Assembly: GCA_964462865.1 (NCBI GenBank)
Contig: CAYWZO010000005.1
Coordinates: 1-54,481, forward strand
Source of the DNA: an uncultured Dehalococcoidaceae bacterium
GTDB taxonomy: Bacteria; Chloroflexota; Dehalococcoidia; Dehalococcoidales; RBG-16-60-22
Reading direction: 5' to 3'
Length of the DNA stretch: 54,481 nt
Shown: positions 1 to 54,481 of the stretch, piece after piece
Position numbering within the stretch: position 1 is the first letter of the stretch
How the letters are laid out: each line of letters starts with the position of its first letter
Translations under genes and position numbers: made by a program
The notes under the pieces: generated by a model
Databases searched by the model: none
Told to the model about the DNA's origin: nothing
The model's input: only the letters and a program-made list of their open reading frames with translations

Positions 1-36
1 CCAGTGGGAGCAGGACGGGTTTGCAAAAGTGGTGTA

Positions 37-113
37 TGGTAGCGCATACGGGATTCGAACCCGTGGTCTCCGCCTTGAGAGGGCGGCGTCCTTGGCCGCT
101 AGACGAATGCGCC
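37..113 (-). tRNA. tRNA-Glu (CTC)
   Basis: Reverse complement GGCGCATTCGTCTAGCGG...CCGCCCTCTCAAGGCGG...GTTCGAATCCCGTATGCGCTACCA folds as a cloverleaf; anticodon CTC; CCA encoded. Confidence 0.96.
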
Positions 114-125
114 CCGTATAAAACC

Positions 126-199
126 TGGCTGGGGAAGAAGGATTCGAACCTTCGCTGACGGATCCAGAGTCCGCTGTCCTACCACTAGACGATTCCCCA
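126..199 (-). tRNA. tRNA-Gln (CTG)
   Basis: Reverse complement TGGGGAATCGTCTAGTGGTAGGACAGCGGACTCTGGATCCGT...GGTTCGAATCCTTCTTCCCCAGCCA; anticodon CTG; CCA encoded. Confidence 0.96.
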
Positions 200-210
200 G
201 TGACACGTAA

Positions 211-239
211 ATTATATCATGGAGGTATCCCCCGCACAA
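211..239 (-). promoter_or_regulatory. sigma70-type promoter for the tRNA-Gln/tRNA-Glu pair
   Basis: Minus strand TTGTGC-17 nt-TATAAT with extended TG; 11 nt between the -10 and the tRNA-Gln 5' end. Confidence 0.65.
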
Positions 240-254
240 CCACCAGCCGCCTAT

Positions 255-283
255 TTGACACTCCCTGCCCGACGCATTATTGT
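255..283 (+). promoter_or_regulatory. sigma70-type promoter for rnc
   Basis: TTGACA (255-260)-17 nt-TATTGT (278-283), just upstream of the rnc ATG. Confidence 0.6.
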
Positions 284-306
284 TATTAATTGAAAGGTAT
301 TTCCTC

Positions 307-1008
307 ATGCCTGATATTAATACTTTGCAGAAGGCGCTGGGGGTAAAGCTGGATAATACGGCGCTGCTGGCACAGGCGTTGACTCACAGCTCCTATATCA
401 ATGAAAACCCCGCCGGCGCCGTGGGCCATAACGAGCGGCTGGAGTTCCTCGGCGACGCCGTGCTGGACTGCATCGTCGCGGAGAAGCTTTACCGCGACCT
501 GCCTGACCTTAGCGAGGGCGATTTGACCAAGCTGCGGGCGGCGCTGGTACGCCGGGATACCCTGGCCGGCATCGCCCGGGATATCAACCTCGGCGCTTTT
601 CTCGCCATGGGAAAAGGGGAAGAGGCCAGCGGCGGTCGCGATAAAGCGCCCAACCTGGCGAGCGCGTTGGAGGCGGTAATCGCCGCTGTTTATCTCGACC
701 GTGGTCTGGCCGCTACCGCCGAACTCGTTATCAGGCTGCTCGGTGAGACCTGGGCGCAGGCGGTCCGCCGGGGCACCGGCACCGACTATAAGTCCAGATT
801 GCAGGAAGTCGTGCAGTCGCGTTGGCAGTTGACGCCGTCCTACCGTCTTATTGCGGAGACCGGCCCGGACCACGATAAAACTTTCACCGTCGAAGTCCAG
901 GTCGGCAGCCGGGTCCTCGGCAGCGGCCGCGGCAAGAGTAAAAAGCTGGCCGAGACCGAGGCCGCGCGGGCGGCCTTGTCCCGCCTTAAAGAAGTCTTTA
1001 CCGGCTAG
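307..1008 (+). CDS. rnc: Ribonuclease III
   Basis: HNERLEFLGDAVL signature and C-terminal dsRBD (DYKSRLQE...GPDH...GRGKSKKLAETEAA). Start placed at ATG 307 rather than the track's 280. Confidence 0.97.
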   Translation: MPDINTLQKALGVKLDNTALLAQALTHSSYINENPAGAVGHNERLEFLGDAVLDCIVAEKLYRDLPDLSEGDLTKLRAALVRRDTLAGIARDINLGAFLAMGKGEEASGGRDKAPNLASALEAVIAAVYLDRGLAATAELVIRLLGETWAQAVRRGTGTDYKSRLQEVVQSRWQLTPSYRLIAETGPDHDKTFTVEVQVGSRVLGSGRGKSKKLAETEAARAALSRLKEVFTG

Positions 1009-1065
1009 GCTCTTTCTGCTAAACTGCTTATAAAAACAGTAAAAGTACGTCGGCGAGGTGATGTC

Positions 1066-1224
1066 GTGGGCAGTCGTGATTATAGCCATAGAGAGAAAAA
1101 GAAACAGAAAAAAGACGCCAAGAAAATATCCCCGGTGTCTGTGATGACAACCCCGGTTGAAGTAGAGGTTATCAAAAAAGGCAAACAACGGGAAGGCAGA
1201 AGGGTGGAGGAAGAGGAGGAATAG
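1066..1224 (+). CDS. 52-aa small charged protein (not in ORF track)
   Basis: GAGGTG Shine-Dalgarno just before GTG 1066; MGSRDYSHREKKKQKKDAKKISPVSVMTTPVEVEVIKKGKQREGRRVEEEEE-stop; fills the rnc-acyP gap on the same strand. Confidence 0.6.
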   Translation: MGSRDYSHREKKKQKKDAKKISPVSVMTTPVEVEVIKKGKQREGRRVEEEEE

Positions 1225-1264
1225 CCCTTTACCCCATGATGGGGGAAGACAGGAGTGGTTGACC

Positions 1265-1546
1265 ATGGCTGACCTGGCCTCACTTCAGGCGGTGGTGCGC
1301 GGCCGTGTCCACGGCGTCTTTTTCCGGGCTTCTGTGCAAACCAGGGCGGAAGATTTAAGACTCACCGGCTATGTGCGTAATCGGCCTGGCGGTACGGTGG
1401 AGGTGAGAGCGGAGGGCGAGAGGCAGAAGCTCGAGAAACTGGTCGAGTATCTCAAGGTGGGGCCGCCGGCAGCCAGGGTGGAGGAAGTGGTGGTGACCTG
1501 GGCGGAATACACCGGGGCGTTCTCCCGGTTCAGCGTAAGATACTAG
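1265..1546 (+). CDS. acyP: Acylphosphatase
   Basis: VRGRVHGVFFR and GYVRNRPGGTVEV motifs; AGGAG RBS before ATG 1265. Confidence 0.93.
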   Translation: MADLASLQAVVRGRVHGVFFRASVQTRAEDLRLTGYVRNRPGGTVEVRAEGERQKLEKLVEYLKVGPPAARVEEVVVTWAEYTGAFSRFSVRY

Positions 1547-1950
1547 CCGGAGATTTCCTGCAATCCGTAAAAGCTGTCGTTCTTCAGGATGCGTGCCAGC
1601 GCCTCCGGCGAGGTACGGTAAATATCTCCGGAACGTACCCGCCCGAGTTCGGAACTTAGTTCCCTAAGTGTCAGGGGCTGGTTATTATTGCGCAAAAATA
1701 CGCGGAAGGCCGATTCCAGAATAGGCAACTTATCGTGAATAAAGTCAGGTGTCTGCGAGCAGCAATCGGCGATGTTGGTGAACAGTACCTGGAGCGAGGG
1801 CTCTTTTTTGGCGCCAAGCCGCCGGGCGCACCCGGGGCACAGGTAGTCTTTCACCAGGGCTGAAGCCGAGCGATGATTAATCTGGAACCAGTCCAGGGCA
1901 ATGGCCCAGCGAGTCTCCACCAGTGGAGGATTTTCTTCTTTCTTGGGCAT
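1543..1950 (-). CDS. Hypothetical protein with CxxC motif
   Basis: 135-aa ORF ending the minus-strand mob/moe run; contains CPGC and a CC pair; no family recognised. Confidence 0.75.
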   Translation of the reverse strand: MPKKEENPPLVETRWAIALDWFQINHRSASALVKDYLCPGCARRLGAKKEPSLQVLFTNIADCCSQTPDFIHDKLPILESAFRVFLRNNNQPLTLRELSSELGRVRSGDIYRTSPEALARILKNDSFYGLQEISG

Positions 1951-1973
1951 TCCGTCACCATCCCGGGGATTTA

Positions 1974-2708
1974 TTAAGGCGCGCCAAGTTCCACTTTAGC
2001 CGACCTTATCAGGTCGAGGTAGCTTATCTTCAGTCCCAGGGCATCAGCCACTTCACGGTCGACATCGTAGGGTTCGCCGACGAATACCTTATCGTATTCT
2101 TCCACTTCACCCTCGCTGGGTTCCTGCTTCACGGCGAATTTCTGTCTCCCCTCGACGATACCGAGGTCAAAGGGCAGCGTAAAATAGAGGTCGGCCAGTA
2201 CTTTGTCAATGCCCAGACTATAAAGGCTCTCCCAGCCGCCTGTAGATTCCCCGTGGTACTTGCTGCTCGGCAGCAGGGAAAGGAGGTTCCTGATGGCGAA
2301 GCTGCCGGTACCGTTATAGGTTTTCAGAGGCGCGACGGTTATCAGATAATCACTGGACAATATGACGTTTGGCACCCAGAACGTCGGCATAGCGAACGGC
2401 TTGGGCAGCGGGTTGTCCACCTCAACGAAGATACAGTCCTTGACGTCCAGTGTGAGCACCCGCGGGAAATTATAGCCGAGGGCCTGGTAAATGGGGCGGG
2501 TAGGCATCCCTCCGGCGGTTCCTTCCAGCAGGAGGATATCGGCATCGCTGACACGCCGGATGCTGGCGATGATGGCTGCGAGCATATCGGCGCTGGTGGT
2601 GACCGGATAGGGCAGCGGGTAAGAGGCGCTGGGCTTGATAAGAACGCGCCGCGCCCTGGCTACCACCGACGGTACCTTGAAAATAAAATCCGAGGCTTCG
2701 TATATCAA
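1974..2708 (-). CDS. DUF362 domain protein
   Basis: VLIKPS...PVTTS, ILLLEG, LITVAPLK...IRNL pattern typical of DUF362; start overlaps the mobB stop. Confidence 0.75.
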   Translation of the reverse strand: MIYEASDFIFKVPSVVARARRVLIKPSASYPLPYPVTTSADMLAAIIASIRRVSDADILLLEGTAGGMPTRPIYQALGYNFPRVLTLDVKDCIFVEVDNPLPKPFAMPTFWVPNVILSSDYLITVAPLKTYNGTGSFAIRNLLSLLPSSKYHGESTGGWESLYSLGIDKVLADLYFTLPFDLGIVEGRQKFAVKQEPSEGEVEEYDKVFVGEPYDVDREVADALGLKISYLDLIRSAKVELGAP

Positions 2709-3352
2709 CTTTTCCTCCGCAGGGAAACATGCAGGCTTTTCACGCCGTTACCTTGGATGCCGGGTATCATGGCGAACAGGGTACGCGTCAGCAGGTCTTG
2801 CAGCGCCGGGGGAGTGGGCAGGCTGTCGCCATTGACCACGACCTCAAAATCACTTCCATTGTTGGATATATTTATCCGGCTTTCGATAAGGTCAGCGATA
2901 CCGGCCAGGTCGTCATGGGTGTACTGGGGGACTTCCAGTTCAACCGGTTCGTCCGTAACCACCGCTATTAGCTGCCGGGGGTCGGTGAGCAGCTCCTGGC
3001 CCTGGGCCGCCCGGCGGACTTCGATTTTGGGGTAAGGACTCCCCTTGAAACCTTCCGTCAGGATTATGTCATAATCCCAGAGAATGAACCGGGATATCTC
3101 CTGCGGGTCGAAGAAGTGGTCCATGCGCCGGTAAATGGCCAGGTGGTCAAGGGAGTTGATGGCTGAAAGCTCGCTGCCGGCCTGTGTGAACCGCCACGTG
3201 TCCTTCTCGGCGGTGTCCAGAGGGTCGGCATGGTGCGAGTGCTTGACGATGGCCACCTTATGGCCGCGCCGTTTCAGTTCGGCGATGAGTTTTTCCAGCA
3301 GGGTCGTCTTGCCCGAGCTTGATTTTCCCACTATCGATATTATCGTACGCAT
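2705..3352 (-). CDS. mobB: Molybdopterin-guanine dinucleotide biosynthesis protein B
   Basis: GKSSSGKTTLLEKLI Walker A, VAIVKHSHH, DIILTEGFK. Confidence 0.92.
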   Translation of the reverse strand: MRTIISIVGKSSSGKTTLLEKLIAELKRRGHKVAIVKHSHHADPLDTAEKDTWRFTQAGSELSAINSLDHLAIYRRMDHFFDPQEISRFILWDYDIILTEGFKGSPYPKIEVRRAAQGQELLTDPRQLIAVVTDEPVELEVPQYTHDDLAGIADLIESRINISNNGSDFEVVVNGDSLPTPPALQDLLTRTLFAMIPGIQGNGVKSLHVSLRRKS

Positions 3353-3366
3353 ATTTACATTTCAAT

Positions 3367-4617
3367 TTATAGATTTACTTCTTCGTTCCAGTCCAGCATC
3401 AAGGCCTGGACGGTTTCGCCCTTTCGCACCATTTGCTTTTCCTCGGGGATGAGCACCAGCCCGTTGGCCAGGGACATGGATTTCAGGATGCCCGAGCCCT
3501 GGGGGCCGGTCAACCGGGCGTAATAGTGCCCGTTGCGCCGTGCGATGATAGCCCGGTCGTAGATACGGCGGCCGGCATCGTTTTTAACGTTATCTTCGAT
3601 AATTGCTTCTACCACTGGTTTACCCAGGTTCTTTTTCCCCATCATCTTGAGGAGGGCCGGGCGGACGAACAGCTCGAAGCTCACCATACAGCTGACGGCA
3701 TTGCCAGGCAACCCCAGGTGGGGTATATCTCTCTTTTTGCCTTTAATCTTCCCGAAGGCCAGCGGTTTCCCGGGTTTCACCCGTACTTTCCAGAAGACCA
3801 TCCGGCCTTCCCGGGCCAGAATATCTTTCACCATGTCATAATCGCCCATGGAGACCCCGCCGGTGGTCAGGAGCATATCGGCGTCCTGGGCCTGGCGGAG
3901 CTTGTCCACGATTGATTTGTCCTCGTCACGCGCTATGCCGAGTATTTTGGGGATGCACCCGTAGCGCTTCACCAGCCCGGCGATGCTGTACAGGTTGCTA
4001 TCGTATATCTTCCCCTCGGGAAGGGGCTGGCCCATCTCTACCAGCTCGTTGCCGGTGGAGAGAATGGCGACCACCGGGCGGCGGATGGCTTTGACCCGGT
4101 GATAGCCCAGGGAGGCCATCAGGCCGACCTCGGCGGGGCGGATGACCGTGCCCTTTTTCAGGGCGAATGTCCCTCTGGCAATGTCTTCCCCGGCCTTCCT
4201 GACGTTGAGTTCTGGTGTGGCCTCGGCCAGAATCCCCACCTCGGTGGCGGGACTCTGGCGTTTGGTTTCATCCGTGTTTTCAAACTGGACGACGGCATCG
4301 GCCCCTCGGGGCAGGGGCGCGCCGGTCATAATACGCACAGCCGTACCCGGTTCAACTTCGCGCTTGGAGATAGAGCCGGCCATGACCGTATCGATAACTC
4401 GCAGGACTCTGGGCGAGGCGGCGCTGGCGCCAAGGGTATCCCGGGCGCGAACAGCGTAGCCGTCCATGGCGGAGTTGTCCAGCGGCGGCACGTTAATACC
4501 GGAGGTTATGTCCTCGGCGAGCACCTGCCCCAACGCTTCCAGGATGGGGACGGATTCCGCCTCGAGGACAGTTACTTCATCAAGTATCTTCTCGAGGGCT
4601 TCTTCAACACTTAACAT
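3367..4617 (-). CDS. moeA: Molybdopterin molybdotransferase
   Basis: SAMDGYAV, IMTGAP, STGNEL, TGGVSMGDYD, PGKP, GLPGN motifs. Confidence 0.96.
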   Translation of the reverse strand: MLSVEEALEKILDEVTVLEAESVPILEALGQVLAEDITSGINVPPLDNSAMDGYAVRARDTLGASAASPRVLRVIDTVMAGSISKREVEPGTAVRIMTGAPLPRGADAVVQFENTDETKRQSPATEVGILAEATPELNVRKAGEDIARGTFALKKGTVIRPAEVGLMASLGYHRVKAIRRPVVAILSTGNELVEMGQPLPEGKIYDSNLYSIAGLVKRYGCIPKILGIARDEDKSIVDKLRQAQDADMLLTTGGVSMGDYDMVKDILAREGRMVFWKVRVKPGKPLAFGKIKGKKRDIPHLGLPGNAVSCMVSFELFVRPALLKMMGKKNLGKPVVEAIIEDNVKNDAGRRIYDRAIIARRNGHYYARLTGPQGSGILKSMSLANGLVLIPEEKQMVRKGETVQALMLDWNEEVNL

Positions 4618-5225
4618 CAGTTCGCAGTTCCTCCGGCTATTTTCCTGGCCAGGTCCAGTTCTTCCCTGGTATTGATATTGAAAAAACTCAAATGCTGCGG
4701 GTCGAACCTCTCAACCTCGTCAGTTTCGACATATCTCACTTTAACATAGTTAAAAAGCTCGATGATGACTTTCTTGCCCTGGTTCAGGATGGACTCGATT
4801 GGCGCGATGCAGTTCTTCGAATAGATGGCATGCAGCGGCTCGAAAAGCCTGTTGACCCGCGGTAGGATGAAATCGAATCCATCTGAAATTCCAATCATAT
4901 ATCTCAATAAAGGCTCGTTCACAAATGGCATGTCCGCCGCAACGACAAGGTTATAAAATGAATTCGATTTAACCAATCCGGTATAAATGCCGCCCAGGGA
5001 ACCCTGACCGGGGAAAATGTCTGATACTGTTTTTACTTTCGGGCGGCTCGCCAGTTGTGTGAAGGCTCTCTCTTTCGCTGTTACAATAATAATTTCTTTA
5101 CTTAGCGAGTCAATACGGGAGATGACCTGTTCTAGTAAACTTGTATTGCCAACCTTTTCTAGGATTTTATCGTGACCCAGGCGCGCGCTTTTACCGCCGG
5201 CGAGGATAATAGAAGATGTTTCCAA
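4617..5225 (-). CDS. mobA: Molybdenum cofactor guanylyltransferase
   Basis: ILAGGKSARLGHDK, GSLGGIYTGL, AADMPF, FFNINT motifs. Confidence 0.93.
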   Translation of the reverse strand: METSSIILAGGKSARLGHDKILEKVGNTSLLEQVISRIDSLSKEIIIVTAKERAFTQLASRPKVKTVSDIFPGQGSLGGIYTGLVKSNSFYNLVVAADMPFVNEPLLRYMIGISDGFDFILPRVNRLFEPLHAIYSKNCIAPIESILNQGKKVIIELFNYVKVRYVETDEVERFDPQHLSFFNINTREELDLARKIAGGTAN

Positions 5226-5366
5226 ATTACCTGCCTGTTTTAAGAAACCTACCCCCTACATATAGTATTTTACCACAGGCAGTCAAGAGACGGAAGAGGT
5301 TTGGGCAGGATTTTTACTTTGTCTAAGTGGGTCTGGCGGATATTTTAACAGGGGGAAAAAGGGTTT

Positions 5367-6662
5367 TTAGTATTGAGGTTTGATAACCGGGTATTCCCAG
5401 TGGCTGTTATCTATTATCATATCCGCCGCCTTTTGAGGGGGGTATTGGCGCAGGTATTTACGCTGTGCGGGAAAGTATTTTACTTCATATTTTTGCCTGA
5501 CCTCTTCAGAGTCTCGCGACCGGGAGCGTTCCAAGCATATTTCTTCGGGGATATCCAGAAAAATTTTATAATCGATATATGCCGCGAGTTCTTTCCTGAA
5601 AAGAAATACGCCTTCGAAAATAACGATAGTTCGGTGACTAAAGGAGTATCCTTTGTTCGCTCCGAATTTGTTTGACGCCACATCGAACGCCTTGAGTGAA
5701 ACGGAATACTCACCTTTTTCCCGCACAGGTACCAGCAGCTTACGGATAATTGTCTGGATATCGAAGCTCCTATTGAAGTAGTTTTCAACTTGGTCGTCGC
5801 CGGAGTATCTCACTTTTTTAGGATTGGTGAAATCGTCCAGGTGGATAACCTGAGTGGGATAGTCCCGTGAGCTGAGGTACTTTTCCAGCGCCTCGGTAAA
5901 GACCGTTTTCCCCGAACAATCAATGCCGCTGATACCGATAACGAAAGGCTTTTCCGCAGATTTTGTCCGCTCGATTTTATCAGTTATCTTTTTGAAAATC
6001 GGCAACCTCCGGTCGAAGATGGAGAGCAGGTCATCGAACTTGTTAATCGTCAGGTCCGCCTCCTCCGGCTCGTTCTCGCCGTAGCCGAAGAGAACCCCGA
6101 TGGACAGGCAATCGCTGGCGCGGGCGGCCTCCACGTCATGGGACCTGTCGCCAACGATGGCGGCGGTCAGCCCGCCGAAATATCCCCGGATTTTCTTTAC
6201 CAGTTCCGGCTTGGTGAGGTTGTTGTCCTGGATGCACTCGATATAATCGAAATAATCTCTAAGCCCCAGGGATGACATGACGAGGTTCAGATACATGGTG
6301 GAGGCGTTGGTATATTGCGCCAGTTTATAACCCCTCTGGCGGAGTGTCTGCAGGGTCTCTTTCACGCCGGGATACGGCTGCGCCATTTCCCGGAATACTG
6401 CGTCGTACTCGGCGCGCACCCTTTCACGGATTTCCTGGACCGTCAGGTGGCTATCGGGCGGGGTGATGAACTCGTAGAGCCCGCCCGCGGTTGACGCCGT
6501 TGACACGCCGAAGAACTGGTTAATGTCCTCCGGGCTGAACGTGACCTGCCAGCCCAGCCTGGCGAATGCCCTTTTGATCGACTCGTAGACGGCGGGCAGG
6601 GAAGGGATAATCGTCCCGTCCATGTCGAAGATTATCAGGTTGACGTCATCAGGAATTATCAT
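5367..6662 (-). CDS. HAD-family hydrolase fused to a uridine-kinase-like P-loop domain
   Basis: N-terminal IFDMDGT (HAD motif I) and VGDRSHD (motif IV); C-terminal GISGIDCSGKT, HLDDF, IFEGVFL. Confidence 0.85.
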   Translation of the reverse strand: MIIPDDVNLIIFDMDGTIIPSLPAVYESIKRAFARLGWQVTFSPEDINQFFGVSTASTAGGLYEFITPPDSHLTVQEIRERVRAEYDAVFREMAQPYPGVKETLQTLRQRGYKLAQYTNASTMYLNLVMSSLGLRDYFDYIECIQDNNLTKPELVKKIRGYFGGLTAAIVGDRSHDVEAARASDCLSIGVLFGYGENEPEEADLTINKFDDLLSIFDRRLPIFKKITDKIERTKSAEKPFVIGISGIDCSGKTVFTEALEKYLSSRDYPTQVIHLDDFTNPKKVRYSGDDQVENYFNRSFDIQTIIRKLLVPVREKGEYSVSLKAFDVASNKFGANKGYSFSHRTIVIFEGVFLFRKELAAYIDYKIFLDIPEEICLERSRSRDSEEVRQKYEVKYFPAQRKYLRQYPPQKAADMIIDNSHWEYPVIKPQY

Positions 6663-6668
6663 GAAAGA

Positions 6669-7310
6669 TTACAGCGCCGGTTTCAGCACTATTATCTGGG
6701 CGCTGGCGGGCAGCTTGTCCGCCCTTAATTCGATTTCGCTGCCGGCGGCGCGGGTCACATTGCTCTTGCCTTTGAGGAAATCGTCCACACCGCTGATAGG
6801 GATGCCGATTTTATCGGTCTTGTAGTGCATGGGCAGGATAATCCTGGGTTTGAGCTGCTCGCAGACCTTGGTGGCCGCCGCGGCATCGATGGTGAAGTTG
6901 CCTCCCACCGGGACCATCAGCACGTCCACCTTGCCGATGGCCTTAACCTGCGCGTCGGTAAGCAGGTGCCCCAGGTCGCCGCAGTGGCAGATGTCTACGC
7001 CGTCCACGTTCAGGCAGAAGACGGTATTCGGGCCTCGCTGGCTTCCGCCGGCCTCGTCGTGGGCGGTGGGAACGCCCTTGATTTTGATGCCCTTGAATGT
7101 ACCGGAGTCCTTCACCACCTCCGGGTTGCCGCTGACGGCGGCCACGTTGTTATGGTCGCCGTGACCGTGGCTGACGGTTACGATATCGGCCGTCTCTTTG
7201 ATATCGCCGTGGCTGAAGTGCGGGTTGGTCTGGTAGGGGTCGGTGACAATCCGGGTGCCGGAATCGGCAGTGATGAGGAAGGCGGAATGGGCCAGCCATT
7301 TGATTTTCAT
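6669..7310 (-). CDS. Metallo-beta-lactamase fold hydrolase
   Basis: MKIKWLAHSAFLI, TDPY, VSHGHGDHN, CHCGDLG, PMHY; true start at ATG 7310. Confidence 0.9.
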   Translation of the reverse strand: MKIKWLAHSAFLITADSGTRIVTDPYQTNPHFSHGDIKETADIVTVSHGHGDHNNVAAVSGNPEVVKDSGTFKGIKIKGVPTAHDEAGGSQRGPNTVFCLNVDGVDICHCGDLGHLLTDAQVKAIGKVDVLMVPVGGNFTIDAAAATKVCEQLKPRIILPMHYKTDKIGIPISGVDDFLKGKSNVTRAAGSEIELRADKLPASAQIIVLKPAL

Positions 7311-7341
7311 TGTGGTAACCTCCTTTTTTATTCCTGTTCCC

Positions 7342-7469
7342 GTCATTCTGGCGAAGGCCAGAATCCACAACCCTTTTACCCCACTGCTGGATTCCAGCTT
7401 TCGCTGGAATGACTTTTTTATCTGGCGGTTGCCGTACCTCCCGATTTCATCGGGAAGGCTGGCAATGAC
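7342..7469. repeat. REP/REPIN-like hairpin cluster
   Basis: Inverted pair GTCATTCTGGCGAAGGCCAGAATCCA (7342-7367) and reverse-complement GTCATTCCAGCGAAAGCTGGAATCCA (7388-7413), plus a third GTCATT-headed hairpin ending at 7469. Confidence 0.75.
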
Positions 7470-7476
7470 AACTGAT

Positions 7477-8973
7477 TTACTCCTTTGCCATTTTTTCTAC
7501 CAGGTTGACCAGGGTGCGTACCGGAACACCGGTGGCGCCTTTAATCTGGTAACCCTTGTCTTTATCGGTCTCGCTGGTGCCGGCGATGTCCAGGTGCACC
7601 CAGGGGGTGCCGTTGATGAACTCGGCCAGGAACTTGGCCGCGGTGATGGCCCCGGCGTACCGGCCGCCGATGTTCTTGACATCGGCGATGTCGCTCTTAA
7701 TCTGCTCGTTGTATTCTTCGAACATCGGCAACTGCCAGGCGAGTTCGCCGACCTCGTTACCGGCGGCAATCAGCTTATCGGCCAGCGCCTGATTGTTGGT
7801 GAAAACGCCGGTGCATATCGTCCCCAGGGCCATCCGGCAGGCCCCGGTGAGCGTGGCGACATCGATGATTGTCTTGGCCCCAATCTTCCGGGCATAGCTC
7901 AAGGCGTCGGCCAGGATGAGGCGGCCTTCGGCATCGGTGTTGAGTATCTCGATGGTCTTGCCGTTCATCGCGGTGACGATGTCACCCGGCTTCTGGGCGG
8001 TGCCGCTGGGCATGTTTTCCGTGGCCGGCACCAGGGCGGTGACGTTCATCCCCGGCTTAAGGCGGGCTACCGCCATTAGCGTGCCCAGCACCGAGGCACC
8101 CCCGGCCATATCGCCCTTCATCTCGTGCATGCCCTCGTATGGCTTGATATCAATGCCGCCGGAATCGAAGGTGACGCCCTTGCCCACCAGAGCCACGTCG
8201 ACCTCGTCCGGTTCTTTGCCTTGGTAGCTAAGGATGATGAACCGGGGCGGCTGCTGGCTTCCCTGGGCCACGCCGAGCAGGGCGCCCATACCCAGCGACT
8301 CCATCTGCGGCTTTTCCAGCACCTCGATTTTCAGTCCGTAGTCGCCGGCGATTTTCCGGGCGGACTCGGCCATATCAGCCGGCGTCATGAAGTTGGACGG
8401 CTCGTTGACCAGGTCCCGAGCCCAGTTTACCGCCTCGGCGATTATCCTGCCCCGGCTGATGGCTTTTTCGAAGGTGTTTTCTTCCCGGCCGACGATGGTG
8501 AACTCTTTGACTTCGGTATAGCTGTTCTCCTTTTTTGTGATATGCTTGCGGAAGGCGTACAGGCCGAGCATAGCGCCTTCGGTGATGGCCTGGACGGTAT
8601 TTTCCATTTTTAGGCCGTTGACTCCTGCCCCCTGGAGACCGCTGGCGATACGGTCCACGCCCTTTTGCCTCAAGTAACGGCAGGTCTCGCCGACGGCACC
8701 GCGCACTTTGTCCAGCGTCAGTACTGCCTTCTTCCCCAGGCCGGTGACGACGACGCGGCCGGTCGGCAGTTTGCCCATACTGTGCAGAAGGGTGATTTCG
8801 TTGAGCTTGCCCTTGATATCGCCCTGCTTCACGAGCTGGCTGATCGCCCCGTTCAGGACGGCGTCCACAGCGGCGGCATCGCCGTCAAGCTGCTTTTCGT
8901 CCTCGAAACAGTTCACGATGATAGCGCCGGTTTCGATTTTAGAAATTTCTCCGGCAATGGTCTTGATTTCCAT
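7477..8973 (-). CDS. pepA: Leucyl aminopeptidase (M17)
   Basis: GKGVTFDSGG, MKGDMAG, NTDAEGRL, DVATLTG motifs. Confidence 0.96.
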   Translation of the reverse strand: MEIKTIAGEISKIETGAIIVNCFEDEKQLDGDAAAVDAVLNGAISQLVKQGDIKGKLNEITLLHSMGKLPTGRVVVTGLGKKAVLTLDKVRGAVGETCRYLRQKGVDRIASGLQGAGVNGLKMENTVQAITEGAMLGLYAFRKHITKKENSYTEVKEFTIVGREENTFEKAISRGRIIAEAVNWARDLVNEPSNFMTPADMAESARKIAGDYGLKIEVLEKPQMESLGMGALLGVAQGSQQPPRFIILSYQGKEPDEVDVALVGKGVTFDSGGIDIKPYEGMHEMKGDMAGGASVLGTLMAVARLKPGMNVTALVPATENMPSGTAQKPGDIVTAMNGKTIEILNTDAEGRLILADALSYARKIGAKTIIDVATLTGACRMALGTICTGVFTNNQALADKLIAAGNEVGELAWQLPMFEEYNEQIKSDIADVKNIGGRYAGAITAAKFLAEFINGTPWVHLDIAGTSETDKDKGYQIKGATGVPVRTLVNLVEKMAKE

Positions 8974-9215
8974 ACTGGTACTCCTTTCGGCGGGTCAATT
9001 AACTCCGCCGGTCATGGCGCCTAAAAGAAACGTATATCAAATACCGTTTATGATTATAAACGGTTTTAAGCGGTTTGGCTAGGCGGGGAAAATATGACCG
9101 GGCTGTAAATCATACCGAATATTGTTACATTTTTATGCTAACCGGAGTTACGTCACATACGTTATTTATTATAGGTGATATAATCAAATTGGTACCAACC
9201 GGGGGAGGGAAAAGA

Positions 9216-10496
9216 ATGAAGAAAGTAATGTTGTTAATCCTGACCGCCGTTCTCCTGTTAGCGGTGGTGGCCTGCAACCAGGCGGCGACGGCGGCGGAGG
9301 TGAAATCAAATATACCGCACGAAACGGCGCCGGCGACCAGTCCATCAGATTTAACCACTCTTGTCAACGGCAATAACGCTTTTGCCCTTAATCTTTACAA
9401 GCTATTGAGTAAAACCGACGGCAATATCTTTTATTCGCCGTACAGCATCTCGGAAGCCCTGGCGATGACCTACGGCGGCGCCCGCGGCGAGACCGAAAAG
9501 CAGATGGCTTCGGCGCTTCAGTTCCTGCTTTCGCAGGACAGGCTGCATCCTGCCTTTAACAGCATCGATATTGAGCTGGCGAAAAGGGGGGAGGTGGCTA
9601 AAGAGGGCAAGGACGAGAAAGGGTTCCGACTGAAAGTGGTCAACGCTATCTGGGGGCAGAAGGACTTTAAATTCGCCTCGGAGTACCTGGACTTGCTGGC
9701 CCGGAACTACGGGGCGGGGATGCGGATAGTCGATTATATCAACGCCGCCGAAAAGGCCCGGCAGACCATCAATCAGTGGGTCAGCGACCAGACCGAAGGC
9801 AGGATTGAAGACCTGCTGCCGCCGGGCTCCGTCGATTTCCTGACTAGGCTGGTGCTGACCAACGCCGTTTACTTCAACGCGGCCTGGGCCTCACAGTTTG
9901 AGGAGTCCGTTACTCGCGACGGCCGGTTCTATCTCCTGGACGGCGGTGAGGTCACCGTACCGATGATGTTCCAGATGAAATCGTTTAAATATGCCGAAGG
10001 CGCTGATTATCAGGCCGTGGAACTCCCTTACGATGGCTACCAGCTCTCCATGGTGGTCCTGCTGCCCAAGAATGGTCAATTCGAAGCTTTTGAAGCTAGC
10101 TTGGACAACCAGCAGTTGCAGGGGATAATCGGGCAGCTAAAGCCAAACCATGTCAATCTGACTATGCCCAGGTTCCAGATTGAGTCCGAGTTCAATCTGA
10201 AGCAGGCGCTCTCCGACCTGGGGATGCCGATAGCTTTCTCTGACTCCGAAGCGGATTTCTCCGGCATGGACGGCCGGCGAGACCTGTATATCACCGATGT
10301 CGTCCATAAGGCTTATGTCTCGGTGGATGAAAAGGGGACGGAGGCCGCCGCCGCTACCGGCGTAATCGTGGGGACGACCTCTATGCCGACGAATATCAAA
10401 GACATGACGCTGAACCGCCCTTACATCTTCCTTATCCGTGATATCCCCACCGGCACCATTCTCTTTCTGGGAAGGGTGATGAATCCGGTAGATTGA
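9216..10496 (+). CDS. Serpin family protein, predicted lipoprotein
   Basis: YSPYSIS, LTNAVYFNA, DEKGTEAAAATG hinge, NRPYIFLI, LFLGRV; signal peptide ending LAVVA-C; ATG 9216 after a GGAGG RBS. Confidence 0.95.
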   Translation: MKKVMLLILTAVLLLAVVACNQAATAAEVKSNIPHETAPATSPSDLTTLVNGNNAFALNLYKLLSKTDGNIFYSPYSISEALAMTYGGARGETEKQMASALQFLLSQDRLHPAFNSIDIELAKRGEVAKEGKDEKGFRLKVVNAIWGQKDFKFASEYLDLLARNYGAGMRIVDYINAAEKARQTINQWVSDQTEGRIEDLLPPGSVDFLTRLVLTNAVYFNAAWASQFEESVTRDGRFYLLDGGEVTVPMMFQMKSFKYAEGADYQAVELPYDGYQLSMVVLLPKNGQFEAFEASLDNQQLQGIIGQLKPNHVNLTMPRFQIESEFNLKQALSDLGMPIAFSDSEADFSGMDGRRDLYITDVVHKAYVSVDEKGTEAAAATGVIVGTTSMPTNIKDMTLNRPYIFLIRDIPTGTILFLGRVMNPVD

Positions 10497-10527
10497 CAGC
10501 CTTTGAAATAATGAGGGCATGCCAGTA

Positions 10528-10562
10528 AAAAGGGGCGGGCCGTAAGGCTCGCCCCTTTATTT
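10528..10562. terminator. Bidirectional intrinsic terminator between serpin and MarR
   Basis: AAAAGGGGCGGGCC-GTAA-GGCTCGCCCCTTTATTT hairpin flanked by A and T tracts between convergent genes. Confidence 0.8.
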
Positions 10563-10620
10563 GAAATATCTGTTATGCCCTGTCAGGTTGGGGGTGTTTT
10601 TCTCCAGCGTCTTAAGAATA

Positions 10621-11106
10621 TTATAAAAATGGCGGCTTGTAGTCCAGCCCCAACATTGAATGGACTTTTTTATATAGTTTTTCCAGGGAAGAGACGAGTA
10701 ATCTTTTTTCTTCATTGGATAATGAAGAGAAGGCCATGGTGATGGAATTTGTCGGCATCTTCTCGAACATATCACGCCCTTTTTCGGTTATCGATATTTG
10801 ATACTGTCTGGTTTCGGGTGTTTTGGCCCTGGCGACCAATTGGTTTCTTTCCATTCTCTTGATGATAGTGGATACGGAATTATGTTTTCTTAACACGTGA
10901 GTGGCTATTTCACTCATTGTCAGAGAACGGCCTGCTTCGTACATAATGCGGAGGATGTGGGATTGTTCACGGGTCAGGCCGTACCGGGTTAATTCCATCG
11001 TGCGAGCCCTGGCGATATACTCCATGGTATCGGCAAATAGTCCCCATATGGAGTAATCGTTTAATAAGCTCTCATTAAGAACATCAGTTTTTTGTTTCAT
11101 TCTCAC
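10621..11106 (-). CDS. MarR family transcriptional regulator
   Basis: YGLTREQSHIL, SLTMSEIA...VSTIIKRMERNQLVAR, ISITEKG winged HTH; start may be ATG 11100. Confidence 0.88.
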   Translation of the reverse strand: MRMKQKTDVLNESLLNDYSIWGLFADTMEYIARARTMELTRYGLTREQSHILRIMYEAGRSLTMSEIATHVLRKHNSVSTIIKRMERNQLVARAKTPETRQYQISITEKGRDMFEKMPTNSITMAFSSLSNEEKRLLVSSLEKLYKKVHSMLGLDYKPPFL

Positions 11107-11197
11107 TCTCCTTGACGGGAGCGTATATCAACAGTTCTTTGGGCAATCAAAATTTCAACGTTGCTTCGTATCAAGAATAATACTTCCGTACAATTAT

Positions 11198-11206
11198 ATT
11201 ATATCA
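11198..11206 (-). promoter_or_regulatory. Extended -10 promoter for MarR
   Basis: Minus strand TGaTATAAT in the AT-rich gap upstream of MarR. Confidence 0.5.
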
Positions 11207-11321
11207 AAAAATGCCCAGTTTCTTAAGAGGCTTTTGTTACTCACCTAAAAAACTTTCTTGGTCGTTCTTTCTATCGCTCCGTCCCATATGATTCGGTTTG
11301 AGGTGTTAACCTGTTTTCTCA

Positions 11322-12536
11322 TCAATTAATGATGCGTTTTTCTTTAAGTTTTTTGATTTCCTCATCGGAATAGCCTAATTCCCGGACAACGTCCTCCGTA
11401 TTCTCCCCGAAACGCGGTGCCGGGAGTTTAGCTTTCTCGTTGGTCAGGCTAAGCTTGACAGGATTGGACATTACCCTGATTTGACCATGTTTAGGATGAT
11501 TAAGAGGTGAGAAATGGTTGTTTGCTTCAGCCTGGGGGTCTTTAACCACTTCCGGGAGCGTCTGTATCGGGGCCCAGGGGAACCCCACTTCGGTCAGGAG
11601 AGGTTTCCATTCCTCCAGAGTTCTGGTAGGGAATGTCTGCTCTAAAGCGTCAAAAAGGGCCCCCACGTCGTGTTTTTCCGGCTGGCATGGATTCAACTTG
11701 GCATCATTTTCCCAATCCTCATGTCCCAGAGCGCGGCAGAACCTGGGCCAGTAAACGTCCTGCCGGGACATCATCAGGTACAGCCACCGGTTGTCTTTAG
11801 TACGGTAGATGTTCAATAGCGGTGTGCCGCGGTCTTTTCTGGATATAGCCTGCCTGTCTTTACCGGTGACCAGTGTCCCGGCGATATCGCTGGAAAGTAC
11901 GAAGACCAGACTGTTGAAGAGCGACACGTCAACTTCCTGGGCAATTCCGGTCTTCTCGCGGATTAGTAACGCTGTCATGATACCGTAGGCCAGTGTTACT
12001 CCGGTGATGAAATCCGCATAGGCGATTGGCGTCTGTACGGGCTCTGACCCAGGGACCTGGAGGATGTGGAGCAGCCCTGACCGGGAATCGCCGGCGGTAG
12101 GACCGAAACCAGGCTCATCTTTGTTCGGCCCTTTCCTCCCGAAGCCCGTCAGATTGCCGCAGATTAGCCTCGGATTGATTTTTTGCAGCGTTTTGTATTC
12201 CAGTTTGAACTTTTCCAGCTCGCGCGGGCGGAAATTATTCAGGAAAACATCAGCGCCTTCGAGCAGTTTGTAAAGGATAGCCCGTCCTTCTTCCTGGGCC
12301 AGGTCAAGGGCGATGCCGCGCTTATTGCAGTTAATATTTTGTTCCAGATAGTCAAAGTCCGCAGTTATCCTCCGCACATCACGTGTAGCGGGTGGCCGGT
12401 GCATCAAGCCTCCCCTGGTCGTCTGGTCAATATGGATGACCTCCGCTCCCCAGTCCGCCAGGAGACGGCCGACCATGGGAATAGCTACCGCGGAAGCCGC
12501 TTCAATTACTTTGATGCCTTCAATACCTGAACTCAT
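11322..12536 (-). CDS. Family III (CaiB/BaiF) CoA-transferase
   Basis: LADWGAEVIHI, NCNKRGIALDL, ADVFLNNFRP, YADF catalytic-Asp region, APRFGENT. Confidence 0.93.
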   Translation of the reverse strand: MSSGIEGIKVIEAASAVAIPMVGRLLADWGAEVIHIDQTTRGGLMHRPPATRDVRRITADFDYLEQNINCNKRGIALDLAQEEGRAILYKLLEGADVFLNNFRPRELEKFKLEYKTLQKINPRLICGNLTGFGRKGPNKDEPGFGPTAGDSRSGLLHILQVPGSEPVQTPIAYADFITGVTLAYGIMTALLIREKTGIAQEVDVSLFNSLVFVLSSDIAGTLVTGKDRQAISRKDRGTPLLNIYRTKDNRWLYLMMSRQDVYWPRFCRALGHEDWENDAKLNPCQPEKHDVGALFDALEQTFPTRTLEEWKPLLTEVGFPWAPIQTLPEVVKDPQAEANNHFSPLNHPKHGQIRVMSNPVKLSLTNEKAKLPAPRFGENTEDVVRELGYSDEEIKKLKEKRIIN

Positions 12537-12579
12537 TTCTCATTTCCTCCTTCTTAATATTAACCCGTCCGTGTTTAGC

Positions 12580-13392
12580 TTATTCTGCGGATGTGCGGCC
12601 TGTTCCCGGATACAGCTTTTGTGCTATCAGGGCCGCTCCGGTAGCGCCGACAATCTGCGGCTCGAAGCAGATGTGTGCCTTGGTGCCCAGCTTGTCTTCA
12701 ATCCTTCGTACCACTCCGATATTTTTCGCAATTCCCCCCGAGATTACCAGGTCATCTTTAACCCCGGTTCGCTGGAGTAACAGGAGTATCCGCTGCACCA
12801 GGGCGTCGCAATAAGCTGCCAGGACGACGTTTCTCGGCAGGCCGCGCCGCAGCATCCGGAGGGCTTCCGATTTAGCGAAGACCACGCAGGCGCTGCCCAA
12901 TTGCGGCGGCTTTTCCTGAACATCGAGTGACATCGGGCCGATGTCTTCAAGACGTACGTCAAGCAGCTTGGCCATGACCTCCATGGACCGGCCCGTGCCC
13001 GCCGCGCATTTTTCGTTCATAACGAAGGAGGTAACTCTCCCGTTTTCATCGCAGCTCACGGCTTTACAGTCCTGCCCGCCCATGTCCAGCACCGTTCGTG
13101 CCCCGGGGAAGAAGTAATGGGCGCCGCGAGCGTGGCAGGTAATCTCCGTCACGTTTTTACTGGCATACGGTACCTGGTAGCGGCCGTATCCCGTCCCCAC
13201 CACGTATTTGATATCGTCCCGGGAAATATCGATTCCCTGTAACGCCAGGTCGAGTACCTTGTAAGACGTTTCTTTTTTATCAATCCCTACGTTTATATTA
13301 CTGAACGAGAGGATAGTGCCGTTTTTTAATATGACCGCCTGGGCGCTCGACGAGCCGACGTCGATACCGGCCGTAATTAATTCGTGTTTCAT
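12580..13392 (-). CDS. ASKHA ATPase activase, benzoyl-CoA reductase BzdQ-like
   Basis: GIDVGS, GTGYGR, TEITCHARGA, LDMGGQDCKA, MNEKCAAGTG, CVVFAKSE. Confidence 0.88.
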   Translation of the reverse strand: MKHELITAGIDVGSSSAQAVILKNGTILSFSNINVGIDKKETSYKVLDLALQGIDISRDDIKYVVGTGYGRYQVPYASKNVTEITCHARGAHYFFPGARTVLDMGGQDCKAVSCDENGRVTSFVMNEKCAAGTGRSMEVMAKLLDVRLEDIGPMSLDVQEKPPQLGSACVVFAKSEALRMLRRGLPRNVVLAAYCDALVQRILLLLQRTGVKDDLVISGGIAKNIGVVRRIEDKLGTKAHICFEPQIVGATGAALIAQKLYPGTGRTSAE

Positions 13393-13406
13393 CTCAAGTC
13401 CTTATG

Positions 13407-14183
13407 CTACAATGTCTGTTTATCACGGGCGGTCAGGGCCGCCCCGATAGCGGTGATGATGCGCGGCTCTTCGGGAACGATAACGGCCAGGCCGAGCTTT
13501 TGCCCCAGCAAATCGACGATGCTTGGGTTCCGGGCCACTCCCCCGATGAACAGGATATCTTTTTCAATCCTTAATTCCTGCAACAGCGAGGCCGCCTTGG
13601 CGGCGATGGCATCGCATACCGCCCGGGCGATATCGTCTTTATGGGATCCTTCGTTTATTAAGGAAATAACCTCGGATTCGGCGAAAATCGTGCAGGTGCT
13701 GTTCAGGGTTATCTTGTTTTTGGAGAGGAGTGAGGCCCGGCTGATGTCTGCCGCGGATAACTCCAGGATAGAGGCCATCTCGGTGATGAAAGCGCCGGCG
13801 CCGGCCGCGCACTGGTCGTTGCGGACGTACTGTAAAATCCGGCCCTCGCCGTCAAGCACCATGGCCTGGCTCTGCTCTGCACCGATGTCGATGACCGTCC
13901 TCGTCCCCGGGAAAAGCCATACCGCCCCTCTGGCGCTGCAGGTGGATTCCGTGGTATGGACGGTAGCCAGGGTAGCGCTTTCTTTCCCCATGCCGGTGGC
14001 CCCGACGTGAGTGATTTTCCCGGGGTCCAGGCAGGCTTTTTCGACTGCCTCATCGAAGGCGTTCTGTAACGATGCCTGCGTATCCCAGCCGCTGGGGACC
14101 ACGCTGTAAGCCAGCAGGCGGTCACCTTCGATAACCGCTACCTTGGTGTTTTCGGCACCTATATCTATTCCGGTACTTAACAT
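13407..14183 (-). CDS. ASKHA ATPase activase, benzoyl-CoA reductase BzdP-like
   Basis: GIDIGA, IDIGAEQ, RNDQCAAGAG, CTIFAESE; DIGAE variant as recalled for BzdP. Confidence 0.85.
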   Translation of the reverse strand: MLSTGIDIGAENTKVAVIEGDRLLAYSVVPSGWDTQASLQNAFDEAVEKACLDPGKITHVGATGMGKESATLATVHTTESTCSARGAVWLFPGTRTVIDIGAEQSQAMVLDGEGRILQYVRNDQCAAGAGAFITEMASILELSAADISRASLLSKNKITLNSTCTIFAESEVISLINEGSHKDDIARAVCDAIAAKAASLLQELRIEKDILFIGGVARNPSIVDLLGQKLGLAVIVPEEPRIITAIGAALTARDKQTL

Positions 14184-14219
14184 AATTATCCCCGGATTAC
14201 ATTATCGGCGGGATAAGGC

Positions 14220-15563
14220 TTACCCCTCCGTATCACTGTCTTTTTCATCGAGTGAGCTGATTTTCGTCAGGCCGAGACTCTCGAAGAAACGGCTGAAATC
14301 TTCTCTCACGCGGGCCTCATTCCATTCCTTGGGGTCGCCTTCGCTGGCCTCGTAGGTAGCCAGCGGTATGCCCGCCGCGCGGATGTCCTGTATTCTCGTG
14401 TAAATCCCCTGGCAAAGGGCGGCACAGCGGCGCGCCAGGTGCATCATAATGCCGTCAATATGCCAGTCCTCGACCATACGCAGAAAGTGAAGGAGTCGCC
14501 ACTCCGGCGCATCGAAGTCCACGCCATCCTCTTCGGGCGGGTAACGTTGCTCCACCAGCGCCTGCAGGGCGTCCTCCCGGTTTTTCAGTTCAATCCCTCG
14601 CTCTTCCAGTGTCTGGCCCGGCATCCGGTGGCCATCGGCGGTATGGCGGAAAGTCCCGAAGGCCATCATGAATTCGCCCTGGTTGAAGGCGGCGCCGTAC
14701 TCTTCTGGCCACCGCAGCAGGTCCGGCCGGTACAGGGGGTGCAGGCCTTCGTGGGCCAAACGCTTTTTCTCGAAAGGCGCCCCGGATATTTTGTCTTTCA
14801 CGCGCTGCTGAATCTCGTGGTAGAGACTTTCCATGTATTCCGCCGTCCCCCGGCTGTAGGCGTAGGTGACGAGGGGCAGGCGCAATGACATGGCCTGCCG
14901 GTAGCTCATCGGCGCGGGAATAGCCTTCATCAGCTCGCAGATTTTAGCCCACAACACCCGGGAGCGGATATCATATTTGGTAGCCTCGATGAAACGTTCG
15001 TCGTCAAACTTGAGCTTGGTGCGTTTTTCAATCCACTCGATAACGTAGGAGAGCTGGGAAAGGAGATAATTACGGGTGTTGGCGGTATTTTTGGGCGGCG
15101 CCTCGATGACGAGCATGGGCAGGCCCAGTAAATCGGCGCATATCTGCCCTCCCTTATACTGCGCGTGGCAGCCCTGGGGCTGGAAAACAAAATCGGGCAT
15201 CATCTGCTTGCCTGATGAACCCCCGAACGAGGTCCCGGCGTACACCTGCCCCAGATGCGCCGCGATGGCCCCGCAGACCGGGGTCAAACCGCTGCCTTCC
15301 GCCAGGTTAACGAACTTTACCAGTCCTTCCGACCCGGCTCCCTCCCGTGCGATTCGTGTGAAATCCGTACCGGGTGAAGGATTGCCGAAATTACCGAAAC
15401 CGGCCAGCAGGGGAAGATATCCCCAGGCGAAACCGGTGACGCAGAGCCCGCCCTTGGTCTGGGCTTCAAAGGACAGCTTGTAACGCTCCCTCCGGAGCTC
15501 TTTCATCCGCATCCATACTTCGTCAGAAAAGGCCCTTGTCTCAAAATCCGGCTTTGTTTCCAT
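14220..15563 (-). CDS. 2-hydroxyacyl-CoA dehydratase family subunit, divergent BzdO-like
   Basis: 447 aa; PVCG, QGCH, WHIDGIMMHLARRC, YEASEGDP; lies between the N-like and P-like genes. Confidence 0.78.
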   Translation of the reverse strand: METKPDFETRAFSDEVWMRMKELRRERYKLSFEAQTKGGLCVTGFAWGYLPLLAGFGNFGNPSPGTDFTRIAREGAGSEGLVKFVNLAEGSGLTPVCGAIAAHLGQVYAGTSFGGSSGKQMMPDFVFQPQGCHAQYKGGQICADLLGLPMLVIEAPPKNTANTRNYLLSQLSYVIEWIEKRTKLKFDDERFIEATKYDIRSRVLWAKICELMKAIPAPMSYRQAMSLRLPLVTYAYSRGTAEYMESLYHEIQQRVKDKISGAPFEKKRLAHEGLHPLYRPDLLRWPEEYGAAFNQGEFMMAFGTFRHTADGHRMPGQTLEERGIELKNREDALQALVEQRYPPEEDGVDFDAPEWRLLHFLRMVEDWHIDGIMMHLARRCAALCQGIYTRIQDIRAAGIPLATYEASEGDPKEWNEARVREDFSRFFESLGLTKISSLDEKDSDTEG

Positions 15564-15607
15564 ATCATTACTTCCTTTGCTAACAGGTGATTAGCCTGGC
15601 TGTTATT

Positions 15608-16732
15608 TCATATGGCCGTGAGCATTTCCAGGAAAGCCTCGATGCGGGTACGGAATTGGCCCACGGGCACGGTGTAGTCCAGTTCGAGCTTGAGCATGGG
15701 GACGCCCTTTTCCTTGAAAAAAGATTCTACAGCCGGGTAGTCCAGGCCGTGGGCGTCGCATTGCCGCTGCATGGTGTAGATGGCCCCCTGGACTTTATAA
15801 TCGTTGATGAGCCTGGCATAGTGGTTGAGCCGCCACCTTTCTGGCAAATCATGCAAAGGGCATGGTGGCTTGTCAACCAGCCGGGCGGCGATGGCAGCCA
15901 GCCGGTCATCTTCCGGGACAACCTCCGTCTGGTAATAGCGGTTGCCCGTGCAGTAATCGTCGATGACCACCCGGCCCCCCAGGGAATCGATGAACCGGAT
16001 AAGTTCGATGTTATTGTTCACGCTGCCGAGGAGCATGAGCCTGGGGCCTTGCCGGGCTACACCGGCACGTTGCGGGATTTCTTTTATAGCTGCTTCGAGG
16101 AGGTGGTTGTGCTCTTCCCGGTCCATGAGCATCCCGGCCAGGGTTATTTCGGCCACCTCCGCCTCGGTCAGCGGCGGGGTGTCAGCTTGCATCGTGGCGG
16201 TAATTTTAGCCACCAGCTGGCGGTTCAGATTGTAGATATTTATTGCCCTGTCAATAGCCTCGCCGGTGATTGGCTTCCCCGTCCATTTCTCCAGCGATGC
16301 CTGGCACTCTACCAGCTCCCGGGCAAGGTACTCCTTGGCATACGGATTCTGCAGGCACATCGGCGAATGAATTTCATAACTATAGGCCACGGGTACGTGA
16401 CGCTGCCAGTCCAGGAATACCTCCCGGGCGTGCGGGCAGCATTGTGAGAAAATGATACCATCAATGTAGTCGTAACGACCCTGGAGGGCCTGCGCGAAGC
16501 AATCGCGGGCAAAGGAGCAAAAGGCCGCCTGAAAGATGTACGGCCGGGTGATATTCTCCGGTTCGTTGGTCCCCAGGAGGCGGACCGGAAGGATACCGGC
16601 AGCATAAATCAGTTCTTCCGGCAGGTTCGAGCACAGCGCCCCGATGACTCTGCCGCCCGTTTTCGATTTCCAGTCTCGCGCGGACTGGTGGGGATTCGTC
16701 ACGATAGCGTGAAATTCATCGAAAATACTCAT
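15608..16732 (-). CDS. 2-hydroxyacyl-CoA dehydratase family subunit, BzdN-like
   Basis: WKSKTGGRVIG, PEELIYAAGILPVR, FCSFARD, DDYCTGNRY, QRQCDAHGLD. Confidence 0.87.
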   Translation of the reverse strand: MSIFDEFHAIVTNPHQSARDWKSKTGGRVIGALCSNLPEELIYAAGILPVRLLGTNEPENITRPYIFQAAFCSFARDCFAQALQGRYDYIDGIIFSQCCPHAREVFLDWQRHVPVAYSYEIHSPMCLQNPYAKEYLARELVECQASLEKWTGKPITGEAIDRAINIYNLNRQLVAKITATMQADTPPLTEAEVAEITLAGMLMDREEHNHLLEAAIKEIPQRAGVARQGPRLMLLGSVNNNIELIRFIDSLGGRVVIDDYCTGNRYYQTEVVPEDDRLAAIAARLVDKPPCPLHDLPERWRLNHYARLINDYKVQGAIYTMQRQCDAHGLDYPAVESFFKEKGVPMLKLELDYTVPVGQFRTRIEAFLEMLTAI

Positions 16733-16789
16733 ATCATCCCCTCCGGGAACGGCCTGAAAACAGCCTCTTCATTCCCTAAGAAATTCATA

Positions 16790-17785
16790 TTAATTATCCG
16801 CGTTAACCTCTCCGTCCCTGGTAAAAAGTAAACACGCCACAAAATGCCCTGGACTCACTTCTTTCATCGCCGGGGCGGTCTGCGAACAAATCGGCATGGC
16901 GCTGGCGCACCGCGGGTGAAAGGCGCAACCGCCGGGAGGATTAATGGGACTGGGCACCTCACCGGGGAGGATATTCCTGGTCCTCTTGGCATCCGGGTTA
17001 TCGGGCAGGCTGGCAGCCAGCAGGGCCTTGGTGTAGGGGTGCAGCGGGTTACGGCTTAACTCCCGGCTGGTGGTGTTTTCCACGATTTTTCCCAGGTACA
17101 TCACGCTGATCCGGTGGCTCATGTATTTGACCGTGGCCAGGTCATGGGCGATAAATAGGTAGCTGATACCCATATTGTTTTGCAGGTCTTTGAGGATGTT
17201 CATCAATTGCGCGCGGATGGAAACATCCTGCGAAGATACCGGCTCGTCAAGGATAATAAGACGTGGATTGGATACCAGTGCCCTGGCGATGGCAATCCTC
17301 TGCCTTTGCCCGCCGCTGAATTCATGGGGGTATTTACGGGCATCGTTGGGGTCCAGGCCGGCCGCCAGCAGCGCTGCCTCCACCCTGTTCCTGACATCTT
17401 TTTTATCGGTTTTCACGCCGGTGGTAATCGGCTCGCTGATGATGCTGCCAACGTGCATTCTCGGGTCCAGCGAGGAAAGGGGATTTTGAAAGACCGCCTG
17501 GACACTGTGGCGGTATCGCTTGAGGTCTTCTCCGGAAAAACCCCGCAGGTCCTTACCTTTGAATTCGATAAGACCATCGGTCGGTGGCTCCAGCAGAAGC
17601 ACGAGCTTGCTTAAAGTGGTCTTGCCACAGCCTGATTCGCCGAGCAGTCCGAGAGTCTCCCCGTCGCCGATACGTATATCCACCCCGTCAACGGCTTTGA
17701 TCCACCCCAGTGTCTTGGCAAAGAGGAGTCCCTTGGTCACCGGGTAATATTTTTTAACGCCCTTGGTCTCCAGTATCGTTTCCAT
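16790..17785 (-). CDS. Dipeptide/oligopeptide-type ABC transporter ATP-binding subunit (DppF/OppF-like)
   Basis: GESGCGKTT, FSGGQRQRI, ILDEP, HPYT, GCAFHPRC; start ATG 17785 overlaps the upstream TAA. Confidence 0.93.
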   Translation of the reverse strand: METILETKGVKKYYPVTKGLLFAKTLGWIKAVDGVDIRIGDGETLGLLGESGCGKTTLSKLVLLLEPPTDGLIEFKGKDLRGFSGEDLKRYRHSVQAVFQNPLSSLDPRMHVGSIISEPITTGVKTDKKDVRNRVEAALLAAGLDPNDARKYPHEFSGGQRQRIAIARALVSNPRLIILDEPVSSQDVSIRAQLMNILKDLQNNMGISYLFIAHDLATVKYMSHRISVMYLGKIVENTTSRELSRNPLHPYTKALLAASLPDNPDAKRTRNILPGEVPSPINPPGGCAFHPRCASAMPICSQTAPAMKEVSPGHFVACLLFTRDGEVNADN

Positions 17786-18774
17786 TATTGCTGTCCCTGT
17801 GCTTGCCAGCATCTGGCATAATGGTCCGGTCCTACCTGTCTCAAAGGAGGCACTTCGCGGTGGCAGCCCTCGTTGGTCTGGGAACAACGCGGTGCAAAGC
17901 TGCACCCCTCGGGCACCCTGTCGAGCCTGGGCGGCTGTCCCTTGATGGAGACCAGTCTTTCGGTCTCCTTCTCCAGTTTGGGGACTGCCTTGAGTAGAGC
18001 TGCGGTGTACGGATGGACCGGCCGGAAGAAAATGTCCCTTACCGGGGCGGTTTCCACCACCTTGCCGGCGTACATCACGGCCACGCGGTCGCACATCGAA
18101 GCTACAATCCCGAAATCATGGGTAATGAATATCAACGACATCCCGAATTCATCCTGAAGGTCTTTGAGGAGTTGCAGGTATTGTGCCTGGATGGTCACAT
18201 CCAGAGAAGTGGTTGGTTCGTCAGCAATCAGCAAACGCGGGTGACAGGAGATGGATATGGCGCCAACAACCCGCTGCTTCATGCCCCCGCTCATCTGGTG
18301 GGGATAATCGCGGAGGCGTGCCTCGGGAGAGGGTATCTTCACGCGTTTGAGCATGTCAATGATTCTCGATGCGAGGTCTATCTTTTTAACTCGGGTATGC
18401 GTGGTGATGGCCTCGCCTATCTGGTCGCCGATATTGAACACCGGATTCAAGGACGCCATCGGGTCCTGCAAAATCATGGATATTTTTCTCCCGCGGAGCT
18501 TTTGCACCTGCTTTTCCGTCATCTTTAAAATATCTTCACCCTCGAAGAGGATTTGCCCGCCCACGATGTTACCGGCGGGCCGGGGCAATAATCTCAATAT
18601 GGAAAGCGAGGCCACGGTCTTGCCGCACCCTGATTCACCCACAATGCCCAGGGTCTCATTTTCATCAACGTGAAAACTGACTCCATCCACAGCTTTGACC
18701 GTAGAGTACGGTGTAATAAAATAAGATTTCAGGTCAATTACATCTAGCAACCGTTTCCCCAAAATTTCCTCCAC
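17785..18774 (-). CDS. Dipeptide/oligopeptide-type ABC transporter ATP-binding subunit (DppD/OppD-like)
   Basis: GESGCGKT, MSGGMKQR, IADEPTT, HPYT, GCSFAPRC. Confidence 0.93.
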   Translation of the reverse strand: MEEILGKRLLDVIDLKSYFITPYSTVKAVDGVSFHVDENETLGIVGESGCGKTVASLSILRLLPRPAGNIVGGQILFEGEDILKMTEKQVQKLRGRKISMILQDPMASLNPVFNIGDQIGEAITTHTRVKKIDLASRIIDMLKRVKIPSPEARLRDYPHQMSGGMKQRVVGAISISCHPRLLIADEPTTSLDVTIQAQYLQLLKDLQDEFGMSLIFITHDFGIVASMCDRVAVMYAGKVVETAPVRDIFFRPVHPYTAALLKAVPKLEKETERLVSIKGQPPRLDRVPEGCSFAPRCSQTNEGCHREVPPLRQVGPDHYARCWQAQGQQ

Positions 18775-18784
18775 AAGCTTTTTT

Positions 18785-19660
18785 CTAACGCCGGTGTATC
18801 AACGGGTTAAGCCAGTCGTTGAGCGCATCCCCCAGCAGGTTAAAGGTCAGCACGGTTAAAGCGATGGCAATGCCCGGAATGATACAGAGCCACCAGGCGG
18901 TAACGATGTATGACCTGCCTTCGGACACCATCGAACCCCAGTCGGCGGTGGGCGGCGGGATACCGACACCCAGAAAACTCAACGAGGCCTCGACGATAAC
19001 AATCGTACCTACCTGAAGGGTCGCCAGGATAATAATCGGACTGACGACGTTCGGGAATATATGGCGCGTCATGATACTTGCCCGGGAGCAGCCGGCAATC
19101 TTGGCCAGGGCAATAAAATCGAACTCTTTGACCTTTAGTGTCTCGGCCCTGGCCATCCTGGCGTAGCCGGCCCAGAGTGTAAAGCTGATTATCATGACCA
19201 GTATCTGAAAACTCGGCCCGAAGATAGCCCCCAGGAGCAGGGCCAGCAGTATGGCCGGCAGTGAAAAAACCAGGTCTACCGCTCTCATGATGATGATGTC
19301 GGCCCAGCCGCCGATATAGCCGGCGATGATGCCCAGGAGGGTCCCCAGGGTGCCGGCGATGATGACCACCAGGGCGCATACCGAGAGCGTCGTCCTGGCG
19401 CCGAAGATGATACGGCTTAATATGTCCCTGCCGAGCGTGTCGGTTCCCAGGGGGAAATCAGACCTGCCGCCTTCCTGCCAGACCGGCGGTAGCAGGCGGT
19501 TGTCCAGCACGCCGACATTGGGGTCGTGAGGCGCGACCCATGGCGCCAGTAGCGCCGTCAGTATTAATATCAGTCCGATAATGCTGAATATTATAACTGT
19601 CGGGCTAAGGCGTATTTTCCTACCTTTTACGTTCTTTTCATTTAATTGTATGTCGCTCAT
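18785..19660 (-). CDS. ABC transporter permease (DppC/OppC-like)
   Basis: LGTDTLGRDILSR, RHIFPN, EASLSFLGVG, DWG. Confidence 0.93.
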   Translation of the reverse strand: MSDIQLNEKNVKGRKIRLSPTVIIFSIIGLILILTALLAPWVAPHDPNVGVLDNRLLPPVWQEGGRSDFPLGTDTLGRDILSRIIFGARTTLSVCALVVIIAGTLGTLLGIIAGYIGGWADIIIMRAVDLVFSLPAILLALLLGAIFGPSFQILVMIISFTLWAGYARMARAETLKVKEFDFIALAKIAGCSRASIMTRHIFPNVVSPIIILATLQVGTIVIVEASLSFLGVGIPPPTADWGSMVSEGRSYIVTAWWLCIIPGIAIALTVLTFNLLGDALNDWLNPLIHRR

Positions 19661-19711
19661 AGGCTATTCTCGGGCCTGTTATATCATTCGTTCTTTTTCT
19701 TGAGCCGTTTT

Positions 19712-20632
19712 TTACGTATATCTGATACGAGGGTCGACATAGGCGTACAATATATCAACAACTAGGTTCGCGGTAACGAACATAAAGGTGATGAAAAGTA
19801 CCACCGCCTGAATCATGGGGAAATCCCGGGTGGAGACCGCTTCCCAGGCCAGGCGGCCCAGTCCCGGCCAGGCGAATATCGTCTCGATAACCACCACCCC
19901 GGTCATCAGTCCTGTCAGCAGCGTACCGAGAAATGTCAGCACCGGTATCAGGCTGTTGCTGAAGGCGTGCTTCCAGATGACCAACCTTTCGTCCAGCCCC
20001 TTGATTCTGGCCAGCTTAACGTACTCCCCGCTCAAGACATCCAGCATGCTAGAACGCGTCAGGCGGACGATGCCCGCTAAGGATATTCCGCTTAAAGCTA
20101 CCGCCGGCAAAATTATCTGCTTGAAGCTGCCGTAACCGGAGGTGGGCAGCAGGCGGAATTGCACGCTGATAACGTACATCAGGACGATACCGACCCAGAA
20201 AGCCGGCATGGACTGTCCCAGCATCGCCAGCACCCTGCCTGCGGTGTCCAGAAACGACCCACGGCGCACAGCGGAAATTACCCCTATCGGTATGCCGATG
20301 ATAATACTCAAGAGCATGGCGGCGACAGCCAGTTGAAAAGAAGCCGGTATCCTCTCCACGATCTGGTCCACCACCGGACGGCGCGCGCCCCGGATTGACC
20401 TGCCGAGGTCTCCCTGCAGCGCCTTTTTCAAGAAGATGGCGTATTGAACCGGTATTGGTTTGTCCAGCCCTAGTTCCCTGGTTACCAGCTCGACATCTTC
20501 CTTGGTGGCGAGGTCACCCAGCAACAGGGGTACCGGGTCGCCGCTCAATCTTCCCAGAAGGAAGACGATAATGCTCATCAGGAAGATGGTTATAATCGCC
20601 TGAATAATACGTTTGATAAGATATCGCTGCAT
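19712..20632 (-). CDS. ABC transporter permease (DppB/OppB-like)
   Basis: GDLGRS, SMPAFW, TRSSMLDVL...ARIKGL, ETIFAWPGLG, DPRIR. Confidence 0.93.
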   Translation of the reverse strand: MQRYLIKRIIQAIITIFLMSIIVFLLGRLSGDPVPLLLGDLATKEDVELVTRELGLDKPIPVQYAIFLKKALQGDLGRSIRGARRPVVDQIVERIPASFQLAVAAMLLSIIIGIPIGVISAVRRGSFLDTAGRVLAMLGQSMPAFWVGIVLMYVISVQFRLLPTSGYGSFKQIILPAVALSGISLAGIVRLTRSSMLDVLSGEYVKLARIKGLDERLVIWKHAFSNSLIPVLTFLGTLLTGLMTGVVVIETIFAWPGLGRLAWEAVSTRDFPMIQAVVLFITFMFVTANLVVDILYAYVDPRIRYT

Positions 20633-20939
20633 TTCCTTATTTCATCGAGTTCAGAAACCCGGTACGTTTACTCTCAAACGTCTCCTATAAATTATAAATA
20701 CATCACGTGTTATCAGCTATGCTTCAATAGCATGTGCAATTTATAGAAAATACCAGCTAGCACGGTCCTGGCGGAACAGAGGCATTATCCCGATATAACC
20801 TGACTATTACCTCTGTTCCGCCCAACGTTCTGATTAGACCGATGGCACTTTATCTTACGGCTGATAACCTTTATACTTCAACAGTCCGAAGTTATCCAAC
20901 CGGTGTCCAATATTCTATTTAAGCCGCTTATCATTATCA

Positions 20940-22649
20940 CTATTGCGCTTTGGTAATCTGGTCGAAGTTCGTGGGATAGTTGGTGATAGTCGGCCAGCTC
21001 CCGATTACCGGGTTGACGGCGTAGGGTTCCTCGGCGCTGATCAGGAAGATAAAAACAGCCTCGTCGGTAAGGTAGTCATAGATATCTTTTAATAACGCGA
21101 GCCTCTTGGCGGAGTCCGGCTCACTAAGGGCCGCGTCCGACATCTTATCGAGCTCCGGCGTGGTAAATATCGCGAACACGCTTTTATCCGTATAAGCCGC
21201 CGTCAGACCGCCCGGGTCGTCCAGAGCAATGGGTGCCCCATAGGTGTGGGTCCAGAACATGTTCTGGGCTTTCGCTCCGGTCCAGGATGCCCTGATAGTG
21301 GGATAGTCGGTCGGTATTATTTTTACATTAATACCTACGGCTTCCCAATAGGTAGCAACCGCCAATCCGATATCAGGGAGTTGCGCGCCTGGATTTCTGG
21401 CACAGGTGTAAAAAGTTACATCGAAACCATTGGGATAGCCTGCATCGGCTAACATTTGCTTTGCCTTAGCTTCGTTGTAGGGGTATGCCGGTGCTGCCTG
21501 GTCGACGAAATTGTGTGGATTGAAGTTGGACCTGGCCGCGCCGTGGAAAATGTTCCTGGCAATAGCGTCTTTATCGACAGCGTAGTTCAGGGCCTGGCGG
21601 ACTTCCTTTTTAGCCCAGGGGGCCGTTGGGTTATAACGAACAGGGTCGGTCTCCACCAGGCCGCCCATTAAGATTCTCGGCGCCCAGGAGTCTTTCTGGG
21701 CGAGGATGTTGAATTTTGAGGCCTTGACCGTATTGACGGAGTCCAGGCTGATGGGGGCCATATCGGCCTCGCCGACTTTCAGCATCGCCACCCGGGTTGA
21801 TTCCTCCGGTACGCCGTAAAAGATAATATCCTTAAATTCCGGGGTGACGCGCCAGTGGTTTTCCACGCCGGGAACGGTGGTTACTTTAATCGATACGCCG
21901 CGTTTATGTTCGGCCAGGGTATAGGCGCCGGTCCCGATGGGGTGAGAATCAGCCCTTTCATCACCCACCTGCTCAACGTACTTCTTACAGACGATATGGT
22001 TGGAAATGGTATTGGAAAGCCTGTTCCAGAACGTAAAGTCGGCGGTGTTAAGTTTAAAGACGGCCGTATATTTATCAGGGGTTTCGACGGTAAGATCAAA
22101 GGAGCGGAAAGTTGATGCTTGGGCTGCCTTGGAAGCAGGTTCAATTTGTCGTTCGAAAGTGTACTTGACGTCCGCGGATGTCAATTCGCCCCAGTTTTCA
22201 TGGAATTGAATGCCTTCCCGCAGCTTGATGGTCCAGGTCTTGCCGTCAGGCGTCATTTCCCAGGACTTTGCCAGACCGGGCAGGGGCAGTTTGGTGGCGG
22301 GGTCCAAGTAAAGCAGGTACTCGAAAATTGTATCGATGTAGAATTTCCGCCCTGAAGCACCGTTCCAGGGCAGGAAAGTCTCGTCCTCCAGACCGGGCAT
22401 GGCTACCTTTAAAACACCGGTGGGGGACTTCTTCGCCGCGGTAGGGGCGGTAGTGGTTGCCGGCGTCGTCTTCGGAGTGGTGGCCGTGGGTGTGGTGGTC
22501 GCCGCTGGTGTGGTGGTTACGACTGGTTTCGTGGTGGTTGCCGGAGCGGTCGTTGTCTCGGTTGTTTTACAGGAACCGACCAGGAGCATGAAGACCGTCA
22601 TCAGGATTAAGGCAAGACTACAGGCAAGGACTAACTTGTTTCTCTTCAT
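20940..22649 (-). CDS. Family 5 ABC substrate-binding lipoprotein with Thr/Pro-rich linker
   Basis: Lipobox LVGS-C; PGLAKSWE, LREGIQFH, PIGTGAY, VRQALNYAVD, AKQMLADAGYPNGF. Confidence 0.92.
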   Translation of the reverse strand: MKRNKLVLACSLALILMTVFMLLVGSCKTTETTTAPATTTKPVVTTTPAATTTPTATTPKTTPATTTAPTAAKKSPTGVLKVAMPGLEDETFLPWNGASGRKFYIDTIFEYLLYLDPATKLPLPGLAKSWEMTPDGKTWTIKLREGIQFHENWGELTSADVKYTFERQIEPASKAAQASTFRSFDLTVETPDKYTAVFKLNTADFTFWNRLSNTISNHIVCKKYVEQVGDERADSHPIGTGAYTLAEHKRGVSIKVTTVPGVENHWRVTPEFKDIIFYGVPEESTRVAMLKVGEADMAPISLDSVNTVKASKFNILAQKDSWAPRILMGGLVETDPVRYNPTAPWAKKEVRQALNYAVDKDAIARNIFHGAARSNFNPHNFVDQAAPAYPYNEAKAKQMLADAGYPNGFDVTFYTCARNPGAQLPDIGLAVATYWEAVGINVKIIPTDYPTIRASWTGAKAQNMFWTHTYGAPIALDDPGGLTAAYTDKSVFAIFTTPELDKMSDAALSEPDSAKRLALLKDIYDYLTDEAVFIFLISAEEPYAVNPVIGSWPTITNYPTNFDQITKAQ

Positions 22650-22792
22650 TCAAACGCCTCCTTTTAATTGGTTAATCATGAGGTTTTAAACGCGGGATAA
22701 TCACTATCTCGCCTGGCTCTCGTCTGAATCTCTTCGTCTTACCCCCTTTCCCGCGGTAATTTTCACAGCGTCTTTTAAACTCTTACATATCG

Positions 22793-24013
22793 TCAGATTA
22801 CTTTTTCTTCTTTAAACTGCGTAATATCATCCCAACTGTACCCCCCAAGCTCCTGAAGCACCTCCTCGGTATGCTGGCCGAACTCCGGCGCCGGGCTCTG
22901 GACACCCGCCGGTGTAGTGTGGAATTTTACCGGACATCCTACCGTTTTTATTCTTCCGAGTGAAGGCTGCTCGTATTCCACGACGTATTTGTTATCCAGA
23001 ATCTGCGGGTCATCGGCCACATCCAGTCCCTCGTTGATGGGAGAAAACATGATGCGATGATATTTGCCCACGATTTCCACCCACTCGTCGCGCGGTTTGG
23101 TAGCAAAGACTTGGTCTAAAATATCTATCAATTCCCGGCAGTTTTTCGCCCTGGCCGGGGTGCTTTCGAACTTCGGGTCCTTTTCAAGATTTTCGATGCC
23201 GGCGGCCTTACAAAAATCCGGCCATACCCTGTCCGTGGCCAGGATGCAGAAACTGATCCATTTGCCGTCCTTACATTTGTAATGATTGGCGAGGGGATTG
23301 CTGACTGATTTCCTGTCTTCCCGAAGGAGTTCCTTCTTGTAAAAAAAGGTGTTGGTCAGTCTGACATGCTGGAGCGCGACCATGGAGCCGGTGATGGAAA
23401 TATCGATTTCCTGGCCGATTCCCAGCCTTTCCCGGGCCAGCAGCGCCGCTAATATGCCGTCAACGGCGATAATTGAAGTCATATGGTCGGCCATGGCCCC
23501 GCCCACTGCCGCCGGTTCCCCGAGGAGCGCCGTCTGGTTGGTCATGAAGCCGGAACGTGCCTGGCCCACATAGTCATTGCCGCGGCGCCAGTTGTCCGGC
23601 CCGTCAGGGCCAAGGCTGGATATATTGGCGTAAATTATCTTGGGATTGTATTGGGAAATCGTCTTGTAATCTAAATTCGCACGGTCACGCACGGACTGCC
23701 TGAAGTTCTGCAGAAAAACATCGCACTTTTGCACGAGCCGGTATATTATTTCCTTGCCTTTAGGTGTGGTGACGTCTACGGTGATGCACTTTTTATTACG
23801 GTTCACGCCGGTATACATGAATTCTCTCTCGGCGGTGGTGCGTCCCGTCGCCATCCCTTCCAGCCGCGTGATGCCGCGGCTGGGGTCGCCGACGACGGGT
23901 TGTTCGATCTTGATTACTTCCGCGCCCATATCTCCGAGCATCATGGTTGCCCCCGGGCCCGCCAGCCATATTGCCCACTCTAAAATACGGATACCATCTA
24001 AAGGTTTAGCCAT
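22793..24013 (-). CDS. Family III (CaiB/BaiF) CoA-transferase
   Basis: LGDMGAEVIKIE, NRNKKCIT, DVFLQNFR, MADH, APEFGQHT. Confidence 0.93.
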   Translation of the reverse strand: MAKPLDGIRILEWAIWLAGPGATMMLGDMGAEVIKIEQPVVGDPSRGITRLEGMATGRTTAEREFMYTGVNRNKKCITVDVTTPKGKEIIYRLVQKCDVFLQNFRQSVRDRANLDYKTISQYNPKIIYANISSLGPDGPDNWRRGNDYVGQARSGFMTNQTALLGEPAAVGGAMADHMTSIIAVDGILAALLARERLGIGQEIDISITGSMVALQHVRLTNTFFYKKELLREDRKSVSNPLANHYKCKDGKWISFCILATDRVWPDFCKAAGIENLEKDPKFESTPARAKNCRELIDILDQVFATKPRDEWVEIVGKYHRIMFSPINEGLDVADDPQILDNKYVVEYEQPSLGRIKTVGCPVKFHTTPAGVQSPAPEFGQHTEEVLQELGGYSWDDITQFKEEKVI

Positions 24014-24140
24014 TGTATCATGCCTTTCTAAAAATGATTTTTTACTGTGGTATTTGTCTTGTTATTTCTCTTGTTCACGGATGTCCCGCTTTTAAAGGTT
24101 GAATCCGTCAATGAACAAGAAGTGAGAAATGAAATTCACT

Positions 24141-24171
24141 ACATCATATACTATATAGAATATGATGTCAA
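24141..24171 (-). promoter_or_regulatory. Near-consensus sigma70 promoter overlapped by a 28-bp palindromic operator
   Basis: Minus strand TTGACA (24171-24166)-17 nt-TATGAT (24148-24143); palindrome ACATCATATACTATATAGAATATGATGT (24141-24168) is 26/28 self-complementary. Confidence 0.8.
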
Positions 24172-24355
24172 TATCGATATTAAATGTTTTTTCATTTTCG
24201 GTGAAGGAAATGGGATACATTAAAGATATAAAGTAAGGAATACTTGAGAATTTGTTGCTGTTTTATAAGAAAGCTGGTTAGTGGCTTAAACGCGCCCGGC
24301 GCTTTGAATCAGATAGTTGCCAGTAAATATCACCGGTCCGGTGTCAGAACTGCGC

Positions 24356-26749
24356 TCAAGCCGTTTGGTATTCTGTCCGGGCGATGATTTCATCCTGTAT
24401 TACTTTACCCAGCCCCGTAAAGTAGGCGCTGTAACCGGCCACCCTGACAATCAGGTCGCGGTGTTTTTCTGGATGCTGCTGGGCGTCCAGAAGCGTCACC
24501 CTGTCAACGATGTTGAATTGGACATGCTTGCCGCCAAGTTCAAAATAGGTACTGATTAAAATGGCGAGCTTACGCCTGTCCTCTTCCGTCCCGAGTGCGG
24601 ATGTATGGAATTTCATGTTCAGCAGTGTTGCCTGGAGGGTACTCTGGTCAATTTTCGAGGCGCTTTTCATGACCGCCGTCGGGCCGCGTACGTCTTGGCC
24701 CTGTACCGGCGACATACCGCCGTCGGCCAGGAACGTACCGGAATATCTGCCGTCGGGGGTGGCGCCTGTTTGGGCTCCCCCGGGCCACTGCGCCGAGATG
24801 GAAATAGCCGAGGGTTTATGTGTCCCGCCTACTATCGTGGGGAAATTTGCGGTAATTTCTGAAAAATACCTGTAAAGCTCGGCAGCCAGAGAGTCCGCGT
24901 AATCATCGTCGTTTCCGTACTTGGGTGCTGCCATAAAGGCTTTCCTCATCGCCTCGTAGCCTGCCCAGTTGGCGTGCAGAGCGGCCTGTAGTTCTCTCAT
25001 GGTGTATTTCCGCTCTTCGAAGATGAGCTTTTTGACCGCCGCGAGGGAATCGACCACATTGACCATGCCCACGGTGTTGAGCACCGCGCCATTCTCGAAG
25101 GGATAGGTACGGTCGAGAAGGCTCCGTCCCACCCTGACAGGGTCATCCAGCAGAGCGGTACGCACCGGGTCGGGGAAGATATCGGCATGAGCGCTCATCC
25201 AGATGTTATTATACTCGGCGTTCAATTGCAGGAAGTAAGACAGCTGTTGTTTAAAGGCGTTCACGAGTTCGTCGAAAGATTGAAAGGTCTCCGAATCTCC
25301 CGTTTTCGGGCCGAGTTGCCTTCCTGTTTTCGGGTCCACGCCGTTGTTCAGGGTGATATCCAGCACCATCGGCGTGATGAACATGGCAAAGGCGCTGATG
25401 CGGGATTTCCCCGGGATACTGGCGTCAAGGCAGCCGCCCAGGGCGTAATTCCTTGCGTCTTCGAGCGGGACTCCCTGACGGCACAGATAACTGATATACG
25501 AATTATCACCAACAAAAGCAGGCAGGCCGATTCCGGTCTGAAGTACTTCGATACTTTTAAGTAACAGCGCCTCGGGTGTTTTTTCGTGCACTCTCACGGT
25601 GATGGTGTGATGGGGCGTGGGACAGCGCCGCGCCGCTTCCAGGATAAGGTAGGAAAGCTCATTGGTGGCGTCCTGCCCGTCACGCGTCTGACCGCCGATA
25701 ACACAGTTATGCCATTTGGCTTTGCCGGCATCTTTCTGTCGGTTCTCCTTGCCCGATATTCTGTTCAACTCCATGTCCTTGATGCGGAGGCACTGCAGCA
25801 GCTCAAGTGCTTCCTCATCGGAGATAAGTCCCTGCTCTATATCCCTTTTGTAATAGGGATAGAGATATTGGTCCATTCTGCCCATCCCCGCCACCGTGGA
25901 AGGGTTAATCATCAGGAAGGCAAACCAGAAAGACTGGATGGCTTCACGGAAAGTGCGCGCCGGATTGGCCGGCACCTGCCGGCACGTGGCGGCGATTATC
26001 TCCAGTTCTTTTTTACGTGCCGGGTCCTTTTCCCTTATCGCCGTCTGTGCCGCGAGTATGGCGAACCTGCTGGCGAAACGGACGACGGCGTTGAGTGAAA
26101 TAATCAGGGCATTAAGAAAATGTCCCTTTTCTACCGAGCCGGTATTCAGGAACGTGAGTTTTTGAAGTTCCTTCTCTGCCTCATTGATGATATCGAGCAG
26201 GCCGTGCTGGAGCACTTTCTCGTAATCTTCAACGTTATTGTAAAAGCCCGGGCCGAGTCCCATGCCGCTCTCGGCGTAGCCGCCGCCGCTCCCTTCCGCT
26301 TTGCTTTTCCAGGGCGCCAGCACCATGCCCGTTTGCATGAAGGGCCAGAGCCTTTCATCATCAAAAGAATGGCCTATCCTGGCAACGAGGCTCTTTCCTC
26401 TCCAGTATTCGTTGATAGCTTCAGCCTCTCTTAAATCGCGGTCGTTGATTAACCACCCCTCCTCTTTCAGGGCGTTTATTTCATCCTCCGGCCAGGGCCC
26501 GTAATTAAACTCCATCTCGACACCCAGGTAGGTGCTGGCCCCGTTGCCGACGATGAGTTCGCCCTCCCTGATGAAAATGGTGATGTTGTCCAGGGAATGA
26601 GCCAGGGCTTTAGCTCTTCTAAGAATCTCCGGTTCACCCTCGGTCTGCCGGAACACCTCCGTCATCAGCCGCGCCTTTTCAATGCAGACGGGATATTTTT
26701 CGACCCGGAGCCCTGCCTTCAGTTTTTCAATCCGTGTTGTGCTCATCAT
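24356..26749 (-). CDS. Glycyl radical enzyme (PFL-like family), unknown reaction
   Basis: C-terminal RVAGYS glycyl motif, HVQFNI, TPDGR, single-Cys loop GGCLD; 797 aa. Confidence 0.93.
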   Translation of the reverse strand: MMSTTRIEKLKAGLRVEKYPVCIEKARLMTEVFRQTEGEPEILRRAKALAHSLDNITIFIREGELIVGNGASTYLGVEMEFNYGPWPEDEINALKEEGWLINDRDLREAEAINEYWRGKSLVARIGHSFDDERLWPFMQTGMVLAPWKSKAEGSGGGYAESGMGLGPGFYNNVEDYEKVLQHGLLDIINEAEKELQKLTFLNTGSVEKGHFLNALIISLNAVVRFASRFAILAAQTAIREKDPARKKELEIIAATCRQVPANPARTFREAIQSFWFAFLMINPSTVAGMGRMDQYLYPYYKRDIEQGLISDEEALELLQCLRIKDMELNRISGKENRQKDAGKAKWHNCVIGGQTRDGQDATNELSYLILEAARRCPTPHHTITVRVHEKTPEALLLKSIEVLQTGIGLPAFVGDNSYISYLCRQGVPLEDARNYALGGCLDASIPGKSRISAFAMFITPMVLDITLNNGVDPKTGRQLGPKTGDSETFQSFDELVNAFKQQLSYFLQLNAEYNNIWMSAHADIFPDPVRTALLDDPVRVGRSLLDRTYPFENGAVLNTVGMVNVVDSLAAVKKLIFEERKYTMRELQAALHANWAGYEAMRKAFMAAPKYGNDDDYADSLAAELYRYFSEITANFPTIVGGTHKPSAISISAQWPGGAQTGATPDGRYSGTFLADGGMSPVQGQDVRGPTAVMKSASKIDQSTLQATLLNMKFHTSALGTEEDRRKLAILISTYFELGGKHVQFNIVDRVTLLDAQQHPEKHRDLIVRVAGYSAYFTGLGKVIQDEIIARTEYQTA

Positions 26750-26870
26750 AACTTCACCATACTTCTATCGTCAGTAAAAAGGTGCTTCAAGGCAATTATA
26801 CAATTATGTAGCAAGAGAATGATAACGGTTCTGCCTGTTATCGCCCCATGTGGTTCTTTTTGAAGCTAAG

Positions 26871-26971
26871 CGGGGAAAGGGTAGAGTCGAACTCCCACTG
26901 AAACACGATATATCCTAAAATGGCTTTCTGAGTTTGTTTCCGTGTCTAGCTTACTTTAGCTATGTATCCCC
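26871..26971 (-). ncRNA. tRNA-like cloverleaf with 33-nt anticodon loop (degenerate tRNA, att remnant or ncRNA)
   Basis: Reverse complement GGGGATA-CA-TAGC-TAAAGTAA-GCTA-G-ACACG-(33 nt)-CGTGT-TTCAGT-GGGAG-TTCGACT-CT(A)CCC-TTTCCCC-G; TATAAT 12 nt upstream. Confidence 0.45.
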
Positions 26972-27060
26972 TCTTTTTACGATATTATACCTGGTATTGT
27001 TTACGGGGCAGGTCACTCGGGGTCTCGGGGTATGTAAAGGTATTGCAAACTGATAAATGG

Positions 27061-27069
27061 TGGTATAAT
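27061..27069 (+). promoter_or_regulatory. Extended -10 promoter for the enolase-family gene
   Basis: TGGTATAAT about 30 nt upstream of AGGAG and ATG 27101. Confidence 0.6.
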
Positions 27070-27100
27070 CTACTACAACTTTACCTTGTGAGGAGTGAAA

Positions 27101-28285
27101 ATGAAGATATCCAAAATAGAATGCTTCCCGCTTAGCTTGGTTTACCCACCGCCCAGAAAGCGTACCGGCAAAGTCGTCCTGATAAAAATACATACCGACG
27201 AGGGTATCGTGGGGGTGGCCGAATGCGGAGATTTAATCAATACTTCGTACGACCAGGACATCGTGATGCTCATAATCAAAAGCTGGGAGCCTGTCCTGAT
27301 CGGGGCCAATCCCTTCGATAAAGAGCTTATCCTGGCTAAAATCAACCATCTTATCCATAACGTTACCGGCGGTCTGTCTTTCCCCAACGTGGTGGCACTG
27401 ATCGACTTCGCTTTATGGGACCTGGTGGGAAAGGCGTTGAACCAGCCCATTTACCAGCTCCTGGGGGGAAAAGCCTGTGACAAGCTGGCTGTCGATTACG
27501 TGATTGGCGACGTCGCCAACCTGTCACCCGCAGAGATAGCTAAAAAGGTAGAAAGGATTCTGGACAACGGCATCCGGACCGTTTGTCTCAAGGTGGGAGG
27601 TTTCTGGGGCAGCGATTTCGAACGCGATATCCTGAATGTGAAGACCGTTAGAAAAGCCATCGGCGACCGCGAAGACGTACACCTGTGCATCGATGCCAAC
27701 GGGGCCATGGATTACACCAAATCGCTGGAGCTAATCCGCCGCCTGGAGGACTGTAACCTGTACAAGTTCGAGCAGCCCACGTTTTCGTGGGACGTGGATG
27801 GCCTGGCGCGTTTACGCAAGAGTACCAAAGTCGCTATCTGCCCGCATGAGAGCAGTACCACGGTTTCTGCCCTGATGGAGGTCATTAAAAAAGACGCCGG
27901 CGACTTCGCAGGCACCAAGCTTGCCTGGGCGGGCGGTATCTCCGAGGGGGTGAAGTGGGGAGCCGTCGCCAAAGCGGCTGACCTAGGTGTGTATTGCGGC
28001 TCTATGAACGGGCCTTATGAGGCGGTGTTCCAGGCACAATGGCTGGCTTCAGACGCCTGGTACGGTAAACTTGCCCATGCCAATTTCTTTCCTATGATGT
28101 TCCATGATACCTTTGATACTACCCGCGACCTACAACGGGAAGATATCGTCGTCAGACCTATGGCCTACAAGGATGGCTACTTCTATCCGCCTGATGGGCC
28201 AGGCGTAGGTCTGGAGCTGAATGAAAAGGCCCTCCCTAATTTCATTACGCCGGGAATGAGCCCCATCACGATTGGGGGGAAATAG
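27101..28285 (+). CDS. Enolase superfamily protein (mandelate racemase/muconate lactonizing enzyme type)
   Basis: TDEGIVGVAE, IDFALWDLVGK, DANG, FEQP, PDGPGVG; AGGAG RBS before ATG 27101. Confidence 0.9.
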   Translation: MKISKIECFPLSLVYPPPRKRTGKVVLIKIHTDEGIVGVAECGDLINTSYDQDIVMLIIKSWEPVLIGANPFDKELILAKINHLIHNVTGGLSFPNVVALIDFALWDLVGKALNQPIYQLLGGKACDKLAVDYVIGDVANLSPAEIAKKVERILDNGIRTVCLKVGGFWGSDFERDILNVKTVRKAIGDREDVHLCIDANGAMDYTKSLELIRRLEDCNLYKFEQPTFSWDVDGLARLRKSTKVAICPHESSTTVSALMEVIKKDAGDFAGTKLAWAGGISEGVKWGAVAKAADLGVYCGSMNGPYEAVFQAQWLASDAWYGKLAHANFFPMMFHDTFDTTRDLQREDIVVRPMAYKDGYFYPPDGPGVGLELNEKALPNFITPGMSPITIGGK

Positions 28286-28442
28286 CACACCTTCGACTGT
28301 ACAGGACCTTATTCAACTAAAAAGAATAAGCGACTACAAAACGCCGGGAGGTGTCAGGTTCCGGCGCCAGAGGCTATTCTGACTGTGACTTAAGAAGTGG
28401 TATCATTATTGGGGGCAGGTCAGAAAAAGGAAGGCTATTAAT

Positions 28443-31118
28443 ATGACAAACGATTTATTTGAAGACCGTCATGAGGCCGGTCATCACCAGAAAAAAGCGC
28501 AGGCAGGATTGGACAAAACTGTATATAAATCACTTGGCCTTATGGGCTTGATGGGTGGTGGAGGACCTTGCGCCGTGGATGTCAGGAACGGAAAGATACT
28601 GAGAGTCAGGCCATTACATTTCGACTCTAAATATACCCGCGAGCATATCGAAGTCTTTAAGTTTAAAAGGAACGGCAAGGTCTTCGAGCCGTTGCTGAAA
28701 TCTTTGCCTTACCCGATTGCGCTGGCCTACAAGAAACGGTCTTATTCCCCTAACCGTATCAAATACCCGCTCCAGCGCATTGACTGGGACCCGGCCGGAG
28801 ACAGGCATGCCGAGAACCGTGGTATAAGCAAATATAAAAGAATATCCTGGGATGAAGCTGCCTCCATCATCGCCGGGGAAATCAGGAGGATTCAAAGGCA
28901 GTACGGTACGGCGGCCATCCTGGCCCAGGCGGACGGCCATGCAGAGTGCAAGAGTGTCCATGCCCCTCACGGTTGTCAAACACTCCTCCTCAGTAAAATC
29001 GGGGAATATACGCAGCAGGTAAGGAACCCGGATAGCTGGGAAGGCTGGTACTGGGGCTCGATGCACGTATGGGGCGATGGTGACGTCGGTTTGATGAACC
29101 CGAGTTTGAACACGGCCAAAGACTGCACCGAACACTCGGAAATGCTGCTTTTTTGGGGATGTGACCCGGAAACGACGCCCGGCGGGGCCGGTTCACAGTC
29201 AGCCTCCGCTTTATGCTTTTTCTGGTCGCAGGTGGGCATCAAACAGGTTTATATCTGCCCCGATTTAAACTACGGTGCCGCCGTCCATGCCGATAAATGG
29301 ATACCGGTGCTGCCCAATACGGACGCGGCCATGCAATTGGCGATAATCTACACGTGGCTTACCGAGGGCACCTATGACAAAGAATACATAAAAACTCACA
29401 CGGTGGGGCTGGAAAAAGTAGCCGATTATGTCCTGGGCAGGGAAGACGGTATACCCAAAACTCCGGCCTGGGCATCGGCGAAGTGTGGCGTCCCGGAGTG
29501 GACGATAAAAGCCCTGGCCAGGGAGTTTGCCTCTAAAACAACTTCGATTATGCATGTGCTCGGCGGCTCATTTATTAGAGGTCCCTATTCCACCGAGCCT
29601 GCCCGGCTGGAATCCATCTTGCTGGGCATGCAGGGGTTGGGGAAACCGGGCGTCCACCAGTGCGCTAACGTCGGCACTCTGCCCAGGACTTCCTGGATGT
29701 CGCGAACTTCCCTGCATATACATAATCTGGCGTCTCAAGCCGCCCGGGACGCTGCTAATAACCGTATTCTCCGTCCGCACCTGGCTACCCGCAACGTCTT
29801 CACCAAGCAGCAACTCCCCAAGACGCTCATTCAAGAAGCCATCCTCAATCCTCCCGTCAGTTTTTGGGGCAACGGTGCCATCGATTCTCCGCGCGAAGAC
29901 CAATTTAAAAAGTACACTTATCCCCTCCGCAGTGAAGAGGGAGGGTCGGAAATACACATGATATGGACTGACACCCCTTGCCGCACCACCTGCTGGAATA
30001 ACGGCAACAGGACTATCGAAGCCCTGAGAAGTCCCAAGATTGAATGTATCGTGGCCCAGCACCCCTGGCTGGAAAACGACTGCCTGCTGGCGGATATTAT
30101 CCTGCCCACCAACACTACCATGGAAGTAGAAGATATTATGGCTAACACCCGGGGTAATATACCCTGCGCGGCAGTCACTTACCAGGAAAAGGCGATTGAA
30201 CCTATCGGAGAATCCAAGAGCGACTATGAAGCAGTCCTGGAAGTAGCCAAGAAGCTGGATCTATATGATAAAGTGACAGGTGGTAAGACTGCGGAAGAGT
30301 GGATTAAGGATGTTTTTGATACCAATATGGCCAATTTTGTAAGCTGGGAAGAACTAAGAGAAAAGGGGTATTATCCTTTCCCGGCGGCCAGGGACTGGGA
30401 AGATGACCCGCCTGGCCTGAGAAAATTTTATGAAGACCCTGTAAAAAATCCCCTGTCCACGCCAAGCGGAAAACTGGAGTTTTACTCCGCGAGAATAGCA
30501 CAGGTTTTTCCCGATGACCCTGAAAGACCACCGGTTCCCAGATGGATTGAAAAGGGGATTACTCATGATGAGAGGCTTTCCAGTGAAAGAGCCAGGATGT
30601 TTCCTTTGCTCCTGATGTCCAATCATGGTAGGTGGAGGGTGCATGCTCAATGTGATGATATATCTTGGACCAGGGAAGCTCCCACCTGCAAAGTCAAAGG
30701 TTGGGATGGCTACATGTATGAGCCACTCTGGATTAACCCGAAGGACGCGGAAACAAGAAGCATTAAGACTGGAGATATTGTTAAAATCTACAATGAAAGA
30801 GGCACGGTGCTTGGTGGAGCCTATGTAACTGAGAGACTGATGCCAGGGGTTGCCTATATTGACCATGGGGCGAGGTGTGATTGGATTATTCCGGGAAAGC
30901 TGGACCGAGGAGGCGCTATTAACTTGATTTCTCCATGCGGAATTATTTCCCAGCATGCTGGTGGAGAAGCTACCAGCGCCTACCTTGTGGAGGTGGAAAA
31001 AGTAAGCATGCAGCAAATGGATGAGTGGAAGAGGCAATATACCGATGCATTTGAAAGACAGTATAACCCGGCGTCCGGGTTGCAGTTTAACGCCTGGGTC
31101 GAAGGAGGAATAGACTAA
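28443..31118 (+). CDS. Mo/W-bisPGD oxidoreductase, pyrogallol transhydroxylase large subunit (AthL)-like clade
   Basis: NPDSWEGW Ser-ligand motif, PNTDAA, ADIILP, TPSGKLEFYS, HAQ; no N-terminal FeS Cys motif; no Tat signal. Confidence 0.88.
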   Translation: MTNDLFEDRHEAGHHQKKAQAGLDKTVYKSLGLMGLMGGGGPCAVDVRNGKILRVRPLHFDSKYTREHIEVFKFKRNGKVFEPLLKSLPYPIALAYKKRSYSPNRIKYPLQRIDWDPAGDRHAENRGISKYKRISWDEAASIIAGEIRRIQRQYGTAAILAQADGHAECKSVHAPHGCQTLLLSKIGEYTQQVRNPDSWEGWYWGSMHVWGDGDVGLMNPSLNTAKDCTEHSEMLLFWGCDPETTPGGAGSQSASALCFFWSQVGIKQVYICPDLNYGAAVHADKWIPVLPNTDAAMQLAIIYTWLTEGTYDKEYIKTHTVGLEKVADYVLGREDGIPKTPAWASAKCGVPEWTIKALAREFASKTTSIMHVLGGSFIRGPYSTEPARLESILLGMQGLGKPGVHQCANVGTLPRTSWMSRTSLHIHNLASQAARDAANNRILRPHLATRNVFTKQQLPKTLIQEAILNPPVSFWGNGAIDSPREDQFKKYTYPLRSEEGGSEIHMIWTDTPCRTTCWNNGNRTIEALRSPKIECIVAQHPWLENDCLLADIILPTNTTMEVEDIMANTRGNIPCAAVTYQEKAIEPIGESKSDYEAVLEVAKKLDLYDKVTGGKTAEEWIKDVFDTNMANFVSWEELREKGYYPFPAARDWEDDPPGLRKFYEDPVKNPLSTPSGKLEFYSARIAQVFPDDPERPPVPRWIEKGITHDERLSSERARMFPLLLMSNHGRWRVHAQCDDISWTREAPTCKVKGWDGYMYEPLWINPKDAETRSIKTGDIVKIYNERGTVLGGAYVTERLMPGVAYIDHGARCDWIIPGKLDRGGAINLISPCGIISQHAGGEATSAYLVEVEKVSMQQMDEWKRQYTDAFERQYNPASGLQFNAWVEGGID

Positions 31119-31128
31119 TTTTAATAAG

Positions 31129-32223
31129 GTGGACGATATGTCGCAACGCAAGGCAGCCATGACTGAAGGGCAACGCTTGGCCGCTGTATTAAACCGGGAA
31201 AAGCCAGACAGGGTCCCTAACTGGCCTTTTTTTGATTTAACCGGTTTTTCTGCCGTATACCACCAGCGTCCTGTTGCGGCTGCGTACCTTGACCCCCGGG
31301 AGTCGCTGGATATGCAGCGCGCCGTCTGCCGGGACTTCCAATGGATATGCAGCCCCTTCTTCGCACTCTTTGGTGCTAACGAGTTCGGCGGTGAGGTGAA
31401 ATTACCGGATAGCCAGTATGCGCAGGCCCCGACCATTACCCGTTTCCCTGTGGAAAAGGAAGAAGACGTCCGGAAGCTAAAGATACCGGATATCAAGAAT
31501 TCGCCCAGCGTCGCCAGGGAGATTGAGTTCTATCAAATAGCGTCTAAAGAGCGCTTTGACAACGAGCCGTTCCGGGTTTATCTACCAAGCATCGAACCTT
31601 TTGGCTTTGTTGGCAAGTTATGCCGGCTGGAACTGCTAGCCAGGTGGATGCTCCGGAAACCGGAGATCGTCCTGGAGTTATTGCAGTTCGCTGATAGCTA
31701 TCTAGCAGAGATGATAAAACACTGGCGCGATATCTTCGGCACGGAAGACGTTATCGCCAGGAGCGGCGGTGTAATATCGAGTAACCAGCTAATCTCCCCG
31801 CGACTGTTCGAGCGGTTCGTGTTTCCTTTCCTGAAGGAGAGCCACCGGAAAGTGCTGGAAATGGGCTATCGGCACATCTACTGCCATATCTGTGGTGACC
31901 ATAACATGAATATGAAGTATTGGGCGCAGGTCCCTATGGGGGACCCCGGAATAGTAAGTATCGGCCATGAGGTGGAACTGGAAACGGCAGCGCAATATTT
32001 CCCCGACGACATCATCCTGGGCAACCTGGAGCCATCAATCCTGCAGACGGGCACAGCGGATGAGGTCTATGAAGCCACCAGGAAGGTGGTTGAAAAAGGA
32101 AAAAGGTTGTCTGGTGGCTATATCTTCTCATTGGGTTGCCAGTTTCCTCCGAGGGCTAGCCTGGATAACGCCCGCGCCATGAACCAGGCCATTGAGGATT
32201 ACGGGTGGTACGATAAGGTCTGA
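31129..32223 (+). CDS. UroD-fold methyltransferase (MtaA/CmuA-like)
   Basis: PDRVP, ISPRLFERF, CHICGD, ILGNLEP, LGCQ; start may be ATG 31138. Confidence 0.85.
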   Translation: MDDMSQRKAAMTEGQRLAAVLNREKPDRVPNWPFFDLTGFSAVYHQRPVAAAYLDPRESLDMQRAVCRDFQWICSPFFALFGANEFGGEVKLPDSQYAQAPTITRFPVEKEEDVRKLKIPDIKNSPSVAREIEFYQIASKERFDNEPFRVYLPSIEPFGFVGKLCRLELLARWMLRKPEIVLELLQFADSYLAEMIKHWRDIFGTEDVIARSGGVISSNQLISPRLFERFVFPFLKESHRKVLEMGYRHIYCHICGDHNMNMKYWAQVPMGDPGIVSIGHEVELETAAQYFPDDIILGNLEPSILQTGTADEVYEATRKVVEKGKRLSGGYIFSLGCQFPPRASLDNARAMNQAIEDYGWYDKV

Positions 32224-32236
32224 TTAATGGATAAAG

Positions 32237-32908
32237 GTGGTAAAGAGAATGGCTAGCGAAGCAAGGAAACAAGAACTGATAAAGTCAATTTACCACGCGG
32301 TCATTGACATGGATGAAGCGAAAACACGCAAGCTCTGCCTGGAGGCTCTTGATGAGGGGATTGACGCTTACCATACCGTAACTCATGGGCTAACAGCGGC
32401 GATGGACAGGGTGGGTGTGCTCTACGCCGAAAGAACATATTTTGTCCCGGAGCTTTTGCTGTGCTCGGATGCGCTTTACGCAGGACTGGAGGTGTTACGC
32501 CCGTACCTCAAGATAAACGAACTGGCCACCAGGAGGCAGATTATCATCGGCACCGTTGAAGGCGATATCCATGATATCGGCAAGAACCTGGTGAAGATAA
32601 TGTTCGAGGCCGCCGGCTGGGAGGTGCGCGACTTGGGGAGGGATGTCGCTTTACCAAGATTCCTCGAGGAATATAAAAAGCAACGCGCCGATATCATCGC
32701 CATTTCTGCCCTGATGACGACGAGCATGCTGGCCATGCCCAGAGTAATCAAGATGGTCAGGGCGGAGTACCCGGATGTAGCCATCATGGTTGGCGGCGCT
32801 CCCCTGACCAGGGAGATAGCTACAAGTTATGGAGCCGACGGCTACGCCGAGAATGCCGGGACAGCCGTGCCCGAAGCGCAAACGATGCTGGCAAGGCTGG
32901 GTAAATGA
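32237..32908 (+). CDS. Corrinoid (B12-binding) protein
   Basis: GTVEGDIHDIGKNLV (DxHxxG), SALMTT, MVGGAP, GADGY; N-terminal cap domain. Confidence 0.93.
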   Translation: MVKRMASEARKQELIKSIYHAVIDMDEAKTRKLCLEALDEGIDAYHTVTHGLTAAMDRVGVLYAERTYFVPELLLCSDALYAGLEVLRPYLKINELATRRQIIIGTVEGDIHDIGKNLVKIMFEAAGWEVRDLGRDVALPRFLEEYKKQRADIIAISALMTTSMLAMPRVIKMVRAEYPDVAIMVGGAPLTREIATSYGADGYAENAGTAVPEAQTMLARLGK

Positions 32909-33963
32909 AACGGGATAAAATGACACCGAAGGAAAGGTTGACAGCCTTCAGGAAGGGAGAAGCGACAGACCGCGTACCGTTTTTGTCTTTCACCCTCGGT
33001 TTTTGCGCCAGGAATGTCGGCTATCCGGTATCGGCCATCTACGCCGACCCGGAGAAAAGCTTTCGCGCGCAGCTGCGGACCAGGGAGCAGTACGGCTGTG
33101 ACAGCGAGCCTTTTTTTGGTTACGCCTCTTACGGGGGCTGGGAGTTCGGTGGAGAAATTGAGCTACCCGACGGGGAATACGAACAGGCACCATCCCACGG
33201 ACGGTTCGCCGTTAATGACGCGACGGATGTAGAGAAGCTTCAAAGGCCCGACGTGGCAACGGCGGGCATGCTGCCACTGGCGATGCAATTCTCACGGATA
33301 CAGGAAAAAAACGGCATCGGGCCCTCGGTAGTCGTCGGCGGGCCTTTAACTATCTCGGCAAATATCTGCCCGGTAGCCACACTATGCCGATGGATGGTAA
33401 AAAAGCCAGAGCTGGTGCAAAGACTCCTTCGGCTGGCTACCGATCATATCCTGGATATCGCACGCTACTGGATAAAGAGCTTCGGCAGGGGCCGGGTAGG
33501 AATGCAGATATGGGAGCCGGTGGCAACAAATGACCTCATTTCCCCCAAGCAATTCGAAAATCTGGTATTACCTTATCAGGTTGAACTACATGAAAAGCTA
33601 TTGAAAATGGGCATCCTCTATATTCTCTGCCATATCTGCGGGGAACAGATATTAAACCTTCCCGCCTGGGCAAGCGTACCGATGGATAATGGCATCGTCA
33701 GCGTCGGTCAAGAAATCGATATAGATACGGCGATAAAATACTTTGGGGACAGGTGTGCTATTGCCGGTAATATTGAGCCGGCGTTACTTCAGACCGGGAC
33801 GCCCGATGAAATCTGCGAACTCTGCCGGAGGGCCATCGAAAAGGGAAAGCGTGCCCCGCACGGCTATGCCCTGATGCCAGGGTGCGAAGTGCCGGTGAAT
33901 ACCCCGCCCGATAACCTTTACGCGATGAAAAAGGCTGTTAGCGAATTTGGCTGGTATGAATAA
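32905..33963 (+). CDS. UroD-fold methyltransferase (MtaA/CmuA-like)
   Basis: MTPKERL...DRVP, ISPKQFE, CHICGE, IAGNIEP, PGCEV; start overlaps the corrinoid gene stop. Confidence 0.87.
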   Translation: MKRDKMTPKERLTAFRKGEATDRVPFLSFTLGFCARNVGYPVSAIYADPEKSFRAQLRTREQYGCDSEPFFGYASYGGWEFGGEIELPDGEYEQAPSHGRFAVNDATDVEKLQRPDVATAGMLPLAMQFSRIQEKNGIGPSVVVGGPLTISANICPVATLCRWMVKKPELVQRLLRLATDHILDIARYWIKSFGRGRVGMQIWEPVATNDLISPKQFENLVLPYQVELHEKLLKMGILYILCHICGEQILNLPAWASVPMDNGIVSVGQEIDIDTAIKYFGDRCAIAGNIEPALLQTGTPDEICELCRRAIEKGKRAPHGYALMPGCEVPVNTPPDNLYAMKKAVSEFGWYE

Positions 33964-34086
33964 GGTCTCTGATTGCCGTCCATCTGAAGGGTAAAATCAG
34001 AAACAGGTTTGATAACCGACTTAAAGGTTCTTTGATTCTTTACGCTCACCCCCGCCAGAAAAAATATAATCCCTGACAAAGTTAAT

Positions 34087-34647
34087 TCATGATAATTTTT
34101 CTACCCGTTTCAAGATAATGAGCGCAGGTCGGGTCGGCCCGGGATATCGCTCTGATATCTTCCCCTTTGCCGTTTCAATGGGTGCGTTGATATCACCAAA
34201 CCTAAGGGCCCCGGTCGGGCAGTGGACAGCGCAAAAAGGTTCCGAACCGAGTCCGGTACAATAATCGCATTTCTGCATCTTACCATCCTGCCCGAATTGT
34301 GGCATACCGTAAGGGCAGGCGGTGAAGCACTCTTTACAGCCGTTGCATTTTTCATCGTCGACCAGCACCAGTCCGTCTTCAGATCGTTTATAGATGGCTC
34401 CGGTAGGACAGATACTCATACACGCCGGCTCGGCACAATGCATGCAGGATATCGACAAAAAAGTCCTTTTTACCTCGGGAAACTCACCTTGCCATGCTTC
34501 CTGGGTCTTTCGCCAGTAGAGTCCGGCTTCAATGTTACGCGCACTTTTGCAGGCTGCCTCACAGGTACGACAGCGGACACACCTGCTCTGGTCATAAATA
34601 AAACCTAGTTGGACCGGCATATCTTCAATCATGTTGGAATTATTCAT
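34087..34647 (-). CDS. 4Fe-4S dicluster electron-transfer subunit (DmsB-like)
   Basis: CVRCRTC, CMHCAEPAC, CNGCKECFTACP, KCDYC...CAVHCP; start overlaps the Mo-enzyme stop. Confidence 0.92.
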   Translation of the reverse strand: MNNSNMIEDMPVQLGFIYDQSRCVRCRTCEAACKSARNIEAGLYWRKTQEAWQGEFPEVKRTFLSISCMHCAEPACMSICPTGAIYKRSEDGLVLVDDEKCNGCKECFTACPYGMPQFGQDGKMQKCDYCTGLGSEPFCAVHCPTGALRFGDINAPIETAKGKISERYPGPTRPALIILKRVEKLS

Positions 34648-36821
34648 GCGGATAGTTTCATGACCTCAACAAGAGTCTGTTTTGGCATCGCCGTAACGAC
34701 CGGGTCAAATGCCTTTTCAGGGTCAGTGGTGTACAGCAAGTTCGTATTAGCGCCTCCATCGAGTAGATCATAACCCGACAATCCGAGTTCATCACAACCC
34801 TGCCACCAGCCGTGAAGACCCATAACAACTTTAGGGTTTATACCGGGGAATAGTACTGCCTTGGCCTTAATCCGGCCATGGGGAGACTCTACGGTAGTCC
34901 AATCGCCGTTTTCAATACCACGTTCTTTAGCCGTATCGGGATGTATGTATATCCAGGGGTCCGGCTCCAACTCACGCAGCAGGGGGATATTACGCAACCA
35001 GCCGTGATTATATACATCAGATGTGTGAGTATCGAAAAAAACGAGGGGATATTTTGTCAGGAGTTCGGGCGTGCTGGATGGTCCTTCCGGAGGGGCTGTC
35101 CATTCAGGTAGTGGATTAAACCCGTTTTCCTCAAAACCTGTATTAAATATAGCGACTTTACCCTGCGGGAGATAAGGGGCTTTAGAAAGCCGGGGACTGG
35201 GAGTGGCGAATGTCTTTTCATATTTCTCAAAGACCATCGGTCCCGGTTCGTAGATGATTCCGGTGGGGTATTTTCTCAATTCCTCCATTGTCATGCCGAA
35301 GTTTTCCAGCTGGTAATTCATGCACGCTATTATGTCGCCGTTCCAGAAGTCATCCCCGTAACCCATCTTTATGGCGAGGTCGAGCCAGAATTGAAAGTCA
35401 GATTTATAATTTCCCAGGGGCTCGATAACCTTATTTCTGGCCATTATCCAGTTCTTGGTAACCTCAAAGGGATGGTCGCATTCATACATACTGGTAACAG
35501 GAATGACAACGTCTGCCCATGGCATTGATGCGTTCTCCATAACGTCGATGACTACAAAGAAATCAAGTTTTTTCAGGGCTTCGATGACTCTCGGGGTCCC
35601 GCGGGTGATTACGGTGGGTTGAGTTCCAGGAGCGATGATTGTTTTCACAGGGTACGGCTTTTCGGTGAGGACACTGTCAAGACAACGGAAATAGGCGGAA
35701 GAGGTGCCTTCGGTGAATGGCTGGAAACAACTTGCTATCTCCGGGCCGACAAGATTGTCTACCCACTGTTGAGTATATTTTTCCCGGATGTGGACAGGTT
35801 TTAGTACTGGCATGGTTCCCGGAACGGGAATAACGTTTCCGCCAGGCCTATCGAGATTGCCGGTGATGGCGATCAACGTCGCGATGGCACGTACAGCATT
35901 GTTTGAATTTACCGTCTGATCAAAGGCATTGCCAACCCGGATACAGGCTGATTTTGCACTGCCGTACATCCGGCTTACTTCACGTATCCGGGCTGCCGGA
36001 ATTCCGGTTATGGGAGCGGCCCATTCCGGGGTATACTTCTGGACATGGCTTTTAAGTTGATCAAAACCATAACACCACTTGGTTACAAAATTTTTATCAT
36101 ATAGTTCCTCGGTAATAATGACGTTTAACATCGCCAGGGCCAAAGCCGCATCCGTTCCCGGTATAACCGGAATCCAGACATCCGCCTTGGCGGCGTCTGG
36201 CTGTAGCGCGGGTTTGATTACGATCAATTTGGCACCCTGCTCCCGGGCATTCAAAATTCGGTAGAAATCTCCTCGTGGAGTTCCGGAGTAAGCGGGGTTT
36301 GCTCCCCAAATGATGATCAAGTCAGTATTATCATAATCTTCTGTGAGCCGTGGCGCGCCCAGGGTATAGGCAAATCCGAAGGCGCGCTGGATCGCGCAGA
36401 TACCGCTATGGCCATAGTTTGGACTTCCATGTACCATGAGGAACCGGTAAAGATAATCGCTGTAGGTTCGCCTCTGGGGGGAAAGAATTGCCAGAGTTTT
36501 CGGTCCATATATTTCCTTCTGTTCGAGAAGCTTCCCAGAAATGATATCGATAGCTTCGTCCCAATCAATTCTCTTGAATTTTCCTTTCCCTTTTTCACCT
36601 GCCCTCTTTAATGGGTACCTCAATCGCTGTGGAGAATATAACCATTGGGCTGATGCAAATGCCTTGGCGCACAGTTTCCCTCGATTGATGGGAGATTCCT
36701 TCATTCCTTCGATTCTAACGAGTCTTCCATCCTTAACATAACAATTAATGCCACACCCCGCACTGGGACCGCATAGCGAACAAAATGTCCGTATTAATTG
36801 TTCTTTAGAATTTGATTTCAT
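34644..36821 (-). CDS. Mo/W-bisPGD oxidoreductase with N-terminal 4Fe-4S, probably Cys-ligated
   Basis: CSLC...GC...LCAK cluster motif, GSPNYGHSGIC, WGANP, PGTDAA, ITGNLDRPGG; no Tat signal. Confidence 0.9.
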   Translation of the reverse strand: MKSNSKEQLIRTFCSLCGPSAGCGINCYVKDGRLVRIEGMKESPINRGKLCAKAFASAQWLYSPQRLRYPLKRAGEKGKGKFKRIDWDEAIDIISGKLLEQKEIYGPKTLAILSPQRRTYSDYLYRFLMVHGSPNYGHSGICAIQRAFGFAYTLGAPRLTEDYDNTDLIIIWGANPAYSGTPRGDFYRILNAREQGAKLIVIKPALQPDAAKADVWIPVIPGTDAALALAMLNVIITEELYDKNFVTKWCYGFDQLKSHVQKYTPEWAAPITGIPAARIREVSRMYGSAKSACIRVGNAFDQTVNSNNAVRAIATLIAITGNLDRPGGNVIPVPGTMPVLKPVHIREKYTQQWVDNLVGPEIASCFQPFTEGTSSAYFRCLDSVLTEKPYPVKTIIAPGTQPTVITRGTPRVIEALKKLDFFVVIDVMENASMPWADVVIPVTSMYECDHPFEVTKNWIMARNKVIEPLGNYKSDFQFWLDLAIKMGYGDDFWNGDIIACMNYQLENFGMTMEELRKYPTGIIYEPGPMVFEKYEKTFATPSPRLSKAPYLPQGKVAIFNTGFEENGFNPLPEWTAPPEGPSSTPELLTKYPLVFFDTHTSDVYNHGWLRNIPLLRELEPDPWIYIHPDTAKERGIENGDWTTVESPHGRIKAKAVLFPGINPKVVMGLHGWWQGCDELGLSGYDLLDGGANTNLLYTTDPEKAFDPVVTAMPKQTLVEVMKLSA

Positions 36822-37016
36822 TACTATCTCTTAGTGAGTAATCATTATCAATTTTATCATTTATTCCGTTATTATACGAAATCAAAGTTACTTGCGGTCG
36901 TTCATAAATAAGATTGTTGTTCAAGGAACCGAGGGCAAGATCTGCTATAAGCCGCCGGTGCCGCCGAAATGGCAAGAAAACGATGAGTTTTCAGTTCTGC
37001 CTATTGAACCCCCGAG

Positions 37017-37098
37017 TGGGGAAGGGGGGACTCGAACCCCCACGCATTGCTGCACTGGATCCTAAGTCCAGCCCGTCTGCCAGTTCCGGCACTCCCCC
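37017..37098 (-). tRNA. tRNA-Leu (TAG)
   Basis: Reverse complement GGGGGAGTGCCGGAACTGGCAGACGGGCTGGACTTAGGATCCAGTGCAGCAATGCGTGGGGGTTCGAGTCCCCCCTTCCCCA; long variable arm; CCA not encoded. Confidence 0.95.
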
Positions 37099-37139
37099 GC
37101 GGTAGAAATGCCGCCGTCACCCCGCGACCGCCCTACCGT

Positions 37140-37168
37140 AATATAGCATTTTAACCAACCTGCCACAA
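37140..37168 (-). promoter_or_regulatory. sigma70-type promoter for tRNA-Leu
   Basis: Minus strand TTGTGG-17 nt-TATATT with extended TG. Confidence 0.55.
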
Positions 37169-37218
37169 GTAAAATATTTTCATCTGCCTCTTGCAAAGGG
37201 CATAAATCTCTGATAGTA

Positions 37219-37247
37219 TTGACGTACATAGATGTTCTAAGTAATGT
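37219..37247 (+). promoter_or_regulatory. sigma70-type promoter for the PadR operon
   Basis: TTGACG-17 nt-TAATGT; spacer contains the palindrome ACATAGATGT. Confidence 0.6.
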
Positions 37248-37265
37248 TAGACCGAGGTGATTGGC

Positions 37266-37607
37266 GTGGTACAGAGACGTGACTTGATGAAAAGTAGTTC
37301 CGACTCCCTCCTGCTTTCGCTGCTGGACAGGCAGCCGATGTATGGCTATAAAATCGTGAAAGAGCTCGATGAGAGAAGCCAGGGGTATTTTAAATTCAAA
37401 GAGGGCACGCTCTATCCAGCCCTCCACCGGCTGGAAAAGTCGGGCCTGATAACGGGCCGATGGCAGGCCGTGCCTAACGGTCGGCAGCGGCGTTATTATT
37501 ATATTACTCCCAGAGGAAGGGCTAAGCTGGCCATGGAAAAGTCACAGTGGCAGGACTTCCTGGAGGCAGTGAAACTGATATTGGAGCCACACCCTTCAAG
37601 TCCCTGA
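37266..37607 (+). CDS. PadR family transcriptional regulator
   Basis: MYGYKIVKEL, EGTLYPALHRLEKSGLI, RRYYYIT; GAGGTG RBS favours GTG 37266 (track start 37257). Confidence 0.92.
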   Translation: MVQRRDLMKSSSDSLLLSLLDRQPMYGYKIVKELDERSQGYFKFKEGTLYPALHRLEKSGLITGRWQAVPNGRQRRYYYITPRGRAKLAMEKSQWQDFLEAVKLILEPHPSSP

Positions 37608-37619
37608 AAGGTGCAGGTG

Positions 37620-38603
37620 ATGACACCGGAGCTGATTCAATATCTGGAGAGCATAAAATTTAGATCGAGGCTCGATCCCTCCGAGGAAAAAGGGATAATG
37701 AGCGAGCTTGAGGCCCACCTCGAGGATAAGCTCAAGGAACTGACTGAATCCGGCCTTAACAGGGAAGAGGCGATGAAGGCCTGCCTGGGGCAGATGGGTG
37801 GTGCCGGGCTCATCGCCCGCCGGATATACGAAGCCTACAGCCAGGGAAGCTGGACACAGGTATTGCTGGCATCTATGCCTCACCTGCTTTTCGGTTTATT
37901 ATTTGTACTTAACTGGTGGCATTACCCTGGCTGGCTGACGCTGGTGTTGCTACTCACCCTCGCTACGACGGTTTACGGCTGGTGGCATGGGAAACCTGCC
38001 TGGGTCTTCTCGTGGCTGGGCTACACCCTGCTGCCGGTGCTGATGCTTGGTATCATGCTGCTTTACCTGCCCAGGCTATGGTCGCTGTTGACGTTGCTTA
38101 TCTATTTCCCTCTGGCGTTATGGTGGCTTTTCCGGCTTATTATTCAAACCACCAAGAGGGATTGGCTTTTCAGTTCGTTGATGTTGCTTCCTCTACCCAT
38201 CATCATCGGGTGGTTCCTGGCGGTATCTCCCGAAGGGAAATTCACGGAAACCAGCCTGCAACGCCTTAATTCCTTTGCCCCCTGGATAGGGATCAGCTTC
38301 ATCGCCCTGGCGCTTACCATCGCGGTTTTTCTCCGTTTACGCCAGCGTACCCTGCGCGTTGGGTTGCTAGCGGCGTCGGGGCTGCTGACGCTGACCCTCG
38401 TGGTCTATTACACGACGGGCCGGCTCAATACGTTCACCTTTTTAGGGCTGGTGCTGGTTATGTGGGGCGTGCTGCTGGTGCCTCCGCTTCTGGAACGTTA
38501 CGTAAGAGGTGGCGAACAGATATCCAGCCGGAGTGCACCTGATGACAGGTATAGAGATTATCTGGATAGTAGCACCGAGGGCCTATGCCGACGACAAAAG
38601 TAG
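37620..38603 (+). CDS. Membrane protein with N-terminal HAAS/permease-prefix domain
   Basis: YLESI...ELEAHLEDK...GLNREEAMKACLGQMG N-terminus followed by many hydrophobic helices; directly follows PadR. Confidence 0.75.
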   Translation: MTPELIQYLESIKFRSRLDPSEEKGIMSELEAHLEDKLKELTESGLNREEAMKACLGQMGGAGLIARRIYEAYSQGSWTQVLLASMPHLLFGLLFVLNWWHYPGWLTLVLLLTLATTVYGWWHGKPAWVFSWLGYTLLPVLMLGIMLLYLPRLWSLLTLLIYFPLALWWLFRLIIQTTKRDWLFSSLMLLPLPIIIGWFLAVSPEGKFTETSLQRLNSFAPWIGISFIALALTIAVFLRLRQRTLRVGLLAASGLLTLTLVVYYTTGRLNTFTFLGLVLVMWGVLLVPPLLERYVRGGEQISSRSAPDDRYRDYLDSSTEGLCRRQK

Positions 38604-39445
38604 CTATCATGACGGACAGTCTGGCCTGCCTTACCAGAGAACTGGCGGCGCAGTATGAAATAGAGATTATCCCTATTAATTTTTATGCCGGCGGTAAAAT
38701 ATACCGAGACTGGGTAGATATCACCCCGTCCGAGGCCTACCAGCTGTTCCTGAAGGACCCCGATTCCTTTAAATCTTCGGCAGCTTCACCCGAAGCCTGC
38801 CTGCAAGCTTATCGTACTGTCAGTCAGCGAGCCTCTCAAATCTTCTGCGTCACCGTTTCCTCCAGACTAAGTATGATGAATGAAGCTGCCAATAAAGCCA
38901 GAGAAATCGCCCGGACCGAGATGCCCGGGACGATTATTGAGGTCATGGACTCCAACTCGGCCACTCCCTCGGAAGGGATGATAGTCCTGGCCGCCGCCCG
39001 CGCTGCCGCCGCTGGTAAAGACCTGCCTGAAGTCATCCAGGCAGCCGAGAAGGTGAAGGCTAGGGTCGGCGTCCTCATACTGCTGGATACGATACGCCAT
39101 GTTTACCGCTCCGGGCGCGTCCCCAAGATCGCCTCACTGGTGGGCTCGGCGCTTAACATCAAGCCTATCCTGACCGTCTCCGGGGCGGTGCATTTCAGCG
39201 GTATGGTGCGCAGCCGGAAGCAGGGCATCGAGCGGATGCTGCAGATGATGAGAAACAGAGTGGGTGACCGTCCGGTGCATGCGGCGGTGACCCATGCCTA
39301 CGCCTTGGATGAAGCGGAAAAATTGAAGGAGCGTATTGCCGCCGAGTTTAACTGCTCCGAGCTCTGGCTTTCCGAGTTCAGTCCGGTGATGGGCTACGCC
39401 TGCGGTACCGGGACGGTCGGTGTGGCTTTTTACCCTGAAGAATAA
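38585..39445 (+). CDS. DegV (FakB-like) fatty-acid-binding protein
   Basis: AIMTDS, KSSAASP, VSSRLS, DTIRHVYRSGR, LNIKPIL, SPVMG. Confidence 0.92.
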   Translation: MPTTKVAIMTDSLACLTRELAAQYEIEIIPINFYAGGKIYRDWVDITPSEAYQLFLKDPDSFKSSAASPEACLQAYRTVSQRASQIFCVTVSSRLSMMNEAANKAREIARTEMPGTIIEVMDSNSATPSEGMIVLAAARAAAAGKDLPEVIQAAEKVKARVGVLILLDTIRHVYRSGRVPKIASLVGSALNIKPILTVSGAVHFSGMVRSRKQGIERMLQMMRNRVGDRPVHAAVTHAYALDEAEKLKERIAAEFNCSELWLSEFSPVMGYACGTGTVGVAFYPEE

Positions 39446-39457
39446 AAAGGGAGACGC

Positions 39458-40090
39458 ATGGTCTGGCAAATCGTGGCGGCTATTATTATCGGGTATTTAC
39501 TGGGTTCCATCCCCTTCGCCTATATCATTACCCGTTTGAAATTGGGGATTGATGTTCGGGAGAAGGGCAGCGGCAATGTCGGCGCCCTGGCCGTCTGGCG
39601 TGAGGTCGGGCCCTTCTACGGCGTTGTCGGCCTGGCTGCTGATATGGGTAAAGGTGTCCTGACCGTTTACACGGCAAAGTGGCTGGGGCTGGAGACAATC
39701 TGGGTTTGCGTTGCCGGGTTTGCCGCTGTGGTCGGACATAACTGGCCGGTCTTCCTGGGTTTTCGGGGAGGCAAGGGGGCTGCCACCATCATGGGTGTGC
39801 TCCTGGCACTGATGCCCGTCCAGTTTGCCATCGGTCTGGGTCTCGCCGTTCTGGCTATCGTCCCCACCAGCAACGTCAGGCTGGGCATGATAGGCCTGGC
39901 CTGTATCCCGCTGATTGCTTGGCTCTTTCATAAAGATATGATATATATTTATTACTCGCTTTTTCTTATCCTTTTCCTGGCGGTCTATACCCTCATCGGC
40001 TTAAAGGGGGAGATAGCCCGGGCGGGAGAGAAAAAGCCTGTCATCGTCGATAAAAAATATAATTTCTGGCAGACCAAAAAAGATGGATAA
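39458..40090 (+). CDS. plsY: Glycerol-3-phosphate acyltransferase
   Basis: YLLGSIP, GSGNVGA, DMGKG, GHNWPVF, FRGGKGAAT. Confidence 0.93.
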   Translation: MVWQIVAAIIIGYLLGSIPFAYIITRLKLGIDVREKGSGNVGALAVWREVGPFYGVVGLAADMGKGVLTVYTAKWLGLETIWVCVAGFAAVVGHNWPVFLGFRGGKGAATIMGVLLALMPVQFAIGLGLAVLAIVPTSNVRLGMIGLACIPLIAWLFHKDMIYIYYSLFLILFLAVYTLIGLKGEIARAGEKKPVIVDKKYNFWQTKKDG

Positions 40091-40099
40091 CCGGGACCG

Positions 40100-40969
40100 A
40101 TGAATAAGGTAGCTATCGTCACCGATACCACTGCCTGCGTGCCACCTGAATACGTGGCCGATCTTGGCATCGAAGTTGTGCCGGTGCAGCTTATCATCGA
40201 AGAGAAAACATACCGTGATGGGATAGACATTTCTCCGGCCGAGTTCTATGCCCTATTGCGCAAGGCCAAAAAAACGCCTACCACTTCCAGTTCCTCACCG
40301 GCGCCGTATTTAGACGCGTTCTATAAGGCCAGCGAGCGGGCGTCGGGCATCCTCTGTCTCACCGAGCCGGCTAAATTCAGTGCCATGTACGCCTCGGCGC
40401 GGGTAGCCAGAGAAACAGCACTGAAAACCCTTAAAGATGTAGCAATTGAGGTAATGGATTGTACCACCGCCGCCGCCGGGCAGGGGCTGGTGGTGATAGC
40501 CGCCGCCCGGGCCGGTATAATGGGTAAAACGCTGGAAGAAGTCAAGAAGACTGCGGGGGAAGTCATGTCCCGGGTAAACCTTTACGCCACTCTGGACACC
40601 CTGCAATATCTGGCCAGAAGCGGGCGTGTCCCGCAGGCCGCCGCGCTGGTCAACTCGATATTGAGCATCAAACCAATCTTCACCCTCGACCATGCTGACC
40701 CGCACACCGTGGCCCTGCCGCGGACGATGCAGAGTGCCATGGACCGCATGATGAAACTGATGCACAAGGCGGCGGTGACGGGACAAAAATTGCACGTGGC
40801 GGTGATGCATGCCGATGCTTTAAAGCAGGCCGCCGCCTTAAAAGAACGAATCACCTCCCGGTTCGATTGCCGGGAGGTGATTATTACCGAGTTCACGCCG
40901 GTCATGGGGGTGCATACCGGTCCGGGGCTAATCGGCGTGGCTTTCTATGGCGAGGCGCTGGAAGTCTAG
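40100..40969 (+). CDS. DegV (FakB-like) fatty-acid-binding protein
   Basis: AIVTDT, PTTSSSSP, LDTLQYLARSGR, LSIKPIF, TPVMGVHTGPG. Confidence 0.93.
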   Translation: MNKVAIVTDTTACVPPEYVADLGIEVVPVQLIIEEKTYRDGIDISPAEFYALLRKAKKTPTTSSSSPAPYLDAFYKASERASGILCLTEPAKFSAMYASARVARETALKTLKDVAIEVMDCTTAAAGQGLVVIAAARAGIMGKTLEEVKKTAGEVMSRVNLYATLDTLQYLARSGRVPQAAALVNSILSIKPIFTLDHADPHTVALPRTMQSAMDRMMKLMHKAAVTGQKLHVAVMHADALKQAAALKERITSRFDCREVIITEFTPVMGVHTGPGLIGVAFYGEALEV

Positions 40970-41034
40970 GACCGGCGGGTTTTTCCGGATGCGCCGAGGA
41001 CTTAAAATAGCCTGGCGGTTTAATAGCTGGTTGA

Positions 41035-41355
41035 CTAACTGGCTGCCGTATTAGTCCGGTCCCGGTAGACTCTGTCGAGGAGCGCCCTGATTTCCCGGAG
41101 CCTTTCTGTCTCCCGGGCTATGTTACCCAGGCGCTGGCTGGCCCACTTTTCGATTACCGAATCGGCCACCCCGAGAGCTCTTGCCGTGTTCACGGTCTCG
41201 TCGGTCACTTTCCTGGAAAAATTGGTAGACTCTTCGAGACGTGCCTGGACTCCACAGGCGATAGCCTCCATTTTGTCAAAAAGTGAATGCCTGCGGGTGT
41301 TGATGTTCGGTCTGCAGACTACCGTGTCAACCTGCTTTGTTCTCGTCTGCATCAT
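41035..41355 (-). CDS. Hypothetical helical protein
   Basis: 106-aa ORF with a strong GAGAGGTGA RBS and its own AT-rich upstream region. Confidence 0.65.
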   Translation of the reverse strand: MMQTRTKQVDTVVCRPNINTRRHSLFDKMEAIACGVQARLEESTNFSRKVTDETVNTARALGVADSVIEKWASQRLGNIARETERLREIRALLDRVYRDRTNTAAS

Positions 41356-41568
41356 AAATCACCTCTCTTTCCTGGCCTTTCACTTTAATTTGGCGCGGTC
41401 CTTTAACCCGGGTATTGAATGTATCAAAGTATACAAATTTAACATATCCTTTTCTTAACTTAATAATAATGATGCGTAATTACAGATAAATCACAAAATC
41501 GGTAAAAGAAGTCACAAAAAAGTCACAAGACAGGTTTTTCACACCTGTTTTTTAATTTTAATTAAAGC

Positions 41569-41597
41569 TTGACGTAGCTGTTACGTTGTTTGATAAT
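41569..41597 (+). promoter_or_regulatory. sigma70-type promoter for the ModE-like gene
   Basis: TTGACG-17 nt-GATAAT upstream of ATG 41631. Confidence 0.65.
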
Positions 41598-41630
41598 ATA
41601 CGATATCCTCACTGAAATGGGGGACGGAAT

Positions 41631-42017
41631 ATGACTGAACCCAGGATACCGGAATTTGGTGTCAAGCACCTGTCCCGCTCCGGTCATGAACCGGAAACCG
41701 GCATCGTCGTGAAGACCAAGGTCTGGCTGGAGAAAGACGGCAAGCTTTTAATGGGATGGGGGAGGGCAACGCTGCTGGAGCGTATTGACCAGCTCGGTTC
41801 GATATCTGCGGCCGCCAAATCGATGAAGCTGGCTTACCGCAACGCCTGGCTCTGGGTGGAAGCGATGAACCGGCTGGCCAATATCCCCCTGGTGGAAAAA
41901 GCCACCGGCGGGGCGCACGGGGGTTACGCGCGTTTGACCGATGAGGGGCGGAGAATCGTCCGGGAATACCTGGAACGGCGGGCCCGCGTCCACGAAATGC
42001 TCAAGAAGAAAATATAG
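41631..42017 (+). CDS. ModE N-terminal-like winged-HTH regulator (no molybdate-binding domain)
   Basis: KVWLE...GRATLLERIDQLGSISAAAKSMKLAYRNAW...MN...LVEK..GG..GG..LT. Confidence 0.88.
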   Translation: MTEPRIPEFGVKHLSRSGHEPETGIVVKTKVWLEKDGKLLMGWGRATLLERIDQLGSISAAAKSMKLAYRNAWLWVEAMNRLANIPLVEKATGGAHGGYARLTDEGRRIVREYLERRARVHEMLKKKI

Positions 42018-42141
42018 AATAACGGGTGTTCTTCTTTCAGAGGCCGCGTTACCTGCCGTCAAAATATCTTCGCTTTAACGTAACTTTTTTATACGCGGGA
42101 CGTATTATATAGTGGAAACGCAATACCAAAAGGAGAGTGTG

Positions 42142-43260
42142 ATGAGAAAGATTGTACTGGGAGTGTTGCTGGTTATCCTGCTGGCCGGGACTTTCGCCTG
42201 TTCACAGACGTCTGAATCCGTCAGGACCATGGTCCCCGCGACAACAACTACCGCGTATGCAGGCAAAGGAGTGCCGCCGCCGGTAGTCGTCACGCAGGCA
42301 CCGGCTCCGGTAGCACAGGAAGATTCAGCCTACTATAATGCCAGCCAGTCCGCCGCAACCGACCGCATGATAATCCGCAACGGCTATCTGCAACTGGTGG
42401 TTGACGATGTGAACGCCGCCATGGCGCAGATTACCAGCCTCGCCGGTACTTACGGCGGTTTCGTGGTAAACTCGAACGTCCAGGAGAACCAGAACCGGTT
42501 GGTCGGAACTATCAGCATCAGGGTGCTCTCGGAGCATTTCAATGACGTCCTGACGGCGCTACGCGCCATGGCCGTGGAGGTGAGGTCGGAAAGCACCTCC
42601 GGCCAGGACGTGACCGAGGAATATACTGACCTGACTGCCAAGCTGCGCAATCTTGAGGCCGCCGAGGCACAGCTGCTCAAGCTCATGGAGCAGGCGGGTC
42701 AGGTGACCGATATCCTCGAAGTACAGCGCGAGCTCGTCAAGACGCGCGGTGAAATTGAGCAGACCAAGGGACGCATGCAGTACCTGGAGCAGAGCTCGGA
42801 CCTGGCGTTCATTCAGGTCACCCTGGAGCAGTCCAAGCTCACCGTCGAGTTCACGGCCAATACCCGGAACGTCAGGGAAGGGGAAAAAGTCCAGTTTACA
42901 CCCACCGTCTCCGGCGGCTTTTCACCCTACAGTTACGAGTGGGACTTCGGCGACGGCCAGACCAGCACCGAGGAAAGGCCGGCCCACGCCTACCGGCAAG
43001 ATGGCGTCTACTCCGTTTCCCTGAAAGTCACTGACGACCGCGGCAACATAGCTCCATATAATAAAGACAAATACGTCACCGTCCTCTCCGGTTGGGAAGC
43101 CGGCAATACCGCCCGAAGTGCCTGGAACGGGTTCGTCGGTTTTGTGCATTTCTTTGTCAACCTCGTTGTCTGGGTGGGCATCTTCAGCCCCTTATGGATT
43201 GCGATTTTGGTAATTCTCTACTTCGCCTGGTGGCGCCGGCGGAAAAAGGATAACAAATAG
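42142..43260 (+). CDS. DUF4349 lipoprotein with PKD domain and C-terminal TM helix
   Basis: Lipobox-like FA-C; RMIIRNG, DVTEEYTDL, ILEVQREL (DUF4349); YEWDFGDG...HAY...YSVSLKVTD (PKD). Confidence 0.85.
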   Translation: MRKIVLGVLLVILLAGTFACSQTSESVRTMVPATTTTAYAGKGVPPPVVVTQAPAPVAQEDSAYYNASQSAATDRMIIRNGYLQLVVDDVNAAMAQITSLAGTYGGFVVNSNVQENQNRLVGTISIRVLSEHFNDVLTALRAMAVEVRSESTSGQDVTEEYTDLTAKLRNLEAAEAQLLKLMEQAGQVTDILEVQRELVKTRGEIEQTKGRMQYLEQSSDLAFIQVTLEQSKLTVEFTANTRNVREGEKVQFTPTVSGGFSPYSYEWDFGDGQTSTEERPAHAYRQDGVYSVSLKVTDDRGNIAPYNKDKYVTVLSGWEAGNTARSAWNGFVGFVHFFVNLVVWVGIFSPLWIAILVILYFAWWRRRKKDNK

Positions 43261-43283
43261 CAGGGCAAATCATTGAAAGCAGG

Positions 43284-43313
43284 AGGGGGGCCGGCCGGCC
43301 CCCCTTTTCATTT
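43284..43313. terminator. Intrinsic terminator after the DUF4349 gene
   Basis: AGGGGGGCCGGCCGGCCCCCCTTTTCATTTC GC-rich hairpin plus T tract. Confidence 0.75.
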
Positions 43314-43332
43314 CAGTTCGCCTCTCGACTCA

Positions 43333-43974
43333 CTACTTCTTAACGTAAGGGTTATCGCGGCGTTCGTCGCCGATGGTCGTTTCCCGGCCGTGACCCGGGT
43401 AAATGATGGTCTCGTCCGGCAGCACCATCAAACGGGACTGGATGCTGGCCAGCAACTGCGGGCGACTGCTCCCGGGCATGAGCGTGGTCCCGATGCCGCG
43501 GCGGAAGATGGTATCACCGGTGAAGACCATGTTACCGGCCAGGAGGCAGATGCTGCCGGGCGTATGGCCCGGGGTATGGATTACGGTAAAAGGCAAGCCG
43601 CCGCAGTCGATAACGTCCCCTTCACGCAGGAGGCGGTCCGGCGGGTGGGGGGTCTTGTAGGAGATGCCGAACTGTGAGCTGAAAGAGCCGCGTCCTTCCA
43701 GGAAATCGGCGTCTTCGATGTGGATGGCCACCTGCGCGCCGGTACGGTCCTGGATATCGTACAGGGCGGCGATATGGTCGGAATGGCCGTGCGTCAGGAC
43801 GATGGTTTTTATCGCCAGCCTGGAATCGGTGATGGCCTGGAGGATTTCCCGCTCGTTACCGCCGGGGTCGATAACCATGCCCTCGCCTGAAGATTCCCGG
43901 CCGACGATGTAACAATTGGCTGACAGATATCCCACCACCAGCCTTTTGATAATTAAAGTATCAGCCATTCCCAT
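43333..43974 (-). CDS. Metallo-beta-lactamase fold hydrolase (glyoxalase II-like)
   Basis: ANCYI, IDPG, THGHSDHI, HTPGHTPGS, TGDT, PGHG. Confidence 0.92.
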   Translation of the reverse strand: MGMADTLIIKRLVVGYLSANCYIVGRESSGEGMVIDPGGNEREILQAITDSRLAIKTIVLTHGHSDHIAALYDIQDRTGAQVAIHIEDADFLEGRGSFSSQFGISYKTPHPPDRLLREGDVIDCGGLPFTVIHTPGHTPGSICLLAGNMVFTGDTIFRRGIGTTLMPGSSRPQLLASIQSRLMVLPDETIIYPGHGRETTIGDERRDNPYVKK

Positions 43975-44212
43975 TATTTATGGTTATCCCGGGATTAAAG
44001 CTACTCAAGAAGTAATAATTGCCTTTCCATTCTAAAAGACCGGCAATTTACGGTTAAACCGGGGTGTGTAACTGATATTTCCAAAATAGCAGAGTCAGGA
44101 AAATTGTGCAAGTCAGGATGGTAACCCCGTCATCTTGGCAGGACTTGTCCCGTACAACGATACGGGGCCAGCATGACATAATGATATAGCTTCGATTTAT
44201 CGATATATAATG

Positions 44213-45052
44213 CTAAGCCCTGACGAGCAAGAGTGGGGAGTTGCCTGCCAGGAGGACTTTCTGGGCGACGCTTCCCAGCGGCCAGAGACTGCCAATGTTA
44301 TGATTATGCGTGCACATGGCTACCAGGTCGCAGGCGGACTCGTCGGCCAGGTCGATGATATGGTCGGCGGGGGAACCAGCTCTGATTTCATATTTCGAGG
44401 TGATACCCTTTTCCGCCAGCCGCTCGCACCAGTCCTGGAGGTAGGTTTCCACTTCAGACAGCGAATGGTTCATCCGGGGCAGCACCCTTAGCAGGGAAAT
44501 CTCCATCTGAAGATTGGACGCTAAAGTGGTTATCACGGGCATCACTGCCTCGCTCTCCATTGAACCGTCCAGCGGCAGGAGGGCCTTTTTGAAAATACGC
44601 TTGGCGCGCACGTCCGGGTGGGCACCTTTAGCCCGGATAAGCAGCAGCGGCTGTCTCGTGGTTGACCTGACGACCTTATCAGCCACGCTGCCTACCGCCC
44701 AGCGGCTGATACCGGAACGACCGTGCGTGGCCATGACCACCAGGCATAGGTGCCCTCTATCAATATAGTCCAGGATTCCCTGGGCGGCATTGCCCATGCG
44801 GGTGGCTGTGCACACTGTACATTTGGGGTGTCCGTTGCCGTGAGCATATTTCTCGACCTGATGGATGGTGAGGTCGACAATCTTTTCCATGTAAGTATAG
44901 TTATTACGGTATTCCTCGGTTTCCTCCGAAGGCAGCACCGATAGCAGCACCATCTCGGAGCCTATCTTGCCGGCTATTTCTTCGGCGTAGGGCAGGGCTA
45001 CCTCGGCCAACGGCGAGCCATCCAGGGGGACGACTATTTTTCTATATATCAT
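44213..45052 (-). CDS. Universal stress protein (two USP domains)
   Basis: KIVVPLDGS, VMATHGRSG...GSVADKV, second LLPLDGS...GSVAQKV. Confidence 0.92.
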   Translation of the reverse strand: MIYRKIVVPLDGSPLAEVALPYAEEIAGKIGSEMVLLSVLPSEETEEYRNNYTYMEKIVDLTIHQVEKYAHGNGHPKCTVCTATRMGNAAQGILDYIDRGHLCLVVMATHGRSGISRWAVGSVADKVVRSTTRQPLLLIRAKGAHPDVRAKRIFKKALLPLDGSMESEAVMPVITTLASNLQMEISLLRVLPRMNHSLSEVETYLQDWCERLAEKGITSKYEIRAGSPADHIIDLADESACDLVAMCTHNHNIGSLWPLGSVAQKVLLAGNSPLLLVRA

Positions 45053-45085
45053 ATCCAGCTTCTCAAATAATTCGGTGTAACATTT

Positions 45086-45475
45086 TTATCGGGAGATGAT
45101 GGAGATGGGTTGCCTTGTATAAGAGCGTTGCAACAGGGAGTTCATTCGCGCCAGGAGCTCCAGGGGGCCGAAGGATTTTCTTAGAAAGTAATCAGCGCCG
45201 GAGTTGATAGCCCTGACACAGGTTTCCGTGCTGGCATTCAGGCTGATGACGATGAGAGGAATATAGGTCAGGTTTCGTATTCTTTCGCAAATCGTCCAGC
45301 TTTCCACGGCGGGACTTTCCAGCAGGATAATGATATCGTACGCCTGCTGCCCGAGTTTTAACAGGCCCGTATCCACGTTGTGTTCCAGGTCGACTTCGTA
45401 GCCGAGTTTAGACAGGAGGCCGGGAATTAAAAGAAGCGACCTGGCATTGTTGATAAATAATACTTTTTTACCCAT
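45086..45475 (-). CDS. Stand-alone atypical response-regulator receiver domain
   Basis: Receiver fold pattern (GYEV, IPLIVIS, GADYFLRKSF, ELLAR) with a degenerate acidic pocket. Confidence 0.8.
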   Translation of the reverse strand: MGKKVLFINNARSLLLIPGLLSKLGYEVDLEHNVDTGLLKLGQQAYDIIILLESPAVESWTICERIRNLTYIPLIVISLNASTETCVRAINSGADYFLRKSFGPLELLARMNSLLQRSYTRQPISIISR

Positions 45476-45681
45476 TCTTACATTTCAATGTAATCTATCC
45501 GGCCTGCCGGTGAAAAGCAAAAAAACCTCTATTTTGTTTAAGGGTTTGCCCCCATTATGCAGAATAAAGGATATCCACCAGAAGAAATGCTGACTGGTAC
45601 GGATGCTAGATGCGAGGGTAACCGTTACATTAGTACTATACGGTGAGGATAATAAAACGGCCGCAAGGGTAATTTTTTTAT

Positions 45682-46041
45682 ATGCAGGAAAAACAGGTAG
45701 CCGGCTTTTTTCTGGAAATTTGGGTGGTTGTGGTTATACTGGGTCTGCTGGCGGCCATAACGCTTCCCAATGTCGGCAAGATGCTGGGTAAAAGCAGGGA
45801 CGTATCCGCGGAGATGGAATTACAGAACGTCCAGACGGCCGTGACCGAAATGCTGTGCGATAGCGAAGCCGGTACACTGGAACCGGTTGGCCCCACCGGT
45901 AACTTGAGCGAGGTACATACCTGTGATATTCCGCCGCTGTATCTATCTGACTATTTGCTGGATGGCGGCGATGGCCCGGACGAACTGGTCTGCACTTACA
46001 GCTTTACTGCCGATGGCACGGTAGACCAGATGGAACCTTAA
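45682..46041 (+). CDS. Type IV pilin/pseudopilin-like protein
   Basis: GFFLEIWVVVVILGLLAAITLP class III signal-like N-terminus followed by ELQNVQTAV. Confidence 0.75.
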   Translation: MQEKQVAGFFLEIWVVVVILGLLAAITLPNVGKMLGKSRDVSAEMELQNVQTAVTEMLCDSEAGTLEPVGPTGNLSEVHTCDIPPLYLSDYLLDGGDGPDELVCTYSFTADGTVDQMEP

Positions 46042-46085
46042 ATATTTCTCCTCTTCGGGTGGATTACAGATAATCCTCCGGGATG

Positions 46086-47099
46086 TTAATAACCCCTCTT
46101 CCGGCTTATCACGTTTATCAGTTTTTTCCCTGTAAGGTAGCGTTTGAGGTTTTCGCAGAATAAGGCCGTGGCGTGCATCAGATAGTTATCCTGGTTCCCG
46201 GAGACATGAGGGGTGAGAACGATGTTATCGAAGTCCCAGAGGCGACTGGTGGGAGGGAGGGGCTCGACGACGGTGACGTCCAGGCCGGCCCCGGCGATCC
46301 ATTTTTCTTCGAGGGCTCTAATCAGAGCATCTTCATTGATAATGCCGCCCCGGCTGATATTTATCAGGTAGGCAGTCCTCTTCATTGCCTGCAACTCTTT
46401 TTCTCCAATCAGCTTGCTGGTCTTGGGTGTGAGGGGCACGCAGGATACCACGAAATCGCTCTCGGCGAGCAATTGGTTTAGCTGACTTACCGGCAGCATC
46501 TTATCTACGTTCCTGACGGGTCTTATCCCCCTGATCTCATCTACGGCCAGCACCCTCATACCGAAGGCCTTGGCCAGGCGCGCTACTTCCCGCCCGATAT
46601 GCCCCAGCGCAATGATGCCCACGGTGCTGCCGTGAAGCAGCCGCGGCGTGAATCTTTGCCACTGTCGTTTTTGCTTCATCCGGAAGCTCTGCGCCGTATC
46701 TTTGGCGAAGAAGAGCATCGTCCCGATGACGTACTCGCTGATGGGCGTAGCGTGGATGCCGCTGACCCCGGTGATGATTACCCGGCTCTGCCAGATTTCG
46801 CTCCGGGCTATGCCGTCGGCCCCGGCGGACATCAGTTGCACCCATTTCAGATTGGGTGCCCGTTTCAGGAGGTCGTGGGGCGGGGCAAACCCCACGATTA
46901 TTTCAGTCTTGGCCAGCAGCGCGTCCAGTTTCTTTGTAGATTCCACCTCGCCCCGCAGTTCGGCGGCCACCAGGCCGGAGGCGTCCGTGACCCTGACGGA
47001 CGGGTCGACCTGTCTTATCTTCTCCAGAAGCCTATCGTCTATCCGCGGAGTAGCCACACGGACCGGGGAAATAACGACAATTATATTCAACGTTTTCAT
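46086..47099 (-). CDS. D-2-hydroxyacid dehydrogenase
   Basis: LKWVQLMSAGAD, ALGHIG, PLTPKT, NISRG, GAGLDV..EPL, TPHVSG. Confidence 0.93.
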   Translation of the reverse strand: MKTLNIIVVISPVRVATPRIDDRLLEKIRQVDPSVRVTDASGLVAAELRGEVESTKKLDALLAKTEIIVGFAPPHDLLKRAPNLKWVQLMSAGADGIARSEIWQSRVIITGVSGIHATPISEYVIGTMLFFAKDTAQSFRMKQKRQWQRFTPRLLHGSTVGIIALGHIGREVARLAKAFGMRVLAVDEIRGIRPVRNVDKMLPVSQLNQLLAESDFVVSCVPLTPKTSKLIGEKELQAMKRTAYLINISRGGIINEDALIRALEEKWIAGAGLDVTVVEPLPPTSRLWDFDNIVLTPHVSGNQDNYLMHATALFCENLKRYLTGKKLINVISRKRGY

Positions 47100-47130
47100 A
47101 GGGGTGCCTCTCCTTTTTCAGCCCCGGCGT

Positions 47131-47922
47131 TTATTTACCCAGCACAATACCGGCCGGGTCTATCTCCTGGCGCAATAGCCGCAAATCTTCGGGGGCCGGC
47201 TCGGGGCTTCTTTCAATCTGGTCAGGGATGATAATATCGAAACTGCTGTTCTCCCTGACTTCATCCAGGCTGGCGCCGGGATGCAGTGATAGAAGTTTTA
47301 GCTTTTTCGTTTTCTCATCGAAACTATAGACCCCCAGCTGGGTGATTACCCGGTACGGCCCGGAACCACGGGGCAGTCCGGCCCTTTCCCGGCTACCCGG
47401 CCCATCCAGATAGCCGGGGGTGGTCAGGAAATCAACCTTGTCCACAAAAGTCCTTTTCGACTGGTTGGCGATGATAATGATGAGCCTCTGGGAGAAAGAG
47501 CCGGCATCATTGGCACCGCCGCTGCCGGGCAGGCGTACCGTCGGCAGGTCATGGTCACCGATAACGGTGGTATTGATGTTTCCGTAAACGTCTATCTGGG
47601 CGGCCCCCAGAAAGCCGTAATCGGCGTAGCCTGCCTGGGAGAGCGACATCACGTCGTGCATGGTCGAGGCGCAGACGCCCTTGTAAAAAGTCCGGGACTC
47701 GCCTACTGATATGGGCAGTTCGGGTAACAGGGGCCCAATGCCGCCGGCTTCAAATAATATCAACAGACGGGGTGCGTGTGTCTTCTGGGCCAGCATGGAC
47801 GCAATGATAGGCAGCCCGGTACCTACGAAGACGGACTTTTCATCTTCCAGAACGCCGGCCCCGAGGAATGCCAGGTACTCCCTTAAATTATAAGTATTTT
47901 CTACTGAACCTTTTTTTGCCAT
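47131..47922 (-). CDS. Family I CoA-transferase beta subunit (GctB-like)
   Basis: VFVGTGLP, LFEAG catalytic Glu, GAAQIDVYGNINTT, LPGSGGAND, VITQLG. Confidence 0.9.
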   Translation of the reverse strand: MAKKGSVENTYNLREYLAFLGAGVLEDEKSVFVGTGLPIIASMLAQKTHAPRLLILFEAGGIGPLLPELPISVGESRTFYKGVCASTMHDVMSLSQAGYADYGFLGAAQIDVYGNINTTVIGDHDLPTVRLPGSGGANDAGSFSQRLIIIIANQSKRTFVDKVDFLTTPGYLDGPGSRERAGLPRGSGPYRVITQLGVYSFDEKTKKLKLLSLHPGASLDEVRENSSFDIIIPDQIERSPEPAPEDLRLLRQEIDPAGIVLGK

Positions 47923-47946
47923 GAGTTACAACCCCTTTCTGATGGT

Positions 47947-48966
47947 CTAAGCCGTTTTCCGCCACGGTGCCGTCATCGGTTCCCGTAGAAACTCCCGTTT
48001 CTTCAGATAGTTCAGCTTCCTGATGCCGCCGCAAAGCTGTAAATATTCTTCGAAGTCCGCGACGCCGAAAACATATTTGTCCAGGTACTCGGCGATACCC
48101 TCATCCGTCTTGGAAAGATCCAGCCACTTGGCGATATGTTCCTCGTCATAGTAATACATCACGGGCATCTCGCAGGGGTGAGAGCCGAAGGGGACTTCGA
48201 CCACCGCGTCCACGACGAAAAACGGAATGACCGTCTTCCAGGGCTCTCTCCGGATGACTTCATTATCCACTATCTGTTCGGTTGTGATTATCAGGCGCCG
48301 CGCGCATCTCGCCAGTTCGAAGTCTTCGACCAGCGTACCATCCACCTGGGCGTTACCGTACATATCGCAGCGGTGGACATGGATGAAGGCGATGTCCGGG
48401 TAGGCCGCCGGAATGATATTGACCGGTTTGCCGGTGAACGGATCCTGGATGACTTTGCAGGAGCTGTATTTAATGGTATCGGTCCCGAGCATATTGCGGC
48501 CGGGTACAAAGGATAGCCCCATCATCGCGGCCAGCCATCGCCACTGGTAGCCGGCGTTTGAGGTCTCGGCCACTACTTTGCACCGGCCCGTTTGCACCAT
48601 CCGGCGCGAGGCCGGGGACAGGCCCCGGAGTTCATGGCCGAAGGAATACGCGGCCTCGACCCGGTTGACGCAGCCCGAACCCACCAGGATATCCAGGTCG
48701 TGGACCGCCGTCTTCCCGGCCAGTATCAGATTCTTCTTTTTCTGCCGGATTATTTCGTAGACGATGGCCATTGATATTCTGACGTGCCCGAAGCCACCGC
48801 TGGCCGTGAAATCGCCGTCATGAACGAATTTGGCCACGGCCTCCGCGGCCGACATCGTCTTGTCCTTCAAGGCGCGGGACTTATTTTTCATGACCCATTC
48901 GCGGGCATCATCAGGGTCATGCCAGCCAACTAACTCACCCTGGCCTTCGTACAGGATATCCGTCAT
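47947..48966 (-). CDS. Family I CoA-transferase alpha subunit (GctA-like)
   Basis: KTMSAAEAV, PDIAFIHVHRCDMYGNAQ, VDAVVEVPFGSHP. Confidence 0.9.
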   Translation of the reverse strand: MTDILYEGQGELVGWHDPDDAREWVMKNKSRALKDKTMSAAEAVAKFVHDGDFTASGGFGHVRISMAIVYEIIRQKKKNLILAGKTAVHDLDILVGSGCVNRVEAAYSFGHELRGLSPASRRMVQTGRCKVVAETSNAGYQWRWLAAMMGLSFVPGRNMLGTDTIKYSSCKVIQDPFTGKPVNIIPAAYPDIAFIHVHRCDMYGNAQVDGTLVEDFELARCARRLIITTEQIVDNEVIRREPWKTVIPFFVVDAVVEVPFGSHPCEMPVMYYYDEEHIAKWLDLSKTDEGIAEYLDKYVFGVADFEEYLQLCGGIRKLNYLKKREFLREPMTAPWRKTA

Positions 48967-49272
48967 AATCTAACTCCTTTCGCCTGTCTCCGATAAAAGA
49001 ACTTTGTCCCTGTAATATTTTCAGGATAAAGTATACAACACATTTTACCATCTGGATTTGCCAATGGCTAATCGGTATAAATTCAGTTTACTGGCGAATA
49101 GTGAATAACGGGCGGGCACTTACGCACCGGAGACGGCAGGTGTAAGTTGGCATCTTGCGTCGCATAAATAACAAGAAATTACGCATCGCCGATAATATTT
49201 TTGAAATTATTGGCAATACACGATAATATTTTAAAAATTATATTGATATGCGATTATTGTAGGATATTTAGC

Positions 49273-49301
49273 TTGCATTTTCAATGACGTGATGCTATCA
49301 T
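49273..49301 (+). promoter_or_regulatory. sigma70-type promoter for the tandem Mo-enzyme genes
   Basis: TTGCAT-17 nt-TATCAT with extended TG. Confidence 0.6.
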
Positions 49302-49380
49302 TTTAGGGATTTGCCTACCAGGTAAATCCATCGGGCAAGCCTTCCTTTCTGGTCTCAATCGTAATACCGAGGTGTGAAAA

Positions 49381-51972
49381 ATGCCGGAAAAAGAAAGAAC
49401 GGTGGTGAAAGGACTCTCCGGGGCAGGTGTCACCGAAGATTCCAACTGCGTCCAGGTCGACATCAGGGACGGGAAAATCATCAGAATCAGGCCTTTTCAC
49501 TTCAACTGGAAATACGACCGCAAGCCCTGGAAGATAAAGGCCCGCGGCCAGGTCTTTGAAGCCAGCATGAAGACGTTGATACCCCCCTTTACCCTGGCCT
49601 ACAAGAACCGCGTCCATTCCCCCAACCGCACCCTCTACCCCCTCAAGCGCGTTGACTGGGACCCCAGCGGCGAGCGCAACCCGCAGAACCGCGGCCAGAG
49701 CAGGTACGTGCGTATTTCCTGGGATGAGGCCACCAGCATTATCGCCGGTGAAATTAAAAGGATCCAGAAAAAATACGGCCATACGGCCATTCTCCTGCAG
49801 GCGGACGGACACGGAGAGACCAAGGTGGTGCACGCCGCCCACGGCTGCAGCCGCAGGCTGCTTTCGCTGATGGGCGGTTACACCTGGCAGACCCGCAACT
49901 CGGACAGCTGGGAAGGCTGGTACTGGGGTGCCAAGCATGTCTGGGGCTGCGAGCCGGTTGGCAAGGCGGCCTACCAGTCTAATATTGTCCCGGATATCGC
50001 CGAGCATACCAATATGCTGCTTTTTATCGGCTGTGACCCGGAGACCACCACCTGGGGCTGGGGCGGGCAGACGGTCAGCCGCCTGTGCTACTGGTTCTCC
50101 GACCTGGGCATCAAGCAGGTCTATGTCTGCCCGGACCTGAACTACGGCGCCGCCGTCCACGCCGATAAGTGGATTCCGATACTGCCCAACACCGATGCCG
50201 CCCTGTACCTGGCCATCGCCTATCTCTGGCTGACACAGGGTACCTATGATAAAGAATACGTCAAGACCCACGTCGTCGGCTTTGAAAAGTTCGAGGCCTA
50301 TGTTCTGGGGGAAGAAGACGGCGTACCCAAGACGCCCACCTGGGCCTCGGCAAAAACCGGCGTACCCACGCGGATTATCAAGGCCCTAGCTAAAGCCTGG
50401 GCTGCCGGAGCGACCACCACCGTGCATGCTAATGGCGGTAACCTGGCCCGGGCGCCTTACTGCACGGAGAACATGCGCCTCGAGGTGTGCCTGCTGGGCA
50501 TGCAGGGCCTGGGTAAACCGGGGCGCCACATGTTCACCACCATCGAGTGGGGCCTCTTCGGCAATATGGACCCGCCGGAGTGGACCTTCGGCAAGACGAT
50601 CCCGGTCCCGCGCCATATGGTCTATCCCAACCTGGTGCCGGCCAACCGCGGCTTCGCCGTGGTGGGTGACGACCTGCCAGCCCAGATTATCTCCAAGGTG
50701 ATGATTACCGAGGCCCTGAATAATCCCCCCATTTCCTGGTACGGCACCACGCTCTGCCGCCAGCTCACGGAAAACCAGTTCGTGCAATACAAATATCCGG
50801 TGGACGGTTGCTCCGAGATTCACATGATTTGGACGGACACGCCGGCCCTGATGACCTGCTGGAACGATTCTAATTATACCGCCAAAGGCTACCGGAACCC
50901 CAAGATTGAATTCATGCTGGCGCAGCACCCCTGGATAGAAAACGACTGTCAGTTCGCCGATATTATCCTGCCGGTGACCACCAAGTTCGAGATTGATGAC
51001 ATCGGTATTGATAACTTTACCGCCGAGTTCGGCACCCTCTATCTCGACCAGAAATGCATCGAGCCCCGCGGCGAGTCACGCAGCGATTATGAGGTGGTCT
51101 GCGCCATTGCCGAGAAACTGGGCCTGCTGGAAGAATACACCGGCGGTAAGACTATCGACGAATGGATTAAACACGGCTTCGATAACTGCGGCGTCAAGCA
51201 CCTGGTATCCTGGGAAGAGTTCAAAGAGAAGGGCCACTTCGTCATCCCCAACGACCCGGACTGGGAGAAGTACGATATCGGCTTGAGAAAATTCGCCGAA
51301 GACCCGGAGAACAACCCCATTTCCACGCCGACCGGTAAGCTGGAATACTATTCACAGCGGCTGGCTGACCACTTCCCGGACGATAAGGAAAGGCCGCCCC
51401 TCCCCCGCTGGATTGAGCGGGGCGAGAGCCACGACGAGCGGCTCTCCGGCGACCGGGCGAAAAAATATCCCTTCCTCTGCTGCTCCAACCACCCCCGCTG
51501 GCGCGTCCACTCCCAGCACGACGATATGCAGTGGCTCCGGGAAATCCCCACCTGCAAGATAAAGGGGCCGGACGGCTACGCCTACCAGACGATGTGGATT
51601 AACCCCGCCGATGCCGCTAGAAAAGGCATTAAGACCGGCGATGTCGTCAAAGTGTTTAACGACAGGGGAGGCGTGCTCCTCGGCGCCTATGTCAACGAAA
51701 GGATTAGGCCCGGCGTTATCTACGTCGACCACGGCGCCAGGTACGACCCCATCGTTCCGGGCGAGCTGGACAGGGGCGGGGCCATCAACACCATTACCCC
51801 CCGTAAGACTGTCTCGAAGAACGCTACCGGCATGGTCTCCGGCGGTTTCCTGCTGGACGTGGAGCGCGTTAACCTGGACGAAATGCAAAGGCAGTACCCG
51901 GAGGCTTTCAACCGGCCTTATCATCGCGGTTCCGGCCTGACACTGGAAAGAATGTTCGCTGAAAAACAGTGA
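49381..51972 (+). CDS. Mo/W-bisPGD oxidoreductase, AthL-like clade
   Basis: NSDSWEGW, PNTDAA, ADIILP, TPTGKLEYYS, HSQ; clear paralog of 28443..31118; no Tat signal. Confidence 0.9.
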   Translation: MPEKERTVVKGLSGAGVTEDSNCVQVDIRDGKIIRIRPFHFNWKYDRKPWKIKARGQVFEASMKTLIPPFTLAYKNRVHSPNRTLYPLKRVDWDPSGERNPQNRGQSRYVRISWDEATSIIAGEIKRIQKKYGHTAILLQADGHGETKVVHAAHGCSRRLLSLMGGYTWQTRNSDSWEGWYWGAKHVWGCEPVGKAAYQSNIVPDIAEHTNMLLFIGCDPETTTWGWGGQTVSRLCYWFSDLGIKQVYVCPDLNYGAAVHADKWIPILPNTDAALYLAIAYLWLTQGTYDKEYVKTHVVGFEKFEAYVLGEEDGVPKTPTWASAKTGVPTRIIKALAKAWAAGATTTVHANGGNLARAPYCTENMRLEVCLLGMQGLGKPGRHMFTTIEWGLFGNMDPPEWTFGKTIPVPRHMVYPNLVPANRGFAVVGDDLPAQIISKVMITEALNNPPISWYGTTLCRQLTENQFVQYKYPVDGCSEIHMIWTDTPALMTCWNDSNYTAKGYRNPKIEFMLAQHPWIENDCQFADIILPVTTKFEIDDIGIDNFTAEFGTLYLDQKCIEPRGESRSDYEVVCAIAEKLGLLEEYTGGKTIDEWIKHGFDNCGVKHLVSWEEFKEKGHFVIPNDPDWEKYDIGLRKFAEDPENNPISTPTGKLEYYSQRLADHFPDDKERPPLPRWIERGESHDERLSGDRAKKYPFLCCSNHPRWRVHSQHDDMQWLREIPTCKIKGPDGYAYQTMWINPADAARKGIKTGDVVKVFNDRGGVLLGAYVNERIRPGVIYVDHGARYDPIVPGELDRGGAINTITPRKTVSKNATGMVSGGFLLDVERVNLDEMQRQYPEAFNRPYHRGSGLTLERMFAEKQ

Positions 51973-52038
51973 TTTTCAGGTAATCGGTATATCGTAAAAA
52001 AAGAGACCAAAAAGTATAATTATCTGGGAGGAGAGCAA

Positions 52039-54481
52039 ATGCCGGAACAGGTTTTTATACAGTGCACGGTCGGCGGCCCCGTCAAGGTATACGTTAAAGA
52101 TGGTAAAATAACCAAGATGCGCCCTATAATCTTTGATGATAAGACGGACGCGCCGTCCTGGGTCATCAACGCCCGGGGACGCAAATTCACCCCGCCCCGT
52201 AAGACCACCCTCCAGACCTATGAAGTCCCGGAGAGGACCCGGGTCTACGCCGAGAACCGGATTAAATACCCGCTCCGGCGTAAGCATTTCGACCCCAAAG
52301 GCGAGCGCCATCCGGAGCTGCGTGGCAAGGACGAGTATGTCCGCATCTCCTGGGACGAGGCGCTGGACATCGTCGCCGGTGAAATCAAGCGTATCCGGCA
52401 GACCTACGGCCCGGCGGCCATCACGGCCATGACCTCCTCCCATCATAACTGGGGCTTCCTCCATTATAAACTCGGCCCGCTGGGGCGCTTCTTCAATATC
52501 CTGGGCTATACCTGCCTGTTCGATAACCCGGACAGCTGGGAAGGCTGGCAGTGGGGGGCAGTGCATACCTGGGGTTTCTGGTGGCGGCTGGGGCACTGCG
52601 AGCAGTCCGAGCTTTTGCAGGACGCCCTGAAGCATACCGAGCAGATTATCTTCTGGTCGGTCGACCCCAACAGCACCTCCTATATGTACAGCGGCCAGGA
52701 CAATCTGATATGGCGTATCTGGATGAAGGAACTGGGCATCAGGTTCGTGGTCATCGACCCCTATTGCAACTGCACCGCCAGTACCATGGGCGATAAATGG
52801 CTGGCCCCCCGCCCCGGTACGGACGCCGCTCTGGCAGAGGCCATCGGCTACGTGTGGATTAAAGAGGGGACTTACGATAAGTTCTTCGTCGAGAACCGCA
52901 CCTACGGCTTCGAGGAATGGAATAAGCATATTCTGGGCGAGACCGACGGCACGCCGAAGACGCCGGAATGGGCCGCCAGAATCTGCGACATCCCCGCCCA
53001 TGACATTAAGGCGCTGGCCCGGGAATGGGCGGCGAAAAAGACCATGCTGGCGGTGGGGAGTATCTTCGGCGCGACGGGCGCCTGCCGCGAGGCCTATGCC
53101 ACCGAGTGGGCGCGCCTGTGCGTCCTGCTCATGGCGATGCAGGGCTTCGGTAAGCCCGGCGTGAACTTCTGGGGCGGTACCGGCGGGGCGGCCCCGGTAG
53201 ATTATAGATTTAATATGCCGGGCTACTCCGAGAACGGCTGGGACGCCTTTGGCATCGTCGCCGATAAATCGTATTTCCCGGAGGGGAACAGTGTCACGCA
53301 GAAAGCCTACCGCCTGCTCCTGCCGGAAATCGTCATGAACCCGCCGGTAAGCTGGATAGGGGAGGGTTTCTGCGGCAACTCCGTCGAGCAGCAGTTCCAG
53401 CGTTTTACCTGTCCCGAGCCCGGCCCCAACGGCGCGCCCATCAAAATGATATACCGCCATGGCGGCTCATTCATCAGCACCATGACGGAGACCAACCGCT
53501 GGGTGCGCATGTACCAGCACCCCAACCTGGAGTTCGTGGTGATGCAGGACTGCCACTGGCAGAGCGAGACCAGGTTCGGCGACATCATCCTGCCCGCCTC
53601 CACCAACTTCGAGCACACCGACCTCTCCGAGTGGAACAGCGCCGGCGGCTACGGCTGCAATGATATGAACAACAACCACCGCGTTATCATCTACCAGCAA
53701 CAGTGCATCGAGCCGTTGTGGGAGTCCAAGCCGGACTACGAGATTTATACCCTGCTGGCGGACCGGCTCGGCTTCAAGGACAAGTATACCGAGGGCAACT
53801 CCTTTGAGGACTGGAACAAGAAGGTCTTCGAGTACTCCGATTTGCCCAAGTACGTTAAGTACGAAGACTTTAAAAAGAAGGGCTACTTCGTGGTGCCTTC
53901 CATGCCGCCCGACGCCGAGCCGCTGGTGTCCTTCCGCTGGTTCTACGAAGGGCGGCCCTGCGACCTGTACTCCGAGCCCAAGAATCCCTTCATCGGCACC
54001 GAGCGGGCGCACCTGCTGGGCACCCCCAGCGGCAAGGTCGAGTTCGTCTCCCAGACACTTCAGAAATTTGACCCCGATGATAAAGAAAGACCTCCGATGC
54101 CCCGCTACATCCCCTCCTGGGAAGGTTACAATACGAAGAAACTCACGAAAAAATACCCGCTGCAGCTGGTAAGCCCGCACCCCCGTTTCTCCTACCATAC
54201 GCATAACGACAACAAGAGCTACTGGCTGGATGATATCCCGCAGCACCGCGTTAGGAAAGACGGCTACACCTGGTGGCCGGTGCGCATCCATCCGGTGGAT
54301 GCGGACAAACGGGATATACATGATGGCGATATCGTCAAGGTCTATAACGGCCGCGGCGCGGTGCTCTGCGCCGCCCACGTGACCGAGCGCATCCGGCCGG
54401 GGACGGTGCACTCTTACGAGGCCGGGGCCAAGTACGACCCGCTGGAGCCGGGCAAGCCGGGCAGCATCGATAAAGGCGGCT
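52039..54481 (+). CDS. Pyrogallol transhydroxylase large subunit (AthL)-like Mo enzyme, 3' end beyond window
   Basis: Hand translation from ATG 52039 (GGAGGAG RBS): MPEQVFIQCTVGGPVKVYVKDGKI...TSSHHNWG...NPDSWEGWQWG...PGTDAA...PGYSE...SPHPRFSYH...IDKGG. The frame stays open to the window end; absent from the track because there is no stop. Confidence 0.92.
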   Translation, partial: MPEQVFIQCTVGGPVKVYVKDGKITKMRPIIFDDKTDAPSWVINARGRKFTPPRKTTLQTYEVPERTRVYAENRIKYPLRRKHFDPKGERHPELRGKDEYVRISWDEALDIVAGEIKRIRQTYGPAAITAMTSSHHNWGFLHYKLGPLGRFFNILGYTCLFDNPDSWEGWQWGAVHTWGFWWRLGHCEQSELLQDALKHTEQIIFWSVDPNSTSYMYSGQDNLIWRIWMKELGIRFVVIDPYCNCTASTMGDKWLAPRPGTDAALAEAIGYVWIKEGTYDKFFVENRTYGFEEWNKHILGETDGTPKTPEWAARICDIPAHDIKALAREWAAKKTMLAVGSIFGATGACREAYATEWARLCVLLMAMQGFGKPGVNFWGGTGGAAPVDYRFNMPGYSENGWDAFGIVADKSYFPEGNSVTQKAYRLLLPEIVMNPPVSWIGEGFCGNSVEQQFQRFTCPEPGPNGAPIKMIYRHGGSFISTMTETNRWVRMYQHPNLEFVVMQDCHWQSETRFGDIILPASTNFEHTDLSEWNSAGGYGCNDMNNNHRVIIYQQQCIEPLWESKPDYEIYTLLADRLGFKDKYTEGNSFEDWNKKVFEYSDLPKYVKYEDFKKKGYFVVPSMPPDAEPLVSFRWFYEGRPCDLYSEPKNPFIGTERAHLLGTPSGKVEFVSQTLQKFDPDDKERPPMPRYIPSWEGYNTKKLTKKYPLQLVSPHPRFSYHTHNDNKSYWLDDIPQHRVRKDGYTWWPVRIHPVDADKRDIHDGDIVKVYNGRGAVLCAAHVTERIRPGTVHSYEAGAKYDPLEPGKPGSIDKGG

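Follow-up and report, generated by a model that had tools for sequence, protein, structure and literature searches.

A predicted AthL-superfamily molybdoenzyme and a corrinoid methyltransferase cassette in lineage-specific juxtaposition

In the fermentation of trimethoxybenzoate and syringate (Holophaga), O-demethylation, gallate decarboxylation and transhydroxylation lead into the phloroglucinol pathway, and lignans are demethylated and then dehydroxylated; no single operon is known to encode the steps of these pathways. In both, loss of the methyl group frees hydroxyls, which a Mo enzyme afterwards shifts or takes off, an order of events that could also apply to the locus described here, although none of its enzymes is an orthologue of a characterised one. 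A sequence of gallate decarboxylase, transhydroxylase and phloroglucinol has been described (PMC10470551), and Pelobacter acidigallici has AthL/BthL as its pyrogallol-phloroglucinol transhydroxylase (PDB 4v4c). Aryl O-demethylases (MtvABC, OdmABD/VdmB, MtoABCD and the related CdmBCA) combine a UroD-superfamily MT I, a corrinoid protein and an MT II; the characterised MT I proteins have about 420-450 aa and no His-Cys-Cys triad, and the characterised MT II proteins are pterin-binding or MtrH-like (PMC13222342, PMC8630106). In the mlp clusters (Kountz and Balskus, 2023; PMC10418091; MtaA, MtbA, MtsA), several MtaA-like proteins accompany a corrinoid protein without an H4folate methyltransferase, and HGD-D "double-cubane" proteins are associated with them. 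The same authors linked the His-Cys-Cys site to S-/Se-methyl transfer and found it absent from characterised UroD-type O-demethylases (PMC10418091). Acetylene hydratase is reported to be the nearest relative of catechol dehydroxylases (PMC7028382).

The window analysed here is the whole stretch of 54,481 nucleotides of contig CAYWZO010000005.1 from an uncultured Dehalococcoidaceae bacterium. Four co-directional open reading frames occupy positions 28443-33963 of its forward strand, and a second Mo enzyme with its partner follows on the reverse strand:

28343-28406, forward strand: possible 5′ limit of the unit, with a GC-rich hairpin and after it a sigma-70-like site
28443-31118, forward strand: Mo enzyme, 891 aa, Pfam Molybdopterin and Molydop_binding, with a sub-threshold AhtL-like_1st match
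31138-32223 (alternative GTG start 31129), forward strand: MT1, 361 aa, URO-D fold, MtaA/MtbA/MtsA-like
32249-32908 (alternative GTG start 32237), forward strand: corrinoid protein (CP), 219 aa, B12-binding_2 and B12-binding
32905-33963, forward strand: MT2, 352 aa, URO-D fold, second MtaA-like methyltransferase
34087-34647, reverse strand: ferredoxin-like subunit, 186 aa, four-cluster, DmsB/Fer4_11 type
34644-36821, reverse strand: second bis-MGD enzyme, 725 aa, cytoplasmic, N-terminal 4Fe-4S domain

Pfam and profile matches confirmed, at the superfamily level, the gene identities given by an earlier sequence-only reading (Mo enzyme, UroD-fold methyltransferase, corrinoid protein and second methyltransferase). 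Its statement that the genes are separated by 13 nt or less or overlap holds with the earliest possible GTG starts (10, 13 and −4 nt) but not with the ATG starts (19, 25 and −4 nt), which are preceded by a Shine-Dalgarno sequence (AAGGTGG) and are also used by the JGI gene calls on an independent contig, L163; the start codon of MT2 and the stop codon of CP share the letters ATGA. Since L163, which covers Mo-MT1-CP-MT2 and matches the window at 99.5% identity across 4,032 nt, was assembled independently and carries identical junctions, these are no assembly artefact. With gaps of at most 25 nt, one 4-nt overlap and no terminator found between the four genes, the co-transcription suggested earlier is likely: the genes form one tightly packed unit that is very probably co-transcribed. 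On the 5′ side, the GC-rich hairpin (28343-28366) lies 3′ of an enolase-superfamily gene, the sigma-70-like site (CTGACT-16-TATCAT with extended TG) is at 28379-28406, and the leader (28280-28445) folds better than shuffled sequences (z = −2.66); promoter-like sites in the leader region were not enriched over shuffles, so the assignment of this boundary is weak.

The first gene is predicted to encode an AthL-superfamily bis-MGD molybdo(tungsto)enzyme that is cytoplasmic and belongs to sister clade "B". AthL is its best solved relative (413 bits, residues 39-854), TMAO reductase the second best (233 bits), and the window enzyme and AthL, both cytoplasmic and without an Fe-S domain in the large subunit, align from end to end, with 35.7% identity in the family alignment. 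The Mo ligand Ser175 of AthL is conserved together with Asp174, His144 and Trp176, which are invariant in the clade, whereas Tyr152, Arg153, Trp354, Tyr404 and Tyr560 are not. These five are pyrogallol/co-substrate pocket residues of AthL, a role reportedly described by Messerschmidt et al. in 2004, and the 4v4c sequence has these residue types at the five positions. The Ser-Mo/Asp/His core of AthL is kept and the pyrogallol pocket lost, and the clade is a very large, uncharacterised sister of AthL with a different substrate pocket. The kinship is looser than the label "AthL-like" implied, given the identity and the absent pocket residues. The reading frame is intact. The N-terminus has neither a twin-arginine motif nor a Cys-rich 4Fe-4S motif and no BthL-like gene exists anywhere in the window, in agreement with the reported lack of an FeS small subunit and a Tat signal; the Fe-S subunit at 34087-34647, encoded on the other strand 123 nt downstream of MT2, belongs to the second Mo enzyme.

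Both methyltransferases carry a His-Cys-Cys zinc motif, CHICGD...SLGCQ in MT1 and CHICGE...MPGCE in MT2. Of the 134 sequences aligned, which comprised 120 MT1 homologues together with 14 URO-D proteins of the window and of fetched loci, 125 retain the triad. MT1 matches TIGR01463 and PRK06252, both below their cut-offs, and MT2 aligns with M. mazei MtaA (4ay7) at 70.6 bits, zinc ligands included. The corrinoid protein has the DxHxxG His-on motif (GDIHDIG), matches TIGR02370 at 167 bits and has as best solved relatives 1y80 and 7xcn, the latter a trimethylamine corrinoid protein. Among the window ORFs scanned, neither a pterin/MtrH-type MT II nor a RACE activase was found. Since both methyltransferases have the His-Cys-Cys site and none of these ORFs is a pterin-type MT II, the cassette resembles the mlp clusters more than classical O-demethylases; to the related CdmB the window methyltransferases score only 26-35 bits. 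The likeness to mlp clusters, drawn from layout and motif, includes two MtaA-like UroD proteins of about 355 aa around a corrinoid protein, the lack of an H4folate methyltransferase and the occurrence of cassette relatives beside HGD-D/BcrAD genes. However, the window cluster is without a RACE/Ram activase, its organism, for which the best hits suggested a Desulfobacterota genome, is not a Firmicute, and two bis-MGD enzymes flank the cassette, an arrangement that is not described for mlp clusters in PMC10418091, whose text lacks the term "molybd".

Conserved synteny of the Mo enzyme with an MT-CP-MT cassette was sought at 162 loci with Mo-enzyme homologues of 52-80% identity and was found at none of them; the linkage is essentially unique to this species, which weakens the earlier view of the unit as a strong candidate for a novel system. 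A BthL-like Fe-S subunit is encoded directly 3′ of 101 of the 147 informative Mo-family copies. Downstream of the closest homologues with readable flanks (79%, 79% and 78%) lie a WYL regulator, Fur/rubredoxin and, 4 nt downstream of the 78% relative, a BthL-like gene. The closest independent cassette relatives (MT1 identity 77-87%) have no AthL-like gene alongside; the nearest adjoin orthologues of the 725-aa enzyme or HGD-D/BcrAD genes. At locus L164, a 725-aa orthologue (78%), FeS, MT1 (86%), CP (83%) and MT2 (82%) follow one another on one strand, an order set apart from that of the window by an inversion, and at L166 a 725-aa orthologue (71%) and an MT1-like gene (76%) are arranged divergently, though both loci were found through MT1 and the context sample, which was also capped, is therefore partly ascertainment-biased. 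Of the four orthologues (76-88% identity) found via the 725-aa enzyme, two (L167, L169) have URO-D genes no more than about 5 kb away; L168 is cut and L170 has no URO-D gene. The unit brings together, in this lineage only, two gene sets that are each widespread on their own: an orphan large subunit of the AthL sister clade, normally followed by a BthL-like Fe-S subunit, and a mobile MtaA-like/corrinoid protein/MtaA-like cassette. As the pairing occurs only in this species, it is a local rearrangement of these uncharacterised sets and no new system that is conserved.

The 725-aa enzyme is of the acetylene-hydratase/Psr-Phs type; its top solved relatives are acetylene hydratase, at 266 bits, and PsrA, at 264 bits. 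Its gene overlaps that of its partner, the 186-aa ferredoxin, whose gene converges on MT2 with 123 nt in between, and the pair is conserved in L164, L167, L169 and L170. The N-terminal 4Fe-4S domain and small ferredoxin subunit agree with the acetylene hydratase/catechol dehydroxylase/Psr-Phs branch, but the enzyme has no Tat signal and reads CGINC instead of CDINC, with Gly at the position of the Asp beside the cluster Cys, which we take to be the catalytic Asp of acetylene hydratase. Any likeness to catechol dehydroxylases would run through their reported kinship with acetylene hydratase (PMC7028382).

Our favoured but tentative explanation, with a probability of about 45%, is a lineage-specific catabolic operon or island for hydroxyaromatic acids that carry methyl, most likely methoxy, groups, because methyltransferase sets recur beside AthL-family genes and the family neighbourhoods look polyphenol-catabolic. 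The commonest neighbours at the 162 loci are TRAP transporters, IclR regulators, SDRs, "cyclase"-family proteins, Amidohydro_2 and AOR; the SDRs include phloroglucinol reductase, and the cyclase family includes dihydrophloroglucinol cyclohydrolase (PMC10470551). Non-orthologous corrinoid methyltransferase sets occur sporadically at three loci, co-directional with the AthL-family genes in the first two: L156 (Pterin_bind MT II, URO-D, CP, DUF1638, MFS, AthL-like and BthL-like on one strand), L106 (a His-Cys-Cys methyltransferase 185 nt 5′ of the AthL-like gene, then HGD-D/BcrAD genes) and L075 (a His-Cys-Cys methyltransferase adjoining a UbiD decarboxylase, 9 kb from the AthL-like gene). The first two of these sets and the family neighbours keep in play the coupled demethylation and oxygen-atom transfer proposed by the sequence-only reading, and the non-conserved pairing speaks against it. 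MT1 would transfer the methyl group of the substrate to Co(I) of the corrinoid protein, the Ser-ligated Mo enzyme would relocate, add or remove a hydroxyl on the demethylated hydroxyaromatic product, and the 725-aa enzyme may perform a catechol-dehydroxylase-like reduction; both substrate and reaction are entirely inferred. The position of acetylene hydratase as top solved relative of the 725-aa enzyme counts in favour of this explanation. Against it stand the zinc site of MT1 and MT2, the lack of MT II and RACE among the scanned ORFs and of phloroglucinol-pathway genes near the Mo enzyme, the lack of an Fe-S partner for any redox role of the latter, and the finding of any corrinoid methyltransferase component at only 8 of the 162 AthL-family loci (about 5%), which may be mere background.

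The main rival, which we consider quite improbable, is a methyl-sulfur/selenium pathway in which an mlp-type S-/Se-methyl transfer module is supplied with substrate by the Mo enzymes. MT1 and MT2 would demethylate thioethers or thiols (DMS then methanethiol, MMPA, dimethylselenide) onto CP or shuttle methyl groups between thiols, the Ser-ligated enzyme would reduce DMSO to DMS, and the Psr-like enzyme would carry out a polysulfide/selenium-type reduction. The widely kept His-Cys-Cys triad lends the earlier methyl-sulfur alternative some support, as do the mlp-like layout and the association of mlp clusters, like the cassette relatives, with HGD-D proteins (PMC10418091); the 725-aa enzyme scores equally high to Psr/Phs and acetylene hydratase. 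In NCBIfam the Mo enzyme matches the bisC S/N-oxide reductase subfamily best, and its relatives are labelled S/N-oxide reductase-like in the source annotations, but the bisC match is far under the cut-off (344 versus 1017 bits), AthL is much closer than any S-/N-oxide reductase, and the invariant Asp174/His144/Trp176 of the clade are those of AthL. Moreover, the family neighbourhoods are aromatic in look and not sulfur-related, an electron-input subunit that could serve a reductase is absent from this copy, and the window lacks a RACE activase. Adjacency without shared function, somewhat unlikely in our judgement, would mean that the cassette dropped into the usual BthL slot or that the 725-aa/ferredoxin unit was inverted, the cassette working with the 725-aa enzyme or alone, and the Mo enzyme decaying or catalysing an unrelated step together with a BthL-like subunit whose gene lies elsewhere, perhaps following the paralogue that is truncated by the window end. 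The species-restricted pairing, the BthL-like gene beside the 78% relative, the L164 order one inversion away, and the many scattered AthL paralogues, three in the window alone, speak for this reading. An intact frame with conserved catalytic residues argues against it, and co-expression is implied by a gap of 19 nt that has a good Shine-Dalgarno sequence and lacks a terminator; the arrangement is also retained in two separately assembled samples, and L156 and L106 show the independent recruitment of different corrinoid methyltransferase sets next to AthL-family genes.

One of the two further AthL-family paralogues of the window, at 52039-54481 and truncated by the window end, is the truer AthL orthologue, being a member of the AthL clade (48.9% identity) with the pocket largely kept. 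The window also holds a benzoyl-CoA-reductase-like set, CoA-transferases and Moco genes.

The Mo enzyme gene and the methyltransferase-corrinoid protein-methyltransferase cassette that follows it are arranged on one strand as listed here, from the ORF listing and profile searches.

28443-31118, forward strand: Mo enzyme, 891 aa, with Pfam domains Molybdopterin and Molydop_binding
31138-32223 (GTG alternative start at 31129), forward strand: MT1, methyltransferase of the URO-D fold
32249-32908 (GTG alternative start at 32237), forward strand: corrinoid protein (CP), with domains B12-binding_2 and B12-binding and the His-on motif GDIHDIG
32905-33963, forward strand: MT2, second URO-D-fold protein

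Intergenic gaps amount to 10, 13 and -4 nt with the earliest starts, and to 19, 25 and -4 nt with the ATG starts, which are preceded by an AAGGTGG Shine-Dalgarno sequence and were also chosen in the JGI gene calls on L163, a near-identical contig. L163 was obtained independently and is 99.5% identical over 4,032 nt covering the 3' end of the Mo gene, MT1, CP and MT2; since it carries matching junctions, the four-gene arrangement is real. A promoter/terminator scan found no terminator-like sites between the four genes, and promoter- and terminator-like sites in the region were no more numerous than in shuffled sequence. The 157-nt leader 5' of the Mo gene folds better than its shuffles (z = -2.66); in it a promoter-like site comes after a GC-rich hairpin, which suggests that the transcription unit begins there. 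The intergenic region between MT2 and the ferredoxin gene folds no better than shuffles. Rfam searches (whole window at the gathering threshold; 26.7-37.7 kb at E<=1) returned only tRNAs, with no molybdenum cofactor or cobalamin riboswitch. Judged by this layout, the four genes are probably co-transcribed. The sequence-only reading had described four co-directional genes at 28443-33963, headed by a Mo enzyme with neither an Fe-S small subunit nor a Tat signal, and both descriptions were borne out, the first by the ORF listing, the profile searches and the L163 junctions, the second by an N-terminus in which both the twin-arginine and the Cys-rich cluster motif are absent and by the lack in the window of any gene for a BthL-like small subunit, a protein with three 4Fe-4S clusters and an Ig-like domain.

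The best solved relative of the Mo enzyme was AthL, the large subunit of Pelobacter acidigallici pyrogallol-phloroglucinol transhydroxylase (PDB 4v4c; 413 bits over residues 39-854), followed by DMSO/TMAO reductases at 202-233 bits. The protein is of the AthL type: a bis-MGD large subunit whose N-terminal domain is AthL-type and which lacks both an Fe-S cluster and a Tat signal; the Pfam domain AhtL-like_1st scored 25.7 bits, just below its 27-bit cut-off. Assignment to the type III S-/N-oxide reductases (DorA/TorA/BisC) was rejected, TIGR00509 reaching 344 bits against a cut-off of 1017, and the TorA and DmsA models likewise scored far under theirs. For a comparison by residue, AthL residues 12-867, reconstructed from the alignment as printed, were aligned to 194 members of the family. 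His144, the Mo ligand Ser175 and Trp176 were invariant (194/194), and Asp174 was present in 193 of the 194, the Mo enzyme included, so that its core chemistry is probably AthL-like, with a Ser-ligated Mo and an Asp/His proton relay. Tyr152, Arg153, Trp354, Tyr404 and Tyr560, which we take to form the AthL substrate/co-substrate pocket (the residue types were confirmed in the 4v4c sequence), are retained only in a group of about 22 sequences with 47-60% identity to AthL; in the Mo enzyme the five positions read A, P, G, S and a gap. By alignment it belongs to clade B, the large sister clade of AthL, and its predicted substrate is other than pyrogallol or tetrahydroxybenzene. The label AthL-like thus holds at the superfamily level but not as closer kinship, given 35.7% identity and the loss of the pocket residues. 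In the comparison loci L001-L162 the source annotations of sister-clade members read 'TMAO reductase (cytochrome c)', 'S/N-oxide reductase-like' or 'anaerobic selenocysteine-containing dehydrogenase'; the curated cut-offs tested lend support to no such label, and the clade is currently mis-annotated as TMAO or S-/N-oxide reductase or as pyrogallol hydroxytransferase.

The family of the Mo enzyme is very large, with 5,382 proteins at E<=1e-10; its best 120 members are 65-79% identical to the Mo enzyme and come mostly from Dehalococcoidia/Chloroflexota, Desulfobacterota and Actinomycetota MAGs. We collected 162 loci with homologues at 52-80% identity (80 species-representative genomes, 80 metagenomes and 2 reached via the closest proteins). 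Of the 147 family copies for which 900 nt or more of downstream sequence is available, 101 have directly behind them a BthL-like gene, which encodes a Fer4_11 and a carboxypeptidase-regulatory-like domain; in the window this slot behind the Mo gene is filled by the cassette. In none of the 162 loci did tblastn with MT1, CP and MT2 find the cassette behind the Mo gene, and matches of any kind occurred in just 5. A profile search placed a URO-D-superfamily or corrinoid-protein gene in 8 of the 162 loci, a frequency of about 5% that may represent background. No methyltransferase gene was found 3' of the closest homologues with readable flanks: behind P0002 (79%), which is divergent from a Mo-BthL pair, comes a WYL regulator; behind P0003 (79%) come Fur, rubredoxin and further oxidative-stress genes; and behind P0001 (78%) one contig shows a BthL-like Fe-S gene after 4 nt and a second contig no relevant gene. 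The contigs of L083 (80%) and P0004 (74%) stop before the flank of the Mo gene can be read. Locus L031 holds two Mo-BthL pairs, with gene content unlike that of the window. The proposal of an Mo enzyme joined to a corrinoid methyl-transfer module therefore stands as a real, probably co-transcribed unit but not as a conserved system, because in the loci compared the linkage is restricted to one species; the four-gene arrangement is a species-level peculiarity.

MT1 and MT2 are 38-40% identical to each other, about 355 aa each, and MtaA/MtbA/MtsA-like, with TIGR01463 and PRK06252 matches below their cut-offs. In the structure search MT2 matched MtaA (4ay7) at 70.6 bits, while MT1 had no informative solved relative, just CdmB at 26 bits. 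Sequence alignment to MtaA places its zinc ligands H-x-C and G-C in both proteins, and 125 of the 134 sequences aligned (120 MT1 homologues and 14 URO-D proteins from the window and the fetched loci) have the His-Cys-Cys triad. It is missing from the longer URO-D proteins that lie close to Mo genes in L002, L077, L081, L156, L167 and L169; in L002, L081, L156, L167 and L169 its columns read F-E-x. The methyltransferases I of known aryl O-demethylases (MtvB, OdmB, VdmB, MtoB) and the related CdmB form a separate branch of the UroD superfamily, and the characterised aryl O-demethylase MT II partners are pterin-binding or MtrH-like (PMC13222342, PMC8630106). Unlike these MT I proteins, which have about 420-450 aa and a zinc site that is not His-Cys-Cys, MT1 and MT2 are short, carry His-Cys-Cys and score only 26-35 bits to CdmB, which places them outside that group, although the domain pair of the CP is that of classical O-demethylases. 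No scanned ORF of the window matched the pterin-binding or MtrH-like MT II families (PF00809, PF02007).

By gene and residue content, the closest described concept for the cassette is the mlp gene cluster, which combines several MtaA-like proteins and a corrinoid protein with no H4folate methyltransferase, has His-Cys-Cys sites taken as a sign of S- or Se-methyl transfer, and is often accompanied by HGD-D 'double-cubane' proteins (PMC10418091). The cassette shares with it at least two MtaA-like UroD proteins plus a CP, the missing H4folate methyltransferase and the His-Cys-Cys sites, and differs in the activase (RACE) gene, since the window ORFs scanned against Pfam hold no candidate for a Ram/RACE reductive activase.

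MT1 has 455 homologues at E<=1e-20. Leaving aside L163 (MT1 99%), which is from the same species and has the identical gene arrangement, the cassette recurs in L164/L165 (MT1 86%, CP 83%, MT2 82%), where it is preceded on the same strand by a ferredoxin subunit and an orthologue (78%, 3' end) of a second bis-MGD enzyme of the window, the 725-aa enzyme at 34644-36821 on the reverse strand. In L164 the ferredoxin-subunit gene (773-1311) matches in two frames, a frameshift or an assembly error in this Logan contig. The P0124 contig (79%) has three HGD-D and two BcrAD genes, then MT-MT-CP-MT, and no Mo enzyme; in L166 (76%) an MT1-like gene stands alone, divergent from an orthologue (71%) of the 725-aa enzyme, and farther out lies an HGD-D gene. 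An AthL-like neighbour was thus seen in 0 of 3 independent cassette relatives and the 725-aa enzyme in 2 of 3, a count subject to ascertainment bias because L164 and L166 were found via MT1. Four orthologues of the 725-aa enzyme (76-88%) keep the ferredoxin partner wherever the sequence allows this to be read; a URO-D gene lies within about 5 kb in L167 and L169 (of the longer kind without His-Cys-Cys) and is absent from L170, while L168 is cut. In the window the 725-aa enzyme/ferredoxin pair lies 123 nt past MT2 on the opposite strand, and relative to L164 the cassette and this unit differ by an inversion. The more robust pattern, partly outside 28443-33963, is that the cassette recurs near the 725-aa enzyme and its ferredoxin as well as near HGD-D/BcrAD genes.

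The 725-aa enzyme, a cytoplasmic protein with a 4Fe-4S domain at its N-terminus, is equally near to acetylene hydratase and PsrA (266 and 264 bits, respectively). It reads CGINC where acetylene hydratase has CDINC, with Gly in place of the Asp beside the second cluster Cys, which is presumably the catalytic residue of acetylene hydratase. Characterised catechol dehydroxylases are exported by Tat and anchored to the membrane. Acetylene hydratase is reported to be their closest relative (PMC7028382), and only through it is the 725-aa enzyme linked, indirectly, to them. A broad 'PhsA-like' cluster accompanies AthL-like genes in 10 of the 162 loci. Orthology of its members to the 725-aa enzyme was rejected: they are only 30-36% identical to it, so their association with AthL-like genes says little.

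Within the 162 loci, the commonest neighbours of AthL-family genes were TRAP transporters (about 18 loci), IclR regulators (12) and SDRs (11), other common ones being class II aldolases, 'cyclase'-family proteins, Amidohydro_2, AOR and UbiD. The SDRs include phloroglucinol reductase, and the cyclase family includes dihydrophloroglucinol cyclohydrolase (PMC10470551); the family therefore sits in polyphenol-like or aromatic-acid-like contexts. Other pairings with methyltransferases were also found. L156, an unrelated metagenome contig, pairs a canonical O-demethylase-type set with an AthL-family enzyme: at 1775-11425 on the forward strand it encodes a Pterin_bind MT II, a URO-D protein without His-Cys-Cys, a CP, DUF1638, an MFS transporter, an AthL-like and a BthL-like protein, all on one strand. 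In L106 a His-Cys-Cys methyltransferase gene lies 185 nt 5' of an AthL-like gene, followed by HGD-D/BcrAD genes. In L075 (19673-22466, reverse strand) and L072, a UbiD-family decarboxylase, FAD-linked oxidases and CCG-domain proteins are encoded next to a His-Cys-Cys methyltransferase of the MtaA-like kind (48% to MT1), with the AthL-like gene about 9 kb off. The window itself carries the following related genes.

49381-51972, forward strand: AthL-superfamily paralogue of clade B, 39% identical to AthL
52039-54481, forward strand: true AthL-clade paralogue, 48.9% identical to AthL, cut by the window end
10621-16732, reverse strand: MarR regulator, family III CoA-transferase, two BcrAD/BadFG ATPases and two HGD-D proteins
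2705-5225, reverse strand: MobB, MoeA and a MobA-like NTP transferase, for bis-MGD cofactor maturation

The product of 52039-54481 retains His145, Trp147, Tyr152, Tyr404 and Tyr560, so that its pocket is largely intact; the tandem of clade B followed by AthL clade also occurs in L070 and L153. Two reverse-strand ORFs at 51976-53460 and 53467-54411 had no Pfam match and are probably shadow ORFs. The set at 10621-16732 resembles that of a class I benzoyl-CoA reductase or 2-hydroxyacyl-CoA dehydratase, and HGD-D/BcrAD genes also flank cassette relatives in the P0124 contig, L106 and L166. Further CoA-transferases are encoded elsewhere in the window. The maturation genes fit with its four bis-MGD enzyme genes.

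The functions assigned across the cluster are inferred from sequence alone. The sequence-only reading had left the choice between methoxylated aromatics and methyl-sulfur compounds, and to the former we give a probability of roughly 0.45: the unit would be an aromatic catabolic operon in which the cassette demethylates first and the Mo enzyme then reworks the exposed hydroxyls. This is favoured because the Mo enzyme has an AthL-type catalytic core and its family polyphenol-like neighbourhoods, because methyltransferases and AthL-like enzymes are paired independently and non-orthologously in L156, L106 and L075/L072, and because the window also holds the 10621-16732 set, further CoA-transferases and MobB, MoeA and MobA. 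Counting against it are the His-Cys-Cys zinc sites, the missing pterin-type MT II and the rarity of corrinoid methyltransferase components, which occur in only about 5% of AthL-family loci and may there be background. That a rearrangement brought the genes together with no shared function is less likely; this is favoured by the restriction of the Mo-cassette pairing to one species and by the position of the cassette in the slot usual for BthL. Still less probable is a role in methyl-sulfur or methyl-selenium chemistry, to which the His-Cys-Cys zinc sites of both methyltransferases and the missing pterin-type MT II point.

More improbable again, as a general proposal, is that the His-Cys-Cys MtaA-like cassette of sediment Desulfobacterota and Dehalococcoidia represents a previously unrecognised type of demethylase that partners cytoplasmic bis-MGD enzymes, in either of two possible forms. 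One would couple the demethylation of aryl methyl(thio)ethers to Mo-dependent transhydroxylation or dehydroxylation in a single encoded unit; the other would lead from DMSO via DMS and methanethiol to sulfide, the Mo enzyme making the thioether and the two methyltransferases removing both methyls. If the coupling is functional, it would offer a genetic handle on the turnover of methylated phenolics (lignin- and tannin-derived carbon) by uncultivated sulfate-reducer-like bacteria in anoxic sediments or, alternatively, on the processing of methylated sulfur or selenium compounds. It would also provide a first substrate class for two very large, highly conserved and uncharacterised families of cytoplasmic Mo enzymes, the AthL sister clade and the acetylene-hydratase/Psr-like family of the 725-aa enzyme. 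The main value of the four-gene arrangement is as a pointer to both families and to the recurrent neighbourhood of methyltransferases, 725-aa enzyme and HGD-D/BcrAD genes.

Other features of the window include a glycyl radical enzyme (797 aa) adjoining a family III CoA-transferase at 22793-26749 on the reverse strand. The nearest NCBIfam models, PFL2-3, sulfopropanediol dehydratase and CutC, all scored below their cut-offs, and no activating enzyme was seen nearby. This locus is divergent from an enolase-superfamily gene (27095-28285), itself just upstream of the Mo gene. Over about 24-38 kb the GC content, at 0.49-0.53, is somewhat lower than elsewhere in most of the window, and the methyltransferase genes have a positive GC skew. 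The tRNA genes are as follows.

37016-37098, reverse strand: tRNA-Leu(TAG), immediately 5' of the operon of the 725-aa Mo enzyme
37-199, reverse strand: tRNA-Glu and tRNA-Gln, at the window start

The tRNA and GC features may mark an island boundary. At 9075-10496 on the forward strand, beside a leucyl aminopeptidase, this bacterial contig encodes a 473-aa serpin (Pfam Serpin, 398 bits).

Follow-up and report, generated by a model that had tools for sequence, protein, structure and literature searches.

A set of three genes (positions 31129 to 33963) was identified in the analysed window, a stretch of 54,481 nucleotides from an uncultured Dehalococcoidaceae bacterium, and may constitute a self-contained corrinoid methyl relay of the MtaA/'Mlp' class with a methoxylated (poly)phenol as methyl donor and a thiol as acceptor; we give this reading a probability of about 0.45. 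The genes encode a corrinoid protein (CP) and two MtaA-like predicted zinc methyltransferases, MTa and MTb. In the proposed relay, MTa, the substrate-specific MT1, would demethylate a compound taken up by the cell and load the methyl group onto Co(I) of CP. MTb, the conserved MT2, would then unload CH3-Co(III) onto a small, shared acceptor bound at a His-Cys-Cys zinc site, and a single RACo/AcsV-type activase encoded on another contig would re-reduce the corrinoid in trans. To our knowledge, all characterised bacterial corrinoid demethylases pass the methyl group to tetrahydrofolate (THF) through a pterin-binding or MtrH-type enzyme. The gene set described here is distinct and widespread, carries two methanogen-type zinc methyltransferases instead, and is tied to molybdenum enzymes of the polyphenol type. 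If a thiol is the acceptor, the relay could account for methanethiol and DMS arising in sulfidic sediments, or could point to a new bacterial C1 carrier; if THF is the acceptor, methyl-THF would be formed by a protein fold new to this reaction. Either outcome would alter the annotation of MtaA-like genes in uncultured anaerobes, which are now annotated as "uroporphyrinogen decarboxylase" or "methylcobalamin:CoM methyltransferase".

The relay genes are the last three of a tight four-gene unit on the forward strand. The first gene (28443..31118) encodes an AthL-like bis-MGD molybdoenzyme, similar to the large subunit of pyrogallol hydroxytransferase. It is followed by MTa (31129..32223; 364 aa ORF, URO-D E 1.3e-36), whose likely start is the ATG at 31138, slightly downstream of the ORF start and preceded by the Shine-Dalgarno sequence AAGGTGG. 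The CP gene (32237..32908; 223 aa ORF) has its likely start at ATG 32249, behind a GGTGG Shine-Dalgarno sequence, which gives a protein of 219 aa as in its homologs. MTb (32905..33963; 352 aa, URO-D E 3.2e-49) begins at ATG 32905, overlapping the CP stop codon as ATGA. The gaps within the unit are 19, 25 and -4 nt, a GGTGG Shine-Dalgarno sequence is present at each of the first two junctions, and the junctions are bridged by contigs from other samples. From this packing, MTa, CP and MTb are predicted to be co-transcribed with the AthL-like gene. A gene for an MR/MLE (enolase-superfamily) enzyme (27095..28285, forward strand; MR_MLE_C and MR_MLE_N domains, no NCBIfam cut-off reached) ends 158 nt upstream of the AthL-like gene and may belong to the same transcription unit; scans for promoters and terminators gave signals at chance level. 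Convergent with the operon, a DmsB-like 4Fe-4S ferredoxin subunit (34087..34647, reverse strand; Fer4_11, TIGR02951 148 bits, under the cut-off) is the partner of an acetylene-hydratase/PsrA-like bis-MGD enzyme with an N-terminal Fe4S4 domain (34644..36821, reverse strand).

MTa and MTb are 39% identical UroD-fold proteins. The initial annotation had placed two zinc-type methyltransferases around one corrinoid protein, and the ORFs and the URO-D and B12-domain Pfam matches agree with that description. It had also noted an HICG motif and a distal cysteine in both proteins; these were located in MTa at residues 253-256 (nt 31885-31896) and, as GCQ, at residues 336-338 (nt 32134-32142), and in MTb at residues 243-246 (nt 33631-33642) and, as GCE, at residues 326-328 (nt 33880-33888). 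They align with the zinc ligands of Methanosarcina MtaA: in the phmmer alignment of MTb with MtaA (PDB 4ay7, E 1.3e-18), HICG and PGCE of the query fall under HICG and PGCG of the latter. All 58 short family members in the alignment keep H-x-C-G and G-C, and none of the genome's six long O-demethylase-like UroD paralogs (415-472 aa) has the H-x-C…C triad; these have x-E-G and A/S/T at the triad positions. The triad is therefore not a chance occurrence. The AF2 model of MTb (pLDDT 92) found 4ay7 as its top Foldseek match (TM 0.82/0.85, 26% identity). Together, sequence and model support placing MTa and MTb in the MtaA/MtbA-like predicted zinc class, outside the class of O-demethylase MT1 enzymes. 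Their short length and H-x-C…C triad, set against the six long paralogs that lack it, speak against the possibility, raised in the initial annotation, that the two proteins act as plain O-demethylase MT1 enzymes. Comparison with four curated models of MtaA/MtbA/CmuA methyltransferases (NCBIfam NF040654, NF041608, TIGR01463 and PRK06252) gave MTb scores of 93.3, 85.6, 109 and 113.7 against cut-offs of 400, 600, 235.4 and 244, and MTa scores of 70.1, 68.9, 66.3 and 89.5, all below cut-off. No fused or longer form of MTb turned up in a search for such variants, a result that carries little weight; a 611-aa ORF at one related locus (L033) was rejected as a fusion, being an ORF-calling artefact with a single URO-D domain.

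CP consists of a B12-binding_2 cap (PF02607) and a Rossmann B12-binding domain (PF02310), and DIHDIG at residues 110-115 (nt 32564-32581) represents the DxHxxG His-on motif. Its score against TIGR02370 (167 bits, cut-off 215) marks it as a divergent member of the methyltransferase-cognate corrinoid proteins. Homologs in 25 loci are 217-223 aa long and share 51-70% identity.

The absence of a folate-type methyltransferase and a reactivase, reported in the initial annotation, holds at the locus but not genome-wide. AcsE and AcsC (CFeSP) are encoded on contig C53, and the suggested genome search for RACE/RamA recovered a RACo_C_ter/AcsV-like activase (323 bits) on contig C14. FolP and AcsE are the only PF00809 proteins of the genome. 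MtrH, ComA and MttB were not detected in it; for ComA (PF02679) the search covered a genome that is 90% complete. A second pair of CP and long UroD protein is present, likewise without an MT2. The source habitat is a salt marsh.

Gene contexts were rebuilt from 37 GTDB loci by ORF calling and BLAST. The gene set, in the order MT-CP-MT or CP-MT-MT, occurs in Chloroflexota, Desulfobacterota, Syntrophorhabdus, Aerophobetes and other phyla, and several genomes hold more than one copy (L012/L013, L007/L011, L029/L030). Neither the window locus nor any of the 37 related loci contains a pterin-type, AcsE-like or MtrH-type MT2. An activase adjoins the relay in only one of the 37 loci (L025) and is encoded in 22 of the 23 other genomes that carry the gene set. 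Strong CFeSP matches were found in 16 of these 23 genomes, making the Wood-Ljungdahl pathway probable there, and seven have no clear CFeSP. Each complete locus has one slowly evolving core methyltransferase and one or more fast-evolving partners. In the family tree, which is anchored on two named outgroups only, the core clade comprises 27 rows, one per locus and MTb among them, and MTa falls within a 10-row clade of upstream partners (SH-aLRT 97). Median identity is 59% for the core and 40% for the partners, and the core is the more conserved in 152 of 153 locus pairs. Such a core with variable partners is what is usually seen when substrate-specific MT1s share one unloading MT2; evolutionary rates and analogy are the grounds on which we propose MTa as MT1 and MTb as MT2.

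The relay resembles published systems but matches none of them; the closest parallels are the mlp clusters described in the preprint of Kountz & Balskus, MtpA/MtpC with MtaA, and MecE-MecB-MecC. Type 1 mlp clusters (bioRxiv 2023, PMC10418091) also combine at least two His-Cys-Cys MtaA-like proteins with one corrinoid protein, lack an H4folate methyltransferase as the window relay does, and like the window gene set occur in anaerobes only. They differ in carrying a Ram/RACE activase, which in the window genome lies outside the cluster on contig C14, and in belonging to Firmicutes, whereas the window gene set is found in Chloroflexota and Desulfobacterota. The window relay lacks nearby selenium or sulfur genes and is linked to molybdenum enzymes and transporters instead; moreover, the mlp clusters hold distinct Mlp1/2/3 clades (compared here by description), whereas MTa and MTb belong to one subfamily. 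MtaA and MtbA (4ay7) share the UroD TIM-barrel, the aligned H-x-C…C ligands and a length of about 340-360 aa, but identity is only 26%, the scores are far below the NCBIfam cut-offs, and the window host is a bacterium without detected ComA, MttB or MtrH. In Methanosarcina acetivorans, MtpA/MtpC is likewise part of a relay in which two MtaA-like methyltransferases, one of them the MT1, work with a corrinoid protein (bioRxiv 10.1101/548461); that system is archaeal with CoM as final acceptor, whereas the window relay is bacterial. The mec cassette for anaerobic dichloromethane use places two methyltransferases around one bacterial corrinoid shuttle protein, and MecE belongs to the MtaA/CmuA family (bioRxiv 10.1101/2021.08.30.458270). 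The cassette adds an MtrH-type methyltransferase (MecF) and an activase (MecH), both absent from the window locus, and is a Peptococcaceae system for a halomethane substrate to which molybdenum enzymes are not linked. The two methyltransferases around the shuttle protein are reportedly zinc-dependent, according to a 2024 study in AEM. The bacterial three-component O-demethylases OdmABD, VdmABD and MtvABC, and the Cdm system CdmBCA, follow the same MT1-CP-MT2 logic as the relay; they too rely on an activase gene outside the cluster and are connected with the breakdown of aromatics. Their MT1 is a long UroD protein (about 420-470 aa) without Cys ligands and their MT2 is pterin-binding (PMC13222342), whereas both window methyltransferases are short (352-364 aa) with H-x-C…C, and the locus has no PF00809 or MtrH-type MT2.

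The genes around the relay bear on the donor. The AthL-like enzyme matches PDB 4v4c with E 1.5e-122 (413 bits) as against about 1e-65 for DMSO/TMAO reductases; the alignment with 4v4c is colinear over 816 residues and retains NPDSWEGW, the Pfam match is AhtL-like_1st, and no Tat signal was found. Its bisC_fam score (344 bits) means that it could alternatively be an S- or N-oxide reductase. The acetylene-hydratase/PsrA-like enzyme, which lacks an N-terminal signal peptide and is thus cytoplasmic, matches PDB 2e7z (5.9e-78) and 2vpw (3.3e-77). Catechol dehydroxylases are closest to acetylene hydratase (PMC7028382). Homologs of this enzyme (32-37% identity) directly adjoin the relay genes in 10 of the 37 loci (L006, L011, L012, L013, L024, L025, L027, L028, L029 and L037), and an AthL-like gene occurs near the relay in the window and in L013. 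Other neighbours are TRAP, Liv-type ABC and MFS transporters, LysR regulators and an AMP-binding CoA ligase. The transporters, regulators and catechol-dehydroxylase- or pyrogallol-transhydroxylase-like molybdenum enzymes suggest that methylated (poly)phenolic or methylthio acids are taken up and catabolised. Apart from the molybdenum enzyme these neighbours are generic, and that enzyme is adjacent in only 10 of 37 loci. Considered together, the AthL-like and acetylene-hydratase/catechol-dehydroxylase-like enzymes, the organic-acid transporters and the CoA ligase are no less compatible with an aryl-O-methyl donor than with a thioether, and possibly more so. A methoxylated (poly)phenol was chosen as the donor because of the predicted co-transcription with the AthL-like gene and the molybdenum enzymes and organic-acid transporters beside the relatives, a choice that falls a little short of even odds; methyl-thioethers, for instance MMPA or S-methyl amino acids, come next, at roughly one chance in three.

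Thiol-to-thiol transfer, a reading offered in the initial annotation, is rather unlikely. MTa would demethylate a methyl thioether (MMPA, DMS, methanethiol, methionine or S-methylcysteine), possibly formed from a sulfoxide by the adjacent DMSO-reductase-family enzymes, and MTb would methylate another thiol, in parallel with MtpA/MtpC and MtaA of Methanosarcina. Both MTa and MTb have the His-Cys-Cys site, and the MtaA homolog MtpA acts as an MMPA:cob(I)alamin methyltransferase that needs a second methyltransferase (bioRxiv 10.1101/548461). The salt-marsh habitat is rich in DMSP-derived compounds, both molybdenum enzymes belong to the DMSO reductase superfamily, and a CoA ligase and an acyl-CoA dehydrogenase lie close to some relay loci. 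The UroD-family His-Cys-Cys site is associated with S or Se substrates (PMC10418091). As MTa carries this site, the published rule counts against an O-methyl donor. Cys-rich zinc sites can activate O-methyl substrates too, as in MtaB with its Glu-Cys-Cys site. Against thiol-to-thiol transfer, the AthL-like enzyme resembles pyrogallol transhydroxylase (413 bits) far more than it does S-oxide reductases (about 230 bits), the recurrent molybdenum partner is closest to acetylene hydratase, sulfur-metabolism genes are absent locally, the CoM synthesis gene ComA was not found in the genome, and a route for using the methyl-thiol product is not evident. Demethylation of DMS formed from DMSO was ranked below the aromatic reading, the upstream enzyme being much closer to AthL and many loci having transporters for non-volatile substrates.

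The acceptor is probably a thiol, with sulfide or some other small thiol as the simplest candidate. Zinc-thiolate chemistry favours this, and it is reasonable given the zinc class of the methyltransferases, the lack of a pterin- or MtrH-type MT2 at the window locus and the 37 related loci, and the failure to detect MtrH, ComA and MttB in the genome; a thiol acceptor was likewise proposed for similar clusters by Kountz & Balskus (PMC10418091). THF is a possible acceptor, with odds somewhat below even. The specific proposal that MTb is a new non-pterin-fold methyl-corrinoid:THF methyltransferase feeding the Wood-Ljungdahl pathway is rather improbable. It would account for the strong CFeSP matches in 16 of 23 gene-set genomes, for a host with AcsC and AcsE and no other MT2 type, and for the second CP and long-UroD pair that also lacks an MT2; the CFeSP-bearing organisms would profit more from methyl-THF than from losing the methyl group to a thiol, and the same possibility was raised by Kountz & Balskus for Mlps. 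However, the triad is invariant although a zinc thiolate site is not required for N5 methylation, and seven of the 23 genomes have no clear CFeSP. We also know of no UroD-fold enzyme that methylates a pterin.

Within the preferred reading of a methoxylated (poly)phenol donor and a thiol acceptor, the relay might, with a rather slim chance, be the enzyme system of sulfide-dependent O-demethylation, in which MTa would take methyl groups off methoxylated polyphenols and MTb would transfer them to sulfide or methanethiol. Methanethiol and DMS would then be formed, and the freed pyrogallol- or catechol-type rings would pass to the adjacent molybdenum enzymes. Sulfide-dependent O-demethylation is a known physiological process in Holophaga foetida and in anoxic sediments, and literature searches found no enzyme assigned to it.

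That MTa and MTb are both MT1s, serving two substrates or two successive methyl groups of one substrate, with AcsE/CFeSP or an unrecognised enzyme encoded elsewhere unloading CP, is improbable: MTa and MTb are paralogs within a single subfamily, three copies occur at some loci (L019, L005) and MtsA-type enzymes can catalyse both half-reactions, but the strict pattern of one core and variable partners with its strong rate asymmetry is not expected of equivalent loaders. It is very improbable that the relay salvages methyl-selenide or methyl-sulfide, or makes or salvages methionine with MTb as a methyl-CP:homocysteine methyltransferase, as proposed for type 1 mlp clusters. These roles were considered because MetE/core-MetE and the MetH homocysteine domain were not found in the window genome or in 14 of the 23 other gene-set genomes (SelD is encoded in the former, and ClMlp2 methylates selenide). 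They were given a low rank since the family is rare, occurring in only 3 of 200 other sampled Dehalococcoidia genomes, multi-copy in several genomes and set among transporters, regulators and catabolic enzymes with selenium and methionine genes absent locally; MesC-type synthases may also evade PF01717, and the MAGs are incomplete.

Protein atlas matches of the family fell in unnamed URO-D clusters only. Its nearest named relative outside the family, in a sister clade, is a protein of the Firmicute Andreesenia angusta (WP_071061682.1, 29% identity), and over 990 close homologs of MTb were present in metagenomes.

Analysis of the window revealed five consecutive plus-strand genes: an MR/MLE enzyme (27095-28285), an 891-residue molybdoenzyme (28443-31118), the URO-D proteins MTa (364 residues; 31129-32223) and MTb (352 residues; 32905-33963), and between these two the corrinoid protein CP (223 residues; 32237-32908). 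GGTGG-type Shine-Dalgarno sites precede ATG 31138 of MTa and ATG 32249 of CP, and CP and MTb share an ATGA overlap; the gaps from the molybdoenzyme gene to MTb are therefore 19, 25 and -4 nt. Contigs of independent marsh samples span both the molybdoenzyme/MTa junction (30855-32562) and the region running from MTa through the downstream Mo enzyme (31136-37000). The molybdoenzyme, MTa, CP and MTb genes are predicted to form a single tightly coupled operon. In contigs of two 2019 salt-marsh runs (X5 and X6) the match ends at the molybdoenzyme stop codon (31118) and unrelated sequence follows; in some related populations this Mo gene is therefore not followed by the methyl relay (MTa, CP and MTb).

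The initial annotation had placed two zinc-thiol-type methyltransferases around one corrinoid protein, and this arrangement was confirmed: HICG and a distal G-C are present in both MTa and MTb, which are paralogs with 39% identity, and DxHxxG is present in CP. A phmmer search matched MTb to Methanosarcina mazei MtaA (4ay7) with an E-value of 1.3e-18 and aligned its HICG and PGCE with HICG and PGCG of 4ay7. When MTb was modelled with AlphaFold (pLDDT 92) and the model compared with the PDB, MtaA ranked first (TM 0.82/0.85, 26% identity) and true uroporphyrinogen decarboxylases lower. H-x-C-G and G-C are conserved without exception in the 58 short family members analyzed. The six long UroD paralogs of the same genome (415-472 residues) carry x-E-G and A/S/T at the triad positions, as has been described for enzymes of the O-demethylase type (PMC10418091). 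The relay methyltransferases did not reach the NCBIfam cut-offs for MtaA, MtbA or CmuA.

The relay genes recur together as a conserved, mobile module. MTb has more than 990 homologs in metagenomes at 63-89% identity, and a scan of GTDB species genomes yielded 37 loci from Dehalococcoidia, Chloroflexia, Syntrophorhabdus, Desulfobacterota, Aerophobetes, an actinomycete and a Leptospirales MAG. Most complete loci have the order MT-CP-MT or CP-MT-MT, and several MAGs hold two or more copies. The family is rare within its class (3 of 200 other Dehalococcoidia genomes), and a 50%-identity representative library gave only 96 clusters at or below 1e-30. Two named proteins are the nearest outgroups: one from Andreesenia angusta, in the sister clade (29% identity), and one from Ca. 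Methanohalarchaeum, annotated as MtbA and branching close to the base of the larger clade.

The maximum-likelihood tree revealed a core clade of 27 rows with short branches (SH-aLRT 97) that contains exactly one methyltransferase per locus, MTb in the window. The second or third enzyme of each locus falls into heterogeneous clades with longer branches, MTa into one made up of 10 rows of upstream partners. Core enzymes share a median pairwise identity of 59%, partners one of 40%, and the core is better conserved in 152 of 153 locus pairs. This pattern is as expected if the core were a shared MT2 (unloading enzyme) with one common acceptor and the partners MT1s (loading enzymes) tracking different substrates.

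The initial annotation also reported no folate-type methyltransferase or reactivase, which holds for the locus only. The window is part of contig C5 in a MAG of 1.96 Mb (90% complete). This MAG encodes one RACo_C_ter activase (best match AcsV, 482 bits) as well as AcsC and AcsE. No MtrH, MttB or ComA was found in this MAG, nor any pterin-binding protein beyond FolP and AcsE. A RACo activase is present in 22 of the 23 further genomes that share this gene set, and a strong CFeSP match in 16 of them; within the 37 loci themselves an AcsE-like gene is absent and an adjacent activase occurs only once (L025). In several relay-bearing genomes the RACo activase gene adjoins an ORF of ~300 residues with a weak CdhD match (E about 1e-7), which may be an unrecognised TIM-barrel methyltransferase (G006:C2:427794-429142; G010:C69:12351-13656; G016:C4:1546-2740; G012:C177:1126-2170).

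Characterised bacterial MT2s are all pterin-binding (CdmA, MtqA, OdmD, bacterial MtaA) or MtrH-like (MtoA) (PMC13222342, PMC8630106); MTb is neither. Since a His-Cys-Cys site in the UroD fold is characteristic of enzymes that alkylate thiols or selenols (PMC10418091) and is invariant here, a thiol is the better chemical bet, and the thiol acceptor proposed initially is plausible. Tetrahydrofolate is kept as a candidate, at somewhat below even odds, because most host genomes contain the Wood-Ljungdahl CFeSP and the genome of the window revealed no other MT2, even for a second pair of corrinoid protein and long UroD. That the relay is a methionine synthase was considered because MetE/core-MetE (PF01717) and the MetH homocysteine domain (PF02574) were not found in this genome and 14 of the 23 others, a search that divergent MesC-type synthases may escape, but its probability is low since the family is rare, multicopy per genome and set in catabolic gene contexts. 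Core-MetE-like matches occur in four genomes (G010, G012, G016, G020), all among those lacking a strong CFeSP match.

The relay is classified as a variant of an already known kind of system, outside the NCBIfam MtaA/MtbA/CmuA families. It would work like MtpA/MtpC plus MtaA and MecE-MecB-MecC, and its closest parallel is the mlp gene clusters that Kountz & Balskus described; unlike type 1 mlp clusters, it has neither an in-cluster activase nor Se/S genes. It is not an Odm/Cdm-type O-demethylase.

The upstream molybdoenzyme matched the pyrogallol hydroxytransferase large subunit AthL with 413 bits, colinear over 816 residues and with NPDSWEGW kept; reductases of DMSO or TMAO scored far lower, at about 230 bits. 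AthL-like paralogs that are 35-66% identical to this enzyme number at least 13 in the genome, and there are five acetylene-hydratase/Psr-like ones. They are located in the window (49381-51972, 52039-54481) and on contigs C3, C12, C35, C78, C70, C27, C83 and C16; for a genome of only 1.96 Mb this expansion is striking. The gene of a cytoplasmic Fe4S4-bis-MGD enzyme, with acetylene hydratase and PsrA as best PDB matches, runs convergently to the operon; its homologs are immediate neighbours of the relay in 10 of the 37 loci, one of which (L013) contains an AthL-like gene as well. Among characterised enzymes, those nearest to acetylene hydratase are the catechol dehydroxylases, which have homologs in anaerobes that degrade aromatic compounds (PMC7028382). 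Further genes that recur around the relay encode TRAP, Liv-type ABC, MFS and SBP transporters, LysR regulators, an AMP-binding CoA ligase, FmdE and DUF6951. These neighbours favour a catabolic role and a substrate that is imported, non-volatile and probably acidic. The best fit is a methoxylated polyphenol, with a methylthio acid such as MMPA as the second candidate.

A long O-demethylase-like UroD paralog adjoins a carboxylesterase/BD-FAE (feruloyl-esterase-like) gene (C12 25770-28738; L042 4771-7739), which would fit growth on methoxylated aromatics derived from lignin or another use of them. The DUF6951 protein (~110 residues, Cys-containing), without a homolog in the genome of the window, follows methyltransferase genes in three Dehalococcoidia loci (L017 3335-3667; L019 10201-10530; L036 1296-1616). 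A minus-strand tRNA-Leu gene (37016-37098) lies directly upstream of the gene for the acetylene-hydratase-like Mo enzyme.

Follow-up and report, generated by a model that had tools for sequence, protein, structure and literature searches.

Tannins, flavonoids and lignin-derived phenols are broken down anaerobically via trihydroxybenzenes. To our knowledge, detailed study has been limited to a single transhydroxylase, and both the purpose of the transhydroxylase iron–sulfur subunit and the source of the co-substrate remain unclear. In AthL, the large subunit of the Pelobacter acidigallici system AthL/AthS (also PgtL/BthL; PDB 4v4c), we take Ser175 to be the molybdenum ligand and Tyr404, within a P-G-Y loop, to be the catalytic residue on the co-substrate side. 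Catalytic roles of His144, Asp174 and Tyr404 were reportedly described by Messerschmidt et al. in 2004. Two further systems, RhLS of Aromatoleum anaerobium and DbhLS of Thauera aromatica AR-1, belong to the same Ser-ligated RhL/PgtL family and are likewise two-subunit (L-S) cytoplasmic enzymes with phenolic substrates (PMC10100899); they differ in being enzymes of nitrate reducers whose hydroxylation uses water and an electron acceptor, and they are compared here by description only. AthLS copies have also been reported from organisms of the kind studied here, namely Chloroflexi RBG-2 and RBG-1351 and Dehalococcoidia DEH-C11, where the multiple copies were read as a sign of plant polyphenol use (PMC3971608, PMC4959651). 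In the available parts of those papers the copies are treated as pyrogallol hydroxytransferases, with no distinction of subtypes or of the gene arrangement described below.

We analysed a 54,481-nucleotide stretch of DNA from an uncultured Dehalococcoidaceae bacterium (contig CAYWZO010000005.1), hereafter the window, which encodes three AthL-like proteins. These share with AthL the fold, a domain 1 free of FeS clusters, the DSWEGW Mo-ligand motif, His144 and a predicted cytoplasmic location. The type III enzymes of the DMSO reductase family (DorA, TorA, BisC and MtsZ) also resemble the window proteins in fold (TM 0.78–0.81), in the Ser ligand of Mo and in having an FeS-free catalytic subunit, but they carry Tyr before the Ser ligand, lack an AthS partner, give much lower bit scores and fall in a separate clade.

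RESULTS

Three AthL-like genes, one of them open at the window end

A preliminary description of this DNA had counted three AthL-like genes, one of them hidden from the open reading frame (ORF) track, and long reading frames were indeed present at 28443–31118, 49381–51972 and 52039–54481. The gene at 49381..51972 (+ strand), here called L', encodes a QxDGH-type AthL-like Mo-bisMGD large subunit of 863 aa with no Tat signal. It is followed after a 66-nt spacer by L (52039..54481, + strand), the gene of an AthL-type large subunit, of which 814 of ~846 codons lie in the window and which is open at the window end; full-length homologues of its product (92% identity) are 846 aa long. The ATG start of L at 52039 is preceded by the ribosome-binding site GGGAGGAG at 52026–52033, 5 nt before the ATG. 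L was the hidden gene, unlisted because its reading frame runs off the window end and such ORFs are omitted; the list shows antisense shadow ORFs (51976–53460 and 53467–54411) where it lies. The remaining gene (28443..31118, + strand) encodes a second QxDGH-type AthL-like large subunit of 891 aa, 54% identical to the 49381 protein by BLASTP, and has no adjoining AthS-like gene.

An AthS-like gene in an overlapping contig completes the L'-L-S unit

The preliminary description predicted an AthS-like FeS gene beyond the end of the contig. While a search for the exact sequence of the 49381 protein matched no contig, a DNA pattern search led to a metagenome contig, L007, that overlaps the window end by 197 bases with 1 mismatch (99.5% identical). 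This contig supplies the missing 32 codons of L and then, 4 nt downstream, the expected AthS-like gene, which is thus observed in a near-identical contig and beyond the window's own DNA. Its 276-aa product resembles the AthL/AthS small subunit in having 12 Cys residues and, at the C-terminus, a beta-barrel domain; it matches AthS (4v4c_B) at E 9e-63 and is predicted to carry three FeS clusters. A further gene comes after it in L007, with a product that begins MAQKGKSK. The same L-S pair was found in locus L003, and the order L' then L, seen in the window, recurs in six other loci (L001, L010, L018, L021, L024 and L069). Identities to the window pair across loci were 85/89, 61/66, 61/60 and 56/49% for L'/L, the two genes diverging in step. 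Judged by sequence, L' and L (49381–54481) open a three-gene operon, L'-L-S, that recurs in Dehalococcoidales.

An AthS-like gene of their own lies directly downstream of 42 of the 86 QxDGH genes, and 33 of the 86 have no adjoining AthS. The 28443 gene resembles the latter and differs in this from AthL/AthS, since no AthS-like gene was found near it within the window. A redox role of the FeS clusters therefore cannot hold for all clade members.

The window proteins group with AthL

For comparison with AthL we used residues 10–870 as rebuilt from PDB alignments (4v4c_A), with the length and key residues checked. With 47% identity, the 52039 protein is the closest of the three to AthL, which is its best match in the PDB search (836 bits, E 1.9e-250; DMSO reductase 297 bits), and AthL is also the best PDB match of the 49381 protein (484 bits, E 5.4e-144, 35% identical; DMSO reductase 262 bits). 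The 28443 protein matched the rebuilt AthL by BLASTP at E 3.8e-133 with 34% identity. The Pfam domains PF00384, PF01568 and PF21423 (AhtL-like domain 1) are present in all three proteins, PF21423 in the 28443 protein scoring 25.7 bits, just under its cutoff of 27. The best NCBIfam match for each of the three was bisC_fam (TIGR00509), with 344–370 bits against a cutoff of 1017.55, or about one third. An AF2 model of the 49381 protein (pLDDT 89.8) had 4v4c_A as its top Foldseek match (E 4e-82, TM 0.84). Preceding the Ser ligand, the three window proteins and AthL have Asp, and the S-/N-oxide reductase-like outgroup has Tyr.

A neighbour-joining phylogeny separated the AthL core, the Dehalococcoidales AthL-type and the QxDGH clade together from this outgroup with 99% bootstrap, with values of 100, 100 and 96 for the three groups themselves. 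The PDB scores, the sub-cutoff BisC match, the bootstrap and the Foldseek result thus bear out the earlier claim that the proteins are related to AthL and do not group with S-/N-oxide reductases, and we place all three with AthL, apart from the ordinary reductases. A strict clade of AthL core plus Dehalococcoidales AthL-type was recovered in 0 of 100 bootstraps, because SHHW-type proteins of 987–997 aa nest between them. The AthL core, the Dehalococcoidales AthL-type and the SHHW-type would therefore form one SHHW/PGY signature group whose status as a clade is unproven. Relatives closer to AthL than the 52039 protein (62–63% identity) occur in Actinomycetes MAGs.

The first 80 residues of each window protein contain at most one Cys, and neither a twin-arginine signal nor an N-terminal FeS cysteine motif was found in any of the three. 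Domain 1 thus lacks an FeS cysteine motif, and the proteins are predicted to be cytoplasmic, as had been proposed.

Two active-site subtypes

DSWEGW occurs in each of the three proteins (at residues 175, 165 and 197). The motifs SSHH (133), PGY (394) and IFGATG (342) are restricted, among the three, to the 52039 protein, in which the SSHH, PGY and GF motifs of the preliminary description were all present. Alignment to the rebuilt AthL showed that this protein keeps His144, Tyr152, Asp174, Ser175, Tyr404 and Tyr560 (AthL numbering), including the four residues (His144, Asp174, Ser175 and Tyr404) named earlier as retained. It accordingly retains every AthL residue taken here to be catalytic. Its pocket nevertheless differs, also as described before: AthL GGLGGWGG becomes GSIFGATG, which results in W354A, and Cys557 is replaced by Ala (C557A), together with R153K.

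The 49381 and 28443 proteins share QADGH (at 140 and 162) and have no PGY, in agreement with the preliminary description. The QADGH histidine lines up with AthL His144 and does not vary across the QxDGH clade, so that the motif exchanges only the neighbours and the catalytic histidine stays. The QxDGH type keeps the His144 equivalent, Asp174 and Ser175 and is without Tyr152, Arg153 and Trp354. The Tyr404 and 554–560 loops are missing or unalignable in both proteins, the alignment being gapped around Tyr404 such that a structurally equivalent residue may exist in the QxDGH type. As Tyr404 is not found in them, we file the two proteins as a sister subtype and not as AthL orthologues.

In ~120 homologues of each type, H144, D174, S175 and W176 were 100% conserved in both; Y152, Y404 and Y560 were 100% conserved in the AthL type only, and Glu146, Lys148, His154 and His351 were 93–100% conserved in the QxDGH type only. 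Among 68 diverse homologues, His144, Asp174, the Mo-ligand Ser and ~175 other columns were invariant. The proposed division into two active-site subtypes therefore stands, each being conserved in its own homologues, but the difference is not at His144, which both have in common. Instead, the QxDGH type has lost the Tyr404 and 554–560 loops together with Tyr152, Arg153 and Trp354, and has gained Glu146, Lys148, His154 and His351. The QxDGH proteins form a sister clade to the AthL type (96% bootstrap) and are predicted to have a rebuilt pocket. Neither a description of the QxDGH subtype nor its reaction was found in the searchable literature, and the active-site split, with RhL/DbhL compared by description only, appears to be new.

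Family size and spread

The QxDGH clade has thousands of database members, which come from sediment Chloroflexota, Actinomycetota, Desulfobacterota, Firmicutes, gut Eggerthellaceae and archaea and for which 'TMAO reductase' or 'S/N-oxide reductase-like' is the usual annotation. The cluster members of 10 intermediate representatives included no RhL names, only generic names and archaeal origins. With many relatives and many paralogues per genome, the family is large and as diversified as the preliminary description supposed. The multi-copy expansion of AthLS itself is not new, since two papers already report two or three copies per genome in sediment Chloroflexi and Dehalococcoidia (PMC3971608, PMC4959651).

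DISCUSSION

We consider it probable that the L'-L-S unit encodes two cytoplasmic, Ser-ligated bis-MGD large subunits of the AthL/PgtL family, L being transhydroxylase-like and L' belonging to a QxDGH sister clade with a different second half-reaction. The operon's single small subunit, AthS-like and with three [4Fe-4S] clusters, would be encoded just past the window end. L would most likely bind a polyhydroxybenzene at Mo via a phenolic oxygen and move a hydroxyl between two phenols, as AthL does, the altered pocket (R153K, W354A and C557A) implying a different substrate or co-substrate range. The QxDGH clade keeps the Mo-ligand serine and a presumed Asp/His acid–base pair, with the co-substrate tyrosine loop of AthL gone. 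Its enzymes, too, may hold a phenol or a comparable hydroxylated compound at Mo; for their second half-reaction, hydroxyl transfer from a different donor is conceivable, as is redox hydroxylation or dehydroxylation with electrons passing via the AthS clusters. The substrates and chemistry of both subclades are our inference, and so is hydroxyl transfer by the QADGH type.

It is conceivable, if not what we expect, that the QxDGH clade is a functionally new Mo-bisMGD class acting on hydroxylated aromatics, and that in the L'-L-S unit L' works with the transhydroxylase and the AthS clusters are truly redox. L' might then make or recycle the tetrahydroxybenzene co-substrate, or it might run a further step of a sequential transhydroxylation pathway, for example from hydroxyhydroquinone to pyrogallol to phloroglucinol. 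The clade would not be uncharacterised if its members were anaerobic water-dependent hydroxylases of the known RhL/DbhL kind, passing electrons via the AthS-like clusters to an acceptor. RhL and PgtL have been assigned to a common Ser-ligated family (PMC10100899). Half of the QxDGH genes come with an FeS subunit of their own, for which a redox hydroxylase has an obvious use, and an enzyme independent of a phenolic hydroxyl donor could well do without the co-substrate tyrosine. We nevertheless regard this reading as rather unlikely: among the best 80 of at least 596 relatives there was no locus from Aromatoleum or Thauera, so that RhL can only be a distant member at best; most hosts are fermenters or sediment anaerobes, where it is not obvious what high-potential acceptor would serve phenol hydroxylation; and many clade members lack an adjoining FeS subunit. 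It is improbable that the QxDGH type consists of reductive dehydroxylases of phenolics, similar to the gut catechol dehydroxylases and evolved independently in the AthL lineage. Homologues of 52–53% identity with their own FeS subunit do occur in gut Eggerthellaceae, Raoultibacter and Adlercreutzia, taxa noted for dehydroxylating polyphenols (PMC7028382), and exported Tat-bearing relatives exist; the known catechol dehydroxylases, however, form a separate clade near acetylene hydratase, and the window proteins are predicted to be cytoplasmic and have no conserved electron-donor module adjoining.

It is very improbable that we are dealing in all three cases with ordinary S-/N-oxide reductases of the cytoplasm (BisC, DorA or TorA kind). 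The JGI names of homologues ('S/N-oxide reductase-like' or 'TMAO reductase'), the best NCBIfam match and a DMSO reductase fold that is nearly as near (TM 0.80) would fit such enzymes, but the bisC_fam match reaches only about a third of the cutoff, AthL beats DMSO reductase by 484 to 262 and 836 to 297 bits, the Ser ligand follows an Asp, shared with AthL, where the outgroup has Tyr, the outgroup splits off at 99% bootstrap, and BisC, DorA and TorA have no partner of the AthS-like kind. AthL has a sulfoxide-dependent side activity, so some S-oxide chemistry may persist. L' could also be thought a catalytically dead paralogue that serves L and S as a structural or assembly partner, given that it lies directly upstream of L-S and that the three-gene unit has one FeS subunit gene. 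We give this hardly any credence, as the Mo-ligand Ser, Asp174, His144 and ~175 more columns are invariant in the 68 diverse homologues and the majority of the clade either comes with an S subunit of its own or stands alone.

The rebuilt QxDGH active site points to unexplored Mo chemistry on polyphenols. The labels 'pyrogallol hydroxytransferase' and 'TMAO reductase' in metagenomes are probably wrong for most QxDGH genes, and the residue signature offers a simple rule for sorting such genes and for choosing candidates for assay.

Genomic surroundings

When neighbouring ORFs were clustered across 88 loci, no conserved gene was found besides the AthS-like subunit, so the context assigns no pathway or substrate. 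Divergent from and upstream of L' are genes for a D-2-hydroxyacid dehydrogenase and two CoA-transferase subunits (46086..48966, − strand; Pfam, NCBIfam). We rejected a phloroglucinol-pathway reading of these genes, their neighbourhood not being conserved in relatives, and within the window neither a phloroglucinol reductase nor a ring-cleavage gene was recognised.

Directly downstream of the 28443 gene, 31129..33963 (+ strand) encodes an MtaA/CmuA-like methyltransferase, a corrinoid protein and a second MtaA/CmuA-like methyltransferase (Pfam URO-D and B12-binding; NCBIfam matches all below cutoffs), a set that resembles an O-demethylase module. As in the window, URO-D genes lie near the 79% homologue in L088. 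Close homologues of 28443 mostly stand alone; their contexts range from another L-S pair with URO-D genes in one to oxidative-stress genes in a second and Hdr-like genes in a third. Since these contexts vary, the tie to O-demethylase-like genes is suggestive only.

A fourth Mo enzyme, acetylene hydratase/polysulfide reductase-like by Pfam and PDB matches (2e7z 266 bits, 2vpw 264 bits) and with an Fe4S4 domain, is encoded together with its 4Fe-4S subunit at 34087..36821 (− strand), in the neighbourhood of the 28443 gene. Genes for synthesis of the bis-MGD molybdenum cofactor are located at 2705..5225 (− strand) and encode MobB (PF03205), MoeA (PF03453, PF00994 and PF03454) and MobA (PF12804).

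Three transhydroxylase-like genes of the AthL lineage

The window contains three genes for proteins resembling AthL, the large subunit of pyrogallol-phloroglucinol transhydroxylase from Pelobacter acidigallici (PDB 4v4c, chain A; the small subunit AthS is chain B). Two were present in the ORF listing, L' (49381–51972, + strand, 863 aa) and the gene at 28443–31118 (+ strand, 891 aa), and both encode the motif QADGH. The third, L, was read by in-frame translation of 52039–54480 (+ strand), which gave 814 codons without a stop and a frame still open at the window end; its ATG lies 66 nt past the stop of the preceding gene and 5 nt past GGGAGGAG. No forward ORF was listed past 51972, and antisense shadow ORFs (51976–53460 and 53467–54411) were listed over L. 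The preliminary description was right that this gene is hidden from the ORF track, and the sole cause is that the lister omitted ORFs running off the window. The motifs it had named were all found in the respective genes. AthL residues 10–870, reassembled from PDB alignments with length and key residues verified, bore out the proposed residue equivalences, among them W354A in the change of GGLGGWGG to GSIFGATG and Ala in place of Cys557 (AthL numbering is used throughout).

Pfam domains PF00384, PF01568 and the AhtL-like domain 1 PF21423 were detected in all three proteins. A PDB search returned AthL as the top solved relative of both the 52039 protein (836 bits, versus 297 bits for Rhodobacter DMSO reductase) and the 49381 protein (484 versus 262 bits), and the 28443 protein matched the rebuilt AthL with E 3.8e-133 in BLASTP. 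Identity to AthL was 47% (52039), 35% (49381) and 34% (28443), the latter two proteins being 54% identical to each other (BLAST). The top NCBIfam match for the three was bisC_fam (344–370 bits, curated cutoff 1017); no AthL-specific NCBIfam model was returned for them. The AlphaFold2 model of the 49381 protein was of high confidence (pLDDT 89.8, pTM 0.91) and closest among PDB structures to AthL (E 4e-82, TM 0.84); DMSO and TMAO reductases ranked lower (E about 2e-64, TM 0.78–0.81).

A neighbor-joining tree of 169 full-length relatives, taken from GTDB genome loci, metagenome contigs and 50%-identity cluster representatives, resolved three groups: an outgroup with Tyr preceding the Ser ligand, as in S/N-oxide reductases; a group with the signature SHHW...DSW...PGY, including P. 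acidigallici AthL (AthL type); and a large group with Q-x-D-G-H-G, including both QADGH proteins (QxDGH type). Bootstrapping of an 81-taxon subset supported both the AthL core and the Dehalococcoidales AthL-type subclade containing the 52039 protein at 100, the QxDGH clade at 96 and all of these together versus the outgroup at 99. A grouping with ordinary S-/N-oxide reductases was thus not found, and the analysis shows the three proteins to be serine-ligated bis-MGD enzymes of the AthL lineage. Neither a twin-arginine motif nor an N-terminal FeS cysteine cluster was found in any of the three, which are cytoplasmic.

Two versions of the active site

For each window protein, a set of about 120 homologues was aligned to AthL. 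H144, D174, S175, W176, E177, G178 and R359 were 100% conserved in all three sets, and the QADGH histidine is therefore the His144 equivalent. Y152, Y404 and Y560 were 100% conserved in the AthL type only; in this set, that of 52039, position 153 was Lys (98%) and position 354 Ala, Thr or Val. The QxDGH sets had lost the Tyr404 loop and residues 554–560 and had invariant or near-invariant residues of their own (D142, G143, E146, K148, H154 and H351). The two subtypes proposed earlier held as two conserved versions across about 120 homologues each, but the QADGH type keeps His144 itself. The difference sits around the His144 equivalent and towards the co-substrate face of the pocket, which the subtype-specific positions probably line, since in sequence they lie close to key residues of the AthL structure.

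By analogy with AthL, we lean slightly towards L transferring hydroxyl groups between polyhydroxybenzenes with altered specificity. L' and the 28443 protein would bind a hydroxylated, probably aromatic substrate at Mo, with the same Asp/His pair as AthL, and would differ from AthL in the second half-reaction. Our tentative preference for this step is transhydroxylation with another donor or isomer, followed by water-dependent hydroxylation of the kind carried out by resorcinol hydroxylase (large subunit RhL) and then by reductive dehydroxylation, each of them individually doubtful.

The small subunit and the L'-L-S operon

No AthS-like gene was found within the window, the sole match being an unrelated FeS subunit (34087–34647). 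Searching with the window's terminal 43 bases as a pattern matched one metagenome contig, L007 (Ga0315548_1091193, 1224 bp), whose 197-base overlap with the window end contains one mismatch. On this contig the AthL-type gene stops 32 codons beyond the window end and, as anticipated, an AthS-like gene (S) follows, starting 4 nt downstream; its 276-aa product matches AthS over the full length (E 9e-63) with 12 cysteines in the AthS pattern. The same L-S pair occurs in L003, a Dehalococcoidales-like MAG with an 86% homologue. These pairs show AthL-lineage enzymes partnered with a three-cluster FeS subunit. A further gene begins 70 nt past S (L007 1–24, − strand); its eight visible codons, MAQKGKSK, resemble N-termini of QxDGH-type genes. 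In locus L006 (2672–3820) a QAEGH-type AthL-like gene follows a homologue 92% identical to the 52039 protein. Another paralogue may therefore lie further along the window's own locus.

The order L' (QxDGH) then L (AthL type) was observed in the window and in loci L001, L010, L018, L021, L024 and L069, with S following wherever the sequence extends far enough. Because identities to the window's L'/L fall in step across such loci (85/89, 61/66, 61/60 and 56/49%), the two sequences fit inheritance as a unit. Over all loci, 42 of the 86 QxDGH genes with room downstream had their own AthS-like gene directly downstream; the others were followed by an AthL-type gene (7), another QxDGH gene (4) or something else (33). 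Apart from AthS-like and AthL-like genes, no conserved neighbours were found across the loci compared. Most close homologues of 28443 have no S gene beside them, and their surroundings vary.

Distribution and relation to published work

Among the database candidates scored, each window protein had more than 5000 relatives at E ≤ 1e-30, the closest named ones being from Dehalococcoidales MAGs (85–89%), which makes this order the probable origin of the window. The QxDGH type occurs in Dehalococcoidales, Anaerolineales, many Actinomycetota MAGs, Desulfospira, Desulfatiglandales, Syntrophorhabdales, Peptococcaceae, Sporomusa acidovorans, Spirochaetes and the gut Eggerthellaceae Raoultibacter and Adlercreutzia; Nitrososphaeria archaea have a relative at 55%. 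Of the 57 full-length representatives of 50% clusters that are related to the 49381 protein (among P0243–P0308), 38 have twin-arginine N-termini such as SRRDFLVGAG and SRRSMLKWTG. Several of these retain His144 and D-S-W, so the AthL lineage also includes proteins that are exported or anchored in the membrane, some of archaeal origin.

The diversified family of the preliminary description is borne out by several copies at some loci: at least two AthL-like genes lie within about 22 kb in 13 of 80 GTDB loci, and at least three in five, with a maximum of five. The expansion of AthLS-like genes is, however, already known, since passages in reports of 2013 and 2016 describe multiple copies in sediment Chloroflexi and Dehalococcoidia, read as pyrogallol use (PMC3971608, PMC4959651). 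A 2023 survey placed all such proteins in one 'RhL/PgtL' family (PMC10100899). In the literature searched we found no description of the split between AthL-type and QxDGH-type active sites, of the clade-specific invariant residues or of the recurrent L'-L-S operon. Should RhL and the large subunit of 3,5-dihydroxybenzoate hydroxylase (DbhL) prove to be QxDGH-type, this subtype would be an already known kind.

Arrays of 3–5 AthL-like genes interleaved with AthS-like genes over about 20 kb were seen in L041, L018, L010, L069 and L030, hosted by Actinomycetes and Dehalococcoidales MAGs. Locus L002 has several fragmented AthL-like copies, probably frameshift errors of long-read assembly.

Other genes of the window

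Genes for MobB, MoeA and MobA, for bis-MGD cofactor synthesis (2705–5225, − strand), share the window with four Mo enzymes. The fourth Mo enzyme, a 725-aa protein with an Fe4S4 domain, and its 4Fe-4S subunit (34087–36821, − strand) have acetylene hydratase and polysulfide reductase as top solved relatives, in the branch to which gut catechol dehydroxylases also belong. Directly downstream of 28443 lie genes for an MtaA/CmuA-like methyltransferase, a corrinoid protein and a second MtaA/CmuA-like methyltransferase (31129–33963, + strand), all scoring under the NCBIfam cutoffs; together they resemble the O-demethylase systems of acetogens. The fourth Mo enzyme adjoins the corrinoid methyltransferase genes and 28443, an arrangement suggestive of a catabolic island for methoxy- and hydroxy-aromatics. 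In locus L088, URO-D genes are also found close to a homologue of 28443 with 79% identity. The cofactor, corrinoid methyltransferase and acetylene hydratase-like genes are weak but consistent support for the proposed functions. In locus L089 (3263–9677), HdrA-, FlpD- and HdrBC-like genes precede a homologue with 74% identity to the 28443 protein, which hints at a flavin-based electron-transfer module linked to 28443-type genes in some genomes.

A glycyl radical enzyme (24356–26749, − strand) matched no NCBIfam equivalog (TIGR01774, 620 bits, cutoff 678). Its region (11322–26749, − strand) also encodes two family III CoA-transferases, two BcrAD/BadFG-type ATPases, two HGD-D dehydratase-like subunits and a peptide-type ABC transporter. 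The gene at 9075–10496 (+ strand) encodes a 473-aa protein of the serpin family, uncommon in bacteria, with an N-terminal hydrophobic stretch.
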